This document shows, piece by piece, positions 1 through 64,000 of a stretch of 64,000 nt of DNA. How positions within the stretch are numbered: the stretch's first letter is position 1; each line of letters opens with the position of its first letter. The stretch comes from Minisyncoccota bacterium. Lineage in GTDB: Bacteria > Patescibacteriota > Minisyncoccia > Phycocordibacterales > UBA9973. Under the pieces are notes generated by a model, which had not been told where the DNA came from, ran no database searches, and saw only the letters and a list, made by a program, of their open reading frames with translations. Made by a program: the position numbers and the translations under genes. The stretch covers positions 20,903 through 84,902 of the forward strand of contig DASWWS010000002.1 of assembly GCA_036405895.1 (NCBI GenBank). The letters run 5' to 3'.

Positions 1-153
1 AGTATACTCATCGGTATTTCCGATAGCATAGCTGTAGTCTTGGTCGTAGTCATACGCCCCGTCCCATGCCGTGTCGACAATTTTGTATGCTGCGAACGAT
101 CCAACAACAACAAAAATCAAAAAATAGATAAGAGATTTTCGGACTGAAAACAT
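1..153 (-). CDS. partial CDS (N-terminal 51 codons; continues past window start), hypothetical membrane-anchored protein
   Basis: ATG at 151-153 on minus strand, open to window edge; N-terminus MFSVRKSLIYFLIFVVVGSF is a hydrophobic anchor; acidic Tyr/Asp-rich tail. Confidence 0.3.
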   Translation of the reverse strand, partial: MFSVRKSLIYFLIFVVVGSFAAYKIVDTAWDGAYDYDQDYSYAIGNTDEYT

Positions 154-190
154 GTGCTCTTAGTATATCACGGCTCGCGCGCGTGCAAAC

Positions 191-1378
191 TTATTTGTAA
201 TAGCGAGCAATGAATGACTGCTTATGCTCAAGAAAGCTTCCGTCGAGAATGCTCGCGCGCATTGCTTCTACCAGGCGCAATATAAAATGAAGATTGTGTA
301 TTGAAGCAAGTGTGCCGGCAGCAGACTCGTTCGCCCGGAACAAATGCGCAATATACGCGCGAGTGTGGTGGGTGCAGGTGTAGCAGGTGCAATCCTGTTC
401 GATAGGAGCAAAGTCTGTCATGAAGGCAGAGTTTTTGATATTGATGCGCCCGTCCGCGGTGTGGATGGTGCCGTGGCGGCCCATGCGGGTAGGCGCAATG
501 CAATCAAACAAATCGCACCCCGCCTCTACTGCATTAAAAATATCCATAGGCTCTCCGATACCGAGCAAGTGCCGCGGCTTGTTTTCGGGCAAGATCGCAT
601 TCACCCACCCTACAGCATTTCCAATATCGTCTTTTGTAAATGAGCCCCCAATACCAAAGCCGTCGAAATCAAGCGCACCAAGTGTTTTCGCTGCGTGTTC
701 GCGCAGGTCTTGATGGCGCCCGCCTTGAATCACGCCGAAGATTGATTGCTTCTTTTCTGTATCGAGCTCTTCGTGCCGTGCTAAAGAACGCAGTGCCCAC
801 TCATATGTTCGGTCGAGGGATTTTTTCTGGTATTCATACGGCGCAGTAGGGCTCGTGCATTCATCAAATGCAAATATCATATCGGCTCCGAGCTTCCATT
901 GTATTTCCATGCTTCGCTCAGGCGTGAACAGATGCTTGCTTCCATCGATATGGCTTTTGAATTCCACTCCTTCGTCGGTCACTGTTGCGAGCTGGCCTTT
1001 TGTCGTAGACACATCCTCAAGCGGAGCGTCATTGTTGCGAGTGACCTTGCTCACATGGCTTCCGAATGCAGCGCCGAGAGAAAATGCTTGAAACCCGCCT
1101 GAGTCCGTCATGGTCGGCCCGTGCCAGTCCATAAAAGGACCAAAGCCTCCCGCTTTTTCTATAATGTCTTCACCTGGCTGAAGGTAGAGGTGGTAGGTAT
1201 TTGCCAATACTACTTGAGCATTCAAGCTTCGCACCTGCTCCGCCGTGAGCGCCTTTACTGCGGCCTTTGTCCCCACGGTCACAAAAGCCGGTGTCTCGAT
1301 AGACCCATTCAGTGTTTCAATCACCCCTGCTCGCGCAAGTGTTCCGTCTAATTTTTTCTCTATAGTAAATTTCAGCAT
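191..1378 (-). CDS. tgt: queuine tRNA-ribosyltransferase
   Basis: 395 aa; full-length similarity to Tgt incl. zinc site CTCYTC...H near C-terminus and DxGGF-type core; ATG at 1376-1378. Confidence 0.85.
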   Translation of the reverse strand: MLKFTIEKKLDGTLARAGVIETLNGSIETPAFVTVGTKAAVKALTAEQVRSLNAQVVLANTYHLYLQPGEDIIEKAGGFGPFMDWHGPTMTDSGGFQAFSLGAAFGSHVSKVTRNNDAPLEDVSTTKGQLATVTDEGVEFKSHIDGSKHLFTPERSMEIQWKLGADMIFAFDECTSPTAPYEYQKKSLDRTYEWALRSLARHEELDTEKKQSIFGVIQGGRHQDLREHAAKTLGALDFDGFGIGGSFTKDDIGNAVGWVNAILPENKPRHLLGIGEPMDIFNAVEAGCDLFDCIAPTRMGRHGTIHTADGRINIKNSAFMTDFAPIEQDCTCYTCTHHTRAYIAHLFRANESAAGTLASIHNLHFILRLVEAMRASILDGSFLEHKQSFIARYYK

Positions 1379-1443
1379 TACAAAGACATACTAGCAGGAA
1401 TTGAGGAAATAAAAAGCTAAATATTAGCATTCGAGCAAAAAGA

Positions 1444-1512
1444 AAAATATGCTTCGAAGCTGTGTCTGAGGGCTTTAGACCGAGTTCTGCAGAAGCATAT
1501 TTTTCTTGTTTG
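1444..1512 (-). terminator. structured bidirectional terminator-like hairpin downstream of mreC
   Basis: outer stem aaaaatatgcttc / gaagcatattttt enclosing palindromic sub-stems (cttcgaag, ttctgcagaa), T-runs on both sides. Confidence 0.4.
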
Positions 1513-1530
1513 CGAAGAATGCGTACTCTA

Positions 1531-2286
1531 CTATCTCACCACCACCCACTTAAGGGCGGTAAGATTTACTGGCGCTTTTGCAAGGAGGCGCTGGAACGGG
1601 TCGCGCGGGTCAGTGATGATTTTCTGCACTTCAGCCAATACTGCCGGGTACACGCTTTGAAGCGCAATTGCAGAGCCAATATCAAAATGCACGTCGCGCG
1701 GCATGCGCACTTCGTATTCCCCGCCCCCGCGCCCAATCAATGTCACCGCAACATCGCTTCCCACTGCAGTTCCGCTTGTTTCGCGGCCCGGTGCACTGAA
1801 GAGTGTTACTACTGCAGTATTGTCTGATACCGAGCTGACAGTTCCGAGTGCGATGGCATTAAATGCATATGCCTGTTGTTCCACTTGCACCCCCTGCATG
1901 CTTCCTGCATCAATCACAAACGTGTCATAAAAGCTGCGGTTGGGCACAGTGAGCACATGGGCCAAAATTCCGCGCGACTGAGGGTCGCGCCCTAGCTCTG
2001 CTTTCAGGGCAGTATTCTCGCTCTGAAGCAGTGAAACTCCTGCAATGTGCGAATTGTAGCTATCAAGCGTGCTTTGCAGTTCGTAGAGCTTTGTCGAGAG
2101 CTGTTTGCGTGACATCAGTGCTGTATCAAAAGAGTCCGGGTACAAAGGGATAATCGCTTGCGCCTGCGACTTCACAAGGGCTCGCGCAATAAACACAACA
2201 GCTACCACGGCAACAACAATGCCGGCAACGCGGAGCAGTATATTGAGAGGGTTTTGTTTTCGACGGGTGGTTTTATATTGTGACAT
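1531..2286 (-). CDS. mreC: rod shape-determining protein MreC
   Basis: 251 aa, N-terminal TM anchor then coiled coil and beta-rich C-domain; immediately downstream of mreB. Confidence 0.7.
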   Translation of the reverse strand: MSQYKTTRRKQNPLNILLRVAGIVVAVVAVVFIARALVKSQAQAIIPLYPDSFDTALMSRKQLSTKLYELQSTLDSYNSHIAGVSLLQSENTALKAELGRDPQSRGILAHVLTVPNRSFYDTFVIDAGSMQGVQVEQQAYAFNAIALGTVSSVSDNTAVVTLFSAPGRETSGTAVGSDVAVTLIGRGGGEYEVRMPRDVHFDIGSAIALQSVYPAVLAEVQKIITDPRDPFQRLLAKAPVNLTALKWVVVR

Positions 2287-3316
2287 GGTCAGTTAAAGGA
2301 ATGATAACAGAAGTATACTCCTCGAACTGGTCGAGGATAATCCCTGTTCCTCGCGCAACAGCCGAAAGCGGGTCGGGGGCAACATGTACCGGGAGCTTCA
2401 GCTCTTCTTGTAGCAAGCCCTGTAGTCCGCGCAAGAGCGCGCCTCCGCCGGTGAGCACTATCCCGCTTCCGATAATATCAGCAACCATTTCAGGCGGCGC
2501 AGTTTCCAATACTTCTTGGATGCCCACCACTACCAATGCAACAGACCGAGCGATTGCTTCGCGAATATCGCCGTCGGTGATCATCAAAGCTTTCGGGAGG
2601 CCGGACACCAAGTCGCGACCGCGCACTTCTATTTCCATATAATCTGTTTCGCTTGCGCTCCCCAAAGAAAGTTTTACATTCTCCGCTGTCGGCTCCCCGA
2701 TCAATAATTTAAATTCGTCTCGCATGTACTCGACAACGCGCATGTTGAAGTGATCGCCCGCAACTTTCAAGTTAAGCGACCGCACTATTCCTCCCAGTGC
2801 AATGAGTGCAACGTCGGTTGTTCCCCCTCCAATGTCGACAATAAATGTCGCCGTTGAAGAAAGCACCGGCAAGCGCACGCCAATAGCCGCAGCCATTGCC
2901 TCTTCCACCAAATACACCTCGCGCGCTCCCGCATCGATTGCTGCATCATAGACTGCGCGCATTTCAACGTTGGTGATGCCGCTTGGCACACCAATCACCA
3001 CGCGCGGGCGGAAGAATTTCGGCGAGAGTTTCTCGGCTTTTCGGATAAAGTACGCAAGCATCTCTTCGGTCATTTCAAAATCACTTACCACTCCTTCGCA
3101 CAACGGGCGCACGATTTGGATGTGGGCGGGGGTCTTGCCCCACATGTTCTTTGCTTCGCGCCCCACTGCCACGATCTGTCCGGTCTTTTGGTTTACCGCC
3201 ACAATCGACGGCTCGTTGATGATAATGCCGTGCCCCTTCAAATACACGAGCGTATTCGCCGTGCCCAAATCTATCCCTATATCATTGGAAAACTTTTCGT
3301 AAAAACTTTTAAACAT
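2273..3316 (-). CDS. mreB: rod shape-determining actin homolog MreB
   Basis: MFKSFYEKFSNDIGIDLGTANTLVY actin-fold phosphate-1 motif; likely ATG at 3316 (track ORF begins at a TTG at 3331). Confidence 0.9.
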   Translation of the reverse strand: MFKSFYEKFSNDIGIDLGTANTLVYLKGHGIIINEPSIVAVNQKTGQIVAVGREAKNMWGKTPAHIQIVRPLCEGVVSDFEMTEEMLAYFIRKAEKLSPKFFRPRVVIGVPSGITNVEMRAVYDAAIDAGAREVYLVEEAMAAAIGVRLPVLSSTATFIVDIGGGTTDVALIALGGIVRSLNLKVAGDHFNMRVVEYMRDEFKLLIGEPTAENVKLSLGSASETDYMEIEVRGRDLVSGLPKALMITDGDIREAIARSVALVVVGIQEVLETAPPEMVADIIGSGIVLTGGGALLRGLQGLLQEELKLPVHVAPDPLSAVARGTGIILDQFEEYTSVIIPLTDHVTI

Positions 3317-4559
3317 GCGTAACTTTTGCAATTGCTTCCATTGTATTCATTACTTCTCCCTTCTCTGCTGTGCGGTGCTTGTATTCAACCCCGCCGGCTG
3401 CGATGGATCGGTCAGAAACAACAATGCGGTGCGGAATACCGATAAGGTCGGCGTCGGCAAACTTCTCGCCTGCCTGCGCACCCATTCTGTCGTCAAAGAG
3501 TACTTCGACTCCTTGAGTTGTTAATTCAGCATACAATTTCTCTGCTTCGTCTTTTGACCCTTCGCCCAATTGAAGCAAATGCACAGCAAACGGTGCAATA
3601 GATTCCGGCCATACAATTCCCTTCTCGTCAGAGAGCACCTCAACGACAGTACCGATTAATCGAGTAATGCCGATGCCGTAGGAGCCCATAAATACAGGGA
3701 TTTCATTTCCATCAGCGTCTTTATACGTAAGATCGAACGGTTCGGAGAACTTTGAACCCAGTGAGAAAATATTCCCGACCTCGATTGCTTTCTTTTCTAT
3801 AAGCTCTTCCTTTGTAAGACCAATCTCTGCAAGCACCTCATCGGTATACACCTCTTTGTTTACTGCAATACCTTTCTCTTTTGAAACATAAATAATATCC
3901 TCTCCCGCTTCTGAAACAGTTTGAAATTCGTGCGAATATTTTGAAAACGTACCGCCAGACGCAAAAGTAATATATGTAGATTCGCCAAGGCCCGCCCGCT
4001 CGTACACACGCTTGTACGCGCCTTTTATTTTCTCATAAAAGAGATTGTGCTGTTCGAGGTCGGTTGAAAACGAATAGAGTGCCTTCCAATAAAATTCGCG
4101 TCCGCGCATGATTCCTGACTTGCTGCGTGTTTCATTTCTAAAGATTGTTTTGAAGTCGTACGGATAGAGCGGCAGGTCTTTGTACGAATTAACAAAACTT
4201 TTTACGATGTTCGAGTATGCTTCTTCGTTGGTAAATGAAAGGCCGACTTCTGTGCCATTCTTCAGCGTTGTTTTAAACCAATTGTCCACCACCTCATCGT
4301 CCCAGCGGTTTGTCTTCTCCCACACTTCCTTGCTCTGAAGCGCCGATGTTTTCATCTGCACGCCCCCCACAGCATCCATCTCTTCTTTGACGATGCTAAT
4401 CACCTTCTCCATAACCCGCTGCCCCAATGGAAGCATGCTGTAAACGCCTGCCATTTCCTTGAAAATGTAGCCTGCACGGATCAAAAGCTGCGCGTTTTTA
4501 GCAACCTCATCGGCCGGGCTTTCTTTCTTGGTTTTCGTAAACAATTGGCTTTGGCGCAT
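3309..4559 (-). CDS. proS: proline--tRNA ligase (short bacterial-type, no editing insertion)
   Basis: N-terminus MRQSQLFTKTKKESPADEV...LLIRAGYI typical ProRS; 416 aa implies INS editing domain absent. Confidence 0.85.
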   Translation of the reverse strand: MRQSQLFTKTKKESPADEVAKNAQLLIRAGYIFKEMAGVYSMLPLGQRVMEKVISIVKEEMDAVGGVQMKTSALQSKEVWEKTNRWDDEVVDNWFKTTLKNGTEVGLSFTNEEAYSNIVKSFVNSYKDLPLYPYDFKTIFRNETRSKSGIMRGREFYWKALYSFSTDLEQHNLFYEKIKGAYKRVYERAGLGESTYITFASGGTFSKYSHEFQTVSEAGEDIIYVSKEKGIAVNKEVYTDEVLAEIGLTKEELIEKKAIEVGNIFSLGSKFSEPFDLTYKDADGNEIPVFMGSYGIGITRLIGTVVEVLSDEKGIVWPESIAPFAVHLLQLGEGSKDEAEKLYAELTTQGVEVLFDDRMGAQAGEKFADADLIGIPHRIVVSDRSIAAGGVEYKHRTAEKGEVMNTMEAIAKVTHV

Positions 4560-4603
4560 ATAGACTCATATTCGCACAAAACGGCAAAAAAAAGAAGTAT
4601 GTA

Positions 4604-4632
4604 TTGATAAAAAGGCCTTTAAATGCTATAGT
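4604..4632 (+). promoter_or_regulatory. sigma70-like promoter for rpsB-tsf (TTGATA -35, 17 nt spacer, TATAGT -10)
   Basis: TTGATA at 4604-4609 and TATAGT at 4627-4632, read directly from sequence. Confidence 0.55.
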
Positions 4633-4701
4633 AACGGCTCGTCATTTGGACGAATTATTCAGATAAAAAGGGTGCCCAATGGCACTCTGCTACAGATTGT
4701 T

Positions 4702-5376
4702 ATGAAAAAAATAGAACCTACTACCCTCATGGAGGCGGGCGTACACTACGGCTACAGCCGTACTCGCCGCCACCCTACCGTTACCAACTTTATTTATGGT
4801 AATAAAAACGGCGTTGATATTATCGACGCTGAAAAAACAGCTGCATCTCTCGAGAAAGCCGGAGAATTTTTGGCGTCTCTTGGGGCAGCCGGAAAGAACG
4901 TACTTTTCGTTGGCGTAAAGCCTGAAGCGCGGGGTGCAACTATCGCAACAGCGGGTGCACTCTCTCAGCCATTCGTTACAGAACGATGGATCGGAGGCAT
5001 GCTCACCAACTTCGTTCAGATGAAGGTGCGCATCCAGAAGCTCGAAAAGATGCGCGAAGACCGCACTAACGGCGAATTTGAAAAGTACACCAAGAAAGAA
5101 CAGATTCTTCTCACTCGTGAGATGGCTCGCTTGGACAAATACTTTGCGGGCGTTGTAGGACTCTACAAAATGCCGGAAGCAGTCGTAATCATTGACCCGA
5201 AAAAGGAATCAATCGCGCTCTTGGAAGCTCGCAAGATGAACATCCCTGTTATCTCTATCGGAAACACTGACTGTTCAGTACGCGGCATTGAATACCCTAT
5301 TGTTGCAAATGACAGTTCTACCTCGAGTATTGCGGCTATCCTTGGTATACTCAAGGACGCATTCGAAGGAAAGTAA
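4702..5376 (+). CDS. rpsB: 30S ribosomal protein S2
   Basis: MKKIEPTTLMEAGVHYGYSRTRRHP matches S2 N-terminus spacing (E. coli ...LKAGVHFGHQTR); track ORF starts at upstream GTG 4672; ATG 4702 preferred. Confidence 0.85.
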   Translation: MKKIEPTTLMEAGVHYGYSRTRRHPTVTNFIYGNKNGVDIIDAEKTAASLEKAGEFLASLGAAGKNVLFVGVKPEARGATIATAGALSQPFVTERWIGGMLTNFVQMKVRIQKLEKMREDRTNGEFEKYTKKEQILLTREMARLDKYFAGVVGLYKMPEAVVIIDPKKESIALLEARKMNIPVISIGNTDCSVRGIEYPIVANDSSTSSIAAILGILKDAFEGK

Positions 5377-5431
5377 TTTCCTATTCCTCTGCAATGGGGC
5401 GTATATTTTCAGCTTAAATTTTTAACCCACT

Positions 5432-6208
5432 ATGATCACTACAGAACAAGTAAAGGAACTTCGCGACAAGACAGGTATCAGCGTTATGCAGTGCCGCAAA
5501 GCGCTTGAAGAAGCCGAAGGCGACATGGACAAGGCTGTTATCCTCCTTCAGAAGAAGGGTGCGGATATTGCTGCAAAGAAAGGCGACCGCGATGCTTCAG
5601 ACGGCACAGTAGTTGTACGCACTGACGGCAAGCGCGCGCTTACTCTTATCCTTAACTGCGAAACTGACTTCGTGGCAAAGAACGAAGACTTCGTAGCGCT
5701 TATTAACAAGCTCGCTGACGTAGCGTGGGAAAGTGGCATCGATGCTATGCGCGAAGCTGCACCGGCTCTCATCAGCGATGTAGTGCTCAAGATCGGGGAA
5801 AAGATCGAGCTTGGCCAAGTGGAAGAAATCTCAGGCGACGCTGTTGGCGCATACACTCACCACACCGGCAAAACTGCTGCTGTGGTAGTGCTCGCTGGCG
5901 GAACTCCTGATGTTGCAAAAGACATCGCAATGCATGTTACTGCAATGAAGCCTGCATTCCTCTCAGGAACTGAAATTTCTGAAGAGAACAAGGCAAACGT
6001 TATGGAAGTATTGAAAGCGGAAGTTGAAAATTCTGACAAGCCTGAAGAAATGAAAGCAAAAATCCTTGAAGGAAAGATCGCATCATTCTTCAAAGAGCAG
6101 ACCCTTCTCGACCAGCCATTCTTCAAGACTCCTGAAAAGACCATTGAACAGTTCGCAAAAGACAATGGAGCGACAGTCGAAAAGTTTGTGATCTATAACG
6201 TAGCATAA
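5432..6208 (+). CDS. tsf: elongation factor Ts
   Basis: MITTEQVKELRDKTGISVMQCRKALEEAEGDMDKA UBA-like N-terminus typical of EF-Ts; classical rpsB-tsf pairing. Confidence 0.9.
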   Translation: MITTEQVKELRDKTGISVMQCRKALEEAEGDMDKAVILLQKKGADIAAKKGDRDASDGTVVVRTDGKRALTLILNCETDFVAKNEDFVALINKLADVAWESGIDAMREAAPALISDVVLKIGEKIELGQVEEISGDAVGAYTHHTGKTAAVVVLAGGTPDVAKDIAMHVTAMKPAFLSGTEISEENKANVMEVLKAEVENSDKPEEMKAKILEGKIASFFKEQTLLDQPFFKTPEKTIEQFAKDNGATVEKFVIYNVA

Positions 6209-6221
6209 GCAGGGCCGTTGT

Positions 6222-6608
6222 ATGGTTACAACACTCCTCATTGTTCTCGCTGTACTTATTGTCCTGTTCTGGCTCTCTGTCATGCTTCTGTGGTGGCACG
6301 AAAGCGAGGCGCGCGAACACGCAACCCTTGACCGCGTAGCCATGCGCCAAGTAGAGCGGGCTATCCGCCTGACGCGCCGCAGCTACTATGCAGGAGCGCT
6401 CTATACCCGCCGTGCATTCAATTGGGGAAATAAGAGCGTAGCCCGAGCCTTTGTTCACGTGTTCCCGAAAGCAGCCCCCCTATTCCAAAAGCATGATGTG
6501 CTGGCAGGCCTTGAAAGCGGCCCTTCCTCATACTTCCTTCACAGCATTTCACGCTCAAAGGAAGAGGGTGAAAAGCCGAAAATCCGCAGAAAGAAAATAG
6601 TTGCATAA
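6222..6608 (+). CDS. hypothetical membrane-anchored protein
   Basis: 128 aa, N-terminal TM helix (LLIVLAVLIVLFWLSVMLLWW), basic C-terminus; no recognisable family. Confidence 0.4.
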   Translation: MVTTLLIVLAVLIVLFWLSVMLLWWHESEAREHATLDRVAMRQVERAIRLTRRSYYAGALYTRRAFNWGNKSVARAFVHVFPKAAPLFQKHDVLAGLESGPSSYFLHSISRSKEEGEKPKIRRKKIVA

Positions 6609-6613
6609 AATCG

Positions 6614-6636
6614 TTTTTTCATTATAATGAAAAAAC
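6614..6636 (+). terminator. AT-rich hairpin (weak terminator candidate)
   Basis: gttttttcatt-ata-aatgaaaaaac perfect inverted repeat right after stop of 6222..6608. Confidence 0.25.
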
Positions 6637-6666
6637 TCGAGAGTTAATTTATTAACACTCGGGTAC

Positions 6667-6742
6667 GCCGCTTTAGCTCAGTTGGTAGAGCTACACTTTT
6701 GTAAAGTGAGGGTCGTCAGTTCGAGTCTGACAAGCGGCTCCA
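6667..6742 (+). tRNA. tRNA-Thr (anticodon TGT)
   Basis: hand-folded cloverleaf: acceptor GCCGCTT/AAGCGGC, D-stem GCTC/GAGC, anticodon loop TT-TGT-AA, 5-nt variable loop, T-arm GTCAG-TTCGAGT-CTGAC, encoded CCA; one A27-A43 mismatch. Confidence 0.85.
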
Positions 6743-6747
6743 ATAAT

Positions 6748-6778
6748 AAAAACCCCATTCCTAGGAATGGGGTTTTTA
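6748..6778 (+). terminator. rho-independent terminator after tRNA-Thr
   Basis: ccccattcc-tag-gaatgggg GC-rich hairpin flanked by A-run and T-run. Confidence 0.75.
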
Positions 6779-6862
6779 TTATTGGTCACCACATTTGTCA
6801 TCCTCTCGAACCGAAGACCTTGTTCCGAGGGTCTTTCGAGTCTGACTTCTAGCAACAACACT

Positions 6863-6881
6863 CAGAAGGACCGTCCTTCTG
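6863..6881. repeat. GGAC-N-GTCC hairpin repeat, arm type A (cagaaggac-c-gtccttctg)
   Basis: perfect 9+1+9 palindrome; identical copies at 43951, 44861, 57778. Confidence 0.85.
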
Positions 6882-6884
6882 AAC

Positions 6885-6909
6885 CTGAGCGGGGACGGTC
6901 CTTGCTAGG
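6885..6909. repeat. degenerate type B hairpin repeat (ctgagcggggacggtccttgctagg)
   Basis: right arm and core identical to type B (ggacggtccttgctagg); left arm mutated; sits 3 nt after type A copy as in the 43951-43996 pair. Confidence 0.6.
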
Positions 6910-6921
6910 TATTCTGCACGA

Positions 6922-8310
6922 CTATTTCACCTCCCCTATCAACACTTGGCACGAGCCGTGGTTTGCGATGGCGGTGAAGTTCACTTTTGGAGCAAGGGTA
7001 TCAAGAAGAAGTGCTGTCTCTGCGCCACAACTCCCTCCCGCCTGACACTGCAGTAAGTCGCATGAGTTGAAATAGAGGAAATCAATATCATTTTCATTAC
7101 TATCAAATGCAATAAGATATTTGGCAGTCGTTTCAAAAGAACCAATCAATCGGACTGGTGCAAACGCCGCAATTGAAGGGTGCGTGGAGAGCACGGTCGC
7201 ACCAGGATACTCTCTGAAGCTTTTGTAGTACTCCTCGAGGATTTTATTCTTACCAAAACCGATGTTTGCGTGGAGCATGAGGAAAAATCCCGCAACCGCA
7301 AGTATTGAAACCGCACTAACGAGGACGGTCCTCGTTAGTGTTTTGGTGCGAGAAAAGAGGGTGGCAATACCAAGACCTGCCAAGAGTGCCAGAGGGGCAA
7401 ATGCCGGCATAATATAGCGCGGTTCTTTATGCTCCTCCATGCTGAAATAAAGAAAGAATGACACTGCAACAAAAGCGAGTATTCCGATAACAATATTCTT
7501 TGTCTGCTCATTCTTTTTGTAAAAGAAAAACGGTATGAGAGAAAATATGACCAATGGTGCGCCCAATACTAGTACGCCGACATAAAACAATGCATGCTCC
7601 CTGTAGAGAAAGCTCACTTCGTGTGCAACCCGCGCGCCTTCAGTGATAGGCATCAGTGCCCCACCAAAGAGAAAGATATTGCTGATGAGGTATGTCGCGA
7701 GAATAAGGAGGGCCCCAAGCGAAAAATGCATTCCGCGTTTTATAACAACAGAAATATGCTTTGTTTCTATCCATGCCTGCACTGCAAGCGCGATGCCAAA
7801 GAGCGGGATTAACAATCCGTATGGAAAGCGAAGCAAGAGCATTACTGCCGTTACCACCCCTCCCCACACATACGCACGCTTAATAAAAAGAATATAAAAT
7901 ACTATGAAAAATCCGAGTACCCCAAATACTTCAGTGGTTGGAAGCGTGCTAAACGTATTAAACAGTGTGGCACTTGCAAGCACTACAGCTGCCCACCCGC
8001 CGGCAGTTGGCATATACTGCTCTCCTACTTTGTACGCCACATAGAGTGCACCAAAGGATGCAAAAATGGTGAGCCCTATTGCCCATGCAATGGGGATGCC
8101 GAACAATGCCCCAAATGAAAACAACAATGGCAGCAGTGGCGGGCGGTACACTTCCCAAAATCCTAAGCTTCCGAAACTTTCAATGTAGCGCCCCATGCCG
8201 ACATACACAGCGGCATCCCATGCAAACGCAGAGGGCCACAGTAGAAGGTACACAATGCGGCAAGCGAGAATGCCGAGCGCTATGACAAACAGCAGCCGCG
8301 ACAATTTCAT
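6922..8310 (-). CDS. GT39/ArnT-like (PMT_2 family) integral membrane glycosyltransferase
   Basis: 462 aa, about 11 predicted TM helices, N-terminal half resembles dolichyl-phosphate-mannose/undecaprenyl-sugar transferases; C-terminal soluble Cys-rich domain. Confidence 0.6.
   Translation of the reverse strand: MKLSRLLFVIALGILACRIVYLLLWPSAFAWDAAVYVGMGRYIESFGSLGFWEVYRPPLLPLLFSFGALFGIPIAWAIGLTIFASFGALYVAYKVGEQYMPTAGGWAAVVLASATLFNTFSTLPTTEVFGVLGFFIVFYILFIKRAYVWGGVVTAVMLLLRFPYGLLIPLFGIALAVQAWIETKHISVVIKRGMHFSLGALLILATYLISNIFLFGGALMPITEGARVAHEVSFLYREHALFYVGVLVLGAPLVIFSLIPFFFYKKNEQTKNIVIGILAFVAVSFFLYFSMEEHKEPRYIMPAFAPLALLAGLGIATLFSRTKTLTRTVLVSAVSILAVAGFFLMLHANIGFGKNKILEEYYKSFREYPGATVLSTHPSIAAFAPVRLIGSFETTAKYLIAFDSNENDIDFLYFNSCDLLQCQAGGSCGAETALLLDTLAPKVNFTAIANHGSCQVLIGEVK
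7314..7340. repeat. type C hairpin repeat (cactaacgaggac-g-gtcctcgttagtg) inserted in-frame inside the CDS 6922..8310
   Basis: perfect 13+1+13 palindrome; encodes ...TLTRTVLVS... in the host protein; same arm type as copy at 57745. Confidence 0.85.
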
Positions 8311-8311
8311 A

Positions 8312-8998
8312 TTAATTCTGAGGCGTTACAGGAGTCTTTGGAGCCGGATTCGTAATAGCACTTGGAAGGACAGCTGTGATTTCAGCAAGAGACTTAAAGC
8401 CGTTGACGGTCACGCCGTCTATCACAAGCGCCGGAAGCTGGTCGTTGATGCCATACACGGTCTTGAGCGTTTTAATCGTTGTCAGATCAAGATTTGAATC
8501 AAACGAATAGATGCGCACGTCGTCGTATTTGTTGCGAAGCGCGTCGAGGACATATCCTTGCTTCACGCAGTCCGGACAGACATTTTTGTCAGTATAAAAA
8601 TAGAGGATAGTGACCGGCAGGTTGTTGCAGCGCTCTGCAATTTGTTTTGAAATGACAAAGTCCTTCACCTCCAAAATAGAATACTGCTTTTTGAGTTCAA
8701 GCGAGTCCGCGGCTGATGTTCCGTTTTCTTCGGTGTAGGTAATGCGCTCGGCAAGATTTGCAATTTCTTTTGAAAGATAGGTATTGCCCACATCTTCGCA
8801 GGAAAGGTCTTTAATTAAGTCGAGCTGCGTTTCAGAAGAGAGGATGTCGGTTGCAACACGGTCCTGCAGGTCGCGAATATTCTGAAGCTTGCGCTCGGTG
8901 ATGTACGAGCTGAGAAATACCGCTCCTCCGAAAATGCCGGAAGTTAAGAGAAAGGCGAGAAGATATTTGCTCCATTTGTATCGGTTGAAAAAATTCAT
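8312..8998 (-). CDS. membrane-anchored thioredoxin-fold protein (CxxC)
   Basis: 228 aa, N-terminal TM, CPDC active-site-like motif in C-terminal thioredoxin-like region. Confidence 0.5.
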   Translation of the reverse strand: MNFFNRYKWSKYLLAFLLTSGIFGGAVFLSSYITERKLQNIRDLQDRVATDILSSETQLDLIKDLSCEDVGNTYLSKEIANLAERITYTEENGTSAADSLELKKQYSILEVKDFVISKQIAERCNNLPVTILYFYTDKNVCPDCVKQGYVLDALRNKYDDVRIYSFDSNLDLTTIKTLKTVYGINDQLPALVIDGVTVNGFKSLAEITAVLPSAITNPAPKTPVTPQN

Positions 8999-8999
8999 A

Positions 9000-10241
9000 T
9001 TATCGCCACTTTGGCTGACTAGAAGTAATACTATTCCACACGGCGCGCATCAGCCAAAACGGCGCAATGACGCTATAGATAAGCATAAAGGAAATAATGT
9101 GCCATGAGAGCTTTTGCTTTGCGATGCGTGAGCCGACAATCATAGAAATAAGTACGAGTGAGTAGAGCACGATGGTTACCATTCCCAATGCCTTGGTGTT
9201 GATATAGAGCCAGTCAAACTCAAACCGCGGAAGCGTGTTCGTAAAGCCGACAATGCTCCATCGCGTCACTGTTTCGGCAATGTATACGATAACATTGTAT
9301 GTTGCAGCAGCAAAAAGGTAGACGGTCGCAGTAATAGAGATTACGCCGGCCGGCACCGTAAAGAGAGAAAAGTTTCCGTACTTTGGGTTAAGGATAAGCC
9401 GGCGGTAGTCGATCGTATTTTGAATAAAGCCGTAGATCCAGCGCAATCGCTGAGTATAGAGCTTTTTCACGGTGTCGGGAGTGACAGTGTACACATACGC
9501 TGTCGGGCAGTGCTCGATTTTCATATGGTTTTCCTGCATGCGATACGCAATCTCCTGGTCTTCGGTGCCGTGCGCTTTTTTAAACTTTCCGATGCGCTCA
9601 AACACTTCGCGGCGAAATACTGAAAACGGCCCCGGCGTTACGTGGATAGCATTCATGAATGCCTGCATTTTTTTCAGGTACACGCTCATGTTGTACTCCA
9701 CCTTCTGCGCCCACTGCAAAATATTTTTCGGGCCGTGCACAATCAATGTTGGCGCCACTGCCATCACGTCGGGGCGGTTGTTGAAAATGCGCACCATATC
9801 AGTGAGTGCGTGAGGCGCGACAAATGAGTCCGCATCCAAACAACCAATAAGGTCCGTCGTTGCCTTATCAATGCCAAAATTCACTGCAACATGCTTCCCG
9901 CCGTTTTCCGTATGGTACAGAGAAATTTGCGGATGCCCCTGATATTTCTGCATCTCTTCCCACGTGTTGTCGGTCGAGCCGTCGTCGATGATGGTGATGA
10001 AAAGTTTTTCTTTCGGATAATCGAGCGCAAGCAAACTCTCAACAGTGCCGTGCACTGTTTTTGATTCGTTCCAGCACGGCATGATGATTGTCACGCTTGG
10101 AAAATGCGTAATAGGCAGGCGCTTGTCGCTGGTCTGTTCGCGAAGGTCCTTGCGGCGCTCAAAAAACGTAATAAGGATGAATACTTGGACATATACCGCC
10201 AAAAACGTAATGGTATACGTAGCAATCGAGGTGATCGACAT
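9000..10241 (-). CDS. processive family-2 glycosyltransferase (cellulose/chitin-synthase-like)
   Basis: 413 aa; GT-A motifs DDGSTD, DAD (LDADS) and QRLRW (QxxRW) plus C-terminal TM helices. Confidence 0.8.
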   Translation of the reverse strand: MSITSIATYTITFLAVYVQVFILITFFERRKDLREQTSDKRLPITHFPSVTIIMPCWNESKTVHGTVESLLALDYPKEKLFITIIDDGSTDNTWEEMQKYQGHPQISLYHTENGGKHVAVNFGIDKATTDLIGCLDADSFVAPHALTDMVRIFNNRPDVMAVAPTLIVHGPKNILQWAQKVEYNMSVYLKKMQAFMNAIHVTPGPFSVFRREVFERIGKFKKAHGTEDQEIAYRMQENHMKIEHCPTAYVYTVTPDTVKKLYTQRLRWIYGFIQNTIDYRRLILNPKYGNFSLFTVPAGVISITATVYLFAAATYNVIVYIAETVTRWSIVGFTNTLPRFEFDWLYINTKALGMVTIVLYSLVLISMIVGSRIAKQKLSWHIISFMLIYSVIAPFWLMRAVWNSITSSQPKWR

Positions 10242-10299
10242 AGTGGGGTAACTATAGCAAAAATAGGCTTATTTTTCAATTCCTTACGTAGATGAAGGA

Positions 10300-11073
10300 A
10301 TGTGCGATATACTTGTGTACATGGAACCACAAAACGAAACACCACAAACAAACAACCCTGAAACAGTATCAAAAAAACCTACATTATCGCTTCCAGCGGC
10401 AGTATTGACCGGTTTTGCACTCATTGCTCTTGCAATCCTTCTCACTGTCCCTGGCCTGAAAAAAGCTGCAGAAGCTCCGGCACCTGCAGCGGGCACCCCT
10501 TCAGAAATGCCTACAAGCATTCCCGCTGAACTTGCAAAAATTCAAGCGGACGACCATGTACAAGGTGACCGTAATGCCGCCGTCATCGTGATCGAATACT
10601 CCGACACAGACTGCCCGTTTTGCGCAAAATTCCACCCTACGCTTAAAAGCGTAGTTGCGGACTATCAGGGAAAAGTTGCATGGGTATACCGCCACTTCCC
10701 GCTCGATATGCACCCGAATGCATACACCGAAGCAATCGCGCTTGAGTGCGCGGCAAAGCTTGGCGGCAATGGCGCGTTTTGGGGGTATCTCGATGAAGTT
10801 GTAGATATCACTCTTGAACCTGACCCAGCAAGCAACAACAAGCTCACTGCAATCGCAACCGATATGGGCATCAATGCAGAGGCGTTCAAGCGATGCTTCG
10901 GCTCTCCTGACGTTATTGCAAGTGTTGACGCAAACATTGCGGAGGCAGGACAAATCGGCGCTCGCGGTACGCCATTCTCTATCGCTGTTAACCAAAAGAC
11001 TGGCAAGCAAGTCATCATCCCGGGCGCATACCCACTTGAGGAGGTAAAGAAAATGATCGACAGCATTCTCTAA
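10300..11073 (+). CDS. DsbA-family thiol:disulfide oxidoreductase (membrane-anchored)
   Basis: CPFC active site, downstream cis-Pro region; TM anchor after Pro/Thr-rich N-terminus; alternative ATG at 10321. Confidence 0.7.
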   Translation: MCDILVYMEPQNETPQTNNPETVSKKPTLSLPAAVLTGFALIALAILLTVPGLKKAAEAPAPAAGTPSEMPTSIPAELAKIQADDHVQGDRNAAVIVIEYSDTDCPFCAKFHPTLKSVVADYQGKVAWVYRHFPLDMHPNAYTEAIALECAAKLGGNGAFWGYLDEVVDITLEPDPASNNKLTAIATDMGINAEAFKRCFGSPDVIASVDANIAEAGQIGARGTPFSIAVNQKTGKQVIIPGAYPLEEVKKMIDSIL

Positions 11074-11390
11074 GAATACTGAGTGAAAATAAAAAAAACC
11101 CCGGTCAGATTGACCGGGGTTTTCATTTGCTGAAATTCATCAGGAGTTTTTTCTCTGCGAACAGTGGTAACCATTGCAAACCACAATAGCGCGAGGGCAA
11201 TGGCTGTCAGGCGCACCGTGATAGATGCGCGCCTTATCCACATTCCCAATAGGGCTGCGTACATATGAGCCGAGAGCGCACACAATACAATAAGGCAGCT
11301 AATAAGAGGGTTTTCAGGAATGTCTGCGCAAATAATCAAGACAAATCCGAGCGCTAAAAAGCGATAGAAACGTTCAACAAGTATTTCCAT
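11070..11390 (-). CDS. hypothetical small membrane protein (about 106 aa from ATG 11390)
   Basis: three predicted TM helices; ORF reads through the 11093-11125 terminator hairpin at its 3' end, so extent is uncertain; track ORF start 11477 would include the rpoD terminator. Confidence 0.3.
   Translation of the reverse strand: MEILVERFYRFLALGFVLIICADIPENPLISCLIVLCALSAHMYAALLGMWIRRASITVRLTAIALALLWFAMVTTVRREKTPDEFQQMKTPVNLTGVFFIFTQYS
11093..11125 (+). terminator. rho-independent terminator after dsbA-like gene (bidirectional)
   Basis: aaaaaaaa-ccccggtcagattgaccgggg-ttttc. Confidence 0.7.
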
Positions 11391-11440
11391 AAGAGGGGCG
11401 ATTTCACAGCACTCTACTCTTCTGCGGATAAAAGTCAATA

Positions 11441-11468
11441 CAAAAAGCCCCGAGCTCGGGGCTTTTTG
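11441..11468 (-). terminator. rho-independent terminator downstream of rpoD (palindromic, bidirectional)
   Basis: aaaagccccgagctcggggcttttt. Confidence 0.7.
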
Positions 11469-11609
11469 TATCCTCACTAAGCGAGAGAAAAATAAGTATA
11501 GTCCTTGAGAACGGTCTAACGCAGGCTGACTGAGCCGAGTTGGAGCAAAATTTCAGCAGAAATTTATGCGTGCCGTTCGAGAGGAGCTATACTTATTTTT
11601 CTTGAGCGC

Positions 11610-12992
11610 TTAATCGAAGTAATTGCGCAGTCGCTGAATGCGGTCGTTCTGGCGAAGCTTTTCGTGCACTTTTGCTTCGATCTGTCGGATGCGTTCGCGA
11701 GTAACACCAAATTCCTTCCCTACCTCTTCCAGCGTGTGCTGCACGCCATCGGTCAATCCGTAGCGCATCTCAAGAATTCTTTTCTCCTTTGGAGAGAGGT
11801 CTTCGAGGACTGCACGAATCGCATCGGTAAGCATGCGGCGAGAGGCTTCCTGGTCGGGGCGAAGGATTTTGTCGTCGGCAATAAATTCACCAAACGTACT
11901 CTTGTCTTCGTCGTCGCCAATCGGCTGCTCAAGCGAGCGGGTTTCTTGGTTGATCTGTTCGATAACATGCACCTTTTCAACTTCGATTCCCATTTCCATT
12001 GCCACTTCTTCAGGCATTGGGTCGCGTCCAAGGTCCTGTGCCAAACGGCGAAGGACTTGCTTGTACTTTGAAATGGTTTCCACCATGTGCACAGGAATAC
12101 GAATAGTGCGAGACTGGTCGGCAAGTGCGCGCGTAATAGACTGGCGAATCCACCATGTCGCATACGTTGAGAACTTGAATCCCTTAGTGTGGTCGAATTT
12201 CTCCACGGCCTTAAAGAGCCCAATGTTCCCTTCTTGAATCAGGTCCAAAAGAGTAAGGTCAGCAGTACGGTTTGCATACTTCTTTGCAATACTTACTACG
12301 AGTCGGAGGTTGGAACGTGCAAGAAGATTCTTTGCTTCGCCGTCGCCCGCTGCAATACGCTTTGCGAGCTCTTTCTCTTGTGCCGCATTAATCAGTGGGT
12401 ACTGCCCGATATCTTTGAGATACATCTGGACCGAGCTAAAGCTGTGCGAATCCTTTGCGTACTTTGAAAGGTCTTCGGTAGCGTCAACGTCAAGAAGGTT
12501 TCCGCCTTCCAATACGTCGATGCCTGCGCCGGAGAACTTTTCATACAATTCATCCAAAAATGAAATATTGTTTTCAATATCGGGGAATGTCTTTAAAATT
12601 TCGTCGTACGTGATAAAGCCACGCTTCTTCCCTTTCTGAATCAGCTCATCGCTCTTTACTTCCAATTCCTTCAATTTCTTTTCAGTATTGGTTTCTCGGC
12701 GAGGAGTGCTTCCTGGGTGGCGAATAGTAATTGGCCGCGGCTTTGCGCGTTCTGCTGTTGATTCTGTTTTCTTCACTACTGCTTTGGCAGGAGCTGCTTT
12801 CTTTACGACTTTCTTTGGTGCAACTGTTGCAGGTTTCTTTACTGCTTTCTTTGCGGGTGCCTTGGAGGGGACTTTCTTGACTGGTGCAGCTTTTTTTACT
12901 GCTACCTTCTTTTTTGCTGGCGCCGGAGCGCTTTTTTTGAGTGCCTTCTTTGGTTGTACTTTTGCCTTTGGGGCTGGTTTCTTATTTGGCAT
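11610..12992 (-). CDS. rpoD: RNA polymerase primary sigma factor (sigma70) with about 100 aa Lys/Ala/Pro-rich N-terminal tail
   Basis: regions 1.2-4 recognisable ([52 protein letters not shown]); classical dnaG-rpoD arrangement. Confidence 0.9.
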
Positions 12993-13041
12993 AAAATGAG
13001 TGCATAGCTATCATCAGGGAAATGGGGGTAAAAGTCAACTC

Positions 13042-14754
13042 TTACCCTCCCTGACGACGCTGGTTAATGGTTTGCAGCAGTGCGAGATATTTCAGTTCTG
13101 TTTCTTCATCCCCTGCTTGCTTGGCGGCTGCCATGTTCATCGAATAGTTGAATTTAAGCTCAGCGAGAAACTGCATAATGATTGTCTCGACAAGTTCTCT
13201 CGCAACCGCTGCTCGGTCTTCGGTTGAAAACGATTGGTACTGGCTTTCGATAAGGGCGAGAATACTGTCGCGGTTTTCGATAAGCGGCGGCACCGTAATC
13301 ACGCTTTCGTTAAAGACGAACGACTCGAGGGCTTTTTTACTTTCACTTGTTTCGGCGGGGTACAGCTCGCACAGTGCGGCAAAGCGCTCAAGGTGTGTTG
13401 CTGATACAGCCCGCGCAGTTGGTGCCGGAGCATTGGGGTGAACAGTGGCTTGCTCACGCACAAATGCATTGTAGTCTTCGTGCACCACGCTCACACCCAG
13501 GCTGCTTTCGCGTGCAATTGAGTCGAGGTAGCTTTGGCGCTCGATTGCCGAAGAGACCCGCAACAAAAATGGAAAGAGCTTTTCGCGAATCAAGAGCTTC
13601 AGCCCATGTGCAGTTGGTGAAGATGCTTGTATTGCATGAAGCGTGTGCAGTATGTAGTGCTCGCTTTCTTTCAAGCGCTCTTTCCATGCGTCTGCGCCCT
13701 CTTTGAGAATATAGTCGGCCGGGTCAACGCCTTGTGGAAGTGCGACCACCTTTGGGTTCATTCCTAATGTTAGGGCCACCAGCGCCGCTCGCGCAAGCGC
13801 TTTCTCCCCTGCCTGGTCTCCGTCAAATGCCAAAAACAAGTTGGGCGTGAGGCGTGAAAGAACGACAAGCTGTGCTCCCATATCGGTTGCAGACTGCTCG
13901 GATACTGCCGTACCGCTCGTTGCAACAGTGTTCTTGAATCCTGCTTGATGAGAGAGCACTAAGTCCATCTGCCCTTCTACCATGATGGCAAAATTGTGCT
14001 TGCGAATAGCCTGCTTTGCCTTGTCGAATCCGAACAATATGCGCGACTTTTGAAACACTTCCGTTTCTGGAGAGTTCAAATATTTGGGCCCCTCCGCCGC
14101 TGTTGAACCTTCTGGCGGAAAAATGCGGCCGGAAAATCCGACGATGCGCCCGCTTGAGTCCGAAAGCGGAAACATAATCCGCCCGCGAAAACGGTCGTAG
14201 TATCCCTTCTCTGTTTTTTTGGAAAGCCCAGCGCGCTCAAGGATTTGCCCGTCGCCGATCGATGCAGTGCCGCTTAAGTACCGCCACTCATTCGGCGCGT
14301 AGCCAATGCGGAATGCCGAAATAGTTTCTTCAGTGATGCCTCGAGCTTTGAGGTATTCGAGCGCTTCTGTGTTTTTAAGAAGCTCGCTTTCGTAGCGCAC
14401 GGACGCGTCATCAAGCGACTTGTAGATGCGGTCGGTCTCATCCACTTCGTCCGCCGTTTTAGAGGTGTATGCAGAAAGCACTATACCCGCCCTGTCGGCG
14501 AGTATTTTGAGTGCCCCTTTGAAGTCTACTCCTTCGAACTCTTGCACAAAGTTGACGATGTCTCCTTTTGCGCTGCATCCAAAGCAGTAGTATAGCCCTC
14601 GCTCCGGCGAGATTGAAAACGATGCGGTCTTTTCATTATGAAACGGACACTTCGCTTTAAATTGTGCTCCTGCCGGAATAAGTGTGATATAGGACGCGAG
14701 AACTTCTGCAATAGGCAACCGACTTTTTATTTGTTCGATCACCGAGTTGTTCAT
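13042..14754 (-). CDS. dnaG: DNA primase
   Basis: CHC2 zinc finger CPFHNEKTASFSISPERGLYYCFGCSAKGD, TOPRIM core (EGQMD, DGDQAG). Confidence 0.9.
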   Translation of the reverse strand: MNNSVIEQIKSRLPIAEVLASYITLIPAGAQFKAKCPFHNEKTASFSISPERGLYYCFGCSAKGDIVNFVQEFEGVDFKGALKILADRAGIVLSAYTSKTADEVDETDRIYKSLDDASVRYESELLKNTEALEYLKARGITEETISAFRIGYAPNEWRYLSGTASIGDGQILERAGLSKKTEKGYYDRFRGRIMFPLSDSSGRIVGFSGRIFPPEGSTAAEGPKYLNSPETEVFQKSRILFGFDKAKQAIRKHNFAIMVEGQMDLVLSHQAGFKNTVATSGTAVSEQSATDMGAQLVVLSRLTPNLFLAFDGDQAGEKALARAALVALTLGMNPKVVALPQGVDPADYILKEGADAWKERLKESEHYILHTLHAIQASSPTAHGLKLLIREKLFPFLLRVSSAIERQSYLDSIARESSLGVSVVHEDYNAFVREQATVHPNAPAPTARAVSATHLERFAALCELYPAETSESKKALESFVFNESVITVPPLIENRDSILALIESQYQSFSTEDRAAVARELVETIIMQFLAELKFNYSMNMAAAKQAGDEETELKYLALLQTINQRRQGG

Positions 14755-14760
14755 TGCGCT

Positions 14761-17700
14761 TTATTCTTCGATTGGCTTGTTATTGTTGATGTTGAGCGCA
14801 CTTCGGTTTGCACGGAAGCCGGTACCAGCTGGAATCAATCGTCCAACGGTCACGTTTTCTTTGAGTCCTCGAAGCGTATCCACTCCGCCCTTCACTGCGT
14901 TTGCGATCAATACGCGGTTGGTGTTTTGGAATGAAGCAGCTGAGATCCATGACTTTGCGTGAAGCGCAGTCTGCGTGATACCAAGGATGATAAGGTCACC
15001 CTTTGCTTCGCGAGCATCTGCTCCGCGCATGCGGTTGTTCTCTTCCATGAGTTCAGTCATTTCAACTGTTTCTCCTGGAGAGAATGATGAGTCTCCTGCT
15101 TCCTTAATCTTTCGGCGTGAGAACATTTGGCGCACGATGATTTCCAAGTGCTTGCGGGCAATAGATGCACCTTGGAGTTCGTACACCTTGTTGATTTCGC
15201 GGATGATGTAGTCTTCTGCCACGTCACGTCCAGCAAAGTCGTAGATATCGTCGATGTTTGCAGATCCGTCGGTAAGGAGTTCTCCCTTCACAACGTCCTG
15301 TCCAACTTTGACGATAGCGACACGGCGAGCTGACACAGTGTAGTCAACAGAATCCTTCTTCGCATCCCCTGACTTATCAGAGAGAACGGTGATGATTTTT
15401 TCACTGCCGTTTTCTTTGATTTCGGAAACAGTACCGGAGTACTTGTTCACCGCAGCCGGGTTTTTGATTGTTCGGCATTCGAACACTTCTTCAACACGAG
15501 GGAGACCCTGCGTGATGTCGATACCCGCCACACCGCCGGCGTGGAAGGTTCGCAGCGTTAGCTGCGTACCTGGTTCACCAATCGCCTGCGCTGCAACAAT
15601 ACCGACTGATTCGCCGATAGCAACGAGGTGGTTGCGTCCAAGGTCAAGACCGTAACACTGGCGGCAAATACCGTAGATAGTCTTACACACGCTTGGTGTG
15701 CGAACCGCTACTGCTTCAACGCCCTTTGCTTCGATCAATGCAACATCGTCCTTTCCAAGCAAGTGTCCGCGCTTGAAGAGTGTTGTTCCGTCAGGAGCAA
15801 CAACTTCTTTTGCAACGATACGTCCGCGGATGCTTTTCGCAAGAGGGATTTCAAATCCTGAAAGGATTTCTTTTGTCATAGTCTTGGAAGCTTTCGTTCC
15901 GCAGTCTTCTTCGGTGATCACCACGTCCTGAGCCACGTCAACCAATCGGCGTGTGAGGTATCCGGCACGAGCGGTGTTGAGTGCCGTGTCGGCAAGACCC
16001 TTACGAGAACCGTGAGTGGTAATGAAGTATTCAAGTGGTGAGAGACCTTCCTTGTAAGAAGTGATAATCGGGAAGTCGATAGTGCGACCGGTAGTGTTCT
16101 GAATGAACCCTTTCATACCCACCATCTGAGACACCTGCGCCATAGAACCGCGGGCACCAGAGGTTACAAGGTCGCTTGCTGAGCCGTGCTTTTCGAGTGT
16201 TGCAGGAAGGAGCTTTTCAAGTTCGCTCTTTGCTTTGTTCCAAAGAGTGATTGTCTTTTCGTAGAGCTCTTCTTTTGAAAGAAGCCCTTCTTCGTACTGC
16301 ATTTTGATTTCGTCATCGAGCTTGCGGTACTGCGCTACGAGAGCCGGCTTTTCTTTTGGTGCAACGACGTTATCAATACCCCAGGTAGTACCAGAGCGCG
16401 TAGCGTATTTGTACCCGAAAGATTTGATGCGGTCGAGAATCGGTGCGACTTCAGTCACGCCGTACTTTGCAATCAATTCGTCCATGATAGACCCCATTTT
16501 CTTGGTAGTCATTTCTTCGTTGATGTAGCCAAAGTCAGCAGGCAAGATTGCATTGAACATGAGTCGTCCGATAGTTGTTTCAAACGGCTTGTTGTCAAAT
16601 GCTGCGTACTTTTTGTTTGCCGTTCCAAGCACGTTGATGCGCGCGCGGAATGACACAATGTCAAAGTCGCCCGCAGTGATTGCTTCGTTAGGGCTGCCGA
16701 AGTATTTCCCTTCGCCCTTTGCACCTTCTACCAATGAGGTTGCCCAGAAGCAGCCGAGCACGATGTCGAGCTTGTTTACCGCAACGATTGGGTCACCGTT
16801 TTGTGGCTTGAGGATGTTCTTGTCGGCTGCAATAAGAGTGCGCGCTTCTTCCTGAGCAGTGTCAGAAAGCGGAAGGTATACACCCATCTGGTCACCGTCG
16901 AAGTCGGCGTTGAAAGCCGGACACACGAGCGGGTGCACCTGAATAGCGTTGCCTTCGATCAATACCGGCATGAACGCCTGAATACCGAGTCGGTGAAGCG
17001 TTGGCGCACGGTTCAAAAGAACGTGTTTGCCCTTAATCACCTCTTCGAGGATTGCCCATACTTCCGGAATGCGCTCTTCAATGAGCTTGTTTGCTCCGCG
17101 GATGTTGTATGCGAGTTCGCGTTCAATCACTTTAGAGATAACAAACGGACGGAAGAGTTCAAGCGCCATATGCTTTGGAAGTCCGCACTGGTTGAGGCGA
17201 AGCGTTGGCCCCACGACAATAACAGATCGAGCAGAGTAGTCTACGCGCTTACCAAGCAAGTTCTGGCGGAAGAGACCCTGTTTTGATTTAAGGTTGTCTG
17301 AAAGAGATTTCAGTGCACGGCGCTGAGCAGATGCCATAGCCGGTGCGTCTGATCCTGCAATAGAGTTGTCGATGAGTGCATCAACCGCTTCTTGCAAGAT
17401 ACGCTTTTCATTTCGGAGGATCACATCAGGCGCGCCGATTTCCTTCAATTTCTTGAGACGGTTGTTTCGGTTGATTACGCGGCGGTACAGGTCGTTGATG
17501 TCAGAAGTCGCATGACGACCTCCTTCAAGCGCAACCATTGGGCGAATAGCCGGAGGAATAACAGGAATCGCTTCGAGGAACATCCATTCAGGGCGAATGT
17601 TTGCGTAAATCATAGAGCGGATAAGCGCGAGACGCTTGTGGAGCTTTTCGCGTTCAGCAGCACCTGCTTTTTCAAGAAGTTTTTCAGTTGCTTCCTTGAG

Positions 17701-18387
17701 TTTTGGAAGGTCGATATCTTTAAAGAGTGCAAAGATTGCTTCAGCTCCAATGCCCGCTTCAAAAGCAGAACCGTACTTGAGTGAGTAGTGGTGGTATGCA
17801 AGTTCAGTAAGCACCTTACCAACGCGAAGTTCGGCAATTTCTTTCTTTGTGTTTGTCAGAAGTGTGCGAAGCTTTTCGCGAGTCTCTTCATCAGCCGCGC
17901 CTTTGAGCTTGTTTTTGAATTCAGCATCAAGGTCGGTGATAATGCGAGCGCGTTCTTCTTCGTGCATTACAGTCACGATATATCCTGCAAAGTACACTAC
18001 CTTTTCAAGGTCAGAGAGCGATACTCCAAGAAGTGTGGACATACGGCTTGGTACTCCGCGCAAGAACCAGATGTGCGCAACCGGGCTTGCAAGCTCGATG
18101 TGGCCCATGCGGTCGCGGCGAACAATAGACTGCGTTACTTCAACGCCACACTTTTCGCAGATAATCCCTGCGTAGCGAATGCGCTTGTATTTTCCACAGT
18201 AACATTCGTAATCCTTTTCAGGTCCGAAGATGCGCTCATCAAAGAGCCCGCCTCGTTCGCTTCGTCCGGTACGGTAGTTGATAGTTTCAGGCTTGGTAAC
18301 TTCGCCGAAAGACCATTCGCGAATGCGCTCTGGGCTTGCGAGCTTGAGAGAGATTTGATCAAAATTTGTTGTGTCGAGTGTTTTCAT
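14761..18387 (-). CDS. rpoC: DNA-directed RNA polymerase subunit beta'
   Basis: 1208 aa; zinc-binding CxxC..CxxC N-terminus, NADFDGDQM catalytic loop. Confidence 0.95.
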
Positions 18388-18406
18388 ATATGTGTGTGAG
18401 AGGATA

Positions 18407-21400
18407 TTACGCTTCTACTTCTTCGCTGTCTGCTTCGACTACGAGAGGTTTGCTTTGCACCAGTTCGACATCCAGTGACAATCCGCGGAGATAGTTCAAC
18501 ATCACAGAGAATGATGCAGGAACATTCGGTTCCCCGATCGGCTCGTTTTTGATAATAGAGTCGAATGTTGCGGCACGTCCGCGAATATCATCAGACTTGA
18601 TTGTGAGCATTTCGCGAAGGGTGTGCGATGCACCGTATCCTTCAAGCGCCCAGACCTCCATTTCACCAAAACGCTGACCTCCACCTTGTGCTTTACCACC
18701 AAGCGGCTGCTGCGTAATGAGAGAGTACGGCCCGATGGAACGCATGTGAATCTTGTCTTCCACCATGTGGTGAAGTTTCAAGATGTACATGTATCCGACA
18801 GCGATATCGCTTTCGAATTTGTCTCCTGTTCGTCCGTCAAAGAGTGGGATGCGTCCGTTCGATGGAAGTCCTGCTTTCACAAGTTCTTCCTTGATTTCAG
18901 CATCAGTTGCCCCCGCAAACGGAGGAACGATAGCCTGGTAGCCAAGCTCTGCAGCTGCCATACCCAAGTGAAGCTCAAGAATCTGTCCGAGGTTCATACG
19001 TGATGGCACACCAAGTGGTGTGAGTACTACGTCAACCGGTCGGCCGTCTGCCGTGTATGGCATGTCTTCTTCAGGAAGGATAACAGAGATAACACCCTTG
19101 TTACCGTGGCGACCCGCGAGCTTGTCACCCACTGAAATGTTTCGAAGCTGTGCAACTTCGATAACGATTTTTTTGATCACACCGCTTTCAAGCGTGTGTC
19201 CTTGGTCGCGTGAGAATACCTTAACGCGAATAATGCGTCCGCGCTTGCCGTGATCCATCTTCAAAGATGTGTCTTTCACGTCGCGCGCCTTTTCAGCAAA
19301 GATTGAGCGAAGGAGGCGCTCTTCAGGAGTAAGCTCAGTTTCACCCTTTGGAGTGATTTTACCCACCAAGATGTCGCCTTCCTTTACTTCAGCACCGACG
19401 CGGATAATACCGTCTTCGTCGAGGTCTTTAAGGCGTCCTTCACCAACGTTCGGGATATCGCGAGTAGTGATTTCGGGCCCAAGCTTTGTGTCGCGCACCA
19501 CTGAAACGAATTCAGCAATGTACATAGAGGTGAACTTTGAATCTTTCACGAGTCGCTCTGAAAGAATGATCGCGTCTTCGAAGTTTGCACCGTTCCATGA
19601 CATAAACGCTACCATCATGTTGTGTCCGAGTGAGATTTGTCCGCGGTCAGTAGTAGAAGTGTCGGCCAAGAGGTCGCCCTTCTTTACTTTCGCTCCAGGA
19701 GAAACAACCGGGCGCTGGTGGAATGCACCGAAGTTGTTGTTGCGCTGGAAAGAGACAAGGTTGTAAGTGTGGTCTTTGTTCTTTTCGTTTCGGATTACCA
19801 CTTTAGACGCGTCTACTGCAATCACTTCGCCCGCTTCTTCAGCGATAACGAGGCGGCCTGAGTACGGAGCAGCGCTTTCTTCAACACCGGTCGCAACAAA
19901 TGGTGCTTCTGGGCGGATAAGCGGCACTGCCTGCTTCTGCATGTTTGATCCCATCAATGCGCGGTTCGCATCGTTGTGTTCAAGAAACGGCACCATAGAA
20001 GTCGCAAGAGAGAATGCCTGGTTAGGCGCAACATCAATGAAGTTTACTTCTTTCTTTGCAACAATCCCTGGGCTTCGGTGAATGCGAGCTTCAACGCGCT
20101 CTTCAAGGTTGCCCTTGTCATCGTATTTGTTTCCAGCATGAGCAATGATGCACTTTTCTTCTTCAGCAGCATTGAGATATGCAATTTCTCCAGTGATCTT
20201 GCCGTCTTTCACGCGAACATACGGAGTTTCGATAATACCAAACTCGTTAACGCGAGCGTAGATAGCCAAGCGAAGGATCAAACCGATGTTCGGACCTTCA
20301 GGAGTGTGGATAGGACACACGCGGCCGTAGTGAGAAGGGTGCACGTCGCGCACTTCAAGCGTTGCGCGTTCTCGTGAGAGACCGCCGGGCCCAAGCGCCG
20401 AAAGAGTACGCAGCTCTTCAAGTTCTGAGAGCACGTTTTCCTGGAGCATGAACTGCGAGAGCTGGTTGGTCGTAAAGAATTCCTTGATACGAGCCTGAAG
20501 CGGGCGCTGGTTTACCACCTGGATAGGGAGCGCGTTTGCAGAGTCGATAGTACTCATGCGGTCCTGCACGTTTCGCTTGATCTGAGTAAGACCAACGAAG
20601 ATTTTCTGCTGGAGCATTTCGCCCACAAAGCGAACTCGGCGGGAAGCAAGGTCATCAATATCGTCAGCATGACTTCCTGGTGTGGTGTTCAATTTTACGA
20701 TGTGGTCGATGATGTGGCAGATGTCAGACGCTGAAAGGGTCTTTCTCTCCATTTCTTTTGCACTTGAATCAAGTTCAAAGCGGTTGTTGAATCGGAAGCG
20801 GCCCACAGAAGAAAGGTCGTAGCGCTCTTCAGAGAAGAGGTTGTTGACGAATTCTCGTGCGTTGTCTGCAGTTGCCAAGTCACCGTCGCGGAGCTTACGG
20901 TAGATTTCAACCAATGCTTCATCAGTTGTCTTTGCAGGATCTTTTTCCAAAGAGTGCTCGATCATTTTCAAAGACGCTTCGTTTTTGAAGTGCTTTTTGA
21001 TTTCAGCATCTTCGTTGAGGCCCATTGCGCGCAACAGTGAAGTGATCGGGAACTTTCGCTTCTTGTCGATACGCACGTACACGGTGCCGTCTGGGTCGCT
21101 TTCGATTTCAATCCATACGCCGCGGTTTGGGATGATTTTTGCACCGAAAAAGCGCTTGCCTTTTACTTCAAGCTCAGTGAAAAATACACCAGAAGAACGA
21201 GAGAGCTGCGGAATGATAGAACGTTCAACACCGTTGATGATGAATGTTCCGTGGCCGGTCATCACTGGGATGTCCGCCATAAAAATTTCCTGCTCCTTGT
21301 CGGTGCCGGTTTGTTTGTTGGTGAGGCGAACGCGAGCCTTCAGCTGTGTTTCAAGCGAGAGCTTGTTCTCCTTTGCATAGTGTTCGTCGAACTTTGGTTC

Positions 21401-21622
21401 AACGAGGTGGAATGAGACGAAGTCCAATTGGAACTTCTTTGTAGAGTAGTCGAGGATCGGGGTGAATTCTTTAAAAACATCCTTCAACCCTTTTTCAATC
21501 AACATATTGAACGAGTCAATCTGATGCTGAATCAGGTTAGGAAATGGTGCAAGTGGTTCTTTGTATTTCGAAAAGTACTTTTTCGGCCGCGCTCCCGCTA
21601 CAGCCTGTTTTGTTTTACTCAT
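18407..21622 (-). CDS. rpoB: DNA-directed RNA polymerase subunit beta
   Basis: 1071 aa; conserved beta-subunit blocks throughout (e.g. GRHGNKGV, rifampicin-cluster region). Confidence 0.95.
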
Positions 21623-21756
21623 GCAGTATAATTTTTAACTAAAACGCAAAAATGCCGCATCGATTCTTTTAGTGAACCGATGGGCGTACGTGTAATCTCA
21701 CCTAATAATCTACAATATCTCTTTAGCCGCAACCATTCCGTAGTCAGTAGTGGAAA

Positions 21757-21786
21757 CAGTATATAGCACAACGTTTATTTGTCAAT
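21757..21786 (-). promoter_or_regulatory. candidate rpoB promoter (TTGACA ... TATATA on minus strand) with ~150 nt leader
   Basis: rc of 21780-21785 = TTGACA; rc of 21760-21765 = TATATA; spacer 14-15 nt (suboptimal). Confidence 0.3.
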
Positions 21787-21796
21787 CAGGGATAAG

Positions 21797-21820
21797 AAAA
21801 AGCCTCCGGGGAGGCTTTTT
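21797..21820 (-). terminator. bidirectional rho-independent terminator
   Basis: aaaa-agcctccggggaggct-ttttt downstream of small ORF 21843..22073. Confidence 0.7.
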
Positions 21821-21842
21821 ATAAGAAGTACGGCTTTCTAGA

Positions 21843-22073
21843 CTAGGCTGAGGCAGTTTTGCGTGGCTTCATAAGGCTCAATAGTGCAATACCTGCTTTT
21901 TTAACAGAAAAGCCCAATACCATACTGAGAATTCCAATCATTCCTGCAAGTGCAACCGAGCTTGGCTCTACAGGCAGGATTTCTGCTGTAATAAGGTTTG
22001 TCTTTACAGAGAATTCTGCAATAACGCCAACAAACATGACAATACCTGAAAGGATTGCTACGAACTTTTTCAT
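21843..22073 (-). CDS. small two-TM membrane protein (76 aa), hypothetical
   Basis: MKKFVAILSGIVMFVGVIAEF... two hydrophobic helices; own terminator. Confidence 0.4.
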   Translation of the reverse strand: MKKFVAILSGIVMFVGVIAEFSVKTNLITAEILPVEPSSVALAGMIGILSMVLGFSVKKAGIALLSLMKPRKTASA

Positions 22074-22166
22074 AATGAGCTATTTTTAAGGTTTAAATGA
22101 TACAAATGAATTCTTTTATATAATACTACATATTATATAAAATGTCAAGAGCTTTTACCCCTTATA

Positions 22167-22865
22167 TTACTTGCCCGTTTTCTGATTCGTGCGCCATTCC
22201 TCTATCTTTTTATGGTCTCCGCTAATAAGGACTGGTGGCACGATATGCTTCTTTGCCTTCACCGCAGGCAAGGTTTTAGTCGCCTTTTTCGCCTTGGGCC
22301 ACTCCAAAATTTCAGGGCGCGTAAACACGCGTGGGCTTGCAGCGCGCGATTCTTCCAATGACTCCCCTTTCCCCAATACTCCCGGAATTTGGCGCACAAT
22401 TGCGTCTGTCATCACGAGTGCCGGCAGTTCCCCGCCAGTGAGCACAAAGTCCCCAATCGAGACTTCTTCTGCTTTCAAAATGCTTCGCACGCGGTCATCC
22501 ACCCCTTCGTATCGCCCACAGATAAACACAATGTCGCTGTACTGCTTTGCAAGCTTTGCTGCCATGGCGTTGGTAAACATTTCCCCTGTCGGCGAGAGCA
22601 TCACTACTTTTACTTTCCCCTTTGTCTTTTCACCTTTCATTTTGAGTTTTGAATATGCGCGCAAAATAGGCTCAGGTGTCATCACCATGCCCGGGCCGCC
22701 GCCATAGGGGCGCTCATCGGTCTTGCCATGCTTGTCCAATGTATAGTCGCGGATATTGAGGACTGCAAAAGAAGCGAGCTTCTTTTCAGCAGCGCGCTTG
22801 AGCATTGCTTCCGTAAAATAGCTTTGCACCATTTCCGGGAAAATTGTCAGAAAGTGAAATTTCAT
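22167..22865 (-). CDS. trmD: tRNA (guanine37-N1)-methyltransferase
   Basis: MKFHFLTIFPEM...; SPOUT knot motifs (YGGGPGMVM, GRYEGVDDR). Confidence 0.9.
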   Translation of the reverse strand: MKFHFLTIFPEMVQSYFTEAMLKRAAEKKLASFAVLNIRDYTLDKHGKTDERPYGGGPGMVMTPEPILRAYSKLKMKGEKTKGKVKVVMLSPTGEMFTNAMAAKLAKQYSDIVFICGRYEGVDDRVRSILKAEEVSIGDFVLTGGELPALVMTDAIVRQIPGVLGKGESLEESRAASPRVFTRPEILEWPKAKKATKTLPAVKAKKHIVPPVLISGDHKKIEEWRTNQKTGK

Positions 22866-23171
22866 TTAGAGATCCTTAAGGTCGGCCATTGCGTCGTCGA
22901 GGTTGGCAACGTCTGCCTGGCCTTTGTAGCCAGCCGGCTCGTTGATTTTCAGGTTCACGCGGGCATTGTTCTTCATGCCCACCACGCGAAGGAGGGTGCG
23001 GATAGCTTTTGCAGTATTGCCGGCGCGCCCAATAATCTTACCCATATCGGACTGGGCAATAGAGAGCGTAAGGAGGACGCCCATCTCATCAACGGAGCGG
23101 TCTATCTTTACTTCATCAGGATTATCAACAAGGGCTTTTACGAGCATTTCGAGGAATTCTTTGTCAGACAT
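22866..23171 (-). CDS. KH-domain RNA-binding protein (YlqC/UPF0109 family)
   Basis: GKIIGRAGNTAKAIRTLL GxxG KH motif; conserved position between rpsP and trmD. Confidence 0.8.
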   Translation of the reverse strand: MSDKEFLEMLVKALVDNPDEVKIDRSVDEMGVLLTLSIAQSDMGKIIGRAGNTAKAIRTLLRVVGMKNNARVNLKINEPAGYKGQADVANLDDAMADLKDL

Positions 23172-23230
23172 AGGGATGCACTCATTTACTGTTAACTGTG
23201 TAATAGTATAGCAGATGCTATAGCGGGTAT

Positions 23231-23263
23231 AAAAAAGTCCTCATTATTCTGAGGACATTTTTT
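23231..23263 (-). terminator. hairpin plus T-run between rpsP and KH gene (attenuator/terminator)
   Basis: aaaaaa-gtcctcattattctgaggac-atttttt overlapping rpsP stop. Confidence 0.5.
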
Positions 23264-23570
23264 ATTTCTTCTTTGGAGCGTCTTTGCGCTTTACGGTCGG
23301 AGACTTTTTTGAAAGCACGTTCTTCTTGCGGCCTTCAACGATTCCTTCCTTTACGAGCATGTTGTATGCCGTGTCAGAAACCTGTGCACCGTTCTTCATC
23401 CAGTGCGAGATGCGGTCAGCCTTCAGCGCTACGAGGTTGCTCTTAACAGTGTATGAGCCAAGAATTTCAAGGAAGCTCCCGCTCTGGGCTGCGTTTTTAG
23501 AGTCGGTCACTACCATACGGAATGCCGGTTCGTTTTTTCGTCCAATTCTCTGGAGGCGGATCTTTAACAT
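23262..23570 (-). CDS. rpsP: 30S ribosomal protein S16
   Basis: MLKIRLQRIGRKNEPAFRMVVTDSKNA... canonical S16 N-terminus; basic C-terminal extension. Confidence 0.9.
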   Translation of the reverse strand: MLKIRLQRIGRKNEPAFRMVVTDSKNAAQSGSFLEILGSYTVKSNLVALKADRISHWMKNGAQVSDTAYNMLVKEGIVEGRKKNVLSKKSPTVKRKDAPKKK

Positions 23571-23643
23571 GTAGGGGTCATGGTAGCAGACAAAAGAAAA
23601 AACGTCAAACGGGCAATAGCCAATCTGACGTTCAATGGAGCAG

Positions 23644-24030
23644 TCACACTTCTGCTTCTGCGAGCTCTTTCTCCTTTACAGAGGGATTTTCATGCACCGT
23701 CTCAGTAAAATACTTTGAAATAAGCGATTTTGCCCTATCTTTTCCTTCCTTTTGCCATCCTTTCTTATTTTCAAGCGTATTGATTGTTTTCTCCAATGAA
23801 ACGCTCTGGGGGATAAGAAATTCTCCGTATACAGGAGTATTCGAATTGATTCCCTCAGTTTCTTCAGGGTTGTTTTTGCAAACCCATGCACAACCTACAG
23901 CAAGAAAGTTTTTTCCTGGCTCCGGTCTCCATTCAAGAAACGATTCGTTTGAAAAAATGTTATCCCCTACTTTGAGGATAAAAACAATGTCTGTTTTTTC
24001 CATTATTTTTCTATTAATTTTGTTTTGCAT
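23644..24030 (-). CDS. hypothetical protein (about 128 aa) in AT-rich patch
   Basis: track ORF starts at TTG 24108; ATG candidates 24030 and 24003; no recognised motifs; composition clearly more AT-rich than flanks. Confidence 0.35.
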   Translation of the reverse strand: MQNKINRKIMEKTDIVFILKVGDNIFSNESFLEWRPEPGKNFLAVGCAWVCKNNPEETEGINSNTPVYGEFLIPQSVSLEKTINTLENKKGWQKEGKDRAKSLISKYFTETVHENPSVKEKELAEAEV

Positions 24031-24102
24031 AATAATACTACGTAAGCAAAAATAGTCAATAGATTTCTCGCCTTCACAGCTTTGCTGTGGTACAGTATTC
24101 GA

Positions 24103-26058
24103 ATGCAAAACTCACCTACTGTTCACTCTCTTGCCGCAGGCAGCCAATTCGAAGGCCCAATTAATATTTCGACGAAAGGAGTCGGCTATGTAAAAGTCCG
24201 CGACCTCGGCCTTACTATAGAAGTGCCGCGCGAGGCGCTGAACCGCGCATTCCACTACGACACCGTCAAAGTTGAAGTTACCTCCCTTCCTACCCCCAAC
24301 AGCACAAGTCCCAACCCGCAAGGAAAAGTGCTCGACATCGTCAAGCGCGCAAAGGTGGGCTATTCCGGGACCCTTTCATTTGAAAACGGCAATCACTGCA
24401 TCGTCACCAACGACGGCCGCATGTACACCGCTATTACTATCCCTGGCGACAAGCTCGGAGGCGCCGCACAAGGCGACAAAGTATTCTGCCGCATCAGCGA
24501 CTGGCCCAACCCGCAAGGCGAGCCAACGGGCGAGATCACCCGCGTATTAGGAAAGCCGCTTGAGAACAATGCAGAGATGCTCTCTCTTGCGCTTGAGAAG
24601 GGCTTTAGCGACGACTACCCAGAAGCGGTATTGAAAGAAGCGCATGATATTGCCGACCACGGAATCACCGAAGAAGAAAAAGCTTCCCGCCGCGATTTCC
24701 GCGACACTGTCACCTTCACCATCGACCCTGAAGATGCAAAAGACTTCGACGATGCCATTTCGGTAAAGTTCCTTGAAGATGGCAATACCGAAATCGGCAT
24801 TCACATTGCAGATGTATCGCACTATGTGCGCCCTGGCACGGCAATTGATAAAGAAGCATCCGACCGTGCAACAAGTGTGTACCTCGTCGACCGCACTATC
24901 CCTATGCTCCCGGAAGTCCTTTCAAACAATCTCTGTAGCTTGATGCCAAATGTCGACCGTCTCACCTTCTCGGCTGTATTCGTATTTCGGCCCAACATGG
25001 AAATCGTGAGCGAATGGTTTGGAAAAACAGTAATCCACAGTGCCCACCGCTATAGTTATGAAAGCGCGCAGAAAGTTTTGGATGATAAAGAAGGACCGTA
25101 CCTCAAAGAGCTCGAAGCTTCTCTTGCAGTGGCGCAATTTCTCGAACGAGAGCGCTTTGTCAACGGTGCAATTTCGCTTGAAACAACAGAAGTAAAATTC
25201 AAGCTCGATGAAATGGGTGTTCCTATCGGCGTCTACACCAAAGAGCGCGGCCCAACGCACCACATGATTGAAGAATTGATGTTGCTTGCCAACCGCAAGG
25301 TTGCAGAGTTTGTTGCGACCCGCGACAAGCACGCCGACGAAATATTCGTCTACCGCATCCATGATACGCCGGACCCTGAGCGCGCAGAAACGCTGATGCT
25401 CTTTTTGAAACGCCTTGGGTACAAGCTCACCGCAGACGAGCACGGAGTTATTCCTTCAAAACAGCTCAATGAGCTCGTGCTTTCATTGGAGGGCAAGCCT
25501 GAGCGCGAAACAATCCAGACAGCAATCGTGCGAAGCATGGCAAAGGCTATTTACTCTACAAAAAATATCGGCCACTACGGCTTGGCATTTGAATACTACA
25601 CGCACTTCACCTCTCCTATCCGCCGCTACCCCGACCTTATGGTGCACCGCCTTATACACGAGTACCTCCAAAACAACACCATTTCAAAAGACACCTGGGA
25701 CTATTATGAGAAAATGTCCGGGCACTCTTCAATGCGCGAAAAGGAAGCGTCAGATGCAGAGCGCGCAAGTATTAAGTACAAGCAGACCGAGTACATGTCT
25801 ACCCGAATTGGGCAGATGTTTGACGGTACTGTCACCGGCGTATCGCAAAACGGCATGTTCGTGGAAGAAAAGCTCACCAAGTGTGAAGGCATGGTGCGCA
25901 TGCGCGATATCGGCAACGACTACTTCGAATATTCCGAACGCGAGCTCGCCCTCATCGGCCGCAAGAGCAAAAAAGAATACCGCATCGGAGACTCTGTCCG
26001 CTTCCGCGTTGTTTCGACCGACCTTGCAAAGCGTCTTATCGACTACGCATTAGTATAA
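24103..26058 (+). CDS. rnr: ribonuclease R / RNase II-family 3'-5' exoribonuclease
   Basis: RNB catalytic block FTIDPEDAKDFDDAISV...GIHIADVSHYV; N-terminal cold-shock-like and C-terminal S1 (DGTVTGVSQNGMFVE). Confidence 0.9.
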   Translation: MQNSPTVHSLAAGSQFEGPINISTKGVGYVKVRDLGLTIEVPREALNRAFHYDTVKVEVTSLPTPNSTSPNPQGKVLDIVKRAKVGYSGTLSFENGNHCIVTNDGRMYTAITIPGDKLGGAAQGDKVFCRISDWPNPQGEPTGEITRVLGKPLENNAEMLSLALEKGFSDDYPEAVLKEAHDIADHGITEEEKASRRDFRDTVTFTIDPEDAKDFDDAISVKFLEDGNTEIGIHIADVSHYVRPGTAIDKEASDRATSVYLVDRTIPMLPEVLSNNLCSLMPNVDRLTFSAVFVFRPNMEIVSEWFGKTVIHSAHRYSYESAQKVLDDKEGPYLKELEASLAVAQFLERERFVNGAISLETTEVKFKLDEMGVPIGVYTKERGPTHHMIEELMLLANRKVAEFVATRDKHADEIFVYRIHDTPDPERAETLMLFLKRLGYKLTADEHGVIPSKQLNELVLSLEGKPERETIQTAIVRSMAKAIYSTKNIGHYGLAFEYYTHFTSPIRRYPDLMVHRLIHEYLQNNTISKDTWDYYEKMSGHSSMREKEASDAERASIKYKQTEYMSTRIGQMFDGTVTGVSQNGMFVEEKLTKCEGMVRMRDIGNDYFEYSERELALIGRKSKKEYRIGDSVRFRVVSTDLAKRLIDYALV

Positions 26059-26067
26059 TTTGAAATA

Positions 26068-27078
26068 ATGTTCTGGCGTCTCCTTTTAGTTGTTATAGCT
26101 CTTGGAGTGAGCACGATTGTGTTTTCTTTTGCGTACCCGCTGACGCCCGGCACTGGTATGCGCAGCAAACTTACCCAACAAGAATTTCCCAATGACATTA
26201 TAGTGGGGTGGGTTGGCGACATGGTGCCAAGCCGGGACAGTACGTACAACCATGCAGTGCTTTCTTTTGTCGCACCGGCGCTCGTTGCGCCTGACCTCAT
26301 GATCGGCAACCTCGAAGGCACCTTTGCCGCTGAGAACCGATCAAGCAAGTGCATCTACCTCCTGAACCGCTGCCATGCATTTCGCGGAGACGCGTCATTT
26401 GCGGAAGGATTGAAAACTGCGGGCTTTGATTTTGTAAGTCTTGTGAACAACCACTCATACGACTACGGCGAGATGGGGCTTGCCGATACTACTGCTGTCC
26501 TTGATGCCGCTGGCATCCCCTATGTCGCACCAAACAAGCCCTTTACTAGTATTACAGTGAAAGGAAAGCGTATTGGCATCCTCGGCCTTTCCAGCACCGA
26601 GCCAACGCGCACCATCACCGACTATGATTTTATAAAAAATACCGTTGCAAAACTAAAGCAAGAAAATGATTTCGTCATCGTCATCTTCCACGGAGGAAAC
26701 GAAGGGTCTGACAAAACAGCGGTACCGGGTGTGAACGAATACATGGGTACTGAAGACCGCGGCAACGTCCAGCTGGTGGCATACACTGCAATTGATGCAG
26801 GTGCAGACCTCGTGCTTGGCTCAGGCCCGCATGTCTTGCGCAAAATAGAAACATATAAGGGCAAGAAAATTGCGTACTCGCTTGGCAACTTTGTCGGCGG
26901 CAACGGAAGCCTTGTCACCAGTGGCACGCTTGGCCTCTCCGGCATTTTCACTTCCACACTCTCGTACGACCACAGCCCCGACCCAACATTCACCTCCGTC
27001 ATCCTCACCAAAAACGGCACACCGACACTCGACCCATTGAACCGCGGCAAAGACCTCATTGAGCAATTGTCGCAATAG
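26068..27078 (+). CDS. CapA/PgsA-family metallophosphatase-like protein (membrane-anchored)
   Basis: N-terminal TM; GDxxxxR, VNNHSYDYG (NNH), FHGGNEG motifs characteristic of the CapA family. Confidence 0.7.
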   Translation: MFWRLLLVVIALGVSTIVFSFAYPLTPGTGMRSKLTQQEFPNDIIVGWVGDMVPSRDSTYNHAVLSFVAPALVAPDLMIGNLEGTFAAENRSSKCIYLLNRCHAFRGDASFAEGLKTAGFDFVSLVNNHSYDYGEMGLADTTAVLDAAGIPYVAPNKPFTSITVKGKRIGILGLSSTEPTRTITDYDFIKNTVAKLKQENDFVIVIFHGGNEGSDKTAVPGVNEYMGTEDRGNVQLVAYTAIDAGADLVLGSGPHVLRKIETYKGKKIAYSLGNFVGGNGSLVTSGTLGLSGIFTSTLSYDHSPDPTFTSVILTKNGTPTLDPLNRGKDLIEQLSQ

Positions 27079-27079
27079 A

Positions 27080-27108
27080 AAAAGCCGTATCAATTGATAC
27101 GGCTTTTA
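27080..27108. terminator. bidirectional rho-independent terminator
   Basis: aaaagccgtatcaattgatacggctttt between convergent capA-like and 27113..27523 genes. Confidence 0.7.
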
Positions 27109-27112
27109 TTTG

Positions 27113-27523
27113 CTATCGCGGGCACAGCAGGCGTTGCCATTCCTCGGGTGAAATGCCCGGCCGTCTGATGCGCCGAGAGGAGTACACAGGGTATGAGCTT
27201 CTTGTTACAGCCCTCCTTGAAACAGTTGCTGTCCGGGGGCGATTTCTGCTTTGTTCAAGCAATAGCGCAAGCGAGTCGCGCTCCATATAAAGCCGCGTCA
27301 CTTCTGCTCGAGCATAGGCAAGCGCTTCTTTAAGCTCCTCAACTTCCCTATTTCGATTTTTGGGAATGGTGATTTCAACAAGCGGCTTTTTTATCTTTGC
27401 CACCGTCGGCTCCGAAAGCTCTCGCTTGCGAACGCCCCAGTACCATACTCCCCATACAATTACTGCTGCTAGTGCGAGCAGTGCAATAAACTTCAAAAAT
27501 CCTTTTGCTGATCCGTTTGCCAT
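27113..27523 (-). CDS. hypothetical membrane-anchored coiled-coil protein
   Basis: 136 aa; TM near N-terminus, Arg-rich C-terminus; no family assignment. Confidence 0.4.
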   Translation of the reverse strand: MANGSAKGFLKFIALLALAAVIVWGVWYWGVRKRELSEPTVAKIKKPLVEITIPKNRNREVEELKEALAYARAEVTRLYMERDSLALLLEQSRNRPRTATVSRRAVTRSSYPVYSSRRIRRPGISPEEWQRLLCPR

Positions 27524-27760
27524 ATTCAGTTGTATTAAGTGAACGATTGCTTCTTGGCGGTATAATGCCGATATCTATCCCCGAAGTCAATAAAAATAGT
27601 CGTACCACCACTTGGGTGATACGACCGGTTTTCTCTCGCCTGTCGGCAAGAAAAATGGGCAGATTAGCTTTTTTCTGATGCGAGCTGTCTCATAGCGTAT
27701 TTCCCTCAGTGTACTCCTCTGTCACTAAAGTGCAAATAAAAAAAATAAACTAGATATGTC

Positions 27761-28282
27761 TTACATTGACGGCAGACCAAGACGATTTAATGTAATTCCT
27801 TCAAATTCATAATCGCACTCAACTTCTTTAATATAAGCGAGTACGTCTTTATATGCGGGAGCTTGGAACCATTCACTTAGGATATAAATATATTCAACTT
27901 GAACACCGAGTGCATTTAAAAGTTTTTCATACTGTCGTTTCTTAAAATGACAAGTTTGTAATTTCTCATCTACTGATCCAGCAACATTCTGGAACTTAAT
28001 TTCAATCACAAAAAATGTATTTGTATTTAATACTAAAATAGCATCATCAGGAAGAAGTTTTTTGGAGAGAATTTCCCTATGATTTATACCTTTTCTTTCA
28101 AGAAATTTATATAAGGTGTTTTTTCGAAGATTAAGAGCAACTACTTCTCCATTAAATAAAATAGAGCCATCATCCTTAACCTCATAACCCGGCATCGTCT
28201 TAAGAACAGTAAGAAAATCAACCCTACCTTCAAAATGCATTCCAGATTTTGTATTTCCGCCCCCAACACCACCAAGCTTCAT
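27761..28282 (-). CDS. short PD-(D/E)xK nuclease, likely N-terminally truncated DpnII/MboI-family (GATC) restriction endonuclease
   Basis: 173 aa; LPDDAILVLNTNTFFVIEIKFQNVAGSVDEKL resembles DpnII catalytic block FDFVIKNEQGELYLIEVNFYSGSGSKLNE (recalled from memory); N-terminus GGVGGGNTKSG resembles DpnII mid-region DTNGRKNRTG; full-length family members are about 280-290 aa. Confidence 0.5.
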   Translation of the reverse strand: MKLGGVGGGNTKSGMHFEGRVDFLTVLKTMPGYEVKDDGSILFNGEVVALNLRKNTLYKFLERKGINHREILSKKLLPDDAILVLNTNTFFVIEIKFQNVAGSVDEKLQTCHFKKRQYEKLLNALGVQVEYIYILSEWFQAPAYKDVLAYIKEVECDYEFEGITLNRLGLPSM

Positions 28283-28361
28283 ATCGATCAGATTACCATT
28301 TAAGGCTTCTCTGTCAATAAATTCACTTACCTAGGAATCTAAGGGTGCAACTGATAAAATC

Positions 28362-29210
28362 ATGTTTATGAAAGTGACGAGAAAAGTAAAGCCATTTCTT
28401 AAATGGGTTGGGGGCAAGGGCCAATTACTGGAGCAATTCGAAAATATTTATCCAAAGAAATTCAATACATATTACGAACCTTTTATTGGTGGGGGTGCTG
28501 TTTTCTTTTCTATTAACCCTAAGAAGGGTGTTATTAATGACATTAATCAAACTCTAGTTAATACATACAAGAATATTAAAAATCAGCCCGAAAAGTTAAT
28601 CAGGTCCCTTAAAAAAATTGAGAAAGATTTTATAGCTAAAAATGAGGATGATCGTAAGGAGTATTATTATTTAATTCGAGATAAATATAATCGGCTTTCT
28701 TCTGAAGATTTCAACCGTAGCGTCTACTTTCTATTTTTAAATAAGACAGCCTTTAATGGTGTGTACCGAGAAAATTCAAAAGGAGGTTTTAACGTGCCGA
28801 TAGGCAGCTATAAAAATCCTAAAATTGTTGATGAAGAAAATATATTAGCAATCTCAAACACATTAAAGAATACGAAAATTACGTGCTCCTCTTTTGTTGA
28901 TGCGGTAAAAAATGCAAAGTCAGGAGATTTTGTATATTTTGATCCCCCCTATTACCCCTTATCTAAAACTTCGCAATTCACTAGCTATAGTAAAGATTCA
29001 TTTTCAGAAGAAGATCAAATTAAACTTCGCGATCTATTTGTTCAGTTAGATAAAAAAGGTGTTTACGTGATGCTCAGTAATTCAAGCGCCTCTTTTATAA
29101 AGAAAATCTATGCTGGATATACCCAAATCCCTGTATATGCTAATCGCATGATTAATTCAAAGTCAGATAGGCGAGGAAAGATATCAGAAGTAGTTATTAT
29201 TAATTATTAA
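28362..29210 (+). CDS. Dam-family (alpha-class) N6-adenine DNA methyltransferase, probable GATC specificity (DpnM/M.MboIA-like)
   Basis: KPFLKWVGGKGQLL, EPFIGGGAVFF (motif I), NGVYRENSKGGFNVPIGSY, FVYFDPPYYPL (motif IV), FTSYSKDSF - near-diagnostic Dam signature. Confidence 0.9.
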   Translation: MFMKVTRKVKPFLKWVGGKGQLLEQFENIYPKKFNTYYEPFIGGGAVFFSINPKKGVINDINQTLVNTYKNIKNQPEKLIRSLKKIEKDFIAKNEDDRKEYYYLIRDKYNRLSSEDFNRSVYFLFLNKTAFNGVYRENSKGGFNVPIGSYKNPKIVDEENILAISNTLKNTKITCSSFVDAVKNAKSGDFVYFDPPYYPLSKTSQFTSYSKDSFSEEDQIKLRDLFVQLDKKGVYVMLSNSSASFIKKIYAGYTQIPVYANRMINSKSDRRGKISEVVIINY

Positions 29211-30021
29211 GTTTTATAAGATCTTCAAAACGTTTTCGAGAAAGTTCTAGATATTTTTTCTCCATATCAATACCAATAAATTTCCTTCCATGTTTTTTTG
29301 CAGCAATCCCAGTTGTTGAGCTTCCTGTAAAAGGGTCAAGAACAACGTCCCCCTTATTTGTACTTGCTAATATAATCCTCTCTAAAAGAGATAATGGTTT
29401 TTGAGTTGGGTGTTTGGTAAATTTTTTTTCTTCTTTTTTAGGAGGATGAACTGCCCATACTGAACGCATTTGAAGATTAGGTTTTTTAATAAAATCTTCA
29501 GACCATTCGCCATTTTTCATCAAATCATAATTGAATATATGTTTTGCTTTTTTATCTTTGCGAGCCCATAAAATAGTTTCATGACTTGCAGTAAAAAACC
29601 TACAACTAAGATTAGGTGCTGCATTTGGTTTAAACCAAGATATGTCATTAAGCATATGAAATCCAATTGACTGGATAGCATGCCCACATTGATAAATAGA
29701 ATGATACGTACCACTAACCCAAATGGTGCCATGCGGCTTAAGAACACGATGGCATGCATTGAGCCATTTTTCGTGGAAGGCATAATCGCTGGCAAAACCC
29801 TTACTCTTATCCCATTCCCCCTTATTAACACTCACCATCTTTCCTGCATGGACTGTAAAACCATTATTTGAAAGCATATATGGAGGGTCAGCAAAAATCA
29901 TATCAATTGAATCTTCAGGGAGTGAATTCAAAAGTTCTACGCAGTCACTCAGGTAAAGAACGAAGTCTTTACCTGAGTAATGTGGCTTATTTTTAACATT
30001 TCTAAGTATTCTCTCAGGCAT
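29200..30021 (-). CDS. beta-class N6-adenine (or N4-cytosine) DNA methyltransferase, DpnA/M.MboIC-like second methylase
   Basis: IFADPPYM (motif IV) near N-terminus then VLDPFTGSSTTGIAA (motif I) near C-terminus = beta permutation; long collinear similarity to DpnA as recalled (KHPTQKP..LERIILAST). Confidence 0.85.
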   Translation of the reverse strand: MPERILRNVKNKPHYSGKDFVLYLSDCVELLNSLPEDSIDMIFADPPYMLSNNGFTVHAGKMVSVNKGEWDKSKGFASDYAFHEKWLNACHRVLKPHGTIWVSGTYHSIYQCGHAIQSIGFHMLNDISWFKPNAAPNLSCRFFTASHETILWARKDKKAKHIFNYDLMKNGEWSEDFIKKPNLQMRSVWAVHPPKKEEKKFTKHPTQKPLSLLERIILASTNKGDVVLDPFTGSSTTGIAAKKHGRKFIGIDMEKKYLELSRKRFEDLIKLNN

Positions 30022-30166
30022 TACGTATAGTTTAACTTATTAAAATGAACTTAACATAAAAAATTGTTAAATTATATATAAATTACCCATAAGATCCACA
30101 ATTTATACTAACCCGCACAGGACACAAAAGCCTCTTTAAGTAGAAGTTTTTGTTATAATAATAGAA

Positions 30167-31348
30167 GTGATTAGACTATTAAAAAACGATGACAAGCTTA
30201 TTTTAAGTTACTCTACAGATAATCCATGGTTTCGTGACCGACTACGAAATGGACAAGATATTTCTCTTAAAAAGAGAGCATTTATCCTATCAAAAAATGA
30301 TATTTCTAAACAAGATATTGATGATGATGGCGCTGATGTAGAATTTATTCTTGGAAATTTAATTGAGGGTCAATATTTTAAAATTGAAGGTAGAAAACTA
30401 GGGATTAATCAGGATGTGTACATAGACAAAAATGTAGAAATAACAGAAAGTTTCTTTCTTGGAGTAAGAGACATCCCCATATTTCAAAAAATTAGTAGGG
30501 TAGTAAATGAAGACATTTATATTGGAGGTAAACTAGAGGAGTCTATACCCCTGGAGGAATTTGAACAGTTACTTAAGAATTTTCCAAATTCCTATGAAAT
30601 TGCAAAATATCTGGACGCTCGTCTCGCTTCTGTATTAAGTAACTATTTCGATTCTTCATCAAATGTAGAAGCGAAATATCAGCGCTACATGAACAAAAAA
30701 CAAAGTATCAAAGGCGAGGATTTACCTGAACTTTTTAAAGAGAGAGAAATAGTCAAGTACGAAACAATTCTCGAAAAACTCGAACTGATGCTTTTAAATC
30801 AAAATAAATATAACGAAAAACAGTGGCAGAAAGAAATACTCGAAATAATTCTACTTTTGTATCCTAAATATATTTACGCATTTGAAGAAGCCCCTATTCG
30901 GGATCAGTATCAAAGTAAGGATAGAAAGATTGATTTCCTACTCATTGATGCTAACGGAAACACGGACATTATTGAAATCAAGCGACCATTAAACGAAAGG
31001 ATTATCACAAAAGGACGGTATCGTGATAATTACATACCACTAAGAGAGTTATCTGGAACAGTGATGCAGATTGAAAAGTATATATATCATCTTAATAAAT
31101 CTGGGCAGACTGGCGAGAATAGATTGACCACGAAGTATAAGAGTAAGCTACCTGCTGATTTCAAAATAAAGATTACCAATCCTGGTGGAATGATTATCAT
31201 GGGAAGAGACAATCTTCTTTCTCGTGATCAAATGGAAGATTTTGAAGTGGTAAAGAGAAAATACAAAAATGTAATTGATATCATTACCTATGACGATCTC
31301 ATAAGAAGACTGAAATCTATTATTACAGCTTGGAAAAATAGAGCTTAA
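30167..31348 (+). CDS. Shedu-like defense nuclease (DUF4263 PD-(D/E)xK domain at C-terminus), GTG start
   Basis: 393 aa; C-terminal block KIDFLLIDANGNTDIIEIKRP (D...ExK) followed by VMQIEKYIYHL (Q..Y) as in DUF4263/SduA; N-terminal about 230 aa unassigned. Confidence 0.6.
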   Translation: MIRLLKNDDKLILSYSTDNPWFRDRLRNGQDISLKKRAFILSKNDISKQDIDDDGADVEFILGNLIEGQYFKIEGRKLGINQDVYIDKNVEITESFFLGVRDIPIFQKISRVVNEDIYIGGKLEESIPLEEFEQLLKNFPNSYEIAKYLDARLASVLSNYFDSSSNVEAKYQRYMNKKQSIKGEDLPELFKEREIVKYETILEKLELMLLNQNKYNEKQWQKEILEIILLLYPKYIYAFEEAPIRDQYQSKDRKIDFLLIDANGNTDIIEIKRPLNERIITKGRYRDNYIPLRELSGTVMQIEKYIYHLNKSGQTGENRLTTKYKSKLPADFKIKITNPGGMIIMGRDNLLSRDQMEDFEVVKRKYKNVIDIITYDDLIRRLKSIITAWKNRA

Positions 31349-31353
31349 ACTTA

Positions 31354-33285
31354 CTACAGGACAATAATTTCCCACTGATTTTGATCTATATCACTAAGAT
31401 TAGCAGTATACCTATCATTATGGATAGCAACACAAAGAAGATGCGTTGGTCGAGATAATCCAACATACATCATTTTTGTAGACTCTTTATGGTAAATTCG
31501 AGCGTCGTTAAATACCGTACCCTTGAATTGTGGACTTAACCTTTGTGACTCGTATGCAATAGTTCTTTGTTGGTGGTAATTTGTTTCAAGATAAAGAGTT
31601 GCTGTATGTGTTTGACCCTTAACTGAGTGAATAGTTGCAACTTCAACTTTGATACCGTCGCCATTATAAATATTTGGAGACTCTTCCACCTCAGTATTAT
31701 AAATTGGTGTTCCAGCATGAGGAGTATCAATAAATGTCCTGCTTTCCGCTATCTCTTTGCCAAACAAGGCAAGTAGGCTGACTAAATAGGTCTTTATATC
31801 AGTAAGAACCTGATCCTTTTGTCCTTTGATAAGCCTAAAACTCCACTCAGCTAATTTTAGCTTAAAAGAATCGTATACCTCCTCATCTTGCTCACTTAGA
31901 AAGCTTAGAAACTTTTGTCGTGTATAAAATCTATCATTCTCGTCAACAATATTTTCCAAACGTAATATTCTTATAATAGCGTTAATTATATTTTTCTTAA
32001 AAGGCTCAAAAGTTTTTTCCCCAGCCTTTATATTAGAGAGATAGGCCTCAAGGCAGTCACAGTCTATTTTGGGTTGTCTTGCATCTTTAGAAAAAGTTGG
32101 GTGGTAATCACCGATTCTGGTTTTATTTGCTTCAACTTTAGTATTCCAACCGATAGCTCTATATTTATTTTTTGGAGAGTTAGTTATCTTCCCCTCATCT
32201 TGGAAAGCCTTAATCATTTCTGCAAATCTTGATATAACTTGAGAAATATTTGCATCCGTATAAACAATTATATGAGGTTTAATATCTATCTCAGATCCAT
32301 CACCATTCTTCATATGCCCAACAATGGCTATATTTTGTAGACCAAAAGGTACAACAACCTGTGCGATCTTAGGATTAAGGCGGTGGCTACCATTCAACTC
32401 TAAGACGGTAGGTCTATCAACCCATTGAGTATTCGCTTTAGCGGAATCGCTAAAAATTGATTGATTCTTGTCTCCGATTCGTTGATAGACTGACTCACTA
32501 GCACCTTCGCTGTAAAAAAGTTTTTCTAGGATATCATATTGAAGAGAGTCCATATCTTGAACCTCATCAACAAACACAAAGCGGAATCTTTTCTGCAAAA
32601 GAGTTTTAATTTGAGGATATTTATCAATCGCCTCAAATGCCAAAATAAATGCGTCCTCAAAACTGAGATAGCCTTTTTCTCTGAGTTGCTTTTTAAGAGC
32701 CAGGATTGCAACAGCTGTAGCATTGGTAGTATCTGCAAAAGTAGGAACGGGTGGATATCCGCTTGCGAGCAAGTCATTTGGATGTAGCTTGATATTAAAC
32801 AGCTTAGACTCATCACTTGTTCCAAATTGATGACCTAGCCATGCCCTTGCGGGTCCAGGCACATATTGTGACTGATAATAAGATTGATCGTCGATACGAA
32901 AAACTTTCTTTCCATATTTATTCACATAAAAAGGCGTTGCGATAAATTTATCAACAAATATCTGGATTGTTCCAACAAAGTTTGGGTAACTGAACAAATG
33001 TGAACAATATTTGCCAATCTTGTCTTTGATTTCGTCAATCGCAGCGTTCGTATGAGAAATGACTAAAATACCTGAGCCATCAGCAAAAGGTAGGTATCTA
33101 TCAAGTATTAAAAGCTTTGCTAGGAGTGCCGTTGTCTTTCCACTACCAGGAACAGCTTGTAGATCTAGAATCTCAAGATTGGTGATAAAATCACGTCGCT
33201 CCTGATCAAAATGTTGTCCATCTGGAAGCAGTATTGATTCAGCATAAGCAATATCATCTTCCGTAACATTAAGAGTTTGAGGCAT
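31354..33285 (-). CDS. gajB: Gabija GajB-like UvrD/PcrA-type superfamily-1 helicase
   Basis: 643 aa; Walker A AVPGSGKTTALLAK, motif II FVFVDEVQD; overlaps gajA-like gene by 17 nt. Confidence 0.75.
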   Translation of the reverse strand: MPQTLNVTEDDIAYAESILLPDGQHFDQERRDFITNLEILDLQAVPGSGKTTALLAKLLILDRYLPFADGSGILVISHTNAAIDEIKDKIGKYCSHLFSYPNFVGTIQIFVDKFIATPFYVNKYGKKVFRIDDQSYYQSQYVPGPARAWLGHQFGTSDESKLFNIKLHPNDLLASGYPPVPTFADTTNATAVAILALKKQLREKGYLSFEDAFILAFEAIDKYPQIKTLLQKRFRFVFVDEVQDMDSLQYDILEKLFYSEGASESVYQRIGDKNQSIFSDSAKANTQWVDRPTVLELNGSHRLNPKIAQVVVPFGLQNIAIVGHMKNGDGSEIDIKPHIIVYTDANISQVISRFAEMIKAFQDEGKITNSPKNKYRAIGWNTKVEANKTRIGDYHPTFSKDARQPKIDCDCLEAYLSNIKAGEKTFEPFKKNIINAIIRILRLENIVDENDRFYTRQKFLSFLSEQDEEVYDSFKLKLAEWSFRLIKGQKDQVLTDIKTYLVSLLALFGKEIAESRTFIDTPHAGTPIYNTEVEESPNIYNGDGIKVEVATIHSVKGQTHTATLYLETNYHQQRTIAYESQRLSPQFKGTVFNDARIYHKESTKMMYVGLSRPTHLLCVAIHNDRYTANLSDIDQNQWEIIVL

Positions 33286-35098
33286 AACGTATTGCTTTTA
33301 TTAAGTAGCTTATAGTGTCAGCTTCATCGTCCTTATTAATAGTGACTAACGATGTAGTGTTTTGAAAATTCTTATCTAAAAGATTAGCAAGCTTATAGGC
33401 GATTTCTGTTTTCTTTAAGCCTTTATTGATCAACTTTTCGGCTAGTGATTTTTCAAAATCATCAGTCCAATTTGTTCCTGTATGAATAGCCTCAACAACC
33501 ATTTTAAAACTATCAGATAGACAACTCGAGTTTAGAAGTGAGTATTCTAAGGTCCACTGTGGAGCAACAAAGAATTTTACATTCTCTTCTGATCTAGCCT
33601 CTATAGTAGGAATTTTAGCTATTGTTTCTGCCTCTACCGTAGCTGTATCAATCTTTGCAAACTCATATTGATTTTTCCCCGCTACCTTAACTGGCTTACC
33701 ATCGCCGTCTAACACCAAATCTTTCTGGTATCTTGGCACGTCTACATCAGTCACAACAGCAACAGGGATATTCATCGGACTACCACTTTGTCTCAAAAAG
33801 ATATTCGTATAATTTGAAAATCCTAGATTCCCAATATTAATAACGGTGACACCTTTTTCTGTTAAATCGATACCCATCTTTTTTGCAATACTCGGTATCA
33901 AAATCTCTTCTGCCCACCCCTCTACCAAAATGACACCTTTGGCAAAAAATAAATTTGCTTTTGTTGTATCAAGAAACTTTTCTAAAAAAACGTATTCTTT
34001 TTGATCGAGCTTTGTATATTCTGAACCCATTGGAAAAGCAGCGCCGTCTTTGCAAACTATTAGATGTTTAAGTTTTACCTTAGAAGCGAGATTGGGGCTG
34101 TGAGTAGTCAGTATAAGCTGAATATCCTTTTGAGCCTGAAGTACCTCTATAACCTGCATTTGAGCCTGAGGATGCAAATGTGCCTCTAACTCTTCAATTA
34201 AGCCAAGTCGTAAGCCATTCCAATTTGGTTTATTCAGGTGAAGTAACTCTGACGACATAAACAACTTGTTCAATGTTCCTAAGCCTGGGTTAATTACGCC
34301 CTTGAGCGAAAGCTCCAGTCTTTCAAGAATATTTTTCAGTTTTCCGTCATTAACTGTAAAAACAGATTCACGATCTGGGTGATAAAAAGACTGAATGTAC
34401 TTATCTATTTCATTTTTCAAATCCTGTCCTTTTAGATCACCAATAGCGACATCATCAGTGTCTTTTCCTTCAAAATATTTTTCAATCGAAGTATTAAAGT
34501 GTTTGAATATTTCAATTAGAAGGTGGTCATCTTTCTTGCCTTTAAAAGCATCATGTCCCTGAAGAATCTGGGACAATCGAGAGTTCTTTTTTGGAACCAA
34601 TTCTGATTCAGCATCTCGCAATGGTCGTAGATAAGTACTCTTCAAATAATCTCTGGCTTCTGCGTTTAGGGTAACCCCTTCTGTATCTACACCAGCTTTT
34701 ATGTCATAAGGAAATACCTGCTCTGATCCAGCACTTCTTTTTACATCCAATATTAATCTAAGAAAGCATTGTGCATCTTCTCCTTCACCGGTCCAACCGA
34801 GCCAATCAATAAAGTTCTTTGCTTCCTGAAGATTTAAATCAATGAACATTAGCTCAATCCTAAAACGAGAACTATTACCGAAGAAGTCATCTTGTTCTGC
34901 TCGAATCCAGTCAAAACTGTGAGTCTTAAGTGTAAGTTTTATAGCGTCTATAATTGCTGATTTTCCTGAATCATTCTCACCGATAAGAACATTCAATCCC
35001 TTGGTGAGGTTAAGGTCTAAATCTGGAGAATCAAGATTGAAATCAGTTGGTTTTCCATATTTTCTAAAATTCCATAACTTGATATTTGCTAGATACAT
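33269..35098 (-). CDS. gajA: Gabija GajA-like OLD-family nuclease (ABC ATPase + TOPRIM)
   Basis: 609 aa; Walker A LIGENDSGKS, ABC signature/D-loop IEELEAHLHP, H-loop LILTTHSP, TOPRIM glutamate VILVEGWAEE and DxD VVTDVDV. Confidence 0.8.
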   Translation of the reverse strand: MYLANIKLWNFRKYGKPTDFNLDSPDLDLNLTKGLNVLIGENDSGKSAIIDAIKLTLKTHSFDWIRAEQDDFFGNSSRFRIELMFIDLNLQEAKNFIDWLGWTGEGEDAQCFLRLILDVKRSAGSEQVFPYDIKAGVDTEGVTLNAEARDYLKSTYLRPLRDAESELVPKKNSRLSQILQGHDAFKGKKDDHLLIEIFKHFNTSIEKYFEGKDTDDVAIGDLKGQDLKNEIDKYIQSFYHPDRESVFTVNDGKLKNILERLELSLKGVINPGLGTLNKLFMSSELLHLNKPNWNGLRLGLIEELEAHLHPQAQMQVIEVLQAQKDIQLILTTHSPNLASKVKLKHLIVCKDGAAFPMGSEYTKLDQKEYVFLEKFLDTTKANLFFAKGVILVEGWAEEILIPSIAKKMGIDLTEKGVTVINIGNLGFSNYTNIFLRQSGSPMNIPVAVVTDVDVPRYQKDLVLDGDGKPVKVAGKNQYEFAKIDTATVEAETIAKIPTIEARSEENVKFFVAPQWTLEYSLLNSSCLSDSFKMVVEAIHTGTNWTDDFEKSLAEKLINKGLKKTEIAYKLANLLDKNFQNTTSLVTINKDDEADTISYLIKAIRYASNS

Positions 35099-35167
35099 GA
35101 TGGGCTGATTCTAGCATTTTCAGAGATGTTTTTGAAATAAAAAATGTCTTAAAATAAATTTCATGTC

Positions 35168-36847
35168 CTAATACCCTCCCTGCGGTTGCTCGGGCTTTGG
35201 CGCATCAGGGTCGTCGGCGATGGCGACGTCGGTTGTCAGGAGGATGCCGGCGGCTGAGGCTGCATTCTGCAGTGCTGTGCGGGTGACTTTAACCGGGTCA
35301 ATGATTCCTTTTTTCATCATTTCGACTAGTACAAAATCGCCAGAGAGTGTATCTGCCCCTGCGTCATAGCCAAATGCATTCTCGGACTTCTGCACTGCGT
35401 CCACTACAAGAGACGGATCTGTGTGGCCTGCATTGTGTGCAATTTGCCGCAATGGTGCAGTGAGTGCATCAGTGAGTGCCATGTAGCCTGCCATGAATTC
35501 AGACTCGTGCTTATCTGTCGCAGACTTTTTGTAGCGCGCACTCTTGAACATTGCACTAGTGACAGTGCCAGATACTTTTGCAAGCGCCACTCCGCCGCCG
35601 GGCACAATTCCCTCTTCGATTGCAGCTTTGGTTGCGTTGACTGCGTCTTCGATTTTGAGCTTAAGATACTTCATCTCTGTTTCTGTTGCAGCCCCTACAC
35701 GAATAACTGCAACACCGCTGGTTAGCTTTGCGATGCGCTTTTCGAGGTGGTCGCGGGTGAACTTATCGAGCTTGCTGCCGCCTACTTGAGTGAGCTCTCC
35801 TTTGATAGCGTCAACACGTTCTTTGATAGCACTCTTCTTTCCTTTGCCGTCTACGATGACTGTTTTCTCTTTTGTTGAAATGACTTTGCCAGCTTTACCC
35901 AATACAGAGGTGTCTGCTGTCTCAAGCGCGATGCCAAGCGCATCAGTCACCACTGTTGCACCAACAAGCGCTGCAATGTCTGCAAGCTCTCCTGCCTTGC
36001 GGTCGCCAAACCCTGGGGCCTTGATTGCGAGAATATTGAAAATGCCGCGGATTTTGTTTAATACGAATGTCGTGAGTGCTTCGCCGTCGATATCTTCGGC
36101 AATAATCACCAATTCTTTTTTACCCGCAGCTGCGAGTTTCTCAAGAAGCGGAAGGACGTCCTTAATAGCAGAAATCTTTTTGTCGGTCACCAATACGGGA
36201 ACAGTGGTGTAGCTCGCCTCTCCGCGCTCTGCATTGTTGATCATGTAGTGCGAGACGAAGCCTTTGTCGAATTCCATTCCTTCTACCACTTCGCTTGTGA
36301 CACCAAACACTTGGGACTCTTCTACTGTCACCACGCCGTCAGTGCCAACCTTATCTATAGTACTTGCGATGATGCCGCCAATTTCAGTACTCTCGGCAGA
36401 AATGGTTGCAACCTGCTTGATCTCTTCTTTGTTTTTTACTGGGCGCGCCATGCCGCGAAGCGCCTCTACAACATCTGCGGCTGCAGCTTCAATGCCTTGG
36501 CGAAGTATCAGGCCATTTGCACCGGCGCCAATGCGCTTTACGCCTTCTGTGGCGATAGCGGCCGTGAGTACTACTGAGGTGGTAGTGCCGTCTCCTGCCG
36601 TGTCATTGGTCTTGCTTGCGACTTCTTTGATAATTTCGGCTCCCATGTTTTCGAACTTGTCGAGAAGCGTGATTTCGCGCGCGATAGAGACGCCGTCGTT
36701 GGTGATCATCGGCGCGCCGTATCCTTTATCGAATACGACATTTCGCCCGCGGGGGCCAAGCGTGATGCGCACTGCATCCGCTACTGTATTGAGTCCTTTT
36801 GTGAGCGCTTCTTGCGCTTCGATGCCGTGTAAGATTTTCTTTGCCAT
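35168..36847 (-). CDS. groL: chaperonin GroEL (60 kDa)
   Basis: MAKKILHGIEAQEALTKGLNTVADAVRITLGPRGRNVV...; full-length; C-terminus ends PKPEQPQGGY (no GGM repeat tail). Confidence 0.95.
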   Translation of the reverse strand: MAKKILHGIEAQEALTKGLNTVADAVRITLGPRGRNVVFDKGYGAPMITNDGVSIAREITLLDKFENMGAEIIKEVASKTNDTAGDGTTTSVVLTAAIATEGVKRIGAGANGLILRQGIEAAAADVVEALRGMARPVKNKEEIKQVATISAESTEIGGIIASTIDKVGTDGVVTVEESQVFGVTSEVVEGMEFDKGFVSHYMINNAERGEASYTTVPVLVTDKKISAIKDVLPLLEKLAAAGKKELVIIAEDIDGEALTTFVLNKIRGIFNILAIKAPGFGDRKAGELADIAALVGATVVTDALGIALETADTSVLGKAGKVISTKEKTVIVDGKGKKSAIKERVDAIKGELTQVGGSKLDKFTRDHLEKRIAKLTSGVAVIRVGAATETEMKYLKLKIEDAVNATKAAIEEGIVPGGGVALAKVSGTVTSAMFKSARYKKSATDKHESEFMAGYMALTDALTAPLRQIAHNAGHTDPSLVVDAVQKSENAFGYDAGADTLSGDFVLVEMMKKGIIDPVKVTRTALQNAASAAGILLTTDVAIADDPDAPKPEQPQGGY

Positions 36848-36848
36848 A

Positions 36849-37145
36849 TTATTTGATAATCGCTAATATCTGGTCTTCGCGCAATATATAGTATTCGATA
36901 CCGTCTACTACTATTACTTCCGGGCCGTATTTGGAAAACAATACTTCGTCTCCCACTTTTACCTCAACAGGAATTGCTTCTCCTTTGTCGTTCTTTCGAC
37001 CCTTGCCCACCGCTGTCACTACTCCGCGCTCCGGGCGCTCTTTGCCAGCGGTGTCTGGAATAATAATCCCTGAGAGGGTTTTCTTCTCTGTTACCACGCT
37101 TACTACCACGCGGTCAGCAAGCGGAATGATTGTTGTCTTTGCCAT
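36849..37145 (-). CDS. groS: co-chaperonin GroES (10 kDa)
   Basis: MAKTTIIPLADRVVVSVV...GIIIPDTAGKERPERGVVTAVG; ATG at 37143-37145 (track ORF extends further upstream). Confidence 0.9.
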   Translation of the reverse strand: MAKTTIIPLADRVVVSVVTEKKTLSGIIIPDTAGKERPERGVVTAVGKGRKNDKGEAIPVEVKVGDEVLFSKYGPEVIVVDGIEYYILREDQILAIIK

Positions 37146-37197
37146 ATGCACACAGTATATAGGAAAGCGCGGGTATAAAAAATCCAAATAAAAAAAC

Positions 37198-37662
37198 TCA
37201 CTTTCGTGAGCCTTGTTTGATTCGGTGGGCATAATATATTGATGCCATGCGCAAAAGCGACAGCATCATGCCAATAGTGAGCACCACTGCACTTGCATAG
37301 ACAAATCCGTTAAACGGAAAGTACAACAACAGCAAGCGAAAGAGTGCTCCGAAAATAAAACTTCCCATAATGCAGGTGTAGCAGAACCGCACGATGTAGT
37401 ACCCCAAGAACGTGTTCATTACCGGAAAAATCACTGATTCGGGAGCGTCGTCCCACGGCATGAAAACGACAAGAAGAATGCTGTACATGATAATCAAGCC
37501 TATTTCCAGACCAAAGGAGGTGAGGAACAGTACTTTTTTTGCATAATCGAGGTCGTGGAGCTGTACCACTTGAACAATCCGCATGATGCAAAACAAACAG
37601 AGGAAAATGCAGATGAAGCGAGCAATGGCGACACTTGTCCGCGGAGAGGTATTTTCTTTCAT
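37198..37662 (-). CDS. hypothetical polytopic membrane protein (154 aa, 4 TM)
   Basis: hydrophobicity only. Confidence 0.4.
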   Translation of the reverse strand: MKENTSPRTSVAIARFICIFLCLFCIMRIVQVVQLHDLDYAKKVLFLTSFGLEIGLIIMYSILLVVFMPWDDAPESVIFPVMNTFLGYYIVRFCYTCIMGSFIFGALFRLLLLYFPFNGFVYASAVVLTIGMMLSLLRMASIYYAHRIKQGSRK

Positions 37663-37777
37663 ATTTCAATTTTTTTCTATATCACCATATTTGGGGTAAA
37701 TAATCAAGGGTAGCTTCGAAAAGCGCGCCTGGGTTTACGAACGGCACCGCGGGTGCTATAATCATCTCGTTTCACCT

Positions 37778-38005
37778 ATGGTAACAACTCTGCACAGCAT
37801 TCAAATAATCTTGGCACTTGCACTCATTGCCCTTATCCTTCTCCAGCGCCCTTCAAGCGATGCGAGCGGTATTCCTGTTGGCGGAGACAGTGCGTCATTT
37901 TTGCATACTCGCAGAGGTGCTGAGCGCTTCTTCTTTGTAATGACCGTATCGGTTTCGATTGCATTTGCTGCAGTCTCTCTCGCCGTTATTGTTCTTGCTG
38001 CATAA
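37778..38005 (+). CDS. secG: preprotein translocase subunit SecG
   Basis: 75 aa, two TM helices, LLQRPSSDASG...GG...F..RRG.E pattern matching the SecG signature LLQ.GKG..GG...F..RG. Confidence 0.7.
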   Translation: MVTTLHSIQIILALALIALILLQRPSSDASGIPVGGDSASFLHTRRGAERFFFVMTVSVSIAFAAVSLAVIVLAA

Positions 38006-38032
38006 AGAACCAGCCTCCTTCCACACACACGG

Positions 38033-39583
38033 GTGAGCCGACTCACAATGGCATCCTTTTTTTCTTTTCTCTCCCACAAAAAAATCCCCTCTCCACAAAA
38101 ACTCCGCGCCCTTTTGCGCGGGGAAATGACAGCATACCGCAAGCTTGCGATCGGCCTTTTTATCGCTGTGCTTACAGCGGCCTTTTTCACGCTCGTTGCA
38201 TTTCATAATTCATTCCTTGTCACCGTGCCCGCTCCGGGTGGCGCTTTAAGCGAAGGGATTATCGGCGCGCCAAAGTCTATCAACCCTGTCCTTGCAATGA
38301 CAGACACCGATATTGCGCTCACACACCTTATCTACGCCGGCCTCATGAAAGAAACAAGCGCAGGCGACATCATCCCCGAACTTGCCGAGAGCTATACCCT
38401 CTCGCCCGACAGCCGAACCTATACCGTAACCCTTCGCGATGCCAAATTCCACGACGGAAAAAAGCTTACTTCCAATGACGTACTCTTCACTGTGGGCAAA
38501 CTCCAGAACAGCGCACTGAACCCTGCACAAACAGCATATTGGGGCGATGTGGGCGTGGAAACGCCTGACGAAGCTACTGTTGTATTTCGACTTCCCTCTC
38601 CGCGCGCAGACTTTTTGCGCCGTATGACTGTGGGCATACTTCCGGAACATGTGTGGGCCGATATTGCCGACGAGAATTTTGCGACTGCTCCGGAAAATGT
38701 GCACCCTGTTGGCGCGGGCGCATTTAAGCTTGCACGCACTGCAAGCGAGCGTGGTGTAGCAACACTGCTTGTCTTTAAGCGCAATCACAACTATGTACTC
38801 GGTGCGCCTTTATTGAAAAAGCTCTCAGTGCATATTTTTAACAATCAAAATGAATTAATGAGCGCAGTTGAGGATGGCGACGTGGATGTAACGCTTGCGC
38901 TTGCCCCTGAAACCTTGCGCGATTCCGCGGATGCCGAATATTCCGTAGCCCCAATCACTACTCCAACCGAAGCGACACTGTACCACTTGCGCGGAGACGG
39001 AGGTGCGCTTGCGAATGCCGCATTTGTGACCGTACTTGCGCAATATATTGACAAAGAGCGAATAATCGATATAGTAGAAAACGGTTATGGAACTCCGATC
39101 GAAGAATCGGGTTCGCTTACAAAGGAAAATGAGAACGCGCACGACCGCCTTCTCGCACTTGGCTACCGATTGCAAAACGGTACGCTCATGAAAAATGGTT
39201 CTTCTGTCGGATTCTCGATAGCAACGATCAACACTCCTTCGAACACTGCTCTTGCCAATGCCCTTGCGGAAGAAGTCCGCGCGCTTGGAGTGACAGTTTC
39301 GGTAAGAAGCTTTGATCCGGGATTCTTTCAGTCGGCGCTTGCGAGCGGGGCCTTCAATGCCATTTTGGCAAAAGGCGCCTCGCCTTCAAATGCGTACGAA
39401 GCGGTCATCCCGCTGTACACGACCACTATTCCTTTTGTGACCAAAACAGATGCTCATGGTATTATTCCTCCTGTACTTATCTCTCCCGTGCTTCGGTACG
39501 CGAATGTAAATGACTGGTATGTGAATACCGACCGGCTCTACCCCGGCCTCGCGAAAAAGAAGACCGAGAACACTAATTACTAA
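38033..39583 (+). CDS. ABC transporter substrate-binding protein, family 5 (peptide/nickel type), membrane-anchored
   Basis: 516 aa; N-terminal TM; family-5 SBP hallmark ...LAESYTLSPDSRTYTVTLRDAKFHDGKKLTSNDVLFT... Confidence 0.7.
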   Translation: MSRLTMASFFSFLSHKKIPSPQKLRALLRGEMTAYRKLAIGLFIAVLTAAFFTLVAFHNSFLVTVPAPGGALSEGIIGAPKSINPVLAMTDTDIALTHLIYAGLMKETSAGDIIPELAESYTLSPDSRTYTVTLRDAKFHDGKKLTSNDVLFTVGKLQNSALNPAQTAYWGDVGVETPDEATVVFRLPSPRADFLRRMTVGILPEHVWADIADENFATAPENVHPVGAGAFKLARTASERGVATLLVFKRNHNYVLGAPLLKKLSVHIFNNQNELMSAVEDGDVDVTLALAPETLRDSADAEYSVAPITTPTEATLYHLRGDGGALANAAFVTVLAQYIDKERIIDIVENGYGTPIEESGSLTKENENAHDRLLALGYRLQNGTLMKNGSSVGFSIATINTPSNTALANALAEEVRALGVTVSVRSFDPGFFQSALASGAFNAILAKGASPSNAYEAVIPLYTTTIPFVTKTDAHGIIPPVLISPVLRYANVNDWYVNTDRLYPGLAKKKTENTNY

Positions 39584-39772
39584 CTTTTATATATGGAACA
39601 ACAAACAAACACACAACCAAAAAGACAATTTAACAATGCAACTCCTCGCACTCCGGGCGCGCCTGGTACAGGTGCTGGAAAGCCGAAGCGGTCATTCAAC
39701 CGTCGAGGACAAGGCGGCGGAGGCGGACGCAACCGACGCCCTGCATGGCCAAAAAATGAAGGCCAGGAAAAC

Positions 39773-41497
39773 ATGGTGGAAGAGCGAAAGACAGCGCATA
39801 TTCCCGACCCTGAAGAGGGTGTGATTCGCGTGATTCCTCTTGGAGGCGTGGAAGAAATCGGAAAGAACATGACCGTTATTGAAATCGGCGACGACATCAT
39901 CGTCATCGATGCAGGTATGGCGTTTTCAAACGAAACTACTCCGGGTATCGACTACGTGATCCCGAACACCCGCTACCTCGAAGAGCGCAAGCACAAAATT
40001 CGAGCGCTTATCATAACCCACGGACACCTCGACCACATCGGAGGAGTGCCGCTGGTACTCTCTCGCATCGGCAACCCGCCAGTGTATTCCCGCAACCTGA
40101 CAGTATTGATGCTGAAAAAGCGCCAGGCTGAATTCCCGCATCTTCCCGCAATGAACACGGTGATTGTTGAGAACAACGAAACAGTGACACTCGGAAAAAT
40201 GCGCGTGAAATTCTGGGGCGTAACGCACACTATTCCCGACTCTATGGGGGTAATTATCGAAACACCGCACGGCATACTCGCAAACCCTGGAGACTACAAG
40301 CTCGACCAAATTGACGGCATTGTGACAGAAAGCGAAGAGAAGGCGTACAAGATCTTTGACTCAATGAAGACCTTGCTTCTTTTTACCGACTCTACCAACA
40401 TCGAAAACGAAGGCTTCTCATTGCCTGAGATCAAGGTGCACCAGGGGCTCGAGACGATTCTCCGCCGCGAAAGCAACCAACGCGTTATCATTGCAGCCTT
40501 TGCCTCTCATATCACGCGCCTTATCAAGCTCGTGGAAATTGCCGAATCATTGGGCAAGCACATCTTCCTCAATGGCCGCTCAATGAAGACAAACATTGAA
40601 ATTGCGATTCAGGCAGGCCTCCTCAAGCCAAAGAAGGACACTATTGTATCAATGGATGAAATCGACAGATTCCCTCCTCACAAGTGCATCGTGCTTTCAA
40701 CCGGCGGACAAGGTGAAGAATTCTCCGGATTGATGCGCGCCGCAAACAAGACCGACAAAAAGTTTGCGCTGAAGAAAACAGACACGGTGATTCTTTCGTC
40801 ATCTGTTATTCCAGGAAACGAACGCGCAATCGAGCGCATGAAGGACGGCATCGCGCGCCAGGGTGTAAAAATCATCGGCTACCGAACTCCGGGCGAAGAA
40901 TACGTGCACGCAACCGGACACGGAAACAAAGAAGACGTTCGATGGCTGCACCGCAAAGTGAATGAAAAATTCTTTATTCCTATTCACGGCAACCACTACC
41001 GACTCCAGCAGCACAAGGACCTTGCAATGGAGCTTGGTGTTCCTGAAAACAACATTGTTGTTCCCGACAACGGAAGCATTATTGAAATCTCTGCTGACGG
41101 AGAGCGCATCAGCGTTCGCAAAGAAAAAGCTCCTGCACAGGCAATGATGGTGGACGGCTTCTCTATCGGCGACGAGCAGACTGTTGTTATCCGCGACCGA
41201 CAAATGCTCGCAGAAGACGGCATGTTCGTTGTGATGGCCCTTGTAGACGCGAAAACAGGCCTTCTGAAGAAGTCTCCTGACCTTATCTCTCGTGGATTCG
41301 TATATCTTAAGGAAAACCAAGAACTCCTTCGCACAGCACGCACATTGATTAAGCGCACCATCGAGCAAAGCACTAAAGGGCAAAACCCTATCGACTTTGA
41401 CATGGCAAAAAATGCTGTTGCGGAAACGGTTTCAAAATACCTCTTCCAGAACACGGCAAAGCGCCCGCTCGTTATCCCAGTTATCTTGGCAATCTAA
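39773..41497 (+). CDS. rnj: ribonuclease J (metallo-beta-lactamase / beta-CASP RNase)
   Basis: IRVIPLGGVEEIGKNM start region, HGHLDHIGG zinc motif; ATG 39773 has an AGGAAAAC Shine-Dalgarno; in-frame upstream extension to 39593 (RG/Pro-rich, 60 aa) is questionable. Confidence 0.8.
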   Translation: MVEERKTAHIPDPEEGVIRVIPLGGVEEIGKNMTVIEIGDDIIVIDAGMAFSNETTPGIDYVIPNTRYLEERKHKIRALIITHGHLDHIGGVPLVLSRIGNPPVYSRNLTVLMLKKRQAEFPHLPAMNTVIVENNETVTLGKMRVKFWGVTHTIPDSMGVIIETPHGILANPGDYKLDQIDGIVTESEEKAYKIFDSMKTLLLFTDSTNIENEGFSLPEIKVHQGLETILRRESNQRVIIAAFASHITRLIKLVEIAESLGKHIFLNGRSMKTNIEIAIQAGLLKPKKDTIVSMDEIDRFPPHKCIVLSTGGQGEEFSGLMRAANKTDKKFALKKTDTVILSSSVIPGNERAIERMKDGIARQGVKIIGYRTPGEEYVHATGHGNKEDVRWLHRKVNEKFFIPIHGNHYRLQQHKDLAMELGVPENNIVVPDNGSIIEISADGERISVRKEKAPAQAMMVDGFSIGDEQTVVIRDRQMLAEDGMFVVMALVDAKTGLLKKSPDLISRGFVYLKENQELLRTARTLIKRTIEQSTKGQNPIDFDMAKNAVAETVSKYLFQNTAKRPLVIPVILAI

Positions 41498-41533
41498 TCC
41501 TCACCGCGCTTTAAACTGCGCTATACTACCCCT

Positions 41534-42679
41534 ATGAAAAAACTTCGAGTTGTATTCCTTGCGTCATTCTTTTTCGCAATTCACCTTGCCCTTGTCGCCT
41601 ATATACACTCAAGCATGCTCGGAGAGCACGTGAGCGCAAATATTGTAAGCGTCTTGTTTGCCATTGCCTCCGCGCTCTCTATCCTTCTTACCCTCTCGGC
41701 CCCGCGGCTGATGCGAAGCTTTGGGACTGTGCGCGTGACACTTGCAGTGATACTCTTCTCCGCGCTTTTGTTGTGGGTATTGGGCACTGCGACAAGCGAA
41801 TATGTTCTCTTGGCTGCGTTTGTTGTCTACTTTGCGCTCAACGCGTGCATTCTCTATGCGCTCGACATATTTATCGAGCACTATAGCGCGGACGCGGCAA
41901 CAGGGAATATCCGAGGGCTCATGCTTACCATCATGAATGTCGGATGGGTTGGAATGCCGGTATTGGTGGGCATGATTTCAACGCGCTACGGCTTTAATGC
42001 CGTGTATTTGATTTCGGCAATTGCGATTTCTGTATGCGGCATCGTCATCGCAATCAGCCAGCGGAAGTTTGTCGCGCGGCCGCAAAGTGCGCCAAACCTT
42101 GTGGCGGCATTTGCCCGCATACGAAAAACGCCGGCGCTTCGCCGGGTGATATCATTGAACTTTTTATTGCAGTTTTTCTTTTCGTGGATGGCGCTCTATG
42201 TGCCCTTATATCTTATCCAGACGCTTGGCTTTGGCTGGGGCACGATAGGCGCGATATTCTCGTTCATGCTCATCCCTTTTATACTATTCCCCTACCCGAT
42301 GGGGCGCATTGCGGATAAGTGGCTCGGCGAAAAAGAGCTCATGATTACTGCGCTGACAATCATGGCAGTTGCCGTTGTGGCGCTTGCCGTAGTCAGTGCT
42401 CCAAGCGCAATCTTGGTAGCCGGGATTCTTTTCTCTACCCGTATTGGAGCGAGCACGCTTGAGGTGATGAATGACAGCTACTTTTTCAAGCAGGTCACGG
42501 ACACCGACACAGAAGTGATAAGCTTTTACCGCATCATGCAGCCCTTTGCGTATGTTATTGGGCCGATGGCGGGAGCCGGGCTTCTTTTCTTCCTTTCGTA
42601 TACCGGGCTATTCGTATTTCTTGCAGGACTGCTGCTTCTCGGAGCGCTCTATGCATTTCGCATAGTTGATACTCGCTAA
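41534..42679 (+). CDS. major facilitator superfamily transporter
   Basis: 381 aa, about 12 TM helices with MFS-like loop between TM6 and TM7. Confidence 0.7.
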   Translation: MKKLRVVFLASFFFAIHLALVAYIHSSMLGEHVSANIVSVLFAIASALSILLTLSAPRLMRSFGTVRVTLAVILFSALLLWVLGTATSEYVLLAAFVVYFALNACILYALDIFIEHYSADAATGNIRGLMLTIMNVGWVGMPVLVGMISTRYGFNAVYLISAIAISVCGIVIAISQRKFVARPQSAPNLVAAFARIRKTPALRRVISLNFLLQFFFSWMALYVPLYLIQTLGFGWGTIGAIFSFMLIPFILFPYPMGRIADKWLGEKELMITALTIMAVAVVALAVVSAPSAILVAGILFSTRIGASTLEVMNDSYFFKQVTDTDTEVISFYRIMQPFAYVIGPMAGAGLLFFLSYTGLFVFLAGLLLLGALYAFRIVDTR

Positions 42680-42684
42680 CGTAA

Positions 42685-43893
42685 CTAAATAGCCGGCGCT
42701 TCAGCAAGTGTCACCTTATACGGAGTCGTAACGCCGGCGCGTAGTACAACCAGCGTTACTGTCGTTCCGACAGTTTTTTGGCGTATAAGAGAGGCAAAGC
42801 TGTGCGCCTGGTCGAGCTTCACGCCGTTGAATGTGAGAATAATGTCTCCGCTCATAATACCAGCTGCCGCTGCAGGAGAGCCTGCAAGTACGGCGGCGCC
42901 AGTACCTGTTTTACCCTCTTCAATGACGACTCCATAGTTCACCGAAAGTCCGCGCTCGGCCGCAATTTCGGGAGTGATTTGCGTATAGCGAACGCCGACA
43001 TACGGGCGGATAATGCGGCCTGTTTTTTGCACCGATGTTATTGCCTGCTTCACGTCATTAATAGGGAGCGCAAAGCCCACGCTCTGAGAAGTCAGCGCGC
43101 TTGCTACACTTACTCCGACTACTTCGCCCTTAAGGTTCAACAATGGCCCACCTGAGTTTCCTTTATTGATTGCCGCATCGGTTTGAATGACTGCATCGAG
43201 ATACTCCGAGTCACCGTTGCTTCCGCGAGCAACAACGCTTCGGGAAAGGCCGGAGATTACACCGACAGAAACAGAGTTTTGGAATGTGCCCAATGCGTAG
43301 CCGATAGCGACAACGCTTTGGCCGGTGGAGAGCGTATCAGAATTCCCTAAAGCAAGTGGCGTAAAGCCCGAGCCCGATACGCGCATGATAGCGATATCCA
43401 ATACCGGGTCGGTTGCGGCAAGAGTGGCCGGGCGCTCTTTGCCGTCTGTCGTAGTGACAGTGAAGGTTGCACCAGGAGTATCCACCACGTGGCGATTGGT
43501 AACAAGCATGCCGCTTGATGAAACAAAGAATCCTGTTCCCTTTCCAACTACTTTCCCAACGCTGTTGGTAAGCGTGATAGAGACAACGCTGTCGTCGGCC
43601 TTTGCAACTACCTCCGTCACCGAAAGCGGAATATCCTCGGCCTCCTCTACAGAAGCTGTGTCTGATGCAACTGCCACCTCACCGCCTGCAAGCGGAACAA
43701 CCGGTGTTTCAGGAATTTCCCGCAATTGCGGCGCGGGTACATAGAGCGCAATAGAAGTAAGTATTCGGTCCTTAAACGCCCATAATACGCCCGCTACGAG
43801 CATCAAAAGCACCAAACCTGCTGCAAGGCTGATAAGAAATACCCGGCCTATAAAGCGAAAATGTCGAAGTTTTCGCGGTGTCATTCTAAACAT
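42685..43893 (-). CDS. HtrA/DegP-family trypsin-like serine protease with C-terminal PDZ domain
   Basis: N-terminal TM; catalytic triad context (TNRHVV His, Asp, GNSGGPLLN Ser) and PDZ (GDIILTFNGVKL). Confidence 0.85.
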   Translation of the reverse strand: MFRMTPRKLRHFRFIGRVFLISLAAGLVLLMLVAGVLWAFKDRILTSIALYVPAPQLREIPETPVVPLAGGEVAVASDTASVEEAEDIPLSVTEVVAKADDSVVSITLTNSVGKVVGKGTGFFVSSSGMLVTNRHVVDTPGATFTVTTTDGKERPATLAATDPVLDIAIMRVSGSGFTPLALGNSDTLSTGQSVVAIGYALGTFQNSVSVGVISGLSRSVVARGSNGDSEYLDAVIQTDAAINKGNSGGPLLNLKGEVVGVSVASALTSQSVGFALPINDVKQAITSVQKTGRIIRPYVGVRYTQITPEIAAERGLSVNYGVVIEEGKTGTGAAVLAGSPAAAAGIMSGDIILTFNGVKLDQAHSFASLIRQKTVGTTVTLVVLRAGVTTPYKVTLAEAPAI

Positions 43894-43950
43894 ATAGCCT
43901 ATTGTAGTAAAAAGCCCCTCAGAATACTAGCAATCCCCCCTAAAAGAATT

Positions 43951-43969
43951 CAGAAGGACCGTCCTTCTG
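43951..43969. repeat. type A GGAC-N-GTCC hairpin repeat
   Basis: cagaaggaccgtccttctg, identical to 6863 copy. Confidence 0.85.
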
Positions 43970-43971
43970 AA

Positions 43972-43996
43972 CCTAGCAATGACCGTCCTTGCTAGG
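43972..43996. repeat. type B hairpin repeat (cctagcaatgaccgtccttgctagg), one arm mismatch; contains stop codon of 43992..44807
   Basis: 12+1+12 palindrome with single T/C mismatch; TAG stop (43992-43994 rc) lies in right arm. Confidence 0.8.
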
Positions 43997-44807
43997 ATTT
44001 TATTTGATAGGTATTCCCCTTCTTTTCGATGAGATGTTCGGCTATAAGCTGGGCGATGGCGGTGTTGTAGCGAGGAGTATCAAATTGTACTTTCTTGCGG
44101 AGAATAGAAACGGTGTGCGGACCACTCGCAAGCACTTTGATAATTGCGCCGCGCACTTCGCGGACCGAGCCCTTGAGCGGGCTTTGCTTTTTGTACTGCG
44201 CAGAGTTGCGGTGAATCTTCACTCCACTCGTTTTGAGAAAGCTTCCGTAGTCCATAAGTGCCCAATACCACTCTCGAGGATTTTTTCTATCAAGCGTTTC
44301 TTCAATGATCGGCATTAATACTTTGTCATCCACCAACTCAAACGACTCAGGAAAGAAATGATGTATATACACCGTGCGGATATTTGTTTCAATAAACACG
44401 TCCGGCATATTGTATGCAAAGGTAGCTATTGCGCGCGCAGTGTAATGCCCAACTCCCGGAAGCGTTTCAAGCTCTGAAACTGTTTTGGGAAATTTCCCTT
44501 TATAGTGGCGCAACACCGTTTCCGCCATTGCTTTCAAAAATTTTGCACGGCGGTTGTAGCCGAGGCCCGTCCATACTTTCAATACGTCGGCCAGCGACGC
44601 GGCAGCGAGTGCTTTTGCATTGGGGAACAATTTCAAAAACTCTTTGTATTTTTCCTTCACGCGTGCAACTTGGGTCTGTTGCAGCATTACTTCGGAAACG
44701 GCTATCTTATATGGGTCGGTCGTTTGCCGCCATGCCAAATCATGCCTCCCTTCCGCTTTATAGTAGGCATATACGATTTTTACGAAGGCTTTCTCGTTCG
44801 CATTCAT
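43992..44807 (-). CDS. HhH-GPD base-excision DNA glycosylase (MutY/Nth superfamily), flanked by hairpin-repeat pairs
   Basis: helix-hairpin-helix LPGVGHYTARAI with Gly/Pro-rich loop and downstream catalytic Asp region; no obvious C-terminal 4Cys Fe-S cluster; ATG 44805-44807 (track ORF starts at GTG 44834). Confidence 0.7.
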   Translation of the reverse strand: MNANEKAFVKIVYAYYKAEGRHDLAWRQTTDPYKIAVSEVMLQQTQVARVKEKYKEFLKLFPNAKALAAASLADVLKVWTGLGYNRRAKFLKAMAETVLRHYKGKFPKTVSELETLPGVGHYTARAIATFAYNMPDVFIETNIRTVYIHHFFPESFELVDDKVLMPIIEETLDRKNPREWYWALMDYGSFLKTSGVKIHRNSAQYKKQSPLKGSVREVRGAIIKVLASGPHTVSILRKKVQFDTPRYNTAIAQLIAEHLIEKKGNTYQIKS

Positions 44808-44833
44808 ATGGGGTACTGTATCACAAAAAAGCA

Positions 44834-44857
44834 CCTAGCAAGGACGGTCCTTACTAG
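44834..44857. repeat. type B hairpin repeat (cctagcaaggacggtccttactag), right arm 1 mismatch
   Basis: in 5' leader of MutY-like gene. Confidence 0.75.
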
Positions 44858-44860
44858 TTT

Positions 44861-44879
44861 CAGAAGGACCGTCCTTCTG
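44861..44879. repeat. type A hairpin repeat
   Basis: cagaaggaccgtccttctg. Confidence 0.85.
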
Positions 44880-44934
44880 AGAATTTCCGAGAAAAGAGTT
44901 TAGTGTTCGGTGTACGGTGTACACCGTGGGATAC

Positions 44935-44970
44935 AAAAAACCGCCCCTCTATTTAAGGGGGCGGTTTTTT
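44935..44970. terminator. bidirectional rho-independent terminator
   Basis: aaaaaa-ccgcccctctatttaagggggcgg-tttttt. Confidence 0.75.
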
Positions 44971-44980
44971 GTATCAGTAC

Positions 44981-45130
44981 TTAAAACGGATTTTCTCCGC
45001 GGATGATGCGGATGAGGATCATCACGACAGCCACCACAAGAAGAATGTGAATGAAGTTACCGATAGTGTAAATACCGATAAATCCGAGGAACCAAAGAAT
45101 CAGAAGCAGAATTGCAATCGTTGTTAGCAT
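44981..45130 (-). CDS. small hydrophobic membrane protein (49 aa), lmo0937/YqaE-like
   Basis: not in ORF track (<60 aa); MLTTIAILLLILWFLGFIGIYTIGNFIHILLVVAVVMILIRIIRGENPF; ATG 45128-45130, terminator immediately downstream. Confidence 0.45.
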   Translation of the reverse strand: MLTTIAILLLILWFLGFIGIYTIGNFIHILLVVAVVMILIRIIRGENPF

Positions 45131-45192
45131 ATGAATATTTATTTACTTCTAATACTTACATTGTAGCCATAATGGGTACAATTGTGCAACCC

Positions 45193-45834
45193 CTATTGTA
45201 CTGTAACGGTATCAATCACTTCGGCAAGCTTTTGCTCTACTGCGATGTGGTCAAATTCTTTGATGCCGAGTTCTGGCGGATAATGGCCCACGTTCACGGA
45301 GTGCACTACTGTGTTGAGCATCACGCAGGTATCGTTTTTCACCATGCGGTAGCTTGTCGTCTCATAGTAATTCCCCGCACCGGCATCTCCGAGCGTAAAC
45401 ACTGTCCACTGATTTCGTGTTCCCGCCAGCACTTCGCCGTTTTGCGGCAGGGTGCAAGAATCCCGCTCTCCAGGCGAAGCATACAGAGTGATCCACGCTT
45501 CAGAAAAATTGGTTCCCGGCTGAAAGCTCTTGGGGAGAGAGATTTCAAACAGCGGGTTAAAGGGGGTAGGGTCTTCCTGGTCCCACACCATGTATGTCCC
45601 TTCCAGCGCAGGCTGTGGCACAAAGTCCGCACTGTAGCGAAGCGTAATGCCGTACTCGGCGTTTGCATATACAGTGGCATCATTTACCTGATTTGCAGAG
45701 GGCTCTGGCACCACGGGAGCATTCGCAACGGGGCGCTTGCCCGACATCAGAAAGAGCAGAAGCCCTCCGACAATAAGTACGGAGACGATAATGAGAAGCC
45801 CGTTGATTTGCTGCTGGTGGTGTTCGTTATGCAT
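45193..45834 (-). CDS. hypothetical secreted/membrane-anchored protein
   Basis: His/Gln-rich N-terminus then TM anchor; beta-rich; no family. Confidence 0.4.
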   Translation of the reverse strand: MHNEHHQQQINGLLIIVSVLIVGGLLLFLMSGKRPVANAPVVPEPSANQVNDATVYANAEYGITLRYSADFVPQPALEGTYMVWDQEDPTPFNPLFEISLPKSFQPGTNFSEAWITLYASPGERDSCTLPQNGEVLAGTRNQWTVFTLGDAGAGNYYETTSYRMVKNDTCVMLNTVVHSVNVGHYPPELGIKEFDHIAVEQKLAEVIDTVTVQ

Positions 45835-45909
45835 ACACACAGTATAACAAAATGCCGCAGGCCTTGTCGTCTGCAGCATTGTGTTTATAGAAAGAAAGGT
45901 CAGTAGTAA

Positions 45910-46347
45910 TTATTTTGACGCTTTCTTCGCAGCTTTTTTCACTGCACTTTTTGCAACTTTCTTTGCCGCACCTGCCGCCTTTTTAGCGGGAGATTTCTTG
46001 GCGCCAGAAGATTTTGCAGAAGTCTTTGTGATTCCTTTCCACTGCGCTTTTAGCATGTCTGAGAACATGCGGATTTCCATTTCGCTTACCTTGCCCGCCT
46101 TTGCGTACTTTGCGGCCACAACGTCAACGATTTTTCCGTACACGTCTTCAGTAAGGTCTTTGGCATCCTCCATCTTTTCGATGATTTCGCCTTTCATTTT
46201 GATCATCCAACCCTTGAGGCTGTTGCGGTTCTTTTTTCCCTCAGGACCAAAGAAGTAGTAGGAGGCAGCAGCGAGTGCCACAACTCCTGCTCCAACTGCA
46301 GCAACATTGCCGGCTGACATTGAATCTTTCTGTGTTTTTTTCTTCAT
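45910..46347 (-). CDS. YtxH-like membrane-anchored protein with Lys/Ala-rich tail
   Basis: N-terminal TM, amphipathic coiled region, KKxAK repeats at C-terminus. Confidence 0.4.
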   Translation of the reverse strand: MKKKTQKDSMSAGNVAAVGAGVVALAAASYYFFGPEGKKNRNSLKGWMIKMKGEIIEKMEDAKDLTEDVYGKIVDVVAAKYAKAGKVSEMEIRMFSDMLKAQWKGITKTSAKSSGAKKSPAKKAAGAAKKVAKSAVKKAAKKASK

Positions 46348-46362
46348 GATTTTACTGCTCTC

Positions 46363-46626
46363 TTAATCTGATAATACCTTCTTAGTATACTTCTTTCTTT
46401 TGCGGAATAAAAGCGAGAAGAGAGAACTTTGCTGAAGGTCCAAGACAAGCTCTTTGGCGGTGTCTCCGATAGTGTCGATATCGCGCTCCACTTTTTCTGC
46501 AATGCGAGAGACGGTTTTGAATATCCCAATCAGATAGATGCCGAGCACCAAGAGCACCAGAAAGAGCGCTACAAAGCCGACGCTGCTGATAAGGAAAAAA
46601 GTGTTTGCGTGTTCCAAAGTCTGCAT
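46363..46626 (-). CDS. DUF948/YtxH-like small membrane protein
   Basis: 87 aa, single TM followed by coiled-coil. Confidence 0.35.
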   Translation of the reverse strand: MQTLEHANTFFLISSVGFVALFLVLLVLGIYLIGIFKTVSRIAEKVERDIDTIGDTAKELVLDLQQSSLFSLLFRKRKKYTKKVLSD

Positions 46627-46627
46627 A

Positions 46628-46975
46628 TTAGTTCTTTGTTTCCACTACGGTAACTTCTTCAACAACAATCGGTTCGCTGGTGTGCACTACTGTCGTTGTA
46701 GGAGTTTCCATCAAAAGCTTTTTGTGCTCTTCAAGATCGTCTGCAAGCTTTTTGTTGTGCTTTTTCAGGGAGGAGTTCTTGAACTCTTTGTTGAGAATAG
46801 CAGGAAGCGCGAGCAATAGCCCAATCAAAACACCCGCGATAACTGCAAGGAGCACCAATACGGCAATCGTGCCGCTAAACTGCCATACCAAAAACGTAAC
46901 GGTAACAGGAACAATATTCTGCAGGATAAACAATACGACTGCAGCCCCGATCAATAATCCAATGATGAATAACAT
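46628..46975 (-). CDS. LapA-like (DUF1049) inner-membrane protein
   Basis: two TM helices then acidic coiled tail. Confidence 0.35.
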   Translation of the reverse strand: MLFIIGLLIGAAVVLFILQNIVPVTVTFLVWQFSGTIAVLVLLAVIAGVLIGLLLALPAILNKEFKNSSLKKHNKKLADDLEEHKKLLMETPTTTVVHTSEPIVVEEVTVVETKN

Positions 46976-47224
46976 ATGTATAAAAACTCTCTCTATTGCT
47001 GCTAATTACCCTTTCAGTATAGCATTTTTAAAAAACGCATCATACACCCCGCGCGGGCCAAGACTAGCCAGCTTCGGCAATTACTCTGTGCCGAAGCCGC
47101 TGTTGCGCAGCCTTGGCCCGCGCGCGAAGTACCATTCCTGCAGTGTAAAACATGGGACATGAAATTTTCCTTAAGAAAGAGTATAGTTATAGAGAACTAT
47201 TATTCATGTAATTTACGAATACTT

Positions 47225-47581
47225 ATGGAAACAACAAATACAGTCAAACCCCTCTATCGCGGCACGCAAATCGTTTGGTACATTTTCTACTTTATTGAAA
47301 CAGTGTTGGCATTCCGCTTCCTTTTGAAGCTTCTTGGAGCAAACACCGGTGCCGGCTTCACCAAGCTTATCTATGGCATCAGCTACCCGTTTGCGGAACC
47401 GTTTCGCTACGTAGTGGGCTCTCCTCGCGTTGGAGGAAGCACGCTTGAATGGGGCACACTTCTTGCAATGCTCGTGTACTGGATCGTTGCGTGGGGCATC
47501 GTTCGCCTGATTGTTATGGGTAAGCCCGTTTCTCAAGTAGAAGCGCACGTTAAGCTCAACGAGCAGGACGTTACGAACTAG
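47225..47581 (+). CDS. YggT-family membrane protein
   Basis: YGGT repeat signature (RFLLKLLGANTGAGF...; W...VRLIVMG); ATG 47225. Confidence 0.6.
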   Translation: METTNTVKPLYRGTQIVWYIFYFIETVLAFRFLLKLLGANTGAGFTKLIYGISYPFAEPFRYVVGSPRVGGSTLEWGTLLAMLVYWIVAWGIVRLIVMGKPVSQVEAHVKLNEQDVTN

Positions 47582-47819
47582 TTTCTAGGAGCGCTTGCTT
47601 TTGCGCTCGAGTAAGGCGCTTCAGCGCCGCTTCCCGGCTTCGCGCTTCGCCAAGCGTCGCAAGCTCTTCACTATATCGAAGCACAACGGGCCGGCGAATC
47701 TTTGTATAGTGCGCACCATTCTTTGCAGTATTGTGCTCATGAATACGGCGATTAATATCGGTCGTACTTCCGATATAGAGCGTACCATCGGCGCACTCGA
47801 GCATGTAGACATATCCCAT
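47571..47819 (-). CDS. GIY-YIG nuclease-family protein (UPF0213/YazA-like)
   Basis: GYVYMLECADGTLYIGSTTDINRRIHEHN GIY-YIG core; ATG 47817-47819. Confidence 0.7.
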   Translation of the reverse strand: MGYVYMLECADGTLYIGSTTDINRRIHEHNTAKNGAHYTKIRRPVVLRYSEELATLGEARSREAALKRLTRAQKQALLETSS

Positions 47820-48007
47820 ACACACAGTGTAGCAAAAAGTCCGCCCCATAATGGAGCGGATTTTTTGTAAGCCTTGTCGAGGCGAATAATAAAGTCGTGT
47901 ACAATACTGCGACTCTTATCTATATAGACGCGCAACTAAAAGCTCTCTTACCTTTACAAAAAAGATTTTAGTGGCAAAACATACATTTTCCTGTATACTA
48001 GCATCCT

Positions 48008-48718
48008 ATGAAAACCCTCTCTACCCTTGCCGCCGGCCTTGAACGCCTTGAGCGCGCAATAGCCCACCAGGGCTTGGCATCACGCCGTGAAGCAAAGGCG
48101 CTTATTCTTGCAGGCCAGGTGACGGTCAACGGCACCGTAATCAAAGAAACGGGCTATGGCATAAAGCCTACTGACACGATTGATATCAAAGGCGTTTCAA
48201 CTGCGAAAAAAGAAGCAGTGCTCTTGTACAAGCCGCGCGGACTTGAAACAACTAAAACGCTTCCGAAAGCAAAAGACATCAAAGACAAGTTTCCAAAGCT
48301 CGCCCACCTTTCCCCTGTCGGCCGTCTCGACAAAGAATCCGAGGGTTTAATCATCCTGACAAATGACGGCACGCTCACGCGCGCACTCACCAAAGAGAAT
48401 GCGAGCGTCGACAAAGAATACCTTGTTACCGTGCGCGAAAATATTACAGACGCAAGCCTCGAAAAAATGGCAAAAGGAATCATGCTCGACAAAATCAAAA
48501 CCAAATCGACAACAACAAAACGAGTGTCCCGCTATTCGTTCACCATTGTTCTTCACGAGGGGCGCAAGCACCAAATCCGCCGAATGTGTGCCGCATGCAA
48601 GCTCACTGTTGAGTCGCTCGTACGCATCCGCATCGGACACCTGCTTTCGTCCGGCATGAAGTCAGGAAGCATAAAAAAACTTAGTCCTTCGGATATCGAG
48701 CTTTTGAAACAGGCTTAG
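48008..48718 (+). CDS. rRNA pseudouridine synthase, RsuA/RluB family (S4 domain + catalytic domain)
   Basis: S4 (GLASRREAKALILAGQVTVNG), catalytic Asp motif GRLDKESEGLIILTNDG. Confidence 0.8.
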   Translation: MKTLSTLAAGLERLERAIAHQGLASRREAKALILAGQVTVNGTVIKETGYGIKPTDTIDIKGVSTAKKEAVLLYKPRGLETTKTLPKAKDIKDKFPKLAHLSPVGRLDKESEGLIILTNDGTLTRALTKENASVDKEYLVTVRENITDASLEKMAKGIMLDKIKTKSTTTKRVSRYSFTIVLHEGRKHQIRRMCAACKLTVESLVRIRIGHLLSSGMKSGSIKKLSPSDIELLKQA

Positions 48719-50951
48719 CAATGCGATCCATTGCAATGCGGGCAAGCAAATACGACACCGTAGACTCGGCGCCCTGATTGAGATTAATCGCGTGCTCTCC
48801 AATGCCGTCATAGCAGCCCCCTGTTGAATGCGTGTAGACGAATTGTCGAAGCAGGTTGTTTCCGAGAAACCAGTTGAAGGCAAGCACTATTTTTTCGCGG
48901 TATATCGGCTCGCTCTTGATCGAAATCATTTTTGCAATTGCGAGCACAAGGGCCGAGACTTCTTCGGGCTGCTGGTCGTGGCGCTCTTTTTTACCGCCCT
49001 TTTTATACCATCCCGCCTGCCCCACCGGCACGCATACACCTCCTTCAAAAGACTGCGCCAATAAGAAATCAAGAGCACTCTTCCCCACCTGCAAATACTT
49101 TTCGTCACGCGTCACCGTGTAGGCAATTAAGAGCGCTTCGGGAAGCACGCCGTTTGAATACGTGAGCGACTCTTCGAACCACTGCCATGAAGAGTCTGAG
49201 CTTCGCTCATAGAGGTCCACCAAAAAGTCCGCGTACCGGCGAATGCGAAGCATACTCTCTTCTCGGCTCTCAGGAAAATCAGCAACAGCCGCGAATGCCT
49301 TGATATAAGCAGCTGCAGCACGCGGAGAAACTACCTGCCGGTGCTCGGCGGTGCGCTCTGAAAAAAGAGCTCTCGCGCGAGCCACCACACCCTCGGGAAG
49401 CGTGCTGTGCATCACTTCTGCAAGTGCCCACAATGCGCGCGCATTTGCGTCTTCGAGATTTTCATTATTGTTCAAACTGGTATGTGAAATTCTCTCGGTA
49501 GTAAAATAATTGGCAAAGCTCTCTGGGTGCACGGTTGCTGCGCGTTCTATAAAGCCAAGATACGTATCCGCAAGATTCTTTGCGTCTTCGCTTGGGTGTG
49601 AGGCGCTGTACCAGCTCATTGCAACCAACGCGCGTGCATTGTCGTCGAGCGTGTAGCCAAATTTCGGATCCGGGTTGCCCAGATGCGCAAACTGCCATAT
49701 GCCGAAGTCGTCGGTGAGCTTTTTGATATAGTCGAGCTTGATTGGCACCATGCATTCTTTAAACCCAAGCAAAGAGGGCGCGTGCTCTGAAAAAACCGTC
49801 ATATAGCCAAGCGCCACATTTGGCCATGTCATTGCACGGGTTCTAAAGTACGCAGCCTTTCCCAAAGATTTCAATTCTGCTTCATTTCCAAAAACGCGGC
49901 GCACATTGTCTGCGATTTCCTGATGGCTCTCAAACGGCAGCAGCACCCCCACTTCAGGCGTGACTATTTCTTTTGCCTGCATGAAGCTGGTGGAGAATAC
50001 CGTCCTCCCCGCTCCGAGCGCATACGAAAGCGTTCCGGACACCGCTTGGTTGGGGTTTTGCGAAAGCGACAGATAAATATCGGTAGCTTCCAAAAACAGC
50101 AGCAGTTCTTTCGTTTCCAAATACCGATTATGAAAGACAACGTGAGCTTCTACTCCAAGCTCGCGCGCAAGCGCTATAAGCTCATTTCGATACACTTCCC
50201 CTTCGCGGCGAGCAACAACCGGATGCGTTGCACCCAGCACCAAGTACACAGTGTCAGGATATGTTGCAACAATGTCCGGCAAAGCGCGAATACCGTATTC
50301 AATACCCTTTCCTCGGCTCAAAAGCCCGAAGGTTGAAAGCACTCGCTTTCCTGAAAGTCCCAAACGCTCTTTTGCAGAGGCGCCGTCGGTATAGCTTTCG
50401 GGGTGAATACCGTGAGGAATGATACGCACTTTTTCTGCAGGAGTGTCATAGAGCGTGAGCAAAAGCTCGCGTGACACTTCTGTCATCACAACAGCACAAT
50501 CCACTGCATCGAGAATGGCCTGCATCACACCTTTCATTTCCTCCGACGGTTCGGGAAGTACTGTGTGAAAAGTAATCACAGAAGGCTTAGTGAGCTCCTG
50601 TAAAAAAGCAATAATGTTCTCTCCCTGATGTTCGCCAAAAATGCCGAATTCATGTTGTACTGAAACAAGGGCCACATGCGCTATTGAATTGAGCGTTTGC
50701 GCCGCTTTTATATATTCGTCTTTCGAATTTTCTTGTATTGAAAATAGCACCTTTGAGTCGTACTGGGTATCGGCCGTAGCTTCCGTATTCATGGAGATAA
50801 CGCGCGTCTGCGCCTCATCGGAAAAAAGCTCGTCGGTGTAAGAAATCAGGTCTGCCGTAAAGGTTGCAATGCCGCACTCGCGGGGAGGATAGGTGCTGAC
50901 ATAAACAATGCAGTCCTTTTCATATGCATCCCGGGAAACAGCATTAGTCAT
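48681..50951 (-). CDS. GT4 (GT-B fold) glycosyltransferase fused to C-terminal (alpha/alpha)6-barrel glycoside-hydrolase-like domain
   Basis: N-terminal GT4 retaining-transferase pattern (...STFGLLSRGKG...E..A.GT..); C-terminal about 370 aa with hydrolase-like W/D/E-rich blocks; ATG 50951 preferred over track start 51038. Confidence 0.5.
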   Translation of the reverse strand: MTNAVSRDAYEKDCIVYVSTYPPRECGIATFTADLISYTDELFSDEAQTRVISMNTEATADTQYDSKVLFSIQENSKDEYIKAAQTLNSIAHVALVSVQHEFGIFGEHQGENIIAFLQELTKPSVITFHTVLPEPSEEMKGVMQAILDAVDCAVVMTEVSRELLLTLYDTPAEKVRIIPHGIHPESYTDGASAKERLGLSGKRVLSTFGLLSRGKGIEYGIRALPDIVATYPDTVYLVLGATHPVVARREGEVYRNELIALARELGVEAHVVFHNRYLETKELLLFLEATDIYLSLSQNPNQAVSGTLSYALGAGRTVFSTSFMQAKEIVTPEVGVLLPFESHQEIADNVRRVFGNEAELKSLGKAAYFRTRAMTWPNVALGYMTVFSEHAPSLLGFKECMVPIKLDYIKKLTDDFGIWQFAHLGNPDPKFGYTLDDNARALVAMSWYSASHPSEDAKNLADTYLGFIERAATVHPESFANYFTTERISHTSLNNNENLEDANARALWALAEVMHSTLPEGVVARARALFSERTAEHRQVVSPRAAAAYIKAFAAVADFPESREESMLRIRRYADFLVDLYERSSDSSWQWFEESLTYSNGVLPEALLIAYTVTRDEKYLQVGKSALDFLLAQSFEGGVCVPVGQAGWYKKGGKKERHDQQPEEVSALVLAIAKMISIKSEPIYREKIVLAFNWFLGNNLLRQFVYTHSTGGCYDGIGEHAINLNQGAESTVSYLLARIAMDRIAKPVSKARYPKD

Positions 50952-51978
50952 GGGATGATGCAAGGAGTTCGCTGATAAGAGGTGCGAGCGGCGTGGTTGC
51001 AAGGCATACGTATCGGTCGGATGCGCCGTAGTATACATGCAGTATTCCGTCTTTTACGTATCCGCCTGTCGGAAAGACAATGTGGGAATTGCGCTCTTTT
51101 TCATATGCCTCGTCAGGTGCAAGAATGTCATAGTCGAGCTTGCCGATAAGGCGAGTAGGCTCATCAAGCGCAAAGAGTGCCGCACGTGCGGTGTAGTTGA
51201 AGCCGTCCGGACGATCGGTCGTTATTACATGGTGATAAATAACAAGCCAGCCTTCGGGAGTTTCAATCGGGGGAAGGCCTGGGCCGATTTTTGCGTCATT
51301 GGCATGAGAGGTCGGCAAGAAAACTGAGTGATTGTCCCAGTGCAGCAAATCATCCGACCAGGCAATCCATATTGCCGGATTTTGCGGAAGAGCGGAGAGG
51401 TCGCACGGCCAATTGACCGGGTTGCCCTCTGCGCGCCTTCGATCGCACTTTGGCTTATTCCATCGGTTCGGGCGATGCAGCATGCAGTAGCGGCCGTTGA
51501 TCTTGCGGGGAAAGAGCACGATATCCTTATTGTCCGAGTCTTCCGCCGAAATAATGCCGAGATTTTCAAATGACTGAAAGTCGCGTGTGCGCAAAAGCCC
51601 CGTTGCCGTTTCAAGCGGCGTTGTGCGCGGAAAGGAAGAGCCGTTTAGCATAATGCGCTCGGGCACTGCAACATAGGTCACATAATAGTCGTCTTCTATT
51701 TTTGTGATGCGCGGGTCTTCGGTGCCCCACGCATCAAATGTTTCGCGAGGTTCAAATACGGGCTGAAGTGAAGCGCGCGTAAAATGAATGCCGTCAGTGC
51801 TCTTTGCAAGACCGAAGCGCGAAACATATGCATCAAGCTCCCCCACTGCGCGATACAAAAGTACTACTTCGCTTCCTGTATGGATTGCGCCGGGATTAAA
51901 TACTCCTTCATTTTCCCACGCATACGCAGGGTCGGGCGAAAAAATGGGGTTGCCTTCGTGGCGCTTTAGACTAATCAT
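50944..51978 (-). CDS. GH130-family glycoside phosphorylase (beta-mannoside phosphorylase-like)
   Basis: N-terminus ...EGNPIFSPDPAYAWENEGVFNPGAI... and five-bladed beta-propeller pattern typical of GH130. Confidence 0.65.
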   Translation of the reverse strand: MISLKRHEGNPIFSPDPAYAWENEGVFNPGAIHTGSEVVLLYRAVGELDAYVSRFGLAKSTDGIHFTRASLQPVFEPRETFDAWGTEDPRITKIEDDYYVTYVAVPERIMLNGSSFPRTTPLETATGLLRTRDFQSFENLGIISAEDSDNKDIVLFPRKINGRYCMLHRPNRWNKPKCDRRRAEGNPVNWPCDLSALPQNPAIWIAWSDDLLHWDNHSVFLPTSHANDAKIGPGLPPIETPEGWLVIYHHVITTDRPDGFNYTARAALFALDEPTRLIGKLDYDILAPDEAYEKERNSHIVFPTGGYVKDGILHVYYGASDRYVCLATTPLAPLISELLASSHD

Positions 51979-52316
51979 ACGCGACCGTACTTGTCTTGCA
52001 GTCTGATAATATCATCCTCATCGAATGCGCCTCGCGCAATTTCAAGAATTTCTGCGTCAGCACCTTCGGCCTCTATTCGATGCGCTGTGCCAGCAGCAAT
52101 ACTGAATTCATCTCCCGCTTTTGCACGTGTCGTCACGTCTCCAATAGTGATGCGCGGCGTACCGGAAAGCACTTTCCAGAATTCTTCGCGGTGCGCATGC
52201 GTCTGGAGGCTGAACGCTTCCCCAGCCCTTACGAACAGCACCTTAACGGTTGTTGATTCATTATGGGTAAATTGCCTGAATGCTCCCCATGGCTTGGAAG
52301 TGGTCTGTGGTTCCAT
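51975..52316 (-). CDS. cupin-domain protein, mannose-6-phosphate isomerase type II-like
   Basis: KPWGAFRQF...SLQTHAHREEFWKVLSGTPRITIGD...AGTAHRIE cupin PMI signature. Confidence 0.7.
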   Translation of the reverse strand: MEPQTTSKPWGAFRQFTHNESTTVKVLFVRAGEAFSLQTHAHREEFWKVLSGTPRITIGDVTTRAKAGDEFSIAAGTAHRIEAEGADAEILEIARGAFDEDDIIRLQDKYGRV

Positions 52317-52323
52317 AGGCTTA

Positions 52324-53319
52324 TTATAGCTTACCCTCTATCAGTTTTCTAATAACACCTTTCGTCTCGGAAACGCCTTTGACTGCAGCAACTGCAACGC
52401 CTACGCGCAGCACTGCTGCGTCATTCCCTCCTTTAAAGAGCGCGTCTCCTACAAATAAGAGCTGCTCGGTATCGAGGTGGGTATGCTTAAGCAGGGACTT
52501 GATGCCGTATGCCTTGTCCACTGAGCCTTTTGTCACATCAATGGAGGTCATTCCTCCGATTGAAATAGAGAACTCCGGTATCTGTTTCTTTAGAGCATGT
52601 TGGAGTGCTGTTCGTTTTTCATGATGGGGATCCCAGAGCGCTTTGAGTTCGGTAGGGGCAGTACTGCCAAGGCCGGAGAAAGTGATTTGTGTTCCGCGGT
52701 CTTCGATAATGACTCCATTCGCGTCAGTCGGGCGGACATAACCTGTTTGCGTGAACGCAGTTTCAAACGCCGCAAATATTTTCGCCTTTTCTTCGGCAGT
52801 CAGTGCATTTTCGTACTCTGTTTTCCATGTGCCATTGTGCGAGAGAAGTGCGGCCCCATTAGTAGGAAGCAGATAGAGATTGGAGAGAAGCGCAGAAGAC
52901 GGCAAATGAGAGAGCACCTGCTTTTCGAGCTGAGGAATACCGGCGCCGGAAATGATGGCAACTTTTTTCACGCTTAACAGATCGGCAATAAGACCAGCCA
53001 TCTCATTATCGAGAGACATCTTGCTCTCGGCGAGCGTGCCATCGAGATCAAAGGCGATGAGGGAAAATTCTTTTTGCACTCCCCACTGCCACCGCGGCTT
53101 TTCGCCTGTTGCATAGCAAATGCGAATCAAGGCGGTAGTCAGTATTAAAAATGGAAGAACGAGCATAAAGAAGACTTCGCGGTCGGGCGATGCATTGTCG
53201 ACCGTGCTTGCAAAAAAGGCCATTACCGCCACATATACTGCAAGCACTAGCCATCCCTGCCAGGCTGCCGGATACCAGCCCCATCCATATGCTTTTCGTT
53301 TGAACCAGAGTTTTTTCAT
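52324..53319 (-). CDS. HAD-superfamily IIB sugar-phosphate phosphatase with N-terminal TM anchor
   Basis: DLDGTL motif I, downstream T/S and GDxxND-type motifs (VGDALFKGGND). Confidence 0.65.
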   Translation of the reverse strand: MKKLWFKRKAYGWGWYPAAWQGWLVLAVYVAVMAFFASTVDNASPDREVFFMLVLPFLILTTALIRICYATGEKPRWQWGVQKEFSLIAFDLDGTLAESKMSLDNEMAGLIADLLSVKKVAIISGAGIPQLEKQVLSHLPSSALLSNLYLLPTNGAALLSHNGTWKTEYENALTAEEKAKIFAAFETAFTQTGYVRPTDANGVIIEDRGTQITFSGLGSTAPTELKALWDPHHEKRTALQHALKKQIPEFSISIGGMTSIDVTKGSVDKAYGIKSLLKHTHLDTEQLLFVGDALFKGGNDAAVLRVGVAVAAVKGVSETKGVIRKLIEGKL

Positions 53320-53375
53320 ACCCTTATTTTACCATATAAAAAAGCCCTCTTTTTGAGGGCTTTTTTGGGGTCGTT

Positions 53376-54146
53376 TTAATTCAAAAATGAAAGTGCTGAC
53401 TTGATGGAGAGGAGTATCTTCTGCCAAAAGCTCACAGGCGCCTGTACCTCTTGCATTCCTGGCATCATTGGGAGACCTCCTGCAACACTGCCTTCTGCAG
53501 ACACAGCCGCAGTGGGACCATTTGATGGAGCTGCTGGCTCGGGTGCTGCGGGCGCCGGAGTTGCGCTCTTGCATTCCCCTTCATAGAGTGTCGTCGCCTT
53601 GTCCGCCCCGAGCATGCACGAGTTGCCGTATGTTTTTGTCACACCGCTTGGGCTCTTTCCGCACACCGGCATGTACTGCATCGTGCACATGGTGGGAGTT
53701 TCTTCTCCAGGCACTGTAATGCCGTACCCTGTCATTGCAGTCACCGCGAGGCCGATAGAAGCGTAGCTTGTGTTCAGTGCAAGAGAGTTTGTAGTGTAGC
53801 CATTAACCGCAGTACCATTTGCATAAATCATCCACACGCTGCCCGCCTGGAATGTTTCGTAGCCATTGTCGTATCCGCACGCAGCAGAACTACTAGTAGT
53901 TTGGATTGTTACAGTATTCCCCAATGTTCCCTTATATACCTGGTCTACCTTAAACGTGATGCGGTAATCGCCATTGACGCTCTTGTCCTGAGCAATCATC
54001 TGCACGGTACCGATAAATGCAATGTCCTTTTGTGCAAGGTTTTCTTTTGCAGTAGGCGGCCAATTGCCGTCCGGCTTACACGCGTACGCGGTATTCGTGC
54101 TAAAAAGCGAAATAATGAGGACAAATGCTATAAGGATTTTTTTCAT
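53376..54146 (-). CDS. secreted two-domain protein: N-terminal NTR/TIMP-like module + C-terminal Kazal-like domain (putative protease inhibitor)
   Basis: signal peptide MKKILIAFVLIISLFSTNTAYA; CKPDGNWPPTAKENLAQKDIAFIGTV... parallels TIMP N-terminus [22 protein letters not shown]; C-terminal C-x6-PVCG-x9-TYGNSC-x15-C Kazal pattern. Confidence 0.5.
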   Translation of the reverse strand: MKKILIAFVLIISLFSTNTAYACKPDGNWPPTAKENLAQKDIAFIGTVQMIAQDKSVNGDYRITFKVDQVYKGTLGNTVTIQTTSSSAACGYDNGYETFQAGSVWMIYANGTAVNGYTTNSLALNTSYASIGLAVTAMTGYGITVPGEETPTMCTMQYMPVCGKSPSGVTKTYGNSCMLGADKATTLYEGECKSATPAPAAPEPAAPSNGPTAAVSAEGSVAGGLPMMPGMQEVQAPVSFWQKILLSIKSALSFLN

Positions 54147-54176
54147 AATAATAAGACGAGTGTTGTTAATGGTTTC

Positions 54177-54917
54177 TTACAATTCTTTTGCGTACTGAGC
54201 AATATCTCCTCGGGGAATGGAAAACTCTATCGCTCCCGTTGCCCCCGGCGCTATTTCATATTTGTCGAAATAGAGAGTGAGCGCATTGTCGTTGAGCGAG
54301 AAATTGTCGAATGAAGCAAAGGTGAGCTTCTTTACATCTTCTTCAAAAACGACCATGGAGGCCATGCCCCCTGGGCGCCAGCTGAGAAGCTGTTGCTGAA
54401 TATACGCGGTAAATGCCGCCTGGCTGTTGCCCGGTATAATATCGGACAATGCAAGAAGTGTGTCGTTAGAACGCGCGGCCGTGAATACTTTGTAGATACT
54501 GTTGCCGTTTGCGCCCCCGGTATAGACATAACTTTCCACCACAATAGATTCTGTCTCTGCACCTGTGCTGTATTTTGCGGTCATCTCAATCGTATAAGTT
54601 GAAGGCGCGATAGCGTCAGGAAACTGCTCTCGCATGCCCGGGACTTCGGCGTCCGCGCGCGCCTTAAATGCTGCAACGCTTTGGTCTACATATGCACGGG
54701 CCGCAACTGCAACACTACTGTCTCCTGCAATTACAGGTTTTGTACCGCTAAAGTTTGCTTCGGTAATTTTTGTTTCAGTAATAGTAACCGGCACTTTTTC
54801 TTCTACCGCATTTTCAGGGGCAATAATTGTCTGGTTGTGCTTATTGAGCCACAGTGCAAGCACAATAATAATTGCGAGGACCAGGATAGTTACAAGAATT
54901 GTCGGTATTCTTTTCAT
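54177..54917 (-). CDS. membrane-anchored DUF3298/DUF4163-like protein (RsiV-like fold)
   Basis: N-terminal TM then two beta-rich domains; weak family resemblance only. Confidence 0.35.
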   Translation of the reverse strand: MKRIPTILVTILVLAIIIVLALWLNKHNQTIIAPENAVEEKVPVTITETKITEANFSGTKPVIAGDSSVAVAARAYVDQSVAAFKARADAEVPGMREQFPDAIAPSTYTIEMTAKYSTGAETESIVVESYVYTGGANGNSIYKVFTAARSNDTLLALSDIIPGNSQAAFTAYIQQQLLSWRPGGMASMVVFEEDVKKLTFASFDNFSLNDNALTLYFDKYEIAPGATGAIEFSIPRGDIAQYAKEL

Positions 54918-54920
54918 AAA

Positions 54921-55409
54921 CTACTTTACTGGAGGATAGTATTCGACGACCTTCCACCCTTCGTTTACCCATGCAACAGTGATGTCCACTGGTTTTCGGG
55001 AAAACTCTGTTCCGCTTTCAACCTCAGCACTTGTCATCTCAATTATTTCTGCAGATACTTTGTAATAGTCCCGGACTTTTTCCATGCTGATTACCTCAAT
55101 CCTCTCAGGCCACGGGCTTGACGTAGCGCGCCCCGGCGCTTGGGACGTGCTCTGTATCCATCGCGTAATCAAAGCGGGAGCGACAGTAGCTTCGTACTCT
55201 TTCTTGATGCTTGCACTCAGCACATCTTGCTCCGCCGTAAGAGGGACATTCTTCATCTGTCCTCCAAATGCGACAACGGTCGCTGCAACCGCTTCCTTTT
55301 CCTCTGCAACTATTTGCTCAACAGTCGGCTCTTTTGTCCGGGTATAAACAAATAGTGCTGTTGCCGCTACAATGCCGATAATAATAAGTATCAATGTTTT
55401 CTTTTTCAT
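54921..55409 (-). CDS. hypothetical membrane-anchored protein
   Basis: 162 aa, N-terminal TM. Confidence 0.35.
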   Translation of the reverse strand: MKKKTLILIIIGIVAATALFVYTRTKEPTVEQIVAEEKEAVAATVVAFGGQMKNVPLTAEQDVLSASIKKEYEATVAPALITRWIQSTSQAPGRATSSPWPERIEVISMEKVRDYYKVSAEIIEMTSAEVESGTEFSRKPVDITVAWVNEGWKVVEYYPPVK

Positions 55410-55463
55410 AGAATCATTATACTACGTTTTTCGGTTTATTCCTCTGAAACGCCCCTCTCGGTG

Positions 55464-55901
55464 CTATGCGTCAAACAGTCCAGTATTTACCTTCTTTTTC
55501 ACATGAGGAATGCGTGGAACCACGATGGCGACAAGGCCCGCTACAACGGCGACGACATAAAAACCGTATCCAATCGTCATGCCGATTGCACCGGCAAACC
55601 ACATACTTGCAGCGGTGGTGAGGTTTTTCACGCTCGCCCCCTCTTTCAAAATGAGCCCCGCTCCAAGAAAGCCAATACCGGAAACAATTTGCGCTGCAAT
55701 GCGCGACTTGGATGCGGGATCCACGACTCCAGAAAGAAACGTAAAGAGCATTGCTCCTGCGAGCACAAAGATGTGAGTACTGATTCCTGCATCCTTGCCG
55801 CGACTTTCGCGCTCCGCTCCGATGAGGTATCCAAGAATAACAGCCAGAGCAAGATTGATAATAAACGTGACTTCCATTGTTCCAAAAAGTTGTTGTAGCA
55901 T
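55464..55901 (-). CDS. MgtC/SapB-family membrane protein
   Basis: LAVILGYLIGAERE...GIGFLGAGLI MgtC core. Confidence 0.75.
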   Translation of the reverse strand: MLQQLFGTMEVTFIINLALAVILGYLIGAERESRGKDAGISTHIFVLAGAMLFTFLSGVVDPASKSRIAAQIVSGIGFLGAGLILKEGASVKNLTTAASMWFAGAIGMTIGYGFYVVAVVAGLVAIVVPRIPHVKKKVNTGLFDA

Positions 55902-55905
55902 GGTT

Positions 55906-56478
55906 TTATTTTAGCACTTCGGAGAGGAGTTCTGGAAATTCAGTGGTGCCCATATCACCCTCTGTAAAATGGCCCTTGCCTGCAAACTCTACAACCATAA
56001 GGCCTGCAATAGCCTCTTTCAACAGCTCCGCTGTTTTTTGCATTGGCGCATCATCATCACTTGAGATAAAAACAGTTATTCCTTTTGTTCTTTCTGCAAG
56101 AGCAGGGTCAATAATAAAATCAAAAAAGTCGCTTACTAATTCCCTCTCTTCGTGCTCAGGGTCCATCCACGGAGCGACCAGTATCACCACTCCTACTTTC
56201 TTCTTGTTTTCAGAAAGCCATCGCACCAAAAATCCGGCCCCGCAACTGTGCCCGATCAATATAGTTTCTTCATCTATTGGAAATTGCTCGAATACCGCTT
56301 TCCATTTTTCATACTGTGGAGCATAGGGCTCGGGCATTTCAGGAGTTTCGACCGCAATACCTTGTGCCTCAAGTTCGCTCTTTATCCAAGGAAGCCAGTG
56401 CTGTTTTGAAGAAGTTGCACCTCGTGCAATATATTCTTCTTTACTCGGCATTCCATGGATAACAATGGCGTTTCTCAT
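55906..56478 (-). CDS. alpha/beta-hydrolase (RBBP9/YdeN-like serine hydrolase)
   Basis: GHSCG nucleophile elbow, about 190 aa; ATG 56478. Confidence 0.6.
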   Translation of the reverse strand: MRNAIVIHGMPSKEEYIARGATSSKQHWLPWIKSELEAQGIAVETPEMPEPYAPQYEKWKAVFEQFPIDEETILIGHSCGAGFLVRWLSENKKKVGVVILVAPWMDPEHEERELVSDFFDFIIDPALAERTKGITVFISSDDDAPMQKTAELLKEAIAGLMVVEFAGKGHFTEGDMGTTEFPELLSEVLK

Positions 56479-56509
56479 GCAGAAAAGTATATCATGGTAG
56501 AATAGGCGT

Positions 56510-57658
56510 ATGACTACAAAAACACTCCTCACAACATTTCTCTCTGCATCATTTGTTCTCGGTATTACAGCTGGACCGCTCTACGGAGCAACCCTTACGA
56601 CTGAACTCAACACCCTTGTTGACCAGCAAAAAATTGCGCGCGCAAAACAATCTGTATGTATTGAACAAAATGGTGTTGATACCCTCTCCTATAATGCCCA
56701 GACTCGTATTATCCCGGCATCTGTGTCCAAGCTCTACACCTTTGACTTCGCGCTTGCAACACTGCCAGAAGATTTTCGCTACACAACGAATTTTTATGTG
56801 CAGGGCACGACGCTCTATATCAATGGCGCGGGGGACCCGCACTTTGTGGCTGAGCACCTTACAAAAGTACTCACGACCGTACAATCTGAAAAGAATATCG
56901 TGATAGATCATATTGTTTTCACTCCAGGCTTTTATTTCAATTGGGAAATGGCGCCAGCTGCTGTACAGACAGCGCTTGCAAATGCGGTGCGCAACACTCC
57001 GGGCATGCCTGTTTCTCCAAACGTGCGCATCACGCTTTCTCTTGTACCGTACAACGGAAAAGGCACTTCCTACCAATTCAGTTCAGCTCCCCTGCCCGCC
57101 CTCTTGAAACAAATCAACAACTACTCAACCAATATCTCGGCCGACATTCTCCTTTCTCGCTTGGGCGGACCGGTCGCCTTTTCCGAGTACATGAAAAAGA
57201 CTTATGATGCGGGCCCTGAAACAGTGTCCTTTATGACAGGCTCCGGACTCTATGGCAATTACACGACGTGCGCTCTGACGCTTCGCGTTATCAAACATTT
57301 GGAATCCCAGCTCAAAGAGCGTGACCTCGAAGTTACTGACGTCCTGTCCATGCCGAAAGTTGATCCGGGTGTAATCGAAAAGCGCGCAATCAATATGGAC
57401 GGAAAAAATGCGATTGTCGCAAAGAGTGGGTTCGTCAATTACCATCACGCACTTGCGGGGGTTATTAATACAGCAGACAAACCGGCATACTTTGCAATCT
57501 TCACCAACTACAACTTTATGGCCCAGACAAGTGCGGTAAAGACAATGGTGGATCAATACACGGAGAAAATCCTCGCGCACTTTAGCCCAACGCTTGAGTC
57601 ATTTGACTACGCTCCGGACCCGAGCATCTTTGAGGATGTCCTCATAAAAAAACTGTAA
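56510..57658 (+). CDS. D-alanyl-D-alanine carboxypeptidase/endopeptidase (PBP4/S13-like)
   Basis: signal/TM, SVSKL (SxxK) active site, SGL (SxN-like) and KSG motifs. Confidence 0.7.
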   Translation: MTTKTLLTTFLSASFVLGITAGPLYGATLTTELNTLVDQQKIARAKQSVCIEQNGVDTLSYNAQTRIIPASVSKLYTFDFALATLPEDFRYTTNFYVQGTTLYINGAGDPHFVAEHLTKVLTTVQSEKNIVIDHIVFTPGFYFNWEMAPAAVQTALANAVRNTPGMPVSPNVRITLSLVPYNGKGTSYQFSSAPLPALLKQINNYSTNISADILLSRLGGPVAFSEYMKKTYDAGPETVSFMTGSGLYGNYTTCALTLRVIKHLESQLKERDLEVTDVLSMPKVDPGVIEKRAINMDGKNAIVAKSGFVNYHHALAGVINTADKPAYFAIFTNYNFMAQTSAVKTMVDQYTEKILAHFSPTLESFDYAPDPSIFEDVLIKKL

Positions 57659-57661
57659 TAC

Positions 57662-57694
57662 CTTACCTAGCAAGGACCGTCCTTGCTAGGTAAG
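57662..57694. repeat. type B hairpin repeat, extended perfect 16+1+16 palindrome (cttacctagcaaggac-c-gtccttgctaggtaag)
   Basis: starts 4 nt after dacB-like stop. Confidence 0.9.
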
Positions 57695-57711
57695 ATTTAG
57701 CGTTGCAAAAG

Positions 57712-57740
57712 AAAATCCCGAGCAGTTGCTCGGGATTTTC
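57712..57740. terminator. bidirectional rho-independent terminator between convergent genes
   Basis: gaaaa-tcccgagcagttgctcggga-ttttc. Confidence 0.7.
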
Positions 57741-57744
57741 TACC

Positions 57745-57775
57745 TTACCTAACGAGGACCGTCCTCGTTAGGTAA
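57745..57775. repeat. type C hairpin repeat, 15+1+15 palindrome (ttacctaacgaggac-c-gtcctcgttaggtaa)
   Basis: shares outer flank ccttacct with the adjacent type B copy. Confidence 0.9.
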
Positions 57776-57777
57776 TT

Positions 57778-57798
57778 TCAGAAGGACGGTCCTTCTGA
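57778..57798. repeat. type A hairpin repeat (tcagaaggac-g-gtccttctga) abutting stop codon of 57799..58779
   Basis: 10+1+10 palindrome. Confidence 0.9.
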
Positions 57799-58779
57799 TT
57801 ATGGGTGCGCTACAACGTAAGCCTTGGACTTCGGTCCGTAGACACCGTCGGGGGTAAGACCGGCTGATGCCTGGAATTCAATCAATGCCTTTTTAGTCAT
57901 TGGGCCAAACGCTCCGTCAGCGGTAATGCTTGCTCCTGTACCCACACCTTTTTTGATAAGGTATGCCTGGAGTGCGACAACCTCGCTTCCGCGAGAGCCT
58001 ACCATCAGTGTTCCTGTAGAAGATACTCCGGAAGAAGTATTGCTTGAAGTCGAAGCAGGGACGGTGCCAAGCGCATCAATGATTGCGTCAGGAATATCTA
58101 TTCCTTGAATGCGCGCAGAAACAAATTCTGAACGAAAATTTTTTACCAATAACTCTGCAAGTTCTTCCTCGTCATCGTGGTTGTCGAGAATCTCTTCGAG
58201 GTACTCCATCTTTTCCTCAGGAGTAAATACTTTTGTAAAGCGCGGATAGGGGTCGGTCGTGTCATTGTCTTCATCATAGAGCTCAAAGTGAAGATGCGGC
58301 GCGCTTGCAACGGCATTTCCGGTGTGTCCCACATAGCCGACAATATCGCCCACTTTCAATACATCCCCTTCGTCAATATCTGCAATTTCGCTTAAGTGCA
58401 TGTAGACAAAGCGCTCTCCTCCGGGAGCTGCTGTTTGCACGTAGTTCCCCGCTCCTGTCCAAACCCCCATGCCGGTAACAACGGCTTCTGTAGGAGAAAC
58501 AATTGGCGTGCCTTCGGGCGCCATGATATCAAGTCCAATGTGGCTGTGGCCAGCACGCGGGTCCCCGTAGTTTTTTGTCAGATTGCGGAGTGCTACACCA
58601 AAGAGTACAGGTATAGGCAAATCCTCCACCTGGTCGTCATCAAGATTGTTAATTTTAGTCGAAAGCCCGCTACTGCTTCGGCGGCGTGTCTGCGCTTCAG
58701 CAACAGCTGCACCTCCTAAGAGAGAACCTATAATAATAAAGCCCAATACGTACGCGAACATTTTTTTATTCATATGCAT
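57799..58779 (-). CDS. M23-family peptidoglycan metalloendopeptidase with C-terminal PG_binding_1 domain
   Basis: HxxxD (GHSHIGLD) and HLHFE zinc-ligand motifs; C-terminal ...ALQAYLIKKGV...DGAFGPMTKKALIEFQ peptidoglycan-binding repeat. Confidence 0.8.
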   Translation of the reverse strand: MHMNKKMFAYVLGFIIIGSLLGGAAVAEAQTRRRSSSGLSTKINNLDDDQVEDLPIPVLFGVALRNLTKNYGDPRAGHSHIGLDIMAPEGTPIVSPTEAVVTGMGVWTGAGNYVQTAAPGGERFVYMHLSEIADIDEGDVLKVGDIVGYVGHTGNAVASAPHLHFELYDEDNDTTDPYPRFTKVFTPEEKMEYLEEILDNHDDEEELAELLVKNFRSEFVSARIQGIDIPDAIIDALGTVPASTSSNTSSGVSSTGTLMVGSRGSEVVALQAYLIKKGVGTGASITADGAFGPMTKKALIEFQASAGLTPDGVYGPKSKAYVVAHP

Positions 58780-58849
58780 CAGTATACAAGACGAATCACT
58801 GTCATACCTCTTTCATTGACAGATAGAAAATAAAACGTTTAAAAAACTA

Positions 58850-59359
58850 TTATATGGCTCGGCTGTCATAGGCCCAGTGCAGCACCGCTTGGCGTTGCTT
58901 TCTTCGGCAAAACAAATCCCCCTTTCTGCAGGCCGCTGCAATTTGTGCAACATGCCGAACAAATGCACGCCATCGCTTTATTTGCCGCCTATCTTCTTGT
59001 GGAATTCTTCTACCGCTGTAATACCTGCAGTACCACTGAAACCATCCACGAGGATCATCTTTATATATCCATCCTTTTTCTCTCCATACTGAAAGCGGCT
59101 GGCTGGCATTGATGCCAAAAAAATTCAGTGATGGATCATGCTTACTGGAATTGAGTTTGGCTTTTACAAACCATGCTTTTGGAAATTCTTCCATGCAGTC
59201 CGTCATGTACTTCCCTCCAAAGATGCCGAGCTCCAGCATTTGCTGCGGGGTAAGGTCCGGCTTAAACACGGGGTCGAAGTTTTTTCCGACCGGTTCGGTG
59301 CATTCATAGGCGTACCCTTTCTGCATTGTGTCGTTAACAACAATAGTACGCATATGCAC
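58850..59359 (-). CDS. conserved hypothetical protein with Trp/Arg-rich signature (family not recognised)
   Basis: blocks MTDCMEEFPKAWF, NFFGINASQPLSVWREKGWI, DPRGWFQWYCRYYSGRR. Confidence 0.35.
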   Translation of the reverse strand: MHMRTIVVNDTMQKGYAYECTEPVGKNFDPVFKPDLTPQQMLELGIFGGKYMTDCMEEFPKAWFVKAKLNSSKHDPSLNFFGINASQPLSVWREKGWIYKDDPRGWFQWYCRYYSGRRIPQEDRRQIKRWRAFVRHVAQIAAACRKGDLFCRRKQRQAVLHWAYDSRAI

Positions 59360-59366
59360 TGTATAC

Positions 59367-59840
59367 TTATTGTTTCTTTGAGCGCTTGAGAATGAAGCTT
59401 GAGACAGAACTTACAATAGCGCCGAATACAACTGCAAACACTACTTGAAGCCCCATGTCGGTAAGAATGAGTTTGGTTTCGCTCGCGCTCTGCATTCGAT
59501 ACGCAATGCGAACAGATTCCAAAATGCCGCTGTTAAACCATTTGTAGTATGCGAGAAATACGAATGCGGAGATGATACCGAAAAGAAGTGAAATCATCAT
59601 TCCTTCGCGGAAGCCTTGCTTGAAGCTCATCACGCCGTCGAGTATTGCGCGCTTTGTCCGAATACCGAGAAACAATACCACTGCCGGTGCGATGGTCATA
59701 AACAATACTTGGTACCACGCTCCGCTGTTAAAGCTTTGATTGTTGCCGCTCGTTTCCATGAGTACAAGACAGGCAATGGTGAAGCAAGAAAGAATCAGTG
59801 CGTAGTTCCAGTGATTTCGTGAAAATATAGTCATATACAA
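59367..59840 (-). CDS. DUF4199-like 4-TM membrane protein
   Basis: hydropathy and size. Confidence 0.35.
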   Translation of the reverse strand: MYMTIFSRNHWNYALILSCFTIACLVLMETSGNNQSFNSGAWYQVLFMTIAPAVVLFLGIRTKRAILDGVMSFKQGFREGMMISLLFGIISAFVFLAYYKWFNSGILESVRIAYRMQSASETKLILTDMGLQVVFAVVFGAIVSSVSSFILKRSKKQ

Positions 59841-59875
59841 CAGTATAAACTAAATAGGCAAGTACTCCACCTTCT

Positions 59876-60379
59876 TTGCTGATGCTATACTGTACCCGCA
59901 TGGACCCCGAAGTACAAAACCACCCTTCTGTCGGACCCACTCACACGAGTACGCTCGACGAAAAAATAACCGCAATGGCGCACGAACTGCATGTTGAAGT
60001 GCCTGAAGGAGCGCTTCCCTTATCACTGAAGCTTGTCTGCGTGTTTACGCTCATTGGAGGACTGAGTATTATCGGCAGTCTTTTTGTCGACATCATCCGG
60101 CCGAGCAACACAATCAGCGCAGGGCTCTATATCATGCGCCTTGCGGTGGGCGTTACTGCCGTGGGAGCAGCCTATGGCATCATCCGCAAAGAGCGATGGA
60201 CCATGTGGTTCTATGGAGTACTTATGATGATGGGCTTGTTCCTCAACCCCGTCACCGCCGTCATCCCGGCACTGGTGCTTGTCTCTCTCTATCGTACCCG
60301 CCACCTGCTTGCACCCTCAAAACTCGATTTGATGATTGAATACTACTGGGAAGTGATAAAGAACAAGCTTCGCGAATAA
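59876..60379 (+). CDS. hypothetical 3-4 TM membrane protein immediately upstream of UbiA-family prenyltransferase
   Basis: 167 aa (ATG candidates 59876/59900); hydrophobic; position analogous to small carotenoid-cyclase subunits in some clusters (speculative). Confidence 0.3.
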   Translation: MLMLYCTRMDPEVQNHPSVGPTHTSTLDEKITAMAHELHVEVPEGALPLSLKLVCVFTLIGGLSIIGSLFVDIIRPSNTISAGLYIMRLAVGVTAVGAAYGIIRKERWTMWFYGVLMMMGLFLNPVTAVIPALVLVSLYRTRHLLAPSKLDLMIEYYWEVIKNKLRE

Positions 60380-61242
60380 TGTGCGATACTGAGGGGATGA
60401 ATTGTATTACTCTCCTTCGCATCAGCCGTCCGCGCTTTTGGCTCTATGAAGCCGCAACGTTTGCACTCATTGGCGCAGTCGCCGGAGCCGCCGATACAGC
60501 ATTTCTTTCAGATTGGCGTTTTTGGACATTTACTCTTTATTTCCTTATTCCCGCCAACCTGCTGATATACGGCGTCAATGATATCTACGACTACGAGACA
60601 GATCGACTCAATCCCAAAAAAGGATTATACGAAGTACTCGTGCATCCGGATATGCACAGCACGCTATGGAAATGGATCATCTTTACCACGCTCCCGTTTC
60701 TCTTTTTTATTCCCTCTTCATTCCCCCTTATTGCATCATTTGCTGCATTTCTTTTTTTTGCACTAATGTATTCAGCAAAACCAATCCGCGCAAAAGCAAT
60801 TCCAATTCTTGATTCGCTCTTTTCAGCAGGGCATTATGTTGCAACGGGGGTCTTTGGATACTACCTTGCAGGCGGCACGGTATTTCCGTGGATTGGAGTA
60901 ATCGCGGGCATGTCGTGGGCAATTGCCATGCATGCCGTGAGTGCCGTTCCGGATATTGAAGCCGATACTCGAGCAGGCCTTTCTACCATTGCAACGCTTT
61001 TGGGCAAGCGCGGCACGCTTTCACTGTGCGTGATATTGTACGGAGTTGCCGCAGTTATTACCCGCGATATCCTCCCGCTTGCAAGCATGGTGGGTGGATT
61101 TGCTTTTATCTATGCAATGCACCGAATGTTCCGCGCACGCACACAAGCCGCACTCTTTCGCGAATACACCTACTTCCCGCTACTCAATACAACAGTCGGA
61201 GCACTCGTATCGATTACGCTGATGCTGAGCCTTTTCTCTTAA
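60379..61242 (+). CDS. UbiA-family prenyltransferase (lycopene elongase CrtEb/LyeJ-like candidate)
   Basis: NDIYDYETD (NDxxDxxxD) and second Asp-rich region DIEAD; 8-9 TM; adjacent to crtI/crtB. Confidence 0.6.
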   Translation: MCDTEGMNCITLLRISRPRFWLYEAATFALIGAVAGAADTAFLSDWRFWTFTLYFLIPANLLIYGVNDIYDYETDRLNPKKGLYEVLVHPDMHSTLWKWIIFTTLPFLFFIPSSFPLIASFAAFLFFALMYSAKPIRAKAIPILDSLFSAGHYVATGVFGYYLAGGTVFPWIGVIAGMSWAIAMHAVSAVPDIEADTRAGLSTIATLLGKRGTLSLCVILYGVAAVITRDILPLASMVGGFAFIYAMHRMFRARTQAALFREYTYFPLLNTTVGALVSITLMLSLFS

Positions 61243-62750
61243 ATCTTCTCCAGTGGAAACGGGTCGGCAATTCCTTCGATGCGCTTGTACGCAAGCTCAG
61301 CCGAAATAAGGCAGATAGGCATGCCGATTCCAGGATTGGTGCCGGCTCCCACAAAATACAAGTTCGGGATCTTTGGATGAATATTGTTTGGGCGGAAAAT
61401 CGCCGTCTGCCCGAGAGTATGAGCCAGGCCAAGCGCTGTCCCCTTAAAGGCATTGTAGTCCGCAATAAAGTCTTTGATGCAGTATGAGCGCTCGACAACA
61501 ATGCGGCTCGCAAGGTCCGGTGCCTCAAACGCTGTGGCAAGTTCAGCTATCACCTTGTCGCGATACTCTTTCACAAATGCTTCAGTATATTCAAGCCCAG
61601 GCGCTATGGGAACCAGTACAAAAAGGTTCTCGCACCCCTCTGGTGCAACAGTGCTGTCGGTTTTTGACGGTGCGCAGACATACAGTGATGGGTCAGTCGG
61701 CCAGGATTTTGTTTTTCCGAATATTTGAGAAAAGCTTTCTTCCCAGTGCTCCGAGAAAATAAGGTTGTGATGTCGCGCCTTTGGAAGCGTGCCTGAAACG
61801 CCGAGGTATAAAATAAACGCGCTTGGCGCAAGCGTGCGCTTGTTCCATGAGCGGTCTGAATACTGCTGGTATTCTCCTCCCAACAGCACGCGATCAGTGT
61901 GCACAATGTCCGCATTGGAAACAACAATATCCGCGCGGTGTTCGGTGCCGTTTGCAAGAAGCACTCCCTGCGCGCGGCCACCCTCTACGATGATTTTTTC
62001 AACCGGCGCATTGGTGATGACGCTCACTCCGTATTTTTTCGCAATTGACTCAAGTGCCCGTGGGACCGAAACAATACCGCCTTTAGGGTACCAAATACCC
62101 AGCCCGAAATCGACATAGTTCATCATGCTGTATATTCCCGGCGTGTCGCCCGGTGCGGTGCCCAAGAGCACGGTCTGATACTGCATCACCTTTCGCAGAA
62201 TCTCGCTCTTGAACAACTTTTCAATGATTGCTTTTTGCTTCTTAAACAGCGGAAGCTTCGCGCCAAGCTTCATTACCCGCTTGTTGAAAAAATCAAAAAT
62301 AGAGTCGTAGTTTTTGTACATAAACTCGTGTTTTGCGATTTCGTACTGCTCTTTGGTGGTTGCCAAGAATTCCTCGAGCACTTTTCCGGAACCGGATTCA
62401 AATGACTCAAACGTCGCTTTGTTCTTTTCGATGTCACCGTAAAAATCGTGGTGCGTGCCGTCGCTTTTCAAAAAAATGCGGTATGAAGGAGAGAGCTTTT
62501 CAAGGGAGAGGTATTCTTCGATATGTTCACCCATCATAGAGAAATAGTGCTCGAACACGTCCGGCATCATGTACCAGCTCGGCCCCATATCAAAGGTATA
62601 GCCGTCTTTCTGCCACAATCGGGCACGGCCTCCAATTGATTCGTTTTTCTCGATAACTGTCACGGCATACCCGCGCTTTGCAAGCATGGCTGCAAGCGAA
62701 AGTCCGCCAAGGCCGGCTCCGATGATTAGTGCGCTTTTTTTGTGTTCCAT
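61239..62750 (-). CDS. crtI: phytoene desaturase-family FAD oxidoreductase (CrtI/CrtN-like)
   Basis: N-terminal dinucleotide fold ALIIGAGLGGLSLAAMLAKRGYAVTVIEKNESIGGRA; length 503 aa typical. Confidence 0.8.
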   Translation of the reverse strand: MEHKKSALIIGAGLGGLSLAAMLAKRGYAVTVIEKNESIGGRARLWQKDGYTFDMGPSWYMMPDVFEHYFSMMGEHIEEYLSLEKLSPSYRIFLKSDGTHHDFYGDIEKNKATFESFESGSGKVLEEFLATTKEQYEIAKHEFMYKNYDSIFDFFNKRVMKLGAKLPLFKKQKAIIEKLFKSEILRKVMQYQTVLLGTAPGDTPGIYSMMNYVDFGLGIWYPKGGIVSVPRALESIAKKYGVSVITNAPVEKIIVEGGRAQGVLLANGTEHRADIVVSNADIVHTDRVLLGGEYQQYSDRSWNKRTLAPSAFILYLGVSGTLPKARHHNLIFSEHWEESFSQIFGKTKSWPTDPSLYVCAPSKTDSTVAPEGCENLFVLVPIAPGLEYTEAFVKEYRDKVIAELATAFEAPDLASRIVVERSYCIKDFIADYNAFKGTALGLAHTLGQTAIFRPNNIHPKIPNLYFVGAGTNPGIGMPICLISAELAYKRIEGIADPFPLEKI

Positions 62751-63628
62751 AGTGTTGTGGTGATTATTGAAAATTTGCGCACAGTACTGGTGCGGACCCG
62801 CCCCTTAAAACTATCGTACCCTCGCATTTCGATCTCGTCGAGAATTGCCGAGTAGAGCGCGCTTGCAACCGCCACGGCGCGATGCCCGCGCGGATGCAAC
62901 AGTGCAATCCCTTTGTCGCTCTCTCGAAAAAGCGCGCGGGCACGCCCCATTTGAAATTGCATGAGCGCCTTCCACGCATCGTCTGTGCGCTTCTCGGCAA
63001 TATGCATCTCTGTTACGCCATAGCGCTCCATGTCTTCGCGCGGCAAATAGATGCGGTTGCGAAGCATATAGTCTTCATCAATATCGCGCAGAAAGTTTGT
63101 CAGCTGCATGGCGTCTCCCAATGCTTTAGCGTACGGGAGCGCGCCTTCCTCAAAGCCAATGAGGTGCGTCATCATCAGCCCTACTGCAGCAGCGGATCCG
63201 TACATATACTCTTCGAGCGCCTCGTATGTTTCGTAGCGCTCTACCGTAAGGTCCATTGCCATGCTTTTAAGAAAGGCACGAGAGTATTCAAATGGAATAG
63301 TATATTGGTCGTGCACACTTTTAGCAGCGATCATAATCGGGTTTGCGCCGGCCGGCAGTTCGCCCGCCACAAGCGCTTCCCAGTCTGCAGTCCATTTCGC
63401 AAGTTCAGCTGCTCCCTTTGCATGGTCAGGCTCGGTGTCTACCATTTCGTCCGGAATCCGAACAAAGGCATACAGTATCCACGTTGCCTCCCGAAGCGCG
63501 CGAGGAAAAAACCAGGTGGCGCGATAATAGCTCGTGCCGTAAAAACGGGTAATGTCGCGCGCTTTTGTAATGGCTTCTTTTGTAATCATGGATGACAGCA
63601 CGCGAAGGTAACGGAGCCATTGTAGCAT
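62726..63628 (-). CDS. crtB: phytoene/squalene synthase-family protein (CrtB-like)
   Basis: isoprenoid synthase fold with Asp-rich motifs (IPDEMVDTEP; DIDEDY); overlaps crtI. Confidence 0.75.
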   Translation of the reverse strand: MLQWLRYLRVLSSMITKEAITKARDITRFYGTSYYRATWFFPRALREATWILYAFVRIPDEMVDTEPDHAKGAAELAKWTADWEALVAGELPAGANPIMIAAKSVHDQYTIPFEYSRAFLKSMAMDLTVERYETYEALEEYMYGSAAAVGLMMTHLIGFEEGALPYAKALGDAMQLTNFLRDIDEDYMLRNRIYLPREDMERYGVTEMHIAEKRTDDAWKALMQFQMGRARALFRESDKGIALLHPRGHRAVAVASALYSAILDEIEMRGYDSFKGRVRTSTVRKFSIITTTLWNTKKAH

Positions 63629-63646
63629 ACGAGTGTTTACCTCCCT

Positions 63647-63677
63647 TAAACTAGCAAGGACCGTCCTTGCTAGTTTA
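63647..63677. repeat. type B hairpin repeat, perfect 15+1+15 palindrome (taaactagcaaggac-c-gtccttgctagttta), abutting stop of 63678..63941
   Basis: read directly. Confidence 0.9.
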
Positions 63678-63941
63678 TTACTTCGCCTTCTCAGCCCACT
63701 TCACAAACAATTCCTTCGGAAGTTTTACATTCGAAACATCCTTCGTCGCAATTTCTTCCACCGGGTACTTGTTGATGAGGTTCATCTCCCACTGGGTGTC
63801 TATGTCATCGACAATTTCGTACGCACGCTCAAGATCTTTGTCTTCAAATGCAATTTCCTCTTCTGAAATATATTCGCTCACAAATCGGTCTGCCCACTCT
63901 GCAATGTCTGCATGAGTGACAGTATCAGAAGAAATGCCCAT
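63678..63941 (-). CDS. hypothetical acidic protein (87 aa)
   Basis: ORF only; no motifs. Confidence 0.3.
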   Translation of the reverse strand: MGISSDTVTHADIAEWADRFVSEYISEEEIAFEDKDLERAYEIVDDIDTQWEMNLINKYPVEEIATKDVSNVKLPKELFVKWAEKAK

Positions 63942-64000
63942 ATCCAGGACTTTTCGAAGAGAAGCAAGAGTGAAGGGCAGTTTGATTGCGGGGTCTGTAG

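Follow-up and report, generated by a model that had tools for sequence, protein, structure and literature searches.

The short GGAC-S-GTCC palindromes that recur in the 64,000-nucleotide stretch of Minisyncoccota DNA analyzed here (the window) are very probably REPs, that is, mobile hairpins spread by a dedicated Y1 transposase of related, ultra-small CPR bacteria. On the best explanation of the data, they belong to a non-autonomous family, often arranged as inverted doublets (REPINs), that extends across the Paceibacteria/Parcubacteria-type CPR bacteria. CPR/Patescibacteria genomes have been described as streamlined and repeat-poor, and to our knowledge REP-RAYT systems have been studied almost wholly in Proteobacteria. 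The system is of a known kind, but neither its host group nor its form has been described before. An earlier note on this DNA had called the family new, and this holds in the sense that the repeats are absent from Rfam and the searchable literature, but not for the kind of system to which they belong. When the window was scanned with Rfam, only tRNA-Thr reached its gathering score, and relaxed scans returned only sub-threshold generic hairpins. A literature search with the core sequence returned only primers and unrelated sequences, and a search for literature pairing RAYT/REPIN with CPR bacteria found no such system.

Repeat copies and hairpin arms in the window

The core GGACNGTCC occurs ten times exactly in the 64-kb window, and an eleventh copy (core at 43980) has one mismatch (TGACCGTCC) with its arms intact. 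The eleven copies are distributed over six loci at a density of about 1 per 6 kb. In 100 dinucleotide-preserving shuffles, the exact core was found 0.41 +/- 0.65 times, with a maximum of 3. The eleven positions reported previously were right to within 1-2 bases. The core had been described as an invariant GGAC-N-GTCC, which the ten exact copies bear out and the 1-mismatch copy does not. The centre base N is always C or G in the window; elsewhere, the same is true of 277 of the 284 distinct copies among the matches listed. The conservation in fact extends over 11 nt, AGGACSGTCCT, the flanking A...T being present in 10 of the 11 window copies; for the metagenome copies described below, the search pattern itself demanded the flanking A...T in the matched pairs, and only the extra copies test those bases. 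Single elements are 21-41 nt long, and doublets about 45-55 nt.

Three arm types had been recognized, and all three are found with compensatory changes: type A (tcagaa/ttctga; n=4, all four perfect), type B (cctagcaa/ttgctagg; n=5, two perfect) and type C (cctaacga/tcgttagg; n=2, both perfect). Types B and C are distinguished by three paired positions in the arms, each altered on both sides. To these types a fourth, type D (cctgagcgg), has to be added. It forms the left half of copy 2, which is therefore not a degenerate type B, and an intact version is present in a close relative, L138.

The window copies fold as hairpins, with z scores of -4.3 to -12.9 relative to shuffled sequences. In 284 distinct copies among the matches listed, arm positions 6-10 from the centre were complementary in 51-78% of copies, whereas shuffling gave 30-42%; each of these positions showed all four Watson-Crick pair types. 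Because the variable arms stay complementary, selection appears to act on a hairpin and not on a linear site, in agreement with the earlier proposal. Judged by the centre base, inverted doublets outnumbered same-orientation doublets by 86 to 39 (P = 3e-5), and several doublets were complementary between their two units, both among the matches listed. Three of the four window doublets have alternating centre bases. We also considered whether the centre base is set by the direction of the neighboring transcript; this agrees with loci 1 and 5 but not with loci 3 and 6, and was rejected. Neither foot of the hairpin carries a recurrent tetranucleotide, and there is no information content beyond the arms. 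GTAG/GTGG or CGTC was not found at the 5' foot; CGTC lies at the apex instead.

At the first locus, copy 1 (6862-6882; type A tcagaaGGACCGTCCttctga, centre C, a 21-nt perfect palindrome) has the tRNA-Thr terminator on one side and the 3' end of a convergent 462-aa gene on the other. That terminator (6744-6776, plus strand, after tRNA-Thr) is a canonical intrinsic terminator and not a member of the family; similar terminators are found at 44929-44975 and 57711-57740. Copy 2 (6884-6909), a D/B chimera with the left arm of type D, the core GGACGGTCC and the right arm of type B (ttgctagg), reaches to within 13 nt of the stop codon at 6922. Copy 3 (7314-7340; type C, a 27-nt perfect palindrome) is intragenic and lies in frame in the 462-aa membrane-protein ORF (6922-8310, minus strand), where it is read as ...TLTRTVLVS.... 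In homologues with 48-54% identity, a stretch of comparable length but unrelated sequence occupies this place, with no clean indel, and copy 3 was rejected as an example of a clean insertion as the alignment is ambiguous. When the 462-aa protein was looked up, the only matches were short Logan contigs of the same population.

In the nth-htrA spacer, copy 4 (43949-43971; type A, a 23-nt perfect palindrome) is followed by copy 5 (43972-43996; type B with the mutated core), whose right arm forms the TAG stop codon (43992-43994, minus strand) of the nth/mutY-like gene. No exact record was found for the HtrA-like protein of the window. Copy 6 (44834-44858; type B, with two mismatches in the right arm, ttactagt) precedes the nth ATG (44807) by 26 nt, lies downstream of a canonical terminator and makes an inverted (G/C) doublet with copy 7 (44860-44880; type A, a 21-nt perfect palindrome). 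Copy 8 (57660-57696; type B with extended arms, accttacctagcaa...) begins 2 nt past the TAA stop codon of an S13 peptidase gene, and copy 9 (57742-57778; type C), which has the same extended arms (accttacctaacga...), comes directly after the canonical bidirectional terminator at 57711-57740. Copy 10 (57778-57798; type A, a perfect palindrome) adjoins the stop codon (57799-57801) of a convergent M23 peptidase gene. Copy 11 (63647-63677; type B, a 31-nt perfect palindrome) has the upstream gene's stop codon (63678-63680) on one side and, on the other, the GGGAGG ribosome-binding site of SQS_PSY, a minus-strand gene.

Five of the six loci are intergenic although about 93% of the window is coding (P = 1e-5), and two are situated between convergent genes. 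Copies had been said to abut stop codons, and four stop codons (43992, 57656, 57799 and 63678) are indeed adjoined or overlapped. Since copies overlap stop codons, they may give rise to annotation artefacts.

Turnover in relatives and a candidate Y1 transposase

Further copies with arm complementarity outside the window, on which the claim of a family had been staked, were found in a metagenome scan for pairs of cores separated by 8-38 nt. The scan gave at least 120 loci with dozens of arm types (taxonomy was checked for a minority), and among the matches listed the core was kept across contigs with GC contents from 29% to >60%. Unrelated matches, among them coding tandem repeats in L042, L095 and L101 and a 12-nt tandem repeat in L034, were left out of the statistics. 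A few high-GC metagenome loci represent unrelated coding repeats. Types A and C were also present in a Minisyncoccia MAG, and a type A scan of a genome collection gave three loci, two of which (L001 and L003) are high-GC chance matches. A HIP1-type cyanobacterial origin, which the SQS_PSY gene had prompted us to consider, was rejected: the window contains zero GCGATCGC sites, and its proteins are annotated as Candidatus Paceibacterota.

Orthologous sites in relatives are polymorphic. In L137, a 63-nt segment with copies 1 and 2 is missing while both flanks align, and no cores were found across 20 kb. In L138, in which Nth is 89% identical, a single type C element takes the position of copy 6 where the window has A+B, copy 7 being absent, and the nth-htrA spacer has one type D element where the window has B+A. 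In L139 (79%), no copies were found in 20.8 kb, the nth-htrA spacer included.

Doublets also occur inside genes. In UvrB and GyrB, they are clean in-frame insertions of 12-16 aa relative to homologues, and those in UvrC are likewise insertions relative to homologues, the elements thus adding peptides to these three proteins. LepA has an additional doublet-bearing segment relative to its EF-Tu paralogues. The alignments around the doublets of LigA and RarA are less clean, and for ArgRS, PheT and PurH, in which doublets are also in frame, the position was read from the gene alone. The elements are carried in frame by LigA and tRNA synthetases as well. The peptides that they encode include RTVL, QGPS/QGRS and KDGP/KDRP.

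Unsupervised clustering of the ORFs at the core-bearing loci listed gave a Y1 HUH transposase as the top family, present at 13 loci with one further partial gene. The protein is 210-240 aa long with a C-terminal extension, and scores 26.7-56.1 bits against Pfam Y1_Tnp (PF01797; cut-off 23). Its best NCBIfam match is NF047646 (REP_Tyr_transpos), at 34-67 bits; as this is under the equivalog cut-off of 80, the protein represents a divergent clade and not an equivalog. The motifs N84-H85-x-H87 and Y145-x-x-x-N149 were invariant in 12 and in 30 sequences. For the predicted structure (pLDDT 79.8, pTM 0.83), the best Foldseek match in the PDB was 4er8_A, the E. coli RAYT with a REP hairpin (E = 2.4e-4, TM 0.43/0.56), followed by the TnpA structures of IS608, IS200 and ISDra2. 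The likeness of the modelled fold to 4er8 is moderate. Sequence searches of the PDB, with a transposase profile and with a single sequence, returned nothing significant, and sequence identity to the E. coli RAYT is about 14%.

Core hairpins bracket the transposase gene in 11 of the 13 loci among the matches listed, lying 6-78 nt upstream of the start codon and, at the other end, at the stop codon or up to 54 nt from it; the orientation of the core relative to the gene is inconsistent among loci. As an independent test set, six homologues were retrieved by protein sequence alone. Their brackets had the exact core in three, a 1-mismatch core in one and a 2-mismatch core in two, and in the three variant-core homologues the cores had co-diverged. 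The layout was kept in all six, with a copy upstream, a copy in frame within the gene (at about +170 to +230) and a copy at the stop codon. Nearly all named homologues come from CPR bacteria, and a recA-ftsK...RAYT...rplJ-rplL neighborhood is common to four genomes, which suggests vertical inheritance, as for RAYTs. In L128, L130 and L136, about 20 kb of sequence contained no core apart from those at the transposase gene; thus, the gene does not guarantee dispersal of the repeats. Together with the polymorphic orthologous sites and the inverted doublets, the bracketed RAYT-like gene of relatives bears out the REP/MITE-like behavior suggested earlier.

As had also been reported, a tblastn search found no Y1 transposase in the 64-kb window, and the window copies may be orphans. 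The window ORFs at 27113-28282, which we guessed to be rplL and rplJ, are neither, and the window does not span the RAYT neighborhood.

Alternative explanations and a proposed mechanism

It seems unlikely to us that the hairpins are mainly RNA elements, acting as terminators or 3'-end stabilizers and kept by site-wise selection instead of transposition. Their placement directly past stop codons in most copies, and between convergent genes at two loci, would suit such a role, as would the high stability of the hairpins as RNA and the precedent of secondary roles of this sort published for REPs (PMC3733652). A terminator scan of 6500-7500 flagged copy 1 on the minus strand, weakly, as the sole REP match there. 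However, a T/U tract is absent from most copies, and no clear T-run follows any copy, barring a short one at copy 6 on the minus strand (tail GUGCUUUUUU), while canonical terminators with a stem and a T-tract adjoin copies at three loci. Copies 6 and 7 lie between such a terminator and the next start codon, copy 11 as a terminator would silence the downstream gene if the two genes are co-transcribed, some copies are in frame within genes, and no Rfam family matches. Nor would an RNA role explain the dispersed identical arms, the bracketed transposase gene or the type swaps at orthologous sites. The terminator or stabilizer role raised in the earlier note is thus at most secondary.

Still less probable is that the 9-11-bp palindrome serves as the duplex site of a protein that binds as a dimer, for example a regulator, nucleoid protein or restriction-modification enzyme. 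GGWCC is found once in every copy, the core keeps a perfect dyad across contigs with GC from 29% to >60%, promoter-proximal copies lie upstream of nth and htrA, and the window encodes two DNA methyltransferases. Such a site, however, does not require self-complementary variable flanks, yet these are present; operators are implausible inside essential genes or after stop codons, restriction sites show the reverse of over-representation, and the link to the Y1 transposase would be left unexplained. The same bracketing of the transposase gene is unexplained if the core serves natural transformation as a DNA-uptake signal, arranged in hairpins like the DUS pairs of Neisseria, and this we consider the least probable of the three, with hardly any likelihood. 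CPR bacteria have competence machinery and are believed to depend on the uptake of DNA, and the core is a short, clade-conserved motif enriched after genes and in hairpins. But about 1 per 6 kb is a low density for such a signal, L139 and L137 have no cores across 20 kb, and DUS hairpins combine a conserved stem with a variable loop, whereas here the apex is conserved and the stems are variable.

We favor REPs mobilized by the Y1 transposase, and propose the following mechanism. The single-strand form of an element, probably exposed at replication forks, would fold to a hairpin with the conserved AGGAC-S-GTCCT at its apex. A RAYT-like Y1 HUH tyrosine transposase, presumably still encoded elsewhere in this genome and bracketed by the same hairpins, would recognize the hairpin, and would cut and rejoin the single-stranded DNA via a phosphotyrosine intermediate, so that copies could be inserted, excised or replaced. 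Because the centre base is only C or G, each copy has exactly one CGTC, on either strand, and this CGTC may be the determinant of polarity or cleavage. Copies would persist at sites where the cost is low, namely just past stop codons, between convergent genes and beside terminators. In-frame copies would persist in tolerant protein loops; the core has no stop codon in any reading frame.

A bolder version of this mechanism is possible, although we hold it only tentatively and as a whole. The REP-transposase partnership of the Paceibacteria/Parcubacteria-type CPR bacteria would then be ancient, vertically inherited and unlike the classic one, with an enzyme that reads and cuts the hairpin apex at the embedded CGTC and not a tagged foot. 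Apex cutting of a symmetrical hairpin would allow action on either strand and swaps of half-elements; on this view, such events would have left behind the D/B chimera at 6884-6909 and the exchanges of arm type at orthologous sites. The transposase gene would need its own in-frame REP about 180 nt into the CDS; co-evolution of this internal REP with the copies on either side would point to self-regulation or self-recognition. In addition, the elements would routinely colonize essential genes of streamlined genomes. If this version is true, the long-missing transposase for CGTC-type REPs would be supplied.

Comparison with known repeat systems

The proposed system has several counterparts. The hairpins resemble the REP/BIME elements of E. 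coli with TnpA-REP (4ER8) and the REPINs of Pseudomonas in being short, mostly extragenic, near 3' ends and often paired as inverted doublets. As in the REPtrons of Proteobacteria, the gene for a Y1 HUH transposase is flanked by repeats, the transposase may be inherited vertically, its synteny being conserved, and repeats and transposase co-diverge between lineages. Unlike REPtrons, the CPR transposase genes have an in-frame REP inside their own CDS in most of the homologues examined, and at 210-240 aa the enzyme is longer than a classic RAYT. The foot of the CPR hairpin is without the GTAG/GTGG tag, whereas this tetranucleotide 5' of the hairpin foot is the defining REP feature in Quentin et al. 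(PMC6006769). In further contrast to classic REPs, it is the 11-nt apex core that is conserved in the CPR copies, which form near-perfect palindromes, so both strands yield almost identical hairpins. Classic REPs are also usually species-specific (PMC6006769), whereas the CPR core is conserved over a class-level radiation. Against that norm, the class-wide 11-nt core makes an unusually clean case in which to study co-evolution between a domesticated transposase and its hairpins, and the motif could be used as a marker of Paceibacteria contigs.

The transposase belongs to the same superfamily, with the same fold, as TnpA of IS200/IS605, which recognizes hairpins in single-stranded DNA. Unlike IS200/IS605, it looks to be single-copy at a syntenic chromosomal position, tnpB is absent, and the multi-copy unit is the hairpin alone and not the gene. 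In the TIRYT or 'TIRtron' arrangement, tyrosine transposases are associated with non-GTAG inverted repeats, some of them self-complementary, that are moderately repeated (PMC3733652). Likewise, the CPR repeats flank a Y1 transposase gene without GTAG and recur elsewhere as singles, dimers or clusters; but TIRYT elements have long, lineage-specific terminal inverted repeats, whereas the CPR repeats are short single hairpins with one core in many genera, and the GGGGWSAS motif is absent from them. Rickettsia RPE-1 provides a parallel for palindromic selfish elements in frame in coding genes, essential ones included, of reduced genomes. RPE-1 is 100-150 bp long and has no known transposase, in contrast to the 21-41 nt and the candidate transposase of the CPR family.

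The CGTC-tagged REPs (Di Nocera et al. 2013, PMC3733652; Rickettsia RPE-4/RPE-6 and Neisseria dRS3) are similar in that each copy has one CGTC (or GACG), which would explain the C/G-only centre of the CPR copies. Dimers dominate in both, and in both some copies lie in frame within genes, especially those for DNA repair and replication. Published REPs are placed near 3' ends, supply stop codons and are intragenic in repair genes (PMC3733652), and the placement of the CPR copies matches this behavior. The published CGTC REPs consist of an unpaired 5' tag, an 8-9-bp stem, a 4-5-nt loop and a CCA tail (PMC3733652); their CGTC is thus at the unpaired 5' end, whereas that of the CPR family is at the apex. 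Finally, the published CGTC REPs are without an associated transposase (PMC3733652), whereas the CPR hairpins bracket a Y1 transposase gene, and a candidate enzyme is now offered for CGTC-containing palindromic repeats, which previously had none.

Repeat copies and hairpin

The 64-kb window holds 10 occurrences of GGACNGTCC, against 0.41 +/- 0.65 expected (maximum 3) from dinucleotide-preserving shuffles; in an eleventh copy the core reads TGACCGTCC and the arms are intact. The window copies are predicted to fold, as RNA or DNA, into stems of 9-17 bp closed by a 3-nt CSG loop, with z-scores of -4.3 to -12.9. By count and by fold, the repeat family described in the earlier note is real, and its eleven copy positions (6863, 6885, 7314, 43951, 43972, 44834, 44861, 57662, 57745, 57778 and 63647) were all correct when checked in the sequence. 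The GGAC-N-GTCC core, thought to be invariant, is present in ten copies, but its centre is only C or G (11 of 11) and the eleventh copy departs from it. Since A and T enclose the core in 10 of the 11 copies, the conserved unit is AGGAC-S-GTCCT.

The three arm types that had been proposed as covarying are present: A (tcagaa/ttctga, perfect in four of four copies), B (cctagcaa/ttgctagg, perfect in two of five) and C (cctaacga/tcgttagg, perfect in both copies). B and C have the outer arms accttaccta...taggtaa in common; three paired positions distinguish them, and both sides have changed each time, so the changes are compensated. Three types are one too few, however, as copy 2 (6884-6909) joins at the core a left arm of a fourth type, D (cctgagcgg), to a type-B right arm. 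We rejected a reading of copy 2 as a decayed type B because the type D arms are found intact in a close relative. This D/B chimera, the sole case in the window, could have been left by exchange or cleavage at the hairpin apex.

A type-A scan of representative genomes, among which the source genome was not included, found one meaningful locus, in a Minisyncoccia MAG, with one type-A and one type-C copy. Metagenomes were scanned with a pattern that leaves the arms free, namely two AGGACSGTCCT cores separated by 8-38 nt, giving at least 120 loci with dozens of arm sequences around one core (these loci, and the other contigs compared below, are numbered with the prefix L). Among 284 distinct copies, the arms were complementary at positions 6-10 from the centre in 51-78% of cases versus 30-42% after shuffling, and all four types of Watson-Crick pair occurred at each of these positions. 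The centre was C or G in 277 of the 284, as the scan pattern forces in the matched pairs and not in the extra copies of the same locus. No conserved motif was found at the hairpin foot of the metagenome copies, and the only arm consensus was a weak taCCAA. Adjacent copies had opposite centre bases 86 times and the same base 39 times (P = 3e-5); the two units of a doublet with opposite centres are reverse complements, and several doublets (e.g. in L023, L030, L057 and L073) pair their arms between units, not within. Inverted doublets with inter-unit pairing are the REPIN/BIME arrangement.

Three matches (L042:3200-3450, L095:3900-4150 and L101:220-275) were unrelated chance matches in high-GC (66-72%) 42-nt coding tandem repeats (PQSYGQQGRSS...), and the statistics leave them out. 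At L123:6326-6440 three near-identical palindromes of 23-27 nt recur with an exact 45-nt period, and at L034:4955-5012 and 5607-5630 the cores overlap their neighbours' arms in a 12-nt tandem repeat (GGACCGTCCTTA).

A Y1 transposase gene associated with the repeats

Open reading frames were called in all metagenome loci and clustered all-against-all with no prior expectation. The most recurrent family, of 210-240 aa, was present in 13 loci, with a partial copy in a fourteenth. It exceeded the Y1_Tnp ('Transposase IS200 like') gathering score in Pfam, and its best NCBIfam match was 'REP-associated tyrosine transposase' (RAYT; 34-67 bits, cut-off 80). No member departs from the HUH motif N-H-x-H or from the tyrosine motif Y-x-x-x-N-P. 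PDB sequence searches with the transposase gave no match; an AlphaFold model (pLDDT 79.8, pTM 0.83) had as its top Foldseek match 4er8, 'REP associated tyrosine transposase bound to a REP hairpin', followed by the IS608, IS200 and ISDra2 TnpA proteins. Core hairpins bracket the gene in 11 of the 13 loci, usually as a doublet 24-78 nt 5' of the start and a copy at the stop or at most 54 nt away, which matches the REPtron layout known for RAYTs (PMC5581495; PMC3733652). The other two genes have flanking hairpins of other kinds.

The L006 contig has GGACSGTCC copies and, at 8980-9900, a more canonical RAYT (56 bits to Y1_Tnp) with another repeat, actaacggggacaggcacaattattatcgactttctgtgcc, on its flanks; a single genome may therefore host two REP systems. 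In L025, too, the hairpin beside the RAYT is of another kind.

Because the 13 loci had been chosen through the DNA motif, we fetched six homologues by protein sequence only as an independent test. The profile search (E <= 1e-10) returned at least 6,063 clusters, and the named matches were from Paceibacterota, Kaiserbacteria, Parcubacteria, Minisyncoccia or Patescibacteria, except for generic '[bacterium]' labels and one conflicting NCBI label. In three homologues (Minisyncoccia GCA_049997855.1, Paceibacterota GCA_035510635.1 and a JGI contig), exact cores occupy three sites: some 40 nt 5' of the gene, inside it in frame some 180 nt from the start, and across the stop codon. One keeps the three sites with the 1-mismatch core GGACCGACC, and two, which are Kaiserbacteria-like, with the 2-mismatch core GGTCGGTTC. 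As the same three sites carry exact or variant cores, the layout is conserved and the core co-diverges with the enzyme.

Most transposase genes of the clade contain the in-frame internal REP, about 175-200 nt into the coding sequence (L049:71-109, L096:1425-1439, L113:930-944, L115:676-686, L128:10178-10192, L130:10172-10186 and L136:10170-10188), where it reads K-Y-Q-G-(P/R)-S; 30 homologues all keep this glycine. Genome by genome the internal copy has the arms of the flanking copies, and in L132, L134 and L135 its core is altered jointly with the flanking cores. Such co-variation suggests self-regulation or self-recognition.

Within about 10 kb either side of position 10001, L128, L130, L132 and L136 share the order recA - ftsK - large protein - RAYT - (beta-lactamase-like, CSD) - rplJ - rplL. 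Transposases do not usually keep one neighbourhood across four CPR genomes, which suggests that the gene has been domesticated and is inherited vertically instead of spreading like an IS. In L128, L130 and L136 (20 kb each) cores occur only at the transposase gene, whereas the window has 11 in 64 kb and lacks the gene; thus, the REP load varies widely between lineages that carry the system.

Placement and turnover of the repeats

The 462-aa membrane protein (6922-8310, minus strand) and the Nth/MutY-like protein of the window are 100% identical to proteins labelled 'MAG TPA ... [Candidatus Paceibacterota bacterium]'. To judge from these sequences the source is a CPR bacterium, with which 47% GC and the gene content are consistent, in particular the transcription/primase cluster rpoB (short, 1071 aa) - rpoC - dnaG - rpoD (11610-21622, minus strand), itself an uncommon order. 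An apparent defence island (28362-35098) comprises a D12-class adenine methyltransferase (28362-29210), an N6/N4 methyltransferase (29200-30021), a Shedu SduA-like protein (30167-31348) and a Gabija-like pair of a UvrD-like helicase (31354-33285) and an OLD-family ATPase-TOPRIM protein (33269-35098); beside GroEL in the relative L138, a DUF4268 gene takes its place.

Five of the six repeat loci are intergenic, though about 93% of the window is coding (P = 1e-5). Copies 1-2 separate the tRNA-Thr terminator from the 3' end of a convergent gene, and copy 3 lies in frame inside the 462-aa ORF. Copies 4-5 occupy the nth-htrA spacer, where an arm of copy 5 forms the TAG stop of nth, and copies 6-7 separate a canonical terminator from the nth start codon. 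Copies 8-10 adjoin both stops of two convergent peptidase genes and flank a canonical bidirectional terminator. Copy 11 exactly occupies the gap from a stop codon to the GGGAGG ribosome-binding site of the SQS_PSY (squalene/phytoene synthase family) gene (62726-63628, E = 2.6e-71), and so separates this gene, somewhat unexpected given reduced CPR metabolism, from its upstream neighbour.

Hairpins next to stop codons could be transcription terminators. However, ordinary stem-plus-T-tract terminators adjoin the repeats at three loci, most repeats miss a clear T tract, one repeat stands between a stop codon and the next ribosome-binding site, and two stand 5' of a start codon. On these grounds, termination is not what mainly explains the repeats, and any terminator or stabiliser effect would be secondary. 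No Rfam family matches the repeats.

Comparison with relatives points to mobility of the repeats. The relative L137 has the same gene order (DsbA, glycosyltransferase, 223-aa gene, membrane protein with 54% identity to that of the window, terminator, tRNA-Thr) without exactly the 63-nt segment bearing copies 1 and 2, and both sides of the gap align (the gene end; the downstream spacer, terminator and tRNA). L138 (Nth 89% identical) has one type C where the window has A+B, and one type D versus B+A in the nth-htrA spacer; a third relative, L139 (79% identity), has no copies in 20.8 kb. At the same position, from the terminator to the conserved TTTTTGTGATACAGTACC 5' of nth, the window is B-like (44834-44858) and L138 is type C (9950-9974), so the element was converted or replaced in place and not simply gained or lost.

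The core contains a stop codon in no reading frame (the translations are KD(G/R)P, RTVL and (Q/K)G(P/R)S). In metagenome loci, clean in-frame doublet insertions relative to doublet-free homologues were found in UvrB (14-16 aa) and GyrB (12 aa), with further insertions in UvrC. LepA has an extra doublet-containing segment compared with its EF-Tu paralogues, and for LigA and RarA the alignments are less clean. For ArgRS, PheRS-beta and PurH the observation is of in-frame location only. For the intragenic copy 3, no clean indel was found against homologues at 48-54% identity.

Proposed mechanism and comparison with known systems

Dispersal, inverted doublets, turnover at orthologous sites and the bracketed Y1 gene support the REP-like reading of the earlier note, and the repeats are very probably elements of REP type, with a CPR clade of RAYT-like Y1 transposases as their partner. 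By analogy with HUH Y1 chemistry, IS608 TnpA and E. coli TnpA-REP, the enzyme would bind the folded single strand, then cut and rejoin it via a phosphotyrosine link. We propose that the centre is only C or G because one CGTC then arises on one of the two strands (GGAC-CGTC-C or G-GACG-GTCC). A single CGTC would define polarity or the cut site, and exchange at the core would agree with the chimeric copy 2 and with the arm types that differ between orthologous sites.

In the limited collection of literature searched, no paper was found that connects RAYTs or REPs to CPR bacteria. The system resembles REPtrons in its hairpin, mainly extragenic dispersal, inverted doublets, polymorphism between relatives and flanked Y1 gene. 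It differs in that the hairpin foot lacks the GTAG/GTGG tag, the rule of Quentin et al. (PMC6006769), and in that the transposase falls below the NCBIfam equivalog threshold for the RAYT family. With the CGTC-tagged REPs of Di Nocera et al. it shares the CGTC tetranucleotide, a predominance of dimers and intragenic copies in repair genes, although theirs have the tag at an unpaired end and no known transposase. The system also recalls TIRYT elements, and in its in-frame insertion it is like the Rickettsia RPEs.

Follow-up and report, generated by a model that had tools for sequence, protein, structure and literature searches.

Short palindromic repeats that are dispersed through bacterial genomes, such as the REP sequences, the Correia elements and the Rickettsia palindromic elements (RPEs), are seen as elements that insert. 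The uptake sequences of Neisseria (DUS) and Haemophilus (USS) are found as in-place coding copies, and as inverted pairs near gene ends. The cyanobacterial palindrome HIP1 is reported to spread by substitution and not by insertion. The SPDIR mechanism has been described as well (bioRxiv 10.1101/2023.11.22.568220). The palindromes described here are long (23-31 nt) and perfect, and they appear to replace coding sequence at constant length.

Nucleotides 7314-7340 (plus strand) of the window, by which we mean the whole 64-kb stretch of DNA analysed, read CACTAACGAGGAC-G-GTCCTCGTTAGTG, a perfect 13+1+13 palindrome. It lies inside an ORF of 462 aa (6922..8310, minus strand) that stays open across all 27 nt, as the original prediction had stated. 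The nonapeptide TLTRTVLVS (residues 324-332) is encoded by nt 7315-7341, and the palindrome is therefore 1 base off the codon boundaries. For Leu (CTA, 4%), Arg (AGG, 3%), Thr (ACG) and Val (GTC), the codons of this stretch are the rarest in the window, with a joint probability of ~2e-8 as the product of the window codon frequencies; the AGG that encodes Arg327 is the rarest Arg codon (21/783). A match to the palindrome with up to three mismatches did not occur in any of 100 dinucleotide-preserving shuffles. Its predicted membership of a dispersed intergenic repeat family was borne out by the recurrence of 23 of its 27 nt (CTAACGAGGAC-S-GTCCTCGTTAG) at 57749-57771, where the similarity between the two copies ends at the 23-nt core. 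The full 27-nt frame, CACTAG..CTAGTG, is also present at three other loci (L037, L051 and L055). Four Logan contigs (L003-L006), which together represent contigs seen in 11 sample records, carry the gene and the palindrome in identical form.

The encoded protein is 100% identical to NCBI HEY0980183.1 (VGE18_02120) from a 'Candidatus Paceibacterota' MAG, and its gene lies in a conserved cluster, beside genes for a GT2 enzyme and a DsbA-like protein and one unnamed gene. Its C-terminal domain has four conserved Cys. The window protein gave no above-threshold Pfam match; PF03901 (Glyco_transf_22) was matched by two of five members of its family, and the family profile matched ArnT with E = 2e-4. 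The AlphaFold model (pLDDT 94.5, pTM 0.93) produced 18 Foldseek matches to the PDB at E <= 1e-3, all of them GT-C enzymes at TM-scores of at most 0.62. The top matches were ArnT, ALG12/ALG9, OST subunits and AglB, with Pmt4, a GT39 enzyme, in 13th place. The GT39 assignment first proposed was not sustained, given the low structural rank of Pmt4 and the lack of a PMT profile match, and a GT-C fold fits instead: the host protein is predicted to be a multi-pass membrane glycosyltransferase of that fold. The nonapeptide had also been placed in a loop or at a transmembrane border, and the model puts it elsewhere, as the first nine residues of helix 324-347, the last transmembrane helix, after a 2-residue turn.

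Eleven palindromes with a GGAC-S-GTCC core were found in the window (Table 1), 10 of them intergenic and one in the CDS. The core GGACNGTCC occurs 10 times where 0.41 occurrences are expected, always with C or G at its centre. The family core can be written AGGAC-S-GTCCT, flanked by CTAGCA/CTAACG in the long type (L) and by TCAGA in the short type (S), and the unit measures 23-37 nt with a single central base. Eight of the 11 window copies are perfect, and there is no tail of decayed copies. A restriction-site explanation was discarded: the C/G centre always makes one GGWCC, but GGWCC is observed 52 times in the window against 58 expected. A second ordinary terminator lies beside family hairpins at 57710-57741. 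With this one and the terminator at 6740..6785 taken together, the family hairpins sit between stop codons and ordinary terminators. About 73 nt, including the copies at 6861-6883 and 6886-6908, are missing from the syntenic locus L001, and on this comparison the intergenic copies are true indels, unlike the long-type coding copies. No transposase domain was detected in the 20 window ORFs scanned, and the neighbours in the window are housekeeping genes.

Table 1. Features of the window that bear on the palindrome family
Position (nt)	Strand	Feature	Basis or context
6740..6785		Canonical bidirectional A-run/stem/T-run terminator after tRNA-Thr, not of the family	Conserved in L001
6861..6883		Short-type (S) palindrome TCAGAAGGAC-C-GTCCTTCTGA, 3' region of glycosyltransferase gene	Terminator-like on minus strand
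6886..6908		Degenerate long-type (L1) copy, one arm intact, other arm with 4 mismatches	
6922..8310	-	Predicted GT-C-fold membrane glycosyltransferase, 462 aa, HEY0980183.1	Homology, structure model
7314..7340		27-nt perfect palindrome, long type, 'L2' dialect, inside glycosyltransferase CDS	Sequence, RNA fold
7315..7341	-	T324-S332 codons ACA CTA ACG AGG ACC GTC CTC GTT AGT	Start of last TM helix H324-347 (model)
43949..43995		S copy and L1 copy (1 mismatch)	Directly 3' of HhH-GPD gene 43992..44834(-)
44835..44905		L1 copy (1 mismatch) and S copy, then ~25 nt matching TsaD coding sequence of the same MAG	
57662..57694		L1 palindrome, 16-nt arms	4 nt past stop codon of 56510..57658(+)
57745..57798		L2 palindrome (15-nt arms, 23-nt core of the CDS copy) and S palindrome	Adjoining stop of 57799..58779(-)
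63647..63677		L1 palindrome, 15-nt arms	

Outside the window, 12 species-representative assemblies of 29-47% GC contain the identical 23-nt palindrome, in a sporadic distribution, as do 35 metagenome loci. Those assemblies that carry a group name are all Patescibacteria, and they include RAAC4_OD1, Nomurabacteria, Zambryskibacteria, Minisyncoccia and a Saccharibacteria bin. The complete 694-kb RAAC4 genome has two exact copies, compared with 11 family copies in the 64 kb of the window. Of the 56 distinct copies across the loci, 48 are intergenic and ~14% are inside genes; 27 copies lie nearest to a 3' gene end and 19 to a 5' gene end (18 and 8, respectively, within 60 nt). Single arms were found almost solely beside full palindromes. 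No gene family, and no mobile-element gene in particular, recurs beside the copies in about 50 loci. A phage or plasmid origin was rejected, as 2.9 million viral contigs contained no match to either the long or the short type and plasmids contained none to the extended GC-rich form. Our literature search found the sequence in no relevant context and no description of such a repeat in Patescibacteria.

The original prediction had the palindrome inserted into the gene, adding nine residues, and proposed that an alignment of orthologues would display a nine-residue indel. The four closest homologues are 54, 48, 37 and 33% identical to the window protein; no orthologue closer than 54% was present among 5.8 billion proteins, an exhaustive profile search gave distant relatives alone, and no loci besides L001 and L002 were syntenic with the window. 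The four homologues are not empty opposite TLTRTVLVS. They have the homologous, non-identical residues EKARIFFFV, VIVRSALAV, RIFFLV and RLSFFA, and the orthologous DNA at this site in L001 and L002 is non-palindromic. In substance this is the outcome that the original prediction had named as refuting it, with homologous residues where it had spoken of the same nine. Arg327, whose AGG codon lies in the left arm, is invariant across the window protein and all four. The distance between the conserved HKExRY and ExYYKxF anchors is 72 aa in the window protein and 73, 73, 69 and 69 aa in the homologues, and for a slightly shorter span it is 69 aa, compared with a mode of 71 and a range of 60-81 in 67 relatives. 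When the nonapeptide was removed in silico, the anchor span fell to 63 aa and a 10-column alignment gap was needed; helix 324-347, of 24 residues in the AlphaFold model, would drop to 15. There is no net insertion at this site, and the palindrome seems to have replaced nine existing codons without changing the length of the gene. Since nine codons would have been replaced and none added, the repeat can apparently be copied over coding sequence in place. Identity of the patch in the glycosyltransferase (10-11/24) and of its flanks (41-66%) cannot be told apart at this distance, as the nearest homologue, at 54%, is too diverged to separate them.

All five long-type coding copies tested, in the glycosyltransferase, TsaD, AlkD, TsaC and an unnamed protein family (L021), lie in place without an indel. 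The TsaD copy aligns ungapped with E. coli KLAEMMKKR and the AlkD copy with LISAYIPK, the TsaC copy has only 3-4 extra residues nearby, and in the L021 family GALARTVLAS aligns with GA[IV]AR[SK]V..G at a length of 54 aa, where 21 of 22 relatives have 51-53 aa. The L021 and L054 proteins had no homologues in the PDB. At one TsaD site, orthologues of equal length carry, in one codon register, the L type (L019 and L058), the S type (L060, which is HEY0980148.1 from the same MAG as the window), a decayed L type (L059) or no palindrome (L061), an exchange of cassette types in place. Identity of the 24-position patch at TsaD is uncoupled from that of its flanks (24/24 vs 80-87%, 21/24 vs 67-68% and 11/24 vs 78-80%); in the L021 family, 15 of 30 patch positions and 48 of 60 flank positions are identical. 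An S copy sits in a length-variable TsaD loop that is ~8 residues longer than in relatives. P0274 proved to be no more than a start-codon variant of the TsaD protein P0007. Flanking sequence has been carried over between two loci of the same genome: the intergenic S copy at 44859-44905 is followed by ~25 nt that match the native TsaD coding flank, which can be read as imprecise, templated copying.

Several other explanations of the family, and of its copy in the glycosyltransferase gene, were weighed. As mRNA, the CDS segment gives a 12-bp stem closed by a triloop (-19.3 kcal/mol, z = -5.96), a stable hairpin that, together with the excess of intergenic copies near 3' ends and the position of the window copies between stop codons and canonical terminators, would suit a function in RNA, either as a REP-like 3'-end stabiliser, termination aid or processing site or, for the coding copy, as a regulatory hairpin within the gene that selection on the structure of the mRNA maintains. 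The pattern of change in the arms speaks against both. Variable pairs show 6-12 two-sided changes and 0-2 one-sided changes each, with almost no G-U pairs and a covariation score reached by 0 of 500 shuffles, and such near-exclusive Watson-Crick replacement with few G-U intermediates is unusual for stems selected as RNA. The central base, C in 34 and G in 27 of 62 sites, has no strand preference on the sequenced strand. In Rfam only the tRNA-Thr of the window scored above threshold, all hairpin matches falling far below theirs, and a known RNA family was rejected for want of a match at gathering score. The one copy called by a terminator scan was the S copy at 6860-6884, whose T-rich tail is weak; the CDS copy was not called and is followed by no U-tract. 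A function in RNA would also leave unexplained how the repeat entered the gene without a change in length. We regard such a function as very improbable for the family, and an internal regulatory hairpin in the coding copy as equally so; palindromy appears, from the covariation, to be kept at the level of DNA. Also very improbable is the in-frame insertion of a 27-nt mobile hairpin whose nine additional residues were tolerated in a loop or membrane-border region. Insertion does account for the intergenic cluster at 6861-6908 that is missing at L001 and for the S copy in the longer TsaD loop, and to that extent the proposed likeness to REP or Correia insertion stood. Although 27 is divisible by three and the juxtamembrane stretch differs by a few residues between homologues, the glycosyltransferase copy does not follow: there is no surplus of length against the four homologues or the 67 relatives, deletion of the nonapeptide forces the 10-column gap and leaves a transmembrane helix of 15 residues, Arg327 aligns with an Arg in each of the four homologues, and the other four long-type coding copies likewise lack an insertion of 8-9 residues. 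At this one locus, an insertion followed by a compensating deletion of ~10 codons is formally possible.

The palindrome might instead be a functional DNA motif favoured in its own right, such as the site of a dimeric protein or a sequence resembling an uptake signal in competent Patescibacteria, in which case drive or selection on the motif, beyond mere tolerance, would explain why the coding copies arose in place. The occurrence of an identical 23-mer across the 12 assemblies of differing GC content and its absence from viral contigs fit such a motif, as does a G:C centre in either orientation, which is expected of symmetric recognition in double-stranded DNA. So do the perfection of most window copies, without a decayed tail, and the parallel with the in-place and inverted-pair forms of DUS and USS. 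The flanks of the TsaD palindrome are less conserved than the palindrome itself, which selection or drive would explain better than a purely neutral passenger would. Natural competence has been demonstrated in Saccharibacteria (PMC10633639). Against a motif of this kind stand the low density of copies in the window and in the RAAC4 genome, the three dialects with compensating arm changes in one genome, the near-restriction of single arms to the neighbourhood of full palindromes, and the extension of palindromy into flanks that differ from copy to copy, a sign of structure or of arm templating more than of a fixed protein site; the literature that we searched on Patescibacteria, Saccharibacteria or natural transformation does not mention an uptake sequence. 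We consider a functional motif unlikely. The probability that chance, a coincidence of coding or faulty assembly produced the palindrome is negligible. L-T-R-T-V-L-V-S is a plausible start of a helix, and nothing else favours chance, which is ruled out by the shuffles, the copy number of the core, the 23-nt identity with intergenic copies and the rare codons. An artefact or adaptor is opposed by the identity of four independent contigs, the intact frame, the confident structure model, a decayed copy in an orthologue, the short finite arms and the absence of contig ends at the arms.

We therefore favour, with somewhat more confidence than doubt, a reading in which the CDS palindrome is a DNA-level palindromic cassette that entered the gene by templated short-patch replacement and passed the filter of selection, and in which we infer the mechanism, the donor and the neutrality of the change for the protein. 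Donor DNA with another copy of the family, from the same genome or taken up, would anneal at a partly similar site and be copied in by ectopic gene conversion, short-patch double illegitimate recombination or template switching. In the glycosyltransferase, the cassette would have taken the place of some nine codons that already encoded the beginning of the last transmembrane helix, leaving the net length as it was, and only tolerable replacements would be retained by selection. Two of the three frames of the palindrome hit TAA or TAG, and the surviving coding copies therefore all read L-[A/T]-R-T-V-L-[A/V]-[S/R], a peptide that fits a helix and that is here aligned with the Arg of the four closest homologues. 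The stable hairpin may also act on the mRNA, or the motif may be of benefit in itself. More tentatively, and with considerable doubt, Patescibacteria might share a horizontally circulating, transposase-less cassette (AGGAC-S-GTCCT) that spreads by templated short-patch replacement, possibly fed by DNA uptake and favoured by a bias in uptake or repair, and that can be written in place over stretches of essential genes that partly resemble it, with variants that can be swapped at each site.

No fewer than five proteins, among them the essential TsaD and TsaC, show in-place overlay, and a single TsaD site carries differing family variants, or none, among closely related genomes. If the cassette reading is true, repeats would have a way of spreading other than transposition, and clustered amino acid changes would have a recurrent source. 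If general, the family would show, in a compact natural case, how templated patch replacement can act on genes again and again, and it would trace the flow of DNA among ultra-small bacteria that are mostly uncultivated. Some relatives are now cultivable and transformable, so uptake bias, protein binding and patch recombination are directly testable. For annotation, a repeat within a gene should not be presumed to be an insertion before the lengths of orthologues have been checked.

Among described systems, REP/BIME and REPIN-RAYT repeats of Proteobacteria resemble the family in being short (20-40 nt), dispersed, mostly extragenic palindromes, often in clusters of two or three. REP/BIME repeats, too, lie in transcribed 3' regions between stop codon and terminator and have compensating stem changes. 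REPs are imperfect palindromes that carry a conserved tag, GTAG or CGTC, beyond the stem at one end (PMC3733652), whereas the Patescibacteria family has perfect arms, each finishing in CTAG, with no GTAG tag and with CGTC only across the centre. REPs are specific to a species or genus and vertically inherited, in contrast to a palindrome that is identical across distant lineages and overlays coding sequence in its intragenic copies, and no RAYT gene was seen in the 20 window ORFs or recurring in the approximately 50 loci. RPEs share the presence of a palindromic repeat family inside protein-coding genes with the frame kept, but they are ~100-150 bp long and are true insertions of tens of residues, whereas the 27-nt glycosyltransferase copy adds none. 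Correia-type MITEs consist of terminal inverted repeats around an internal segment of ~100-150 bp, with a target-site duplication; the Patescibacteria unit is a palindrome of 23-37 nt with one central base and no internal segment.

DUS of Neisseria and USS of Pasteurellaceae are alike in the conservation of a motif across a clade, in coding copies that lie in place in frames giving tolerable peptides, in inverted pairs that form hairpins near gene ends, and in a host group that includes naturally competent members. They are single 10-12-mers in a single orientation at about one per kb, unlike the obligate palindrome with a 1-nt centre, low density and several dialects described here, for which a role in uptake is hypothetical. 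HIP1 (GCGATCGC) is likewise a phylum-wide palindrome in coding and non-coding DNA; it is 8 nt long and hyper-abundant, whereas a palindrome of at least 23 nt would be implausible as the product of stepwise substitution without a template. In SPDIR, a short patch is replaced by ectopic single strands that have annealed at microhomologies, which leaves clustered changes with little or no change in length, and the discordance of patch and flank and the carry-over of flanking sequence in the palindrome family agree with it. SPDIR is a rare, sequence-unspecific mutation process documented in Acinetobacter and not in Patescibacteria, whereas here the recurrent donor would be one specific palindrome family, and the outcome persists across lineages.

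The palindrome, with perfect 13+1+13 symmetry, lies within a 462-aa minus-strand ORF and leaves its reading frame undisturbed, as originally noted; the ORF and HEY0980183.1 (VGE18_02120) from a 'Candidatus Paceibacterota' MAG are identical. Residues 324-332 (TLTRTVLVS) are encoded by nucleotides 7315-7341, so the palindrome sits one base off the codon boundaries. Among the nine codons are the window's rarest for Leu (CTA, 4%), Arg (AGG, 3%), Thr (ACG) and Val (GTC); the nucleotide sequence is therefore dictated by the palindrome and not by translation. The RNA fold of the 27-nt segment is a 12-bp stem with a triloop (-19.3 kcal/mol, z = -5.96). Four Logan contigs, representing contigs seen in 11 sample records, carry the gene and palindrome in a form identical to the window's. 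No match with up to three mismatches was found in 100 dinucleotide-preserving shuffles; chance and artefact origins were both excluded. The palindrome is, as predicted, a copy of the intergenic repeat family.

The core GGACNGTCC occurs 10 times in the window against an expected 0.41, and the central base is C or G every time. When scored against three consensus forms, the window yields 11 family members, eight of them perfect, with no tail of decayed copies. All except the coding copy are intergenic, mostly as long+short pairs adjoining gene ends, and are placed between stop codons and ordinary A-run/stem/T-run terminators. The pair directly downstream of the glycosyltransferase gene is part of ~73 nt absent from the syntenic outside locus L001, where the stop codon is 9 nt from GTCAGACTCG, compared with 82 nt in the window. 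Copies between genes thus act as genuine insertions or deletions, and to this extent the predicted REP/Correia-type insertion stands; for the coding copy, which shows no net insertion, it does not.

Positions of palindrome copies and neighboring features (window coordinates unless a locus is named; S, C or G)
Feature	Sequence	Position	Remark
Palindrome in glycosyltransferase gene	CACTAACGAGGAC-G-GTCCTCGTTAGTG	7314-7340	ORF 6922..8310(-)
Short type	TCAGAAGGAC-S-GTCCTTCTGA	6861, 43949, 44859, 57777	
Long type	CTAGCAAGGAC-S-GTCCTTGCTAG	6886, 43973, 44835, 57667, 63651	6886 degenerate
Long-type dialect	CTAACGAGGAC-S-GTCCTCGTTAG	57749, 7316	7316, coding copy
Terminators (examples)		6740-6785, 57710-57741	
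tRNA-Thr		6667-6742	
tRNA-Thr-like segment	GAGGGTCTTTCGAGTCTGAC	6800-6845; L001 4290-4330	
Glycosyltransferase cluster		8312-11073	also in L001, L002
HhH-GPD gene		43992..44834(-)	with flanking pairs, 43945-44880
Flavoprotein and synthase genes		61239-63628(-)	
TsaD, long type	CTAACGAGGACGGTCCTCGTTAG	L019, L058	
TsaD, short type	CTCAGAAGGACCGTCCTTCTGAG	L060	ELRRTVLLS
TsaD, decayed long type	TTAACGAGAACTGTCCTCGTTAG	L059	
TsaD, no palindrome	CTCACCAATACCCTGCAGACTCGC	L061	LTNTLQTR
Longer TsaD loop inserts	AGLAEPTARETEDVEN (example, peptide)	L058:1501-2802, L061:1501-2784	
51-57-nt perfect palindromes		L027:1182-1238, L029:843-893	
Tandem arm runs	GGTCCTCGCTAGT x3 (example)	L013:1260-1335, L038:1140-1230	

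Several other features of the window were observed. The HhH-GPD base-excision-repair gene is flanked on either side by long+short pairs. A segment kept in the syntenic relative resembles the 3' half of the adjoining tRNA-Thr (alignment score reached by 1 of 500 shuffles); it may be left over from a tRNA fragment or an att site, or may form a small structured element. A phytoene-desaturase-like flavoprotein (PF01593) adjoins a squalene/phytoene synthase (PF00494); to our knowledge, a reduced Paceibacterota genome would not usually be expected to carry isoprenoid- or carotenoid-type genes.

The window glycosyltransferase has no above-threshold Pfam match, two of five members of its family match Glyco_transf_22, and the family profile matches ArnT (E = 2e-4). 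An AlphaFold model built from 67 relatives (pLDDT 94.5, pTM 0.93) matched only GT-C enzymes structurally (ArnT, ALG12/ALG9 and AglB/STT3/PglB, with Pmt4 lower down). The label 'GT39-like' should read GT-C fold, family unassigned. The nonapeptide, placed by the original prediction in a loop or TM-border region, is modeled at the start of the last membrane helix (324-347), where it supplies the first nine residues, right behind a two-residue turn; without them, only 15 residues of the helix would be left. A conserved cluster encodes the GT-C glycosyltransferase with four conserved cysteines in its C-terminal domain, an unnamed 228-aa protein, a GT2 glycosyltransferase and a DsbA/thioredoxin-like protein.

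An insertion adding nine residues should appear as an indel in homologues, and no nine-residue indel was found. All four closest homologues (54, 48, 37, and 33% identity) have residues opposite TLTRTVLVS (EKARIFFFV, VIVRSALAV, RIFFLV, and RLSFFA), and Arg327, encoded by AGG in the left arm, is invariant in the five sequences; the orthologous DNA at this position is non-palindromic. The distance between the HKExRY and ExYYKxF anchors is 72 aa in the window protein and 73, 73, 69, and 69 aa in the homologues, and in silico deletion of the nonapeptide shortens it to 63 aa, with a 10-column gap forced on the alignment. A somewhat shorter span ranges from 60 to 81 aa (mode 71) across 67 relatives and is 69 aa in the window protein. 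A net insertion is thus not supported: the palindrome is a family member that takes up codon positions already present before. Patch identity to orthologous DNA (10-11/24) is indistinguishable from that of the flanks (41-66%), and at 54% protein identity the prior sequence is not reconstructable.

Only one of the palindrome's three reading frames is open, the other two being interrupted by TAA or TAG, so that every coding copy reads L-[A/T]-R-T-V-L-[A/V]-[S/R]. About eight of 56 distinct copies lie within long ORFs, and long-type coding copies align with existing residues in all testable cases. There are no gaps in the L019 TsaD (NLTRTVLVR against KLAEMMKKR in E. coli) or the AlkD-like protein of the complete RAAC4 genome (LARTVLAR against LISAYIPK), and the TsaC of locus L051 has 3-4 extra residues nearby and no more. 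In an unnamed protein family (locus L021), GALARTVLAS aligns with GA[IV]AR[SK]V..G, the Arg being invariant; the length is 54 aa, compared with 51-53 in 21 of 22 relatives, and the DNA is identical to an orthologue at 15/30 positions in the patch versus 48/60 in the upstream flank. An insertion followed by a compensating deletion is conceivable at the glycosyltransferase locus alone, but would be unparsimonious and is contradicted by the four other coding cases.

In TsaD orthologues (74-88% identity), one codon register exists in four states of equal length, demonstrating in-place exchange of variants in this genome and its relatives. Locus L060 encodes HEY0980148.1, whose accession is 35 numbers from that of the glycosyltransferase, placing it in the same MAG as the window. 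Identity within the patch does not track that of the flanks (24/24 versus 80-87%, 21/24 versus 67-68%, and 11/24 versus 78-80%), and a long-to-short switch needs matched changes in both arms and therefore a template. The L019 and L060 TsaD proteins also carry a short-type copy in a loop of widely varying length, where a true insertion is plausible. This loop copy, together with ~25 nt of native TsaD coding sequence, is ~85% identical to intergenic positions 44859-44905, in which a short-type palindrome is followed by ~25 nt (GAGAATTTCCGAGAAAAGAGTTTAGTG) matching the coding sequence from the same MAG (GAAAATTCCGAGAAGAGAGTGTACGTG in L060). Apparently the gene flank was copied along with the palindrome; copying is thus imprecise at its ends, which fits templated patch transfer and not an element with fixed ends. 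In relatives this variable loop holds longer inserts, whose DNA contains AGGAC-(9 nt)-GTCCT stems that may represent a further branch of the family.

Beyond the window, the exact pattern CTARCRAGGACSGTCCTYGYTAG was found at 16 loci in 12 species-representative assemblies of 29-47% GC, the group-named ones all being Patescibacteria (RAAC4_OD1, Nomurabacteria, Zambryskibacteria, Minisyncoccia, Paceibacterota, and one Saccharibacteria bin), and at 35 metagenome loci; 2.9 million viral contigs gave no match to the long or short type. Its distribution is sporadic and copy numbers are low, with two exact copies in the complete 694-kb RAAC4 genome. That genomes so unlike one another share an identical sequence suggests either horizontal spread or strong constraint. 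Among 58 distinct copies, the four variable core pairs each show 6-12 two-sided versus 0-2 one-sided changes, with almost no G-U pairs, and the covariation score was reached by none of 500 shuffles. Pairing runs past the 11-nt core into copy-specific sequence in more than half of copies, and the center is C at 34 sites and G at 27. The arms remain complementary at the DNA level, which is Watson-Crick palindromy and not the pattern of an RNA-type stem. Two metagenome contigs of 59-66% GC and un-Patescibacteria-like composition carry the same 23-nt palindrome as the apex of longer perfect palindromes with common arm extensions (GCAGCG..CGCTGC). At two further loci, single arms in tandem runs directly adjoin a full palindrome, which suggests slippage or template switching at the hairpin.

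The most likely copying mechanism is templated patch replacement. A strand bearing a family copy, either native to the genome or acquired by DNA uptake, would anneal at a partly similar site and be copied in by ectopic gene conversion, template switching or short-patch double illegitimate recombination, the last described for Acinetobacter (bioRxiv 10.1101/2023.11.22.568220). Selection would discard all but the one open frame and keep only sites that accommodate L-[A/T]-R-T-V-L, here a juxtamembrane Arg and, after it, the beginning of a membrane helix, and the effect on the glycosyltransferase is probably neutral. The higher conservation of the TsaD palindrome than of its flanks hints at a benefit of, or drive for, the motif itself. 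A DNA motif with a function or drive of its own, whether resembling an uptake signal or bound by a dimeric protein, would agree with the cross-lineage identity, the G:C center and the in-place coding copies; it agrees poorly with the low density, the coexisting dialects and the copy-specific arm extensions. The hairpin may also affect the mRNA. A purely RNA-level role would fit the position of the copies, the nearest gene end being 3' in 27 cases versus 5' in 19 (18 versus 8 within 60 nt), but does not fit the near-absence of G-U pairs.

No prior description of the family was found in the literature searched, and identity with RPE or Correia-type elements was rejected. The family resembles REP/BIME in size, location and clustering but lacks the tag that defines REP, is not lineage-specific, and at about 50 loci has no RAYT-type or other gene family recurring beside its copies. 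Like uptake sequences and HIP1 it has coding copies in place, although it is far longer, obligately palindromic and sparse. We rate the family as belonging among the dispersed bacterial palindromes, its unusual property being the probable templated overwriting of coding sequence.

Follow-up and report, generated by a model that had tools for sequence, protein, structure and literature searches.

Core defence hotspots such as cDHS1 and cDHS2 of P. aeruginosa are chromosomal sites at which fixed core genes flank variable low-GC cargo. Some of these sites are empty and no recombinase is found with them, and exchange of the cargo by homologous recombination through the conserved flanks has been proposed (PMC10250203). 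The 'minimal mobile elements' of Neisseria likewise place variable cargo between conserved flanking genes (cited in PMC4269198). Published surveys have found few defence islands in CPR genomes (25 in 3,004 MAGs; PMC12259885).

We describe a site that shares these traits in a member of the Paceibacteria (CPR/Patescibacteria). The window, by which we mean the whole 64-kb stretch of DNA that was analysed, is annotated at its source as 'Candidatus Paceibacterota bacterium', and the best matches to its GroEL are in Paceibacterota/Minisyncoccia MAGs. Within it, six adjacent low-GC genes very probably form a recently acquired defence cassette of three independent systems, each of a known kind, in a lineage-specific hotspot; the cassette would have entered just after the stop codon of groEL, with the PGA_cap/RNase R block of the chromosome on its other side. 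An earlier note on this DNA had proposed a compact defence island of an R-M module, Shedu and Gabija with no integrase or transposase; the analysis below supports that proposal and horizontal acquisition of the island. The site differs from the core defence hotspots in its much smaller cargo (~3–7.5 kb, with two of the four contigs stopping before the cargo does; the median there is 26 kb), in its genome-reduced CPR host, in lying within the groESL transcription unit, at its 3′ end, and in the seven sites sampled.

Extent and content of the low-GC tract

In 500-nt windows the G+C fraction is 0.45–0.55 on either side and 0.29–0.39 across ~27,500–35,200. The drop, from about 0.50 to 0.29–0.39, extends from ~27,720 to the groEL stop at 35,168. 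Windows of 100 nt place the edges at 27,650–27,750 (left) and 35,150–35,250 (right), and in 2-kb windows the tract is the sole stretch of the 64 kb with G+C below 0.43. GC3 separates the six tract genes (0.21–0.30) from RNase R, PGA_cap, hyp136, groEL and groES (0.48–0.59). The abrupt shift of composition that the earlier note had seen from about 27,700 to the groEL stop is therefore borne out by both measures and is the only such stretch in the window; the stop position that it gave for groEL (35168–36847, minus strand) and the limits that it gave for a 136-aa ORF (27113–27523, minus strand) also hold.

Homology breakpoints agree with the composition. Nucleotide homology to the relative L139 breaks off precisely where groEL stops (35168) and picks up again at ~27,718, in a conserved non-coding block. 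Between these points lie exactly six ORFs. The features of the locus are as follows.

26068..27078, plus strand: PGA_cap-family gene, conserved left flank (Pfam PGA_cap, 137 bits)
27113..27523, minus strand: hyp136, membrane-anchored hypothetical protein, a fast-evolving flank gene (GC 0.516, host-like)
27524..27718, minus strand: conserved non-coding block at the left edge (alignment with L139)
27719..35167, no strand: low-GC cargo, ~7.45 kb, bounded by the stop codon of groEL and by the non-coding block conserved upstream of hyp136 (GC profile, homology breakpoints)
27761..28282, minus strand: small PD-(D/E)XK nuclease, 173 aa, PF20472/PDDEXK_11, full length, probable restriction endonuclease of the R-M trio
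28362..29210, plus strand: Dam-family (D12, alpha-class) N6-adenine DNA methyltransferase, 282 aa (Pfam, TIGR, PADLOC)
29200..30021, minus strand: beta-class N6_N4 DNA methyltransferase, 273 aa, CcrM/HinfI/DpnA-like (Pfam, PADLOC)
30167..31348, plus strand: SduA (Shedu), 393 aa, of the E. coli SduA type (PADLOC, Pfam, PDB)
31354..33285, minus strand: GajB, UvrD-like SF1 helicase, 643 aa (PADLOC, Pfam, motifs)
33269..35098, minus strand: GajA, class 2 OLD-family ATPase-TOPRIM nuclease, 609 aa (PADLOC, Pfam, motifs)
35099..35167, minus strand: AT-rich junction of 69 nt from the groEL stop to the gajA start, with a promoter-like site and without a terminator-like hairpin
35168..36847, minus strand: groEL, conserved right flank (TIGR02348, 633 bits)

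As the earlier note had observed, none of the six ORFs is an integrase or a transposase. There is no tRNA gene nearby, and a search of the island ends for direct or inverted att-like repeats returned only short chance matches. Megablast of the island against plasmid and phage collections gave no match, and Rfam searches, which took in the whole window as well as the island with its flanks, returned nothing but one tRNA elsewhere.

The restriction-modification genes

DpnII-type cassettes (DpnM, DpnA and R.DpnII; also MboI and LlaDCHI) combine a Dam-class methyltransferase, a beta-class methyltransferase of the HinfI/CcrM/DpnA kind and one small nuclease, and the three leftmost genes of the island have the same composition. 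They differ in that the present nuclease belongs to the uncharacterised family PF20472 and not to Pfam DpnII. R.DpnII is ~100 aa longer than the 173-aa nuclease, and the gene order and orientations of the DpnII operon are unlike those of the present trio.

The Dam-class methyltransferase scores 230 bits with Pfam MethyltransfD12, 306 bits with TIGR00571 (dam) and 344 bits with PADLOC MTase_II, and carries the motifs FIGGG (41–45) and DPPY (194–197). Among solved structures it is closest to DpnM/M1.DpnII (2DPM), at 259 bits; E. coli Dam reaches 155 bits. The beta-class gene is convergent with it, their 3′ ends overlapping by 11 nt. This second enzyme scores 214 bits with Pfam N6_N4_Mtase and 339 bits with PADLOC MTase_II, has the motifs DPPY (45–48) and FTGS (231–234), and is closest among solved structures to CcrM (6PBD, 217 bits). 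With SAM-binding and catalytic (D/S)PPY motifs in place and HMM scores of 214–344 bits, both methyltransferases look active.

The nuclease had been described as a truncated REase, which does not hold. PF20472 is a large family of ~172–177-aa PD-(D/E)XK proteins, so that 173 aa is full length; nearly all homologues among the best matches listed are 170–186 aa, and every invariant residue is kept. The protein has the PD-(D/E)XK fold and motif. PDDEXK_11 is the sole Pfam model returned, at 19.7 bits (E=7e-4), below the curated threshold of 23.7, and the Pfam DpnII family model does not match; the PADLOC hit (E=3e-3) is also sub-threshold. No NCBIfam match was found, nor any close relative among solved structures or characterised REases. 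In five of the five genomic contexts examined, PF20472 members adjoin an N6_N4 methyltransferase. This conserved neighbourhood and the fold suggest that the nuclease is probably the cognate restriction enzyme of the trio. The three genes would then form a type II R-M system, in which two adenine methyltransferases mark host DNA and the PF20472-family nuclease cuts DNA that is unmarked.

A different reading takes the three genes as two orphan or regulatory methyltransferases beside an unrelated small PD-(D/E)XK nuclease (e.g. of a repair, nicking or toxin type). The scores below curated thresholds, the lack of an NCBIfam match or close solved REase and the differing orientations of the three genes would suit it; we consider it unlikely.

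Taking the trio as an R-M system, its target would most likely be GATC. One lead is DpnM as best solved relative of the Dam-class enzyme; the other is the neighbourhood of the Neisseria dam/drg GATC locus (PMC4269198, PMC6789123). In N. gonorrhoeae, decayed homologues of the beta-class methyltransferase (55%) and of the nuclease (46%) lie directly after drg, and the methyltransferase at the Neisseria locus is named 'DpnIIB-like' in the literature (PMC4269198). GATC and GANTC word statistics were tried as a test of specificity and rejected. GATC is depleted in host DNA (observed/expected 0.60, z = -5), and because it is just as depleted in L139, where the module is absent from the site, the depletion does not discriminate.

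Shedu and Gabija

As in E. coli Shedu, the Shedu gene of the island stands alone and encodes a C-terminal DUF4263 PD-(D/E)XK domain with a D...EIK motif, preceded by a domain homologous to the end-binding clamp of EcSduA; the difference is one of setting, a CPR genome and a position between an R-M module and Gabija. The PADLOC SduA model (PDLC00388) matches at full length with 480 bits (residues 1–392 against model positions 1–399 of 402). Pfam SduA_C scores 127 bits over residues 215–379, a region that holds the D-rich strand IDFLLID (255–261) and EIK (270–272). Among solved structures the closest is apo EcSduA (8PS4), at 276 bits over residues 49–390, and the N-terminal part scores 76 bits against the N-terminal fragment 8PS6 (8PS4, 8PS5 and 8PS6 being EcSduA structures; Loeff et al., bioRxiv 10.1101/2023.08.10.552762). 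By homology to EcSduA, the protein would be a tetramer in which the N-terminal clamp recognises free dsDNA ends and the PD-(D/E)XK domain nicks DNA near the end. The gene is convergent with gajB, 5 nt apart.

Gabija was reportedly defined by Doron et al. in 2018. GajB of B. cereus has ~494 aa, against 643 aa for the present GajB. A Gabija structure is available from B. cereus VD045, and the TOPRIM active site of BcGajA consists of E379, D432 and D434 (PMC10781630). The island genes resemble Gabija in forming a two-gene operon with an overlap (17 nt), in which GajA joins an ABC-type ATPase to a C-terminal TOPRIM domain and GajB is the adjacent UvrD/PcrA/Rep-like SF1 helicase of the class 2 OLD arrangement, and in matching the PADLOC models end to end; they differ in sequences that are far from B. 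cereus GajA and GajB.

GajA scores 740 bits with PADLOC GajA PDLC00099 (1–608 of 626) and has the Pfam domains AAA_15 (1–338), the N-terminal ATPase, and OLD-like_TOPRIM (384–453). The Walker A motif GENDSGKS (40–47) and the segments VEGWAEE (392–398) and TDVD (450–453) are invariant in 19 homologues, and the conserved Glu and DxD of TOPRIM are present along with Walker A. By sequence its best PDB match is a class 2 OLD C-terminal region (6NJV). It is very distant in sequence from B. cereus GajA (27.7 bits, E=1e-5), and GajB gave no match to the B. cereus GajB sequence. Foldseek with an AlphaFold model of GajA gave 14 significant matches, all 14 to B. cereus GajA; the model is poor (pLDDT 62, TM 0.2–0.3), so this support is weak. 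For GajB, PADLOC GajB PDLC00146 gives 776 bits, PDLC00131 gives 693 bits (3–641 of 647) and Pfam UvrD-helicase gives 84 bits; helicase motifs I, II and III are present as PGSGKT (46–51), DEVQD (240–244) and GDKNQSI (271–277). This Gabija subfamily occurs commonly among the Bacteroidota, with named homologues there ~60% identical. By homology, GajA and GajB would assemble with each other, as in the 4:4 GajAB complex of Gabija, and cleave the DNA of phages.

PADLOC and the other HMM searches thus succeeded in placing the two methyltransferases, the Shedu-type DUF4263 nuclease and gajA/gajB in the families first proposed for them. For the proposal that all six genes are immune-type, the HMM support is strong for five and weak for the sixth, the 173-aa nuclease. 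The expectation that any novel or variant system would most likely lie in this tract was not borne out: Shedu and Gabija match PADLOC models end to end at 480–776 bits and every island gene is assigned. We see here no new system but an ordinary defence island, at a site prone to exchange of its cargo, and our understanding of Gabija, Shedu and R-M systems is unchanged. Homology is the basis on which all three systems are assigned a putative anti-phage activity.

The same site in relatives

The comparison covers four occupied sites, with four different cargos, and three empty ones, most of them from single metagenomic contigs. The empty sites, at which groEL adjoins PGA_cap, are in relatives with 64–76% identical GroEL. 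In L145 the two genes are convergent and 26 nt apart, with full synteny on both sides; the P0133 contig has ~450 nt between them, and L091 has ~560 nt without an ORF.

Closer relatives (GroEL 88–97% identical) keep the flanks and hold other low-GC defence cargo. L139/L140 carry PDC-S11 (490 bits) and a type II methyltransferase; L141 carries PD-Lambda-5, with 170 bits for A and 362 bits for B; and L142 carries a type I methyltransferase, a PARIS-like AriAB (270 bits), Bro-N and T5orf172. The L141 and L142 contigs end inside the cargo, before the far flank. These cargos have G+C fractions of 0.34–0.37 against 0.48–0.51 in their flanks. By amino acid identity, GroEL is 96–97% conserved in L139 and L141 and 88% in L142, and PGA_cap is 85% conserved in L139. 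Species-level relatives with flanks 83–87% identical in nucleotides are without the cargo of the window, and outside its source population (runs SRR11449179-88) we found no relative with the same six genes at the site. GTDB species representatives, sought by way of GroEL, were set aside as comparators since they are too distant (<=60% identity) and have only the upstream synteny in common.

No recombinase gene or fragment, integrase, transposase or att mark occurs at the four occupied sites within the sequence available. A junction alignment of the four cargos with two terminator-bearing sites, one of them empty, revealed no shared insertion motif.

Origin of the cargo

The earlier note had left a choice between an old integration and a hotspot beside groESL. 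The hotspot is favoured because in relatives this position is either empty or taken by other defence genes. The other part of the choice, in which the cargo is an old integration or a set of vertically inherited genes that are merely AT-rich in look, can appeal to the absence of mobility genes and to the tight gene packing; but the GC3 of the six genes lies far from that of the host, showing therefore no drift towards the host value, and relatives with flanks 83–87% identical in nucleotides carry other cargo where three more distant ones are empty, so that we regard it as very improbable. Mis-assembly, the joining of a foreign low-GC fragment into a host contig, might be suspected from the abrupt GC switch in a metagenome-assembled genome. 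It is hardly credible here: contigs that were assembled separately, from no fewer than eight sequencing runs (SRR11449179-88), contain both junctions again, the right junction coincides exactly with a stop codon and leaves the start of the downstream gene intact, and cargo of the same low-GC kind occupies the site in other relatives.

The cargo might instead be what decay has left of a site-specific mobile element, either integrative or a fragment of a satellite or prophage, that entered behind groEL and whose recombinase has since been lost. Mobile elements frequently bring in defence islands (PMC10250203, PMC12259885), a homologue of the R-M trio (77–86% amino acid identity) lies beside a large serine recombinase in the Patescibacteria contig L134, and the Bro-N and T5orf172 genes in the cargo of L142 are typical of phage or mobile-element DNA. 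Against these points stand the four occupied sites free of recombinase genes or fragments in the sequence available, the absence of flanking direct repeats and of any motif common to the four cargo junctions, and a coding density that leaves no room for a pseudogene; we think this origin unlikely. For the recently acquired cassette in a hotspot, the route that we favour is DNA uptake followed by homologous recombination within the conserved flanks, since recombinase, att site and repeats are all absent. We infer it purely from this absence of mobile-element marks, and the exchange proposed for the core defence hotspots would fit here too. The modules move independently, the trio recurring in L134 and the closest GajAB (93% and 86% identical) in another genomic context, L143.

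Transcription and wider reading

A promoter scan of the 69-nt groEL–gajA junction found a promoter-like TTCAAA-17-TAGAAT at 35136–35108 on the minus strand, and a terminator scan found none. A G+C-rich hairpin with a T-run directly follows groEL in the empty site of L145 and in L144, whose contig stops ~100 nt beyond groEL; it is absent from the occupied sites. As no terminator follows groEL here, gajAB may be transcribed by read-through from the groESL operon.

A broader joint reading is tentative and, taken whole, doubtful. It would make groEL–PGA_cap a recombinase-free core hotspot of a CPR genus, swapped through its flanks and served by groESL read-through, and at the same time make PF20472 a GATC-specific REase family that replaces R.DpnII, with a DpnA-like partner that protects ssDNA. 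Cassettes would be swapped by DNA uptake and flank recombination, the cargo coming to lie between the groEL stop codon and the operon terminator, so that the stress-inducible promoter of groESL would also drive co-oriented defence genes (gajAB) by read-through. The PF20472 nuclease may replace R.DpnII in a DpnII-like two-methylase cassette, and its partner of the DpnA kind could shield single-stranded DNA as it enters the cell, in a lineage presumed to rely on DNA uptake.

The locus suggests that, in a CPR bacterium with a reduced genome, a dedicated, fast-turnover slot for phage defence is maintained beside an essential operon, and groEL and PGA_cap/RNase R can be used as anchor genes for mining defence cargo in Paceibacteria metagenomes. 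PF20472 is a widespread family of small PD-(D/E)XK proteins, likely restriction enzymes. Defence-annotation models score it only marginally, and automated pipelines would therefore probably call both methyltransferases orphans.

The left edge

A bidirectional hairpin terminator (27080–27107) lies just after the PGA_cap gene, and beyond it hyp136 might be counted as cargo, since nucleotide homology to L139 already ends at 27,086. We rejected this assignment on account of its host-like GC, a weakly similar gene at the same position (E=4e-4; 151 aa, beside PGA_cap in L139) and the conservation in L139 of the block upstream. HMM searches with hyp136 returned no family match. A 136-aa gene of L139 is unrelated to hyp136 despite its equal length.

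The conserved non-coding block matches no Rfam family. It comprises a terminator-like hairpin (27626–27598), then a promoter-like site (27590–27562) for hyp136, and a further ~70 nt that are conserved. Relative to L139 the hairpin is kept with one compensatory change (T-A to C-G) and TTGACTT is invariant; the folding z-score of the block is -3.5.

A variable site after groEL

Between groEL (35168-36847, minus strand) and hyp136, a 136-aa ORF (27113-27523, minus strand), GC falls to 0.29-0.39 from ~27,500 to ~35,200, against 0.45-0.55 on either side (500-nt sliding window). At 2-kb resolution this tract is the sole low-GC stretch of the 64-kb window; in 100-nt windows its transitions lie at 27,650-27,750 and 35,150-35,250. 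It is nearly filled by six ORFs, whose third-position GC is 0.21-0.30, while RNase R, PGA_cap, hyp136, groEL and groES have 0.48-0.59. Nucleotide homology with L139, a contig from a host relative, stops exactly at the groEL stop codon and picks up again at ~27,718, inside a non-coding block upstream of hyp136 that the two share. Because of these breaks, and since hyp136 belongs to the flank, we place the cargo at about 27,719-35,167. The earlier note had described an abrupt AT-rich island at 27700-35167, reaching the groEL stop and lacking integrase or transposase. The compositional tract is there, the limits agree with those from homology, and no recombinase ORF was found in it, nor flanking repeats at its ends nor a tRNA nearby. 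Contigs that were assembled separately, out of at least eight sequencing runs, show the same arrangement with both junctions, so mis-assembly is unlikely.

Source annotations give Candidatus Paceibacterota, and among species-representative genomes the best GroEL matches are Paceibacterota/Minisyncoccia MAGs at ~60% identity. Upstream of the site the synteny of RNase J, SBP_bac_5, SecG, groES and groEL is widely kept.

Contents of the site after groEL in relatives (contig; GroEL identity; content)
L145, 419-kb contig; 76%; empty, groEL-PGA_cap gap 26 nt, gene order identical in both directions as far as rpoBC
P0133; 76%; empty, groEL-PGA_cap gap ~450 nt
L091; 64%; empty, groEL-PGA_cap gap ~560 nt, without ORF
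L139/L140; 96%, flanks 83-87% identical in nucleotides; PDC-S11 (490 bits) and type II methyltransferase
L141; 97%; PD-Lambda-5 A and B (170 and 362 bits) and PD-Lambda-3-like gene
L142; 88%; Bro-N, T5orf172, type I methyltransferase, fused AriAB/PARIS-like ATPase (270 bits)

The closer relatives keep both flanks, and a different cargo begins directly after the groEL stop, with GC of 0.34-0.37 in L139-L142 against 0.48-0.51 in their own flanks. None of the six window cargo proteins was found in L139-L142. The groEL-adjacent site is variable, and the window's cargo is compositionally foreign and missing from species-level relatives. The defence hotspot beside groESL that the note had offered as one reading is favoured by the comparison: relatives hold at this position either an empty site (three) or other defence cargo.

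Cargo genes

Genes of the cargo (coordinates, strand, assignment)
27761-28282, minus; small nuclease, 173 aa; marginal HMM matches to PDDEXK_11 (E=7e-4) and PADLOC REase_II (E=3e-3)
28362-29210, plus; Dam-family methyltransferase; TIGR00571, 306 bits
29200-30021, minus; beta-class N6_N4 methyltransferase; 214 bits; closest is CcrM, 217 bits
30167-31348, plus; SduA (Shedu); PADLOC SduA full length, 480 bits; Pfam SduA_C
31354-33285, minus; GajB; PADLOC GajB end to end, 776 and 693 bits
33269-35098, minus; GajA; PADLOC GajA end to end, 740 bits; AAA_15 and OLD-type TOPRIM domains

These profile matches uphold the two methyltransferases, the Shedu-like DUF4263 nuclease and the gajA/gajB pair of the earlier note, the last two with their motifs kept. 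Its truncated restriction enzyme does not stand, the 173-aa nuclease being full length: it has 3,946 homologues in a large protein collection, the best ones listed nearly all of 170-186 aa, and in an alignment of 32 it holds every invariant residue, including P78-D79...E94-x-K96.

Probable restriction-modification trio. Both methyltransferases keep the SAM-binding and DPPY motifs; the best solved relative of the Dam-family enzyme is DpnM (259 bits; E. coli Dam, 155). In every genomic context looked at, the nuclease family adjoins an N6_N4 methyltransferase, and a Dam-class gene is usually there too.

Contexts of the nuclease family
Campylobacter pinnipediorum; N6_N4 methyltransferase adjacent
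Oscillospiraceae MAG; N6_N4 methyltransferase adjacent
L134, another Patescibacteria contig; same trio, 77-86% amino acid identity
N. gonorrhoeae dam/drg locus; beta-class methyltransferase (55%) and nuclease (46%) homologues after drg, both frameshifted

With methyltransferase motifs kept, the nuclease complete and its family found beside methyltransferases, the trio is in our reading probably a true type II R-M system. Its overall build resembles the DpnII cassette, whereas its nuclease comes from a different, uncharacterised family. Its target is most likely GATC. GATC depletion in the host (O/E 0.60, z = -5) was considered as evidence of specificity but discarded, because it is equally strong in L139, which lacks the module at this site.

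The rarest 4-nt palindromes in the host part (1-27718 and 35168-64000) are CTAG (O/E 0.43), GATC (0.60) and AATT (0.72); L139 shares the GATC depletion (0.59), and L142 (1.06) and L091 (0.96) do not.

The Neisseria beta-class methyltransferase at dam/drg has been termed 'DpnIIB-like', and its locus the GATC-related NgoAXI site (PMC4269198, PMC6789123). In N. gonorrhoeae NZ_CP119142.1 (a chromosome-sized record in the plasmid collection; 2197-4535 of L146) the frameshifted N6_N4 methyltransferase and nuclease homologue, neither annotated, directly follow the DpnI-like drg, so the locus seems to hold remnants of the same kind of Dam, beta-methyltransferase and small nuclease cassette.

Shedu. 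The closest solved structure to SduA is 8PS4 (276 bits, residues 49-390), and the N-terminal fragment 8PS6 also matches; both are E. coli SduA, where a clamp at the N-terminus binds free ends of dsDNA, and nicks are made close to the end by the PD-(D/E)XK domain (Loeff et al. preprint). The D...EIK motif is found in the window protein.

Gabija. gajA and gajB overlap by 17 nt. The Walker A motif, TOPRIM Glu and DxD of GajA are invariant across 19 homologues; together with the ATPase and TOPRIM domains they are the traits by which GajA, a class 2 OLD nuclease, has been described (PMC10781630). GajB has helicase motifs I-III. The solved B. cereus proteins are very distant: GajA matches at 27.7 bits, with a class 2 OLD C-terminal region scoring better, and GajB gave no match. 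The AlphaFold model of GajA is poor (pLDDT 62); all 14 significant Foldseek matches are still B. cereus GajA, a ranking that weakly supports a similar predicted fold. The subfamily has more than 7,000 proteins at E <= 1e-50, the named homologues being ~60% identical and mostly from Bacteroidota.

Exchange and transcription

Neither a recombinase nor an att site was found, and the junctions share no motif; the most economical way to exchange cargo would therefore be homologous recombination through the conserved flanks. For the core defence hotspots of P. aeruginosa, which are recombinase-free, the same route has been suggested (PMC10250203). The modules also occur elsewhere, the trio beside a serine recombinase in L134 and the closest GajAB (L143) in a different neighbourhood; that the window's cargo is a decayed mobile element we consider quite improbable, and prefer exchange through the flanks.

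A G+C-rich terminator lies right after groEL in L145 (empty) and L144, and is missing from occupied sites. Reading on from groEL in the window, one first meets a terminator-like hairpin at 27,626-27,598, within the conserved block. Given both, gajAB, co-oriented with groEL, 69 nt downstream and with its own promoter-like site, could also receive read-through from groEL.

Relation to known systems

Shedu, Gabija and type II R-M are familiar systems. For CPR genomes, catalogues of defence systems and of a few defence islands exist, with the highest density in Paceibacteria (PMC12259885), and core hotspots between conserved genes are established (PMC10250203). New are groEL and PGA_cap as an anchor pair in a Paceibacteria lineage, the completeness of the small nuclease, whose family is widespread, uncharacterised and linked to methyltransferases, and the DpnII-like make-up of the trio. 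The boldest reading, a recombinase-free, groESL-coupled hotspot together with a new GATC restriction-enzyme family, is rather improbable.

Flanks and additional observations

The ~195-nt non-coding block upstream of hyp136 (27524-27718, minus strand) is kept in L139, where the coding sequence beside it has diverged past blastn detection. It holds a 12-bp hairpin with U-run (27626-27598) that is preserved in L139, where one change is compensatory. A promoter-like TTGACTT is invariant, and ~70 nt of other sequence are conserved; the block's folding z is -3.5, and Rfam gave no match. hyp136, membrane-anchored and coiled-coil-like, matched no family. It shares 30% identity over 80 aa with the same-position L139 gene (151 aa), where neighbouring genes share 85-96%. 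This weak similarity and its host-like GC mark it as a flank gene, not cargo, and one that evolves unusually fast.

In L134 (ENA ERZ650244 NODE_1, Patescibacteria, 405 kb; 6822-20525) the trio adjoins a large serine recombinase, and beyond it lie a CHAT-domain protein, a 980-aa protein and several more without Pfam match, and a fusion of ParB_N with an N6_N4 methyltransferase; the stretch may be a further defence island carried by a mobile element and includes unassigned genes.

L144 (Logan SRR24403449; GroEL 78% identical; 11686-11787) stops ~100 nt after groEL, just past the terminator, which would fit an assembly that broke off at a variable site.

In L091 the usual ranking is reversed, RNase R being 85% identical to the window protein and GroEL only 64% (window 24082-27078 and 35168-36847), which points to a GroEL that evolved fast or was replaced in one lineage. 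In some relatives with RNase R at 72-76%, no groESL separates PGA_cap from SBP_bac_5 and RNase J, which come straight after it (L099, 10876-14794); in L093 (1640-8397) unrelated housekeeping genes come after PGA_cap; the position of groESL thus varies across the wider group.

The longest groES ORF (36849-37232, minus strand, 127 aa) overlaps an upstream 154-aa ORF (37198-37662, minus strand) by 35 nt, and its Cpn10 domain starts at residue 35. In L141, L142 and L145 groES is 98 aa, so the true start here is probably internal.
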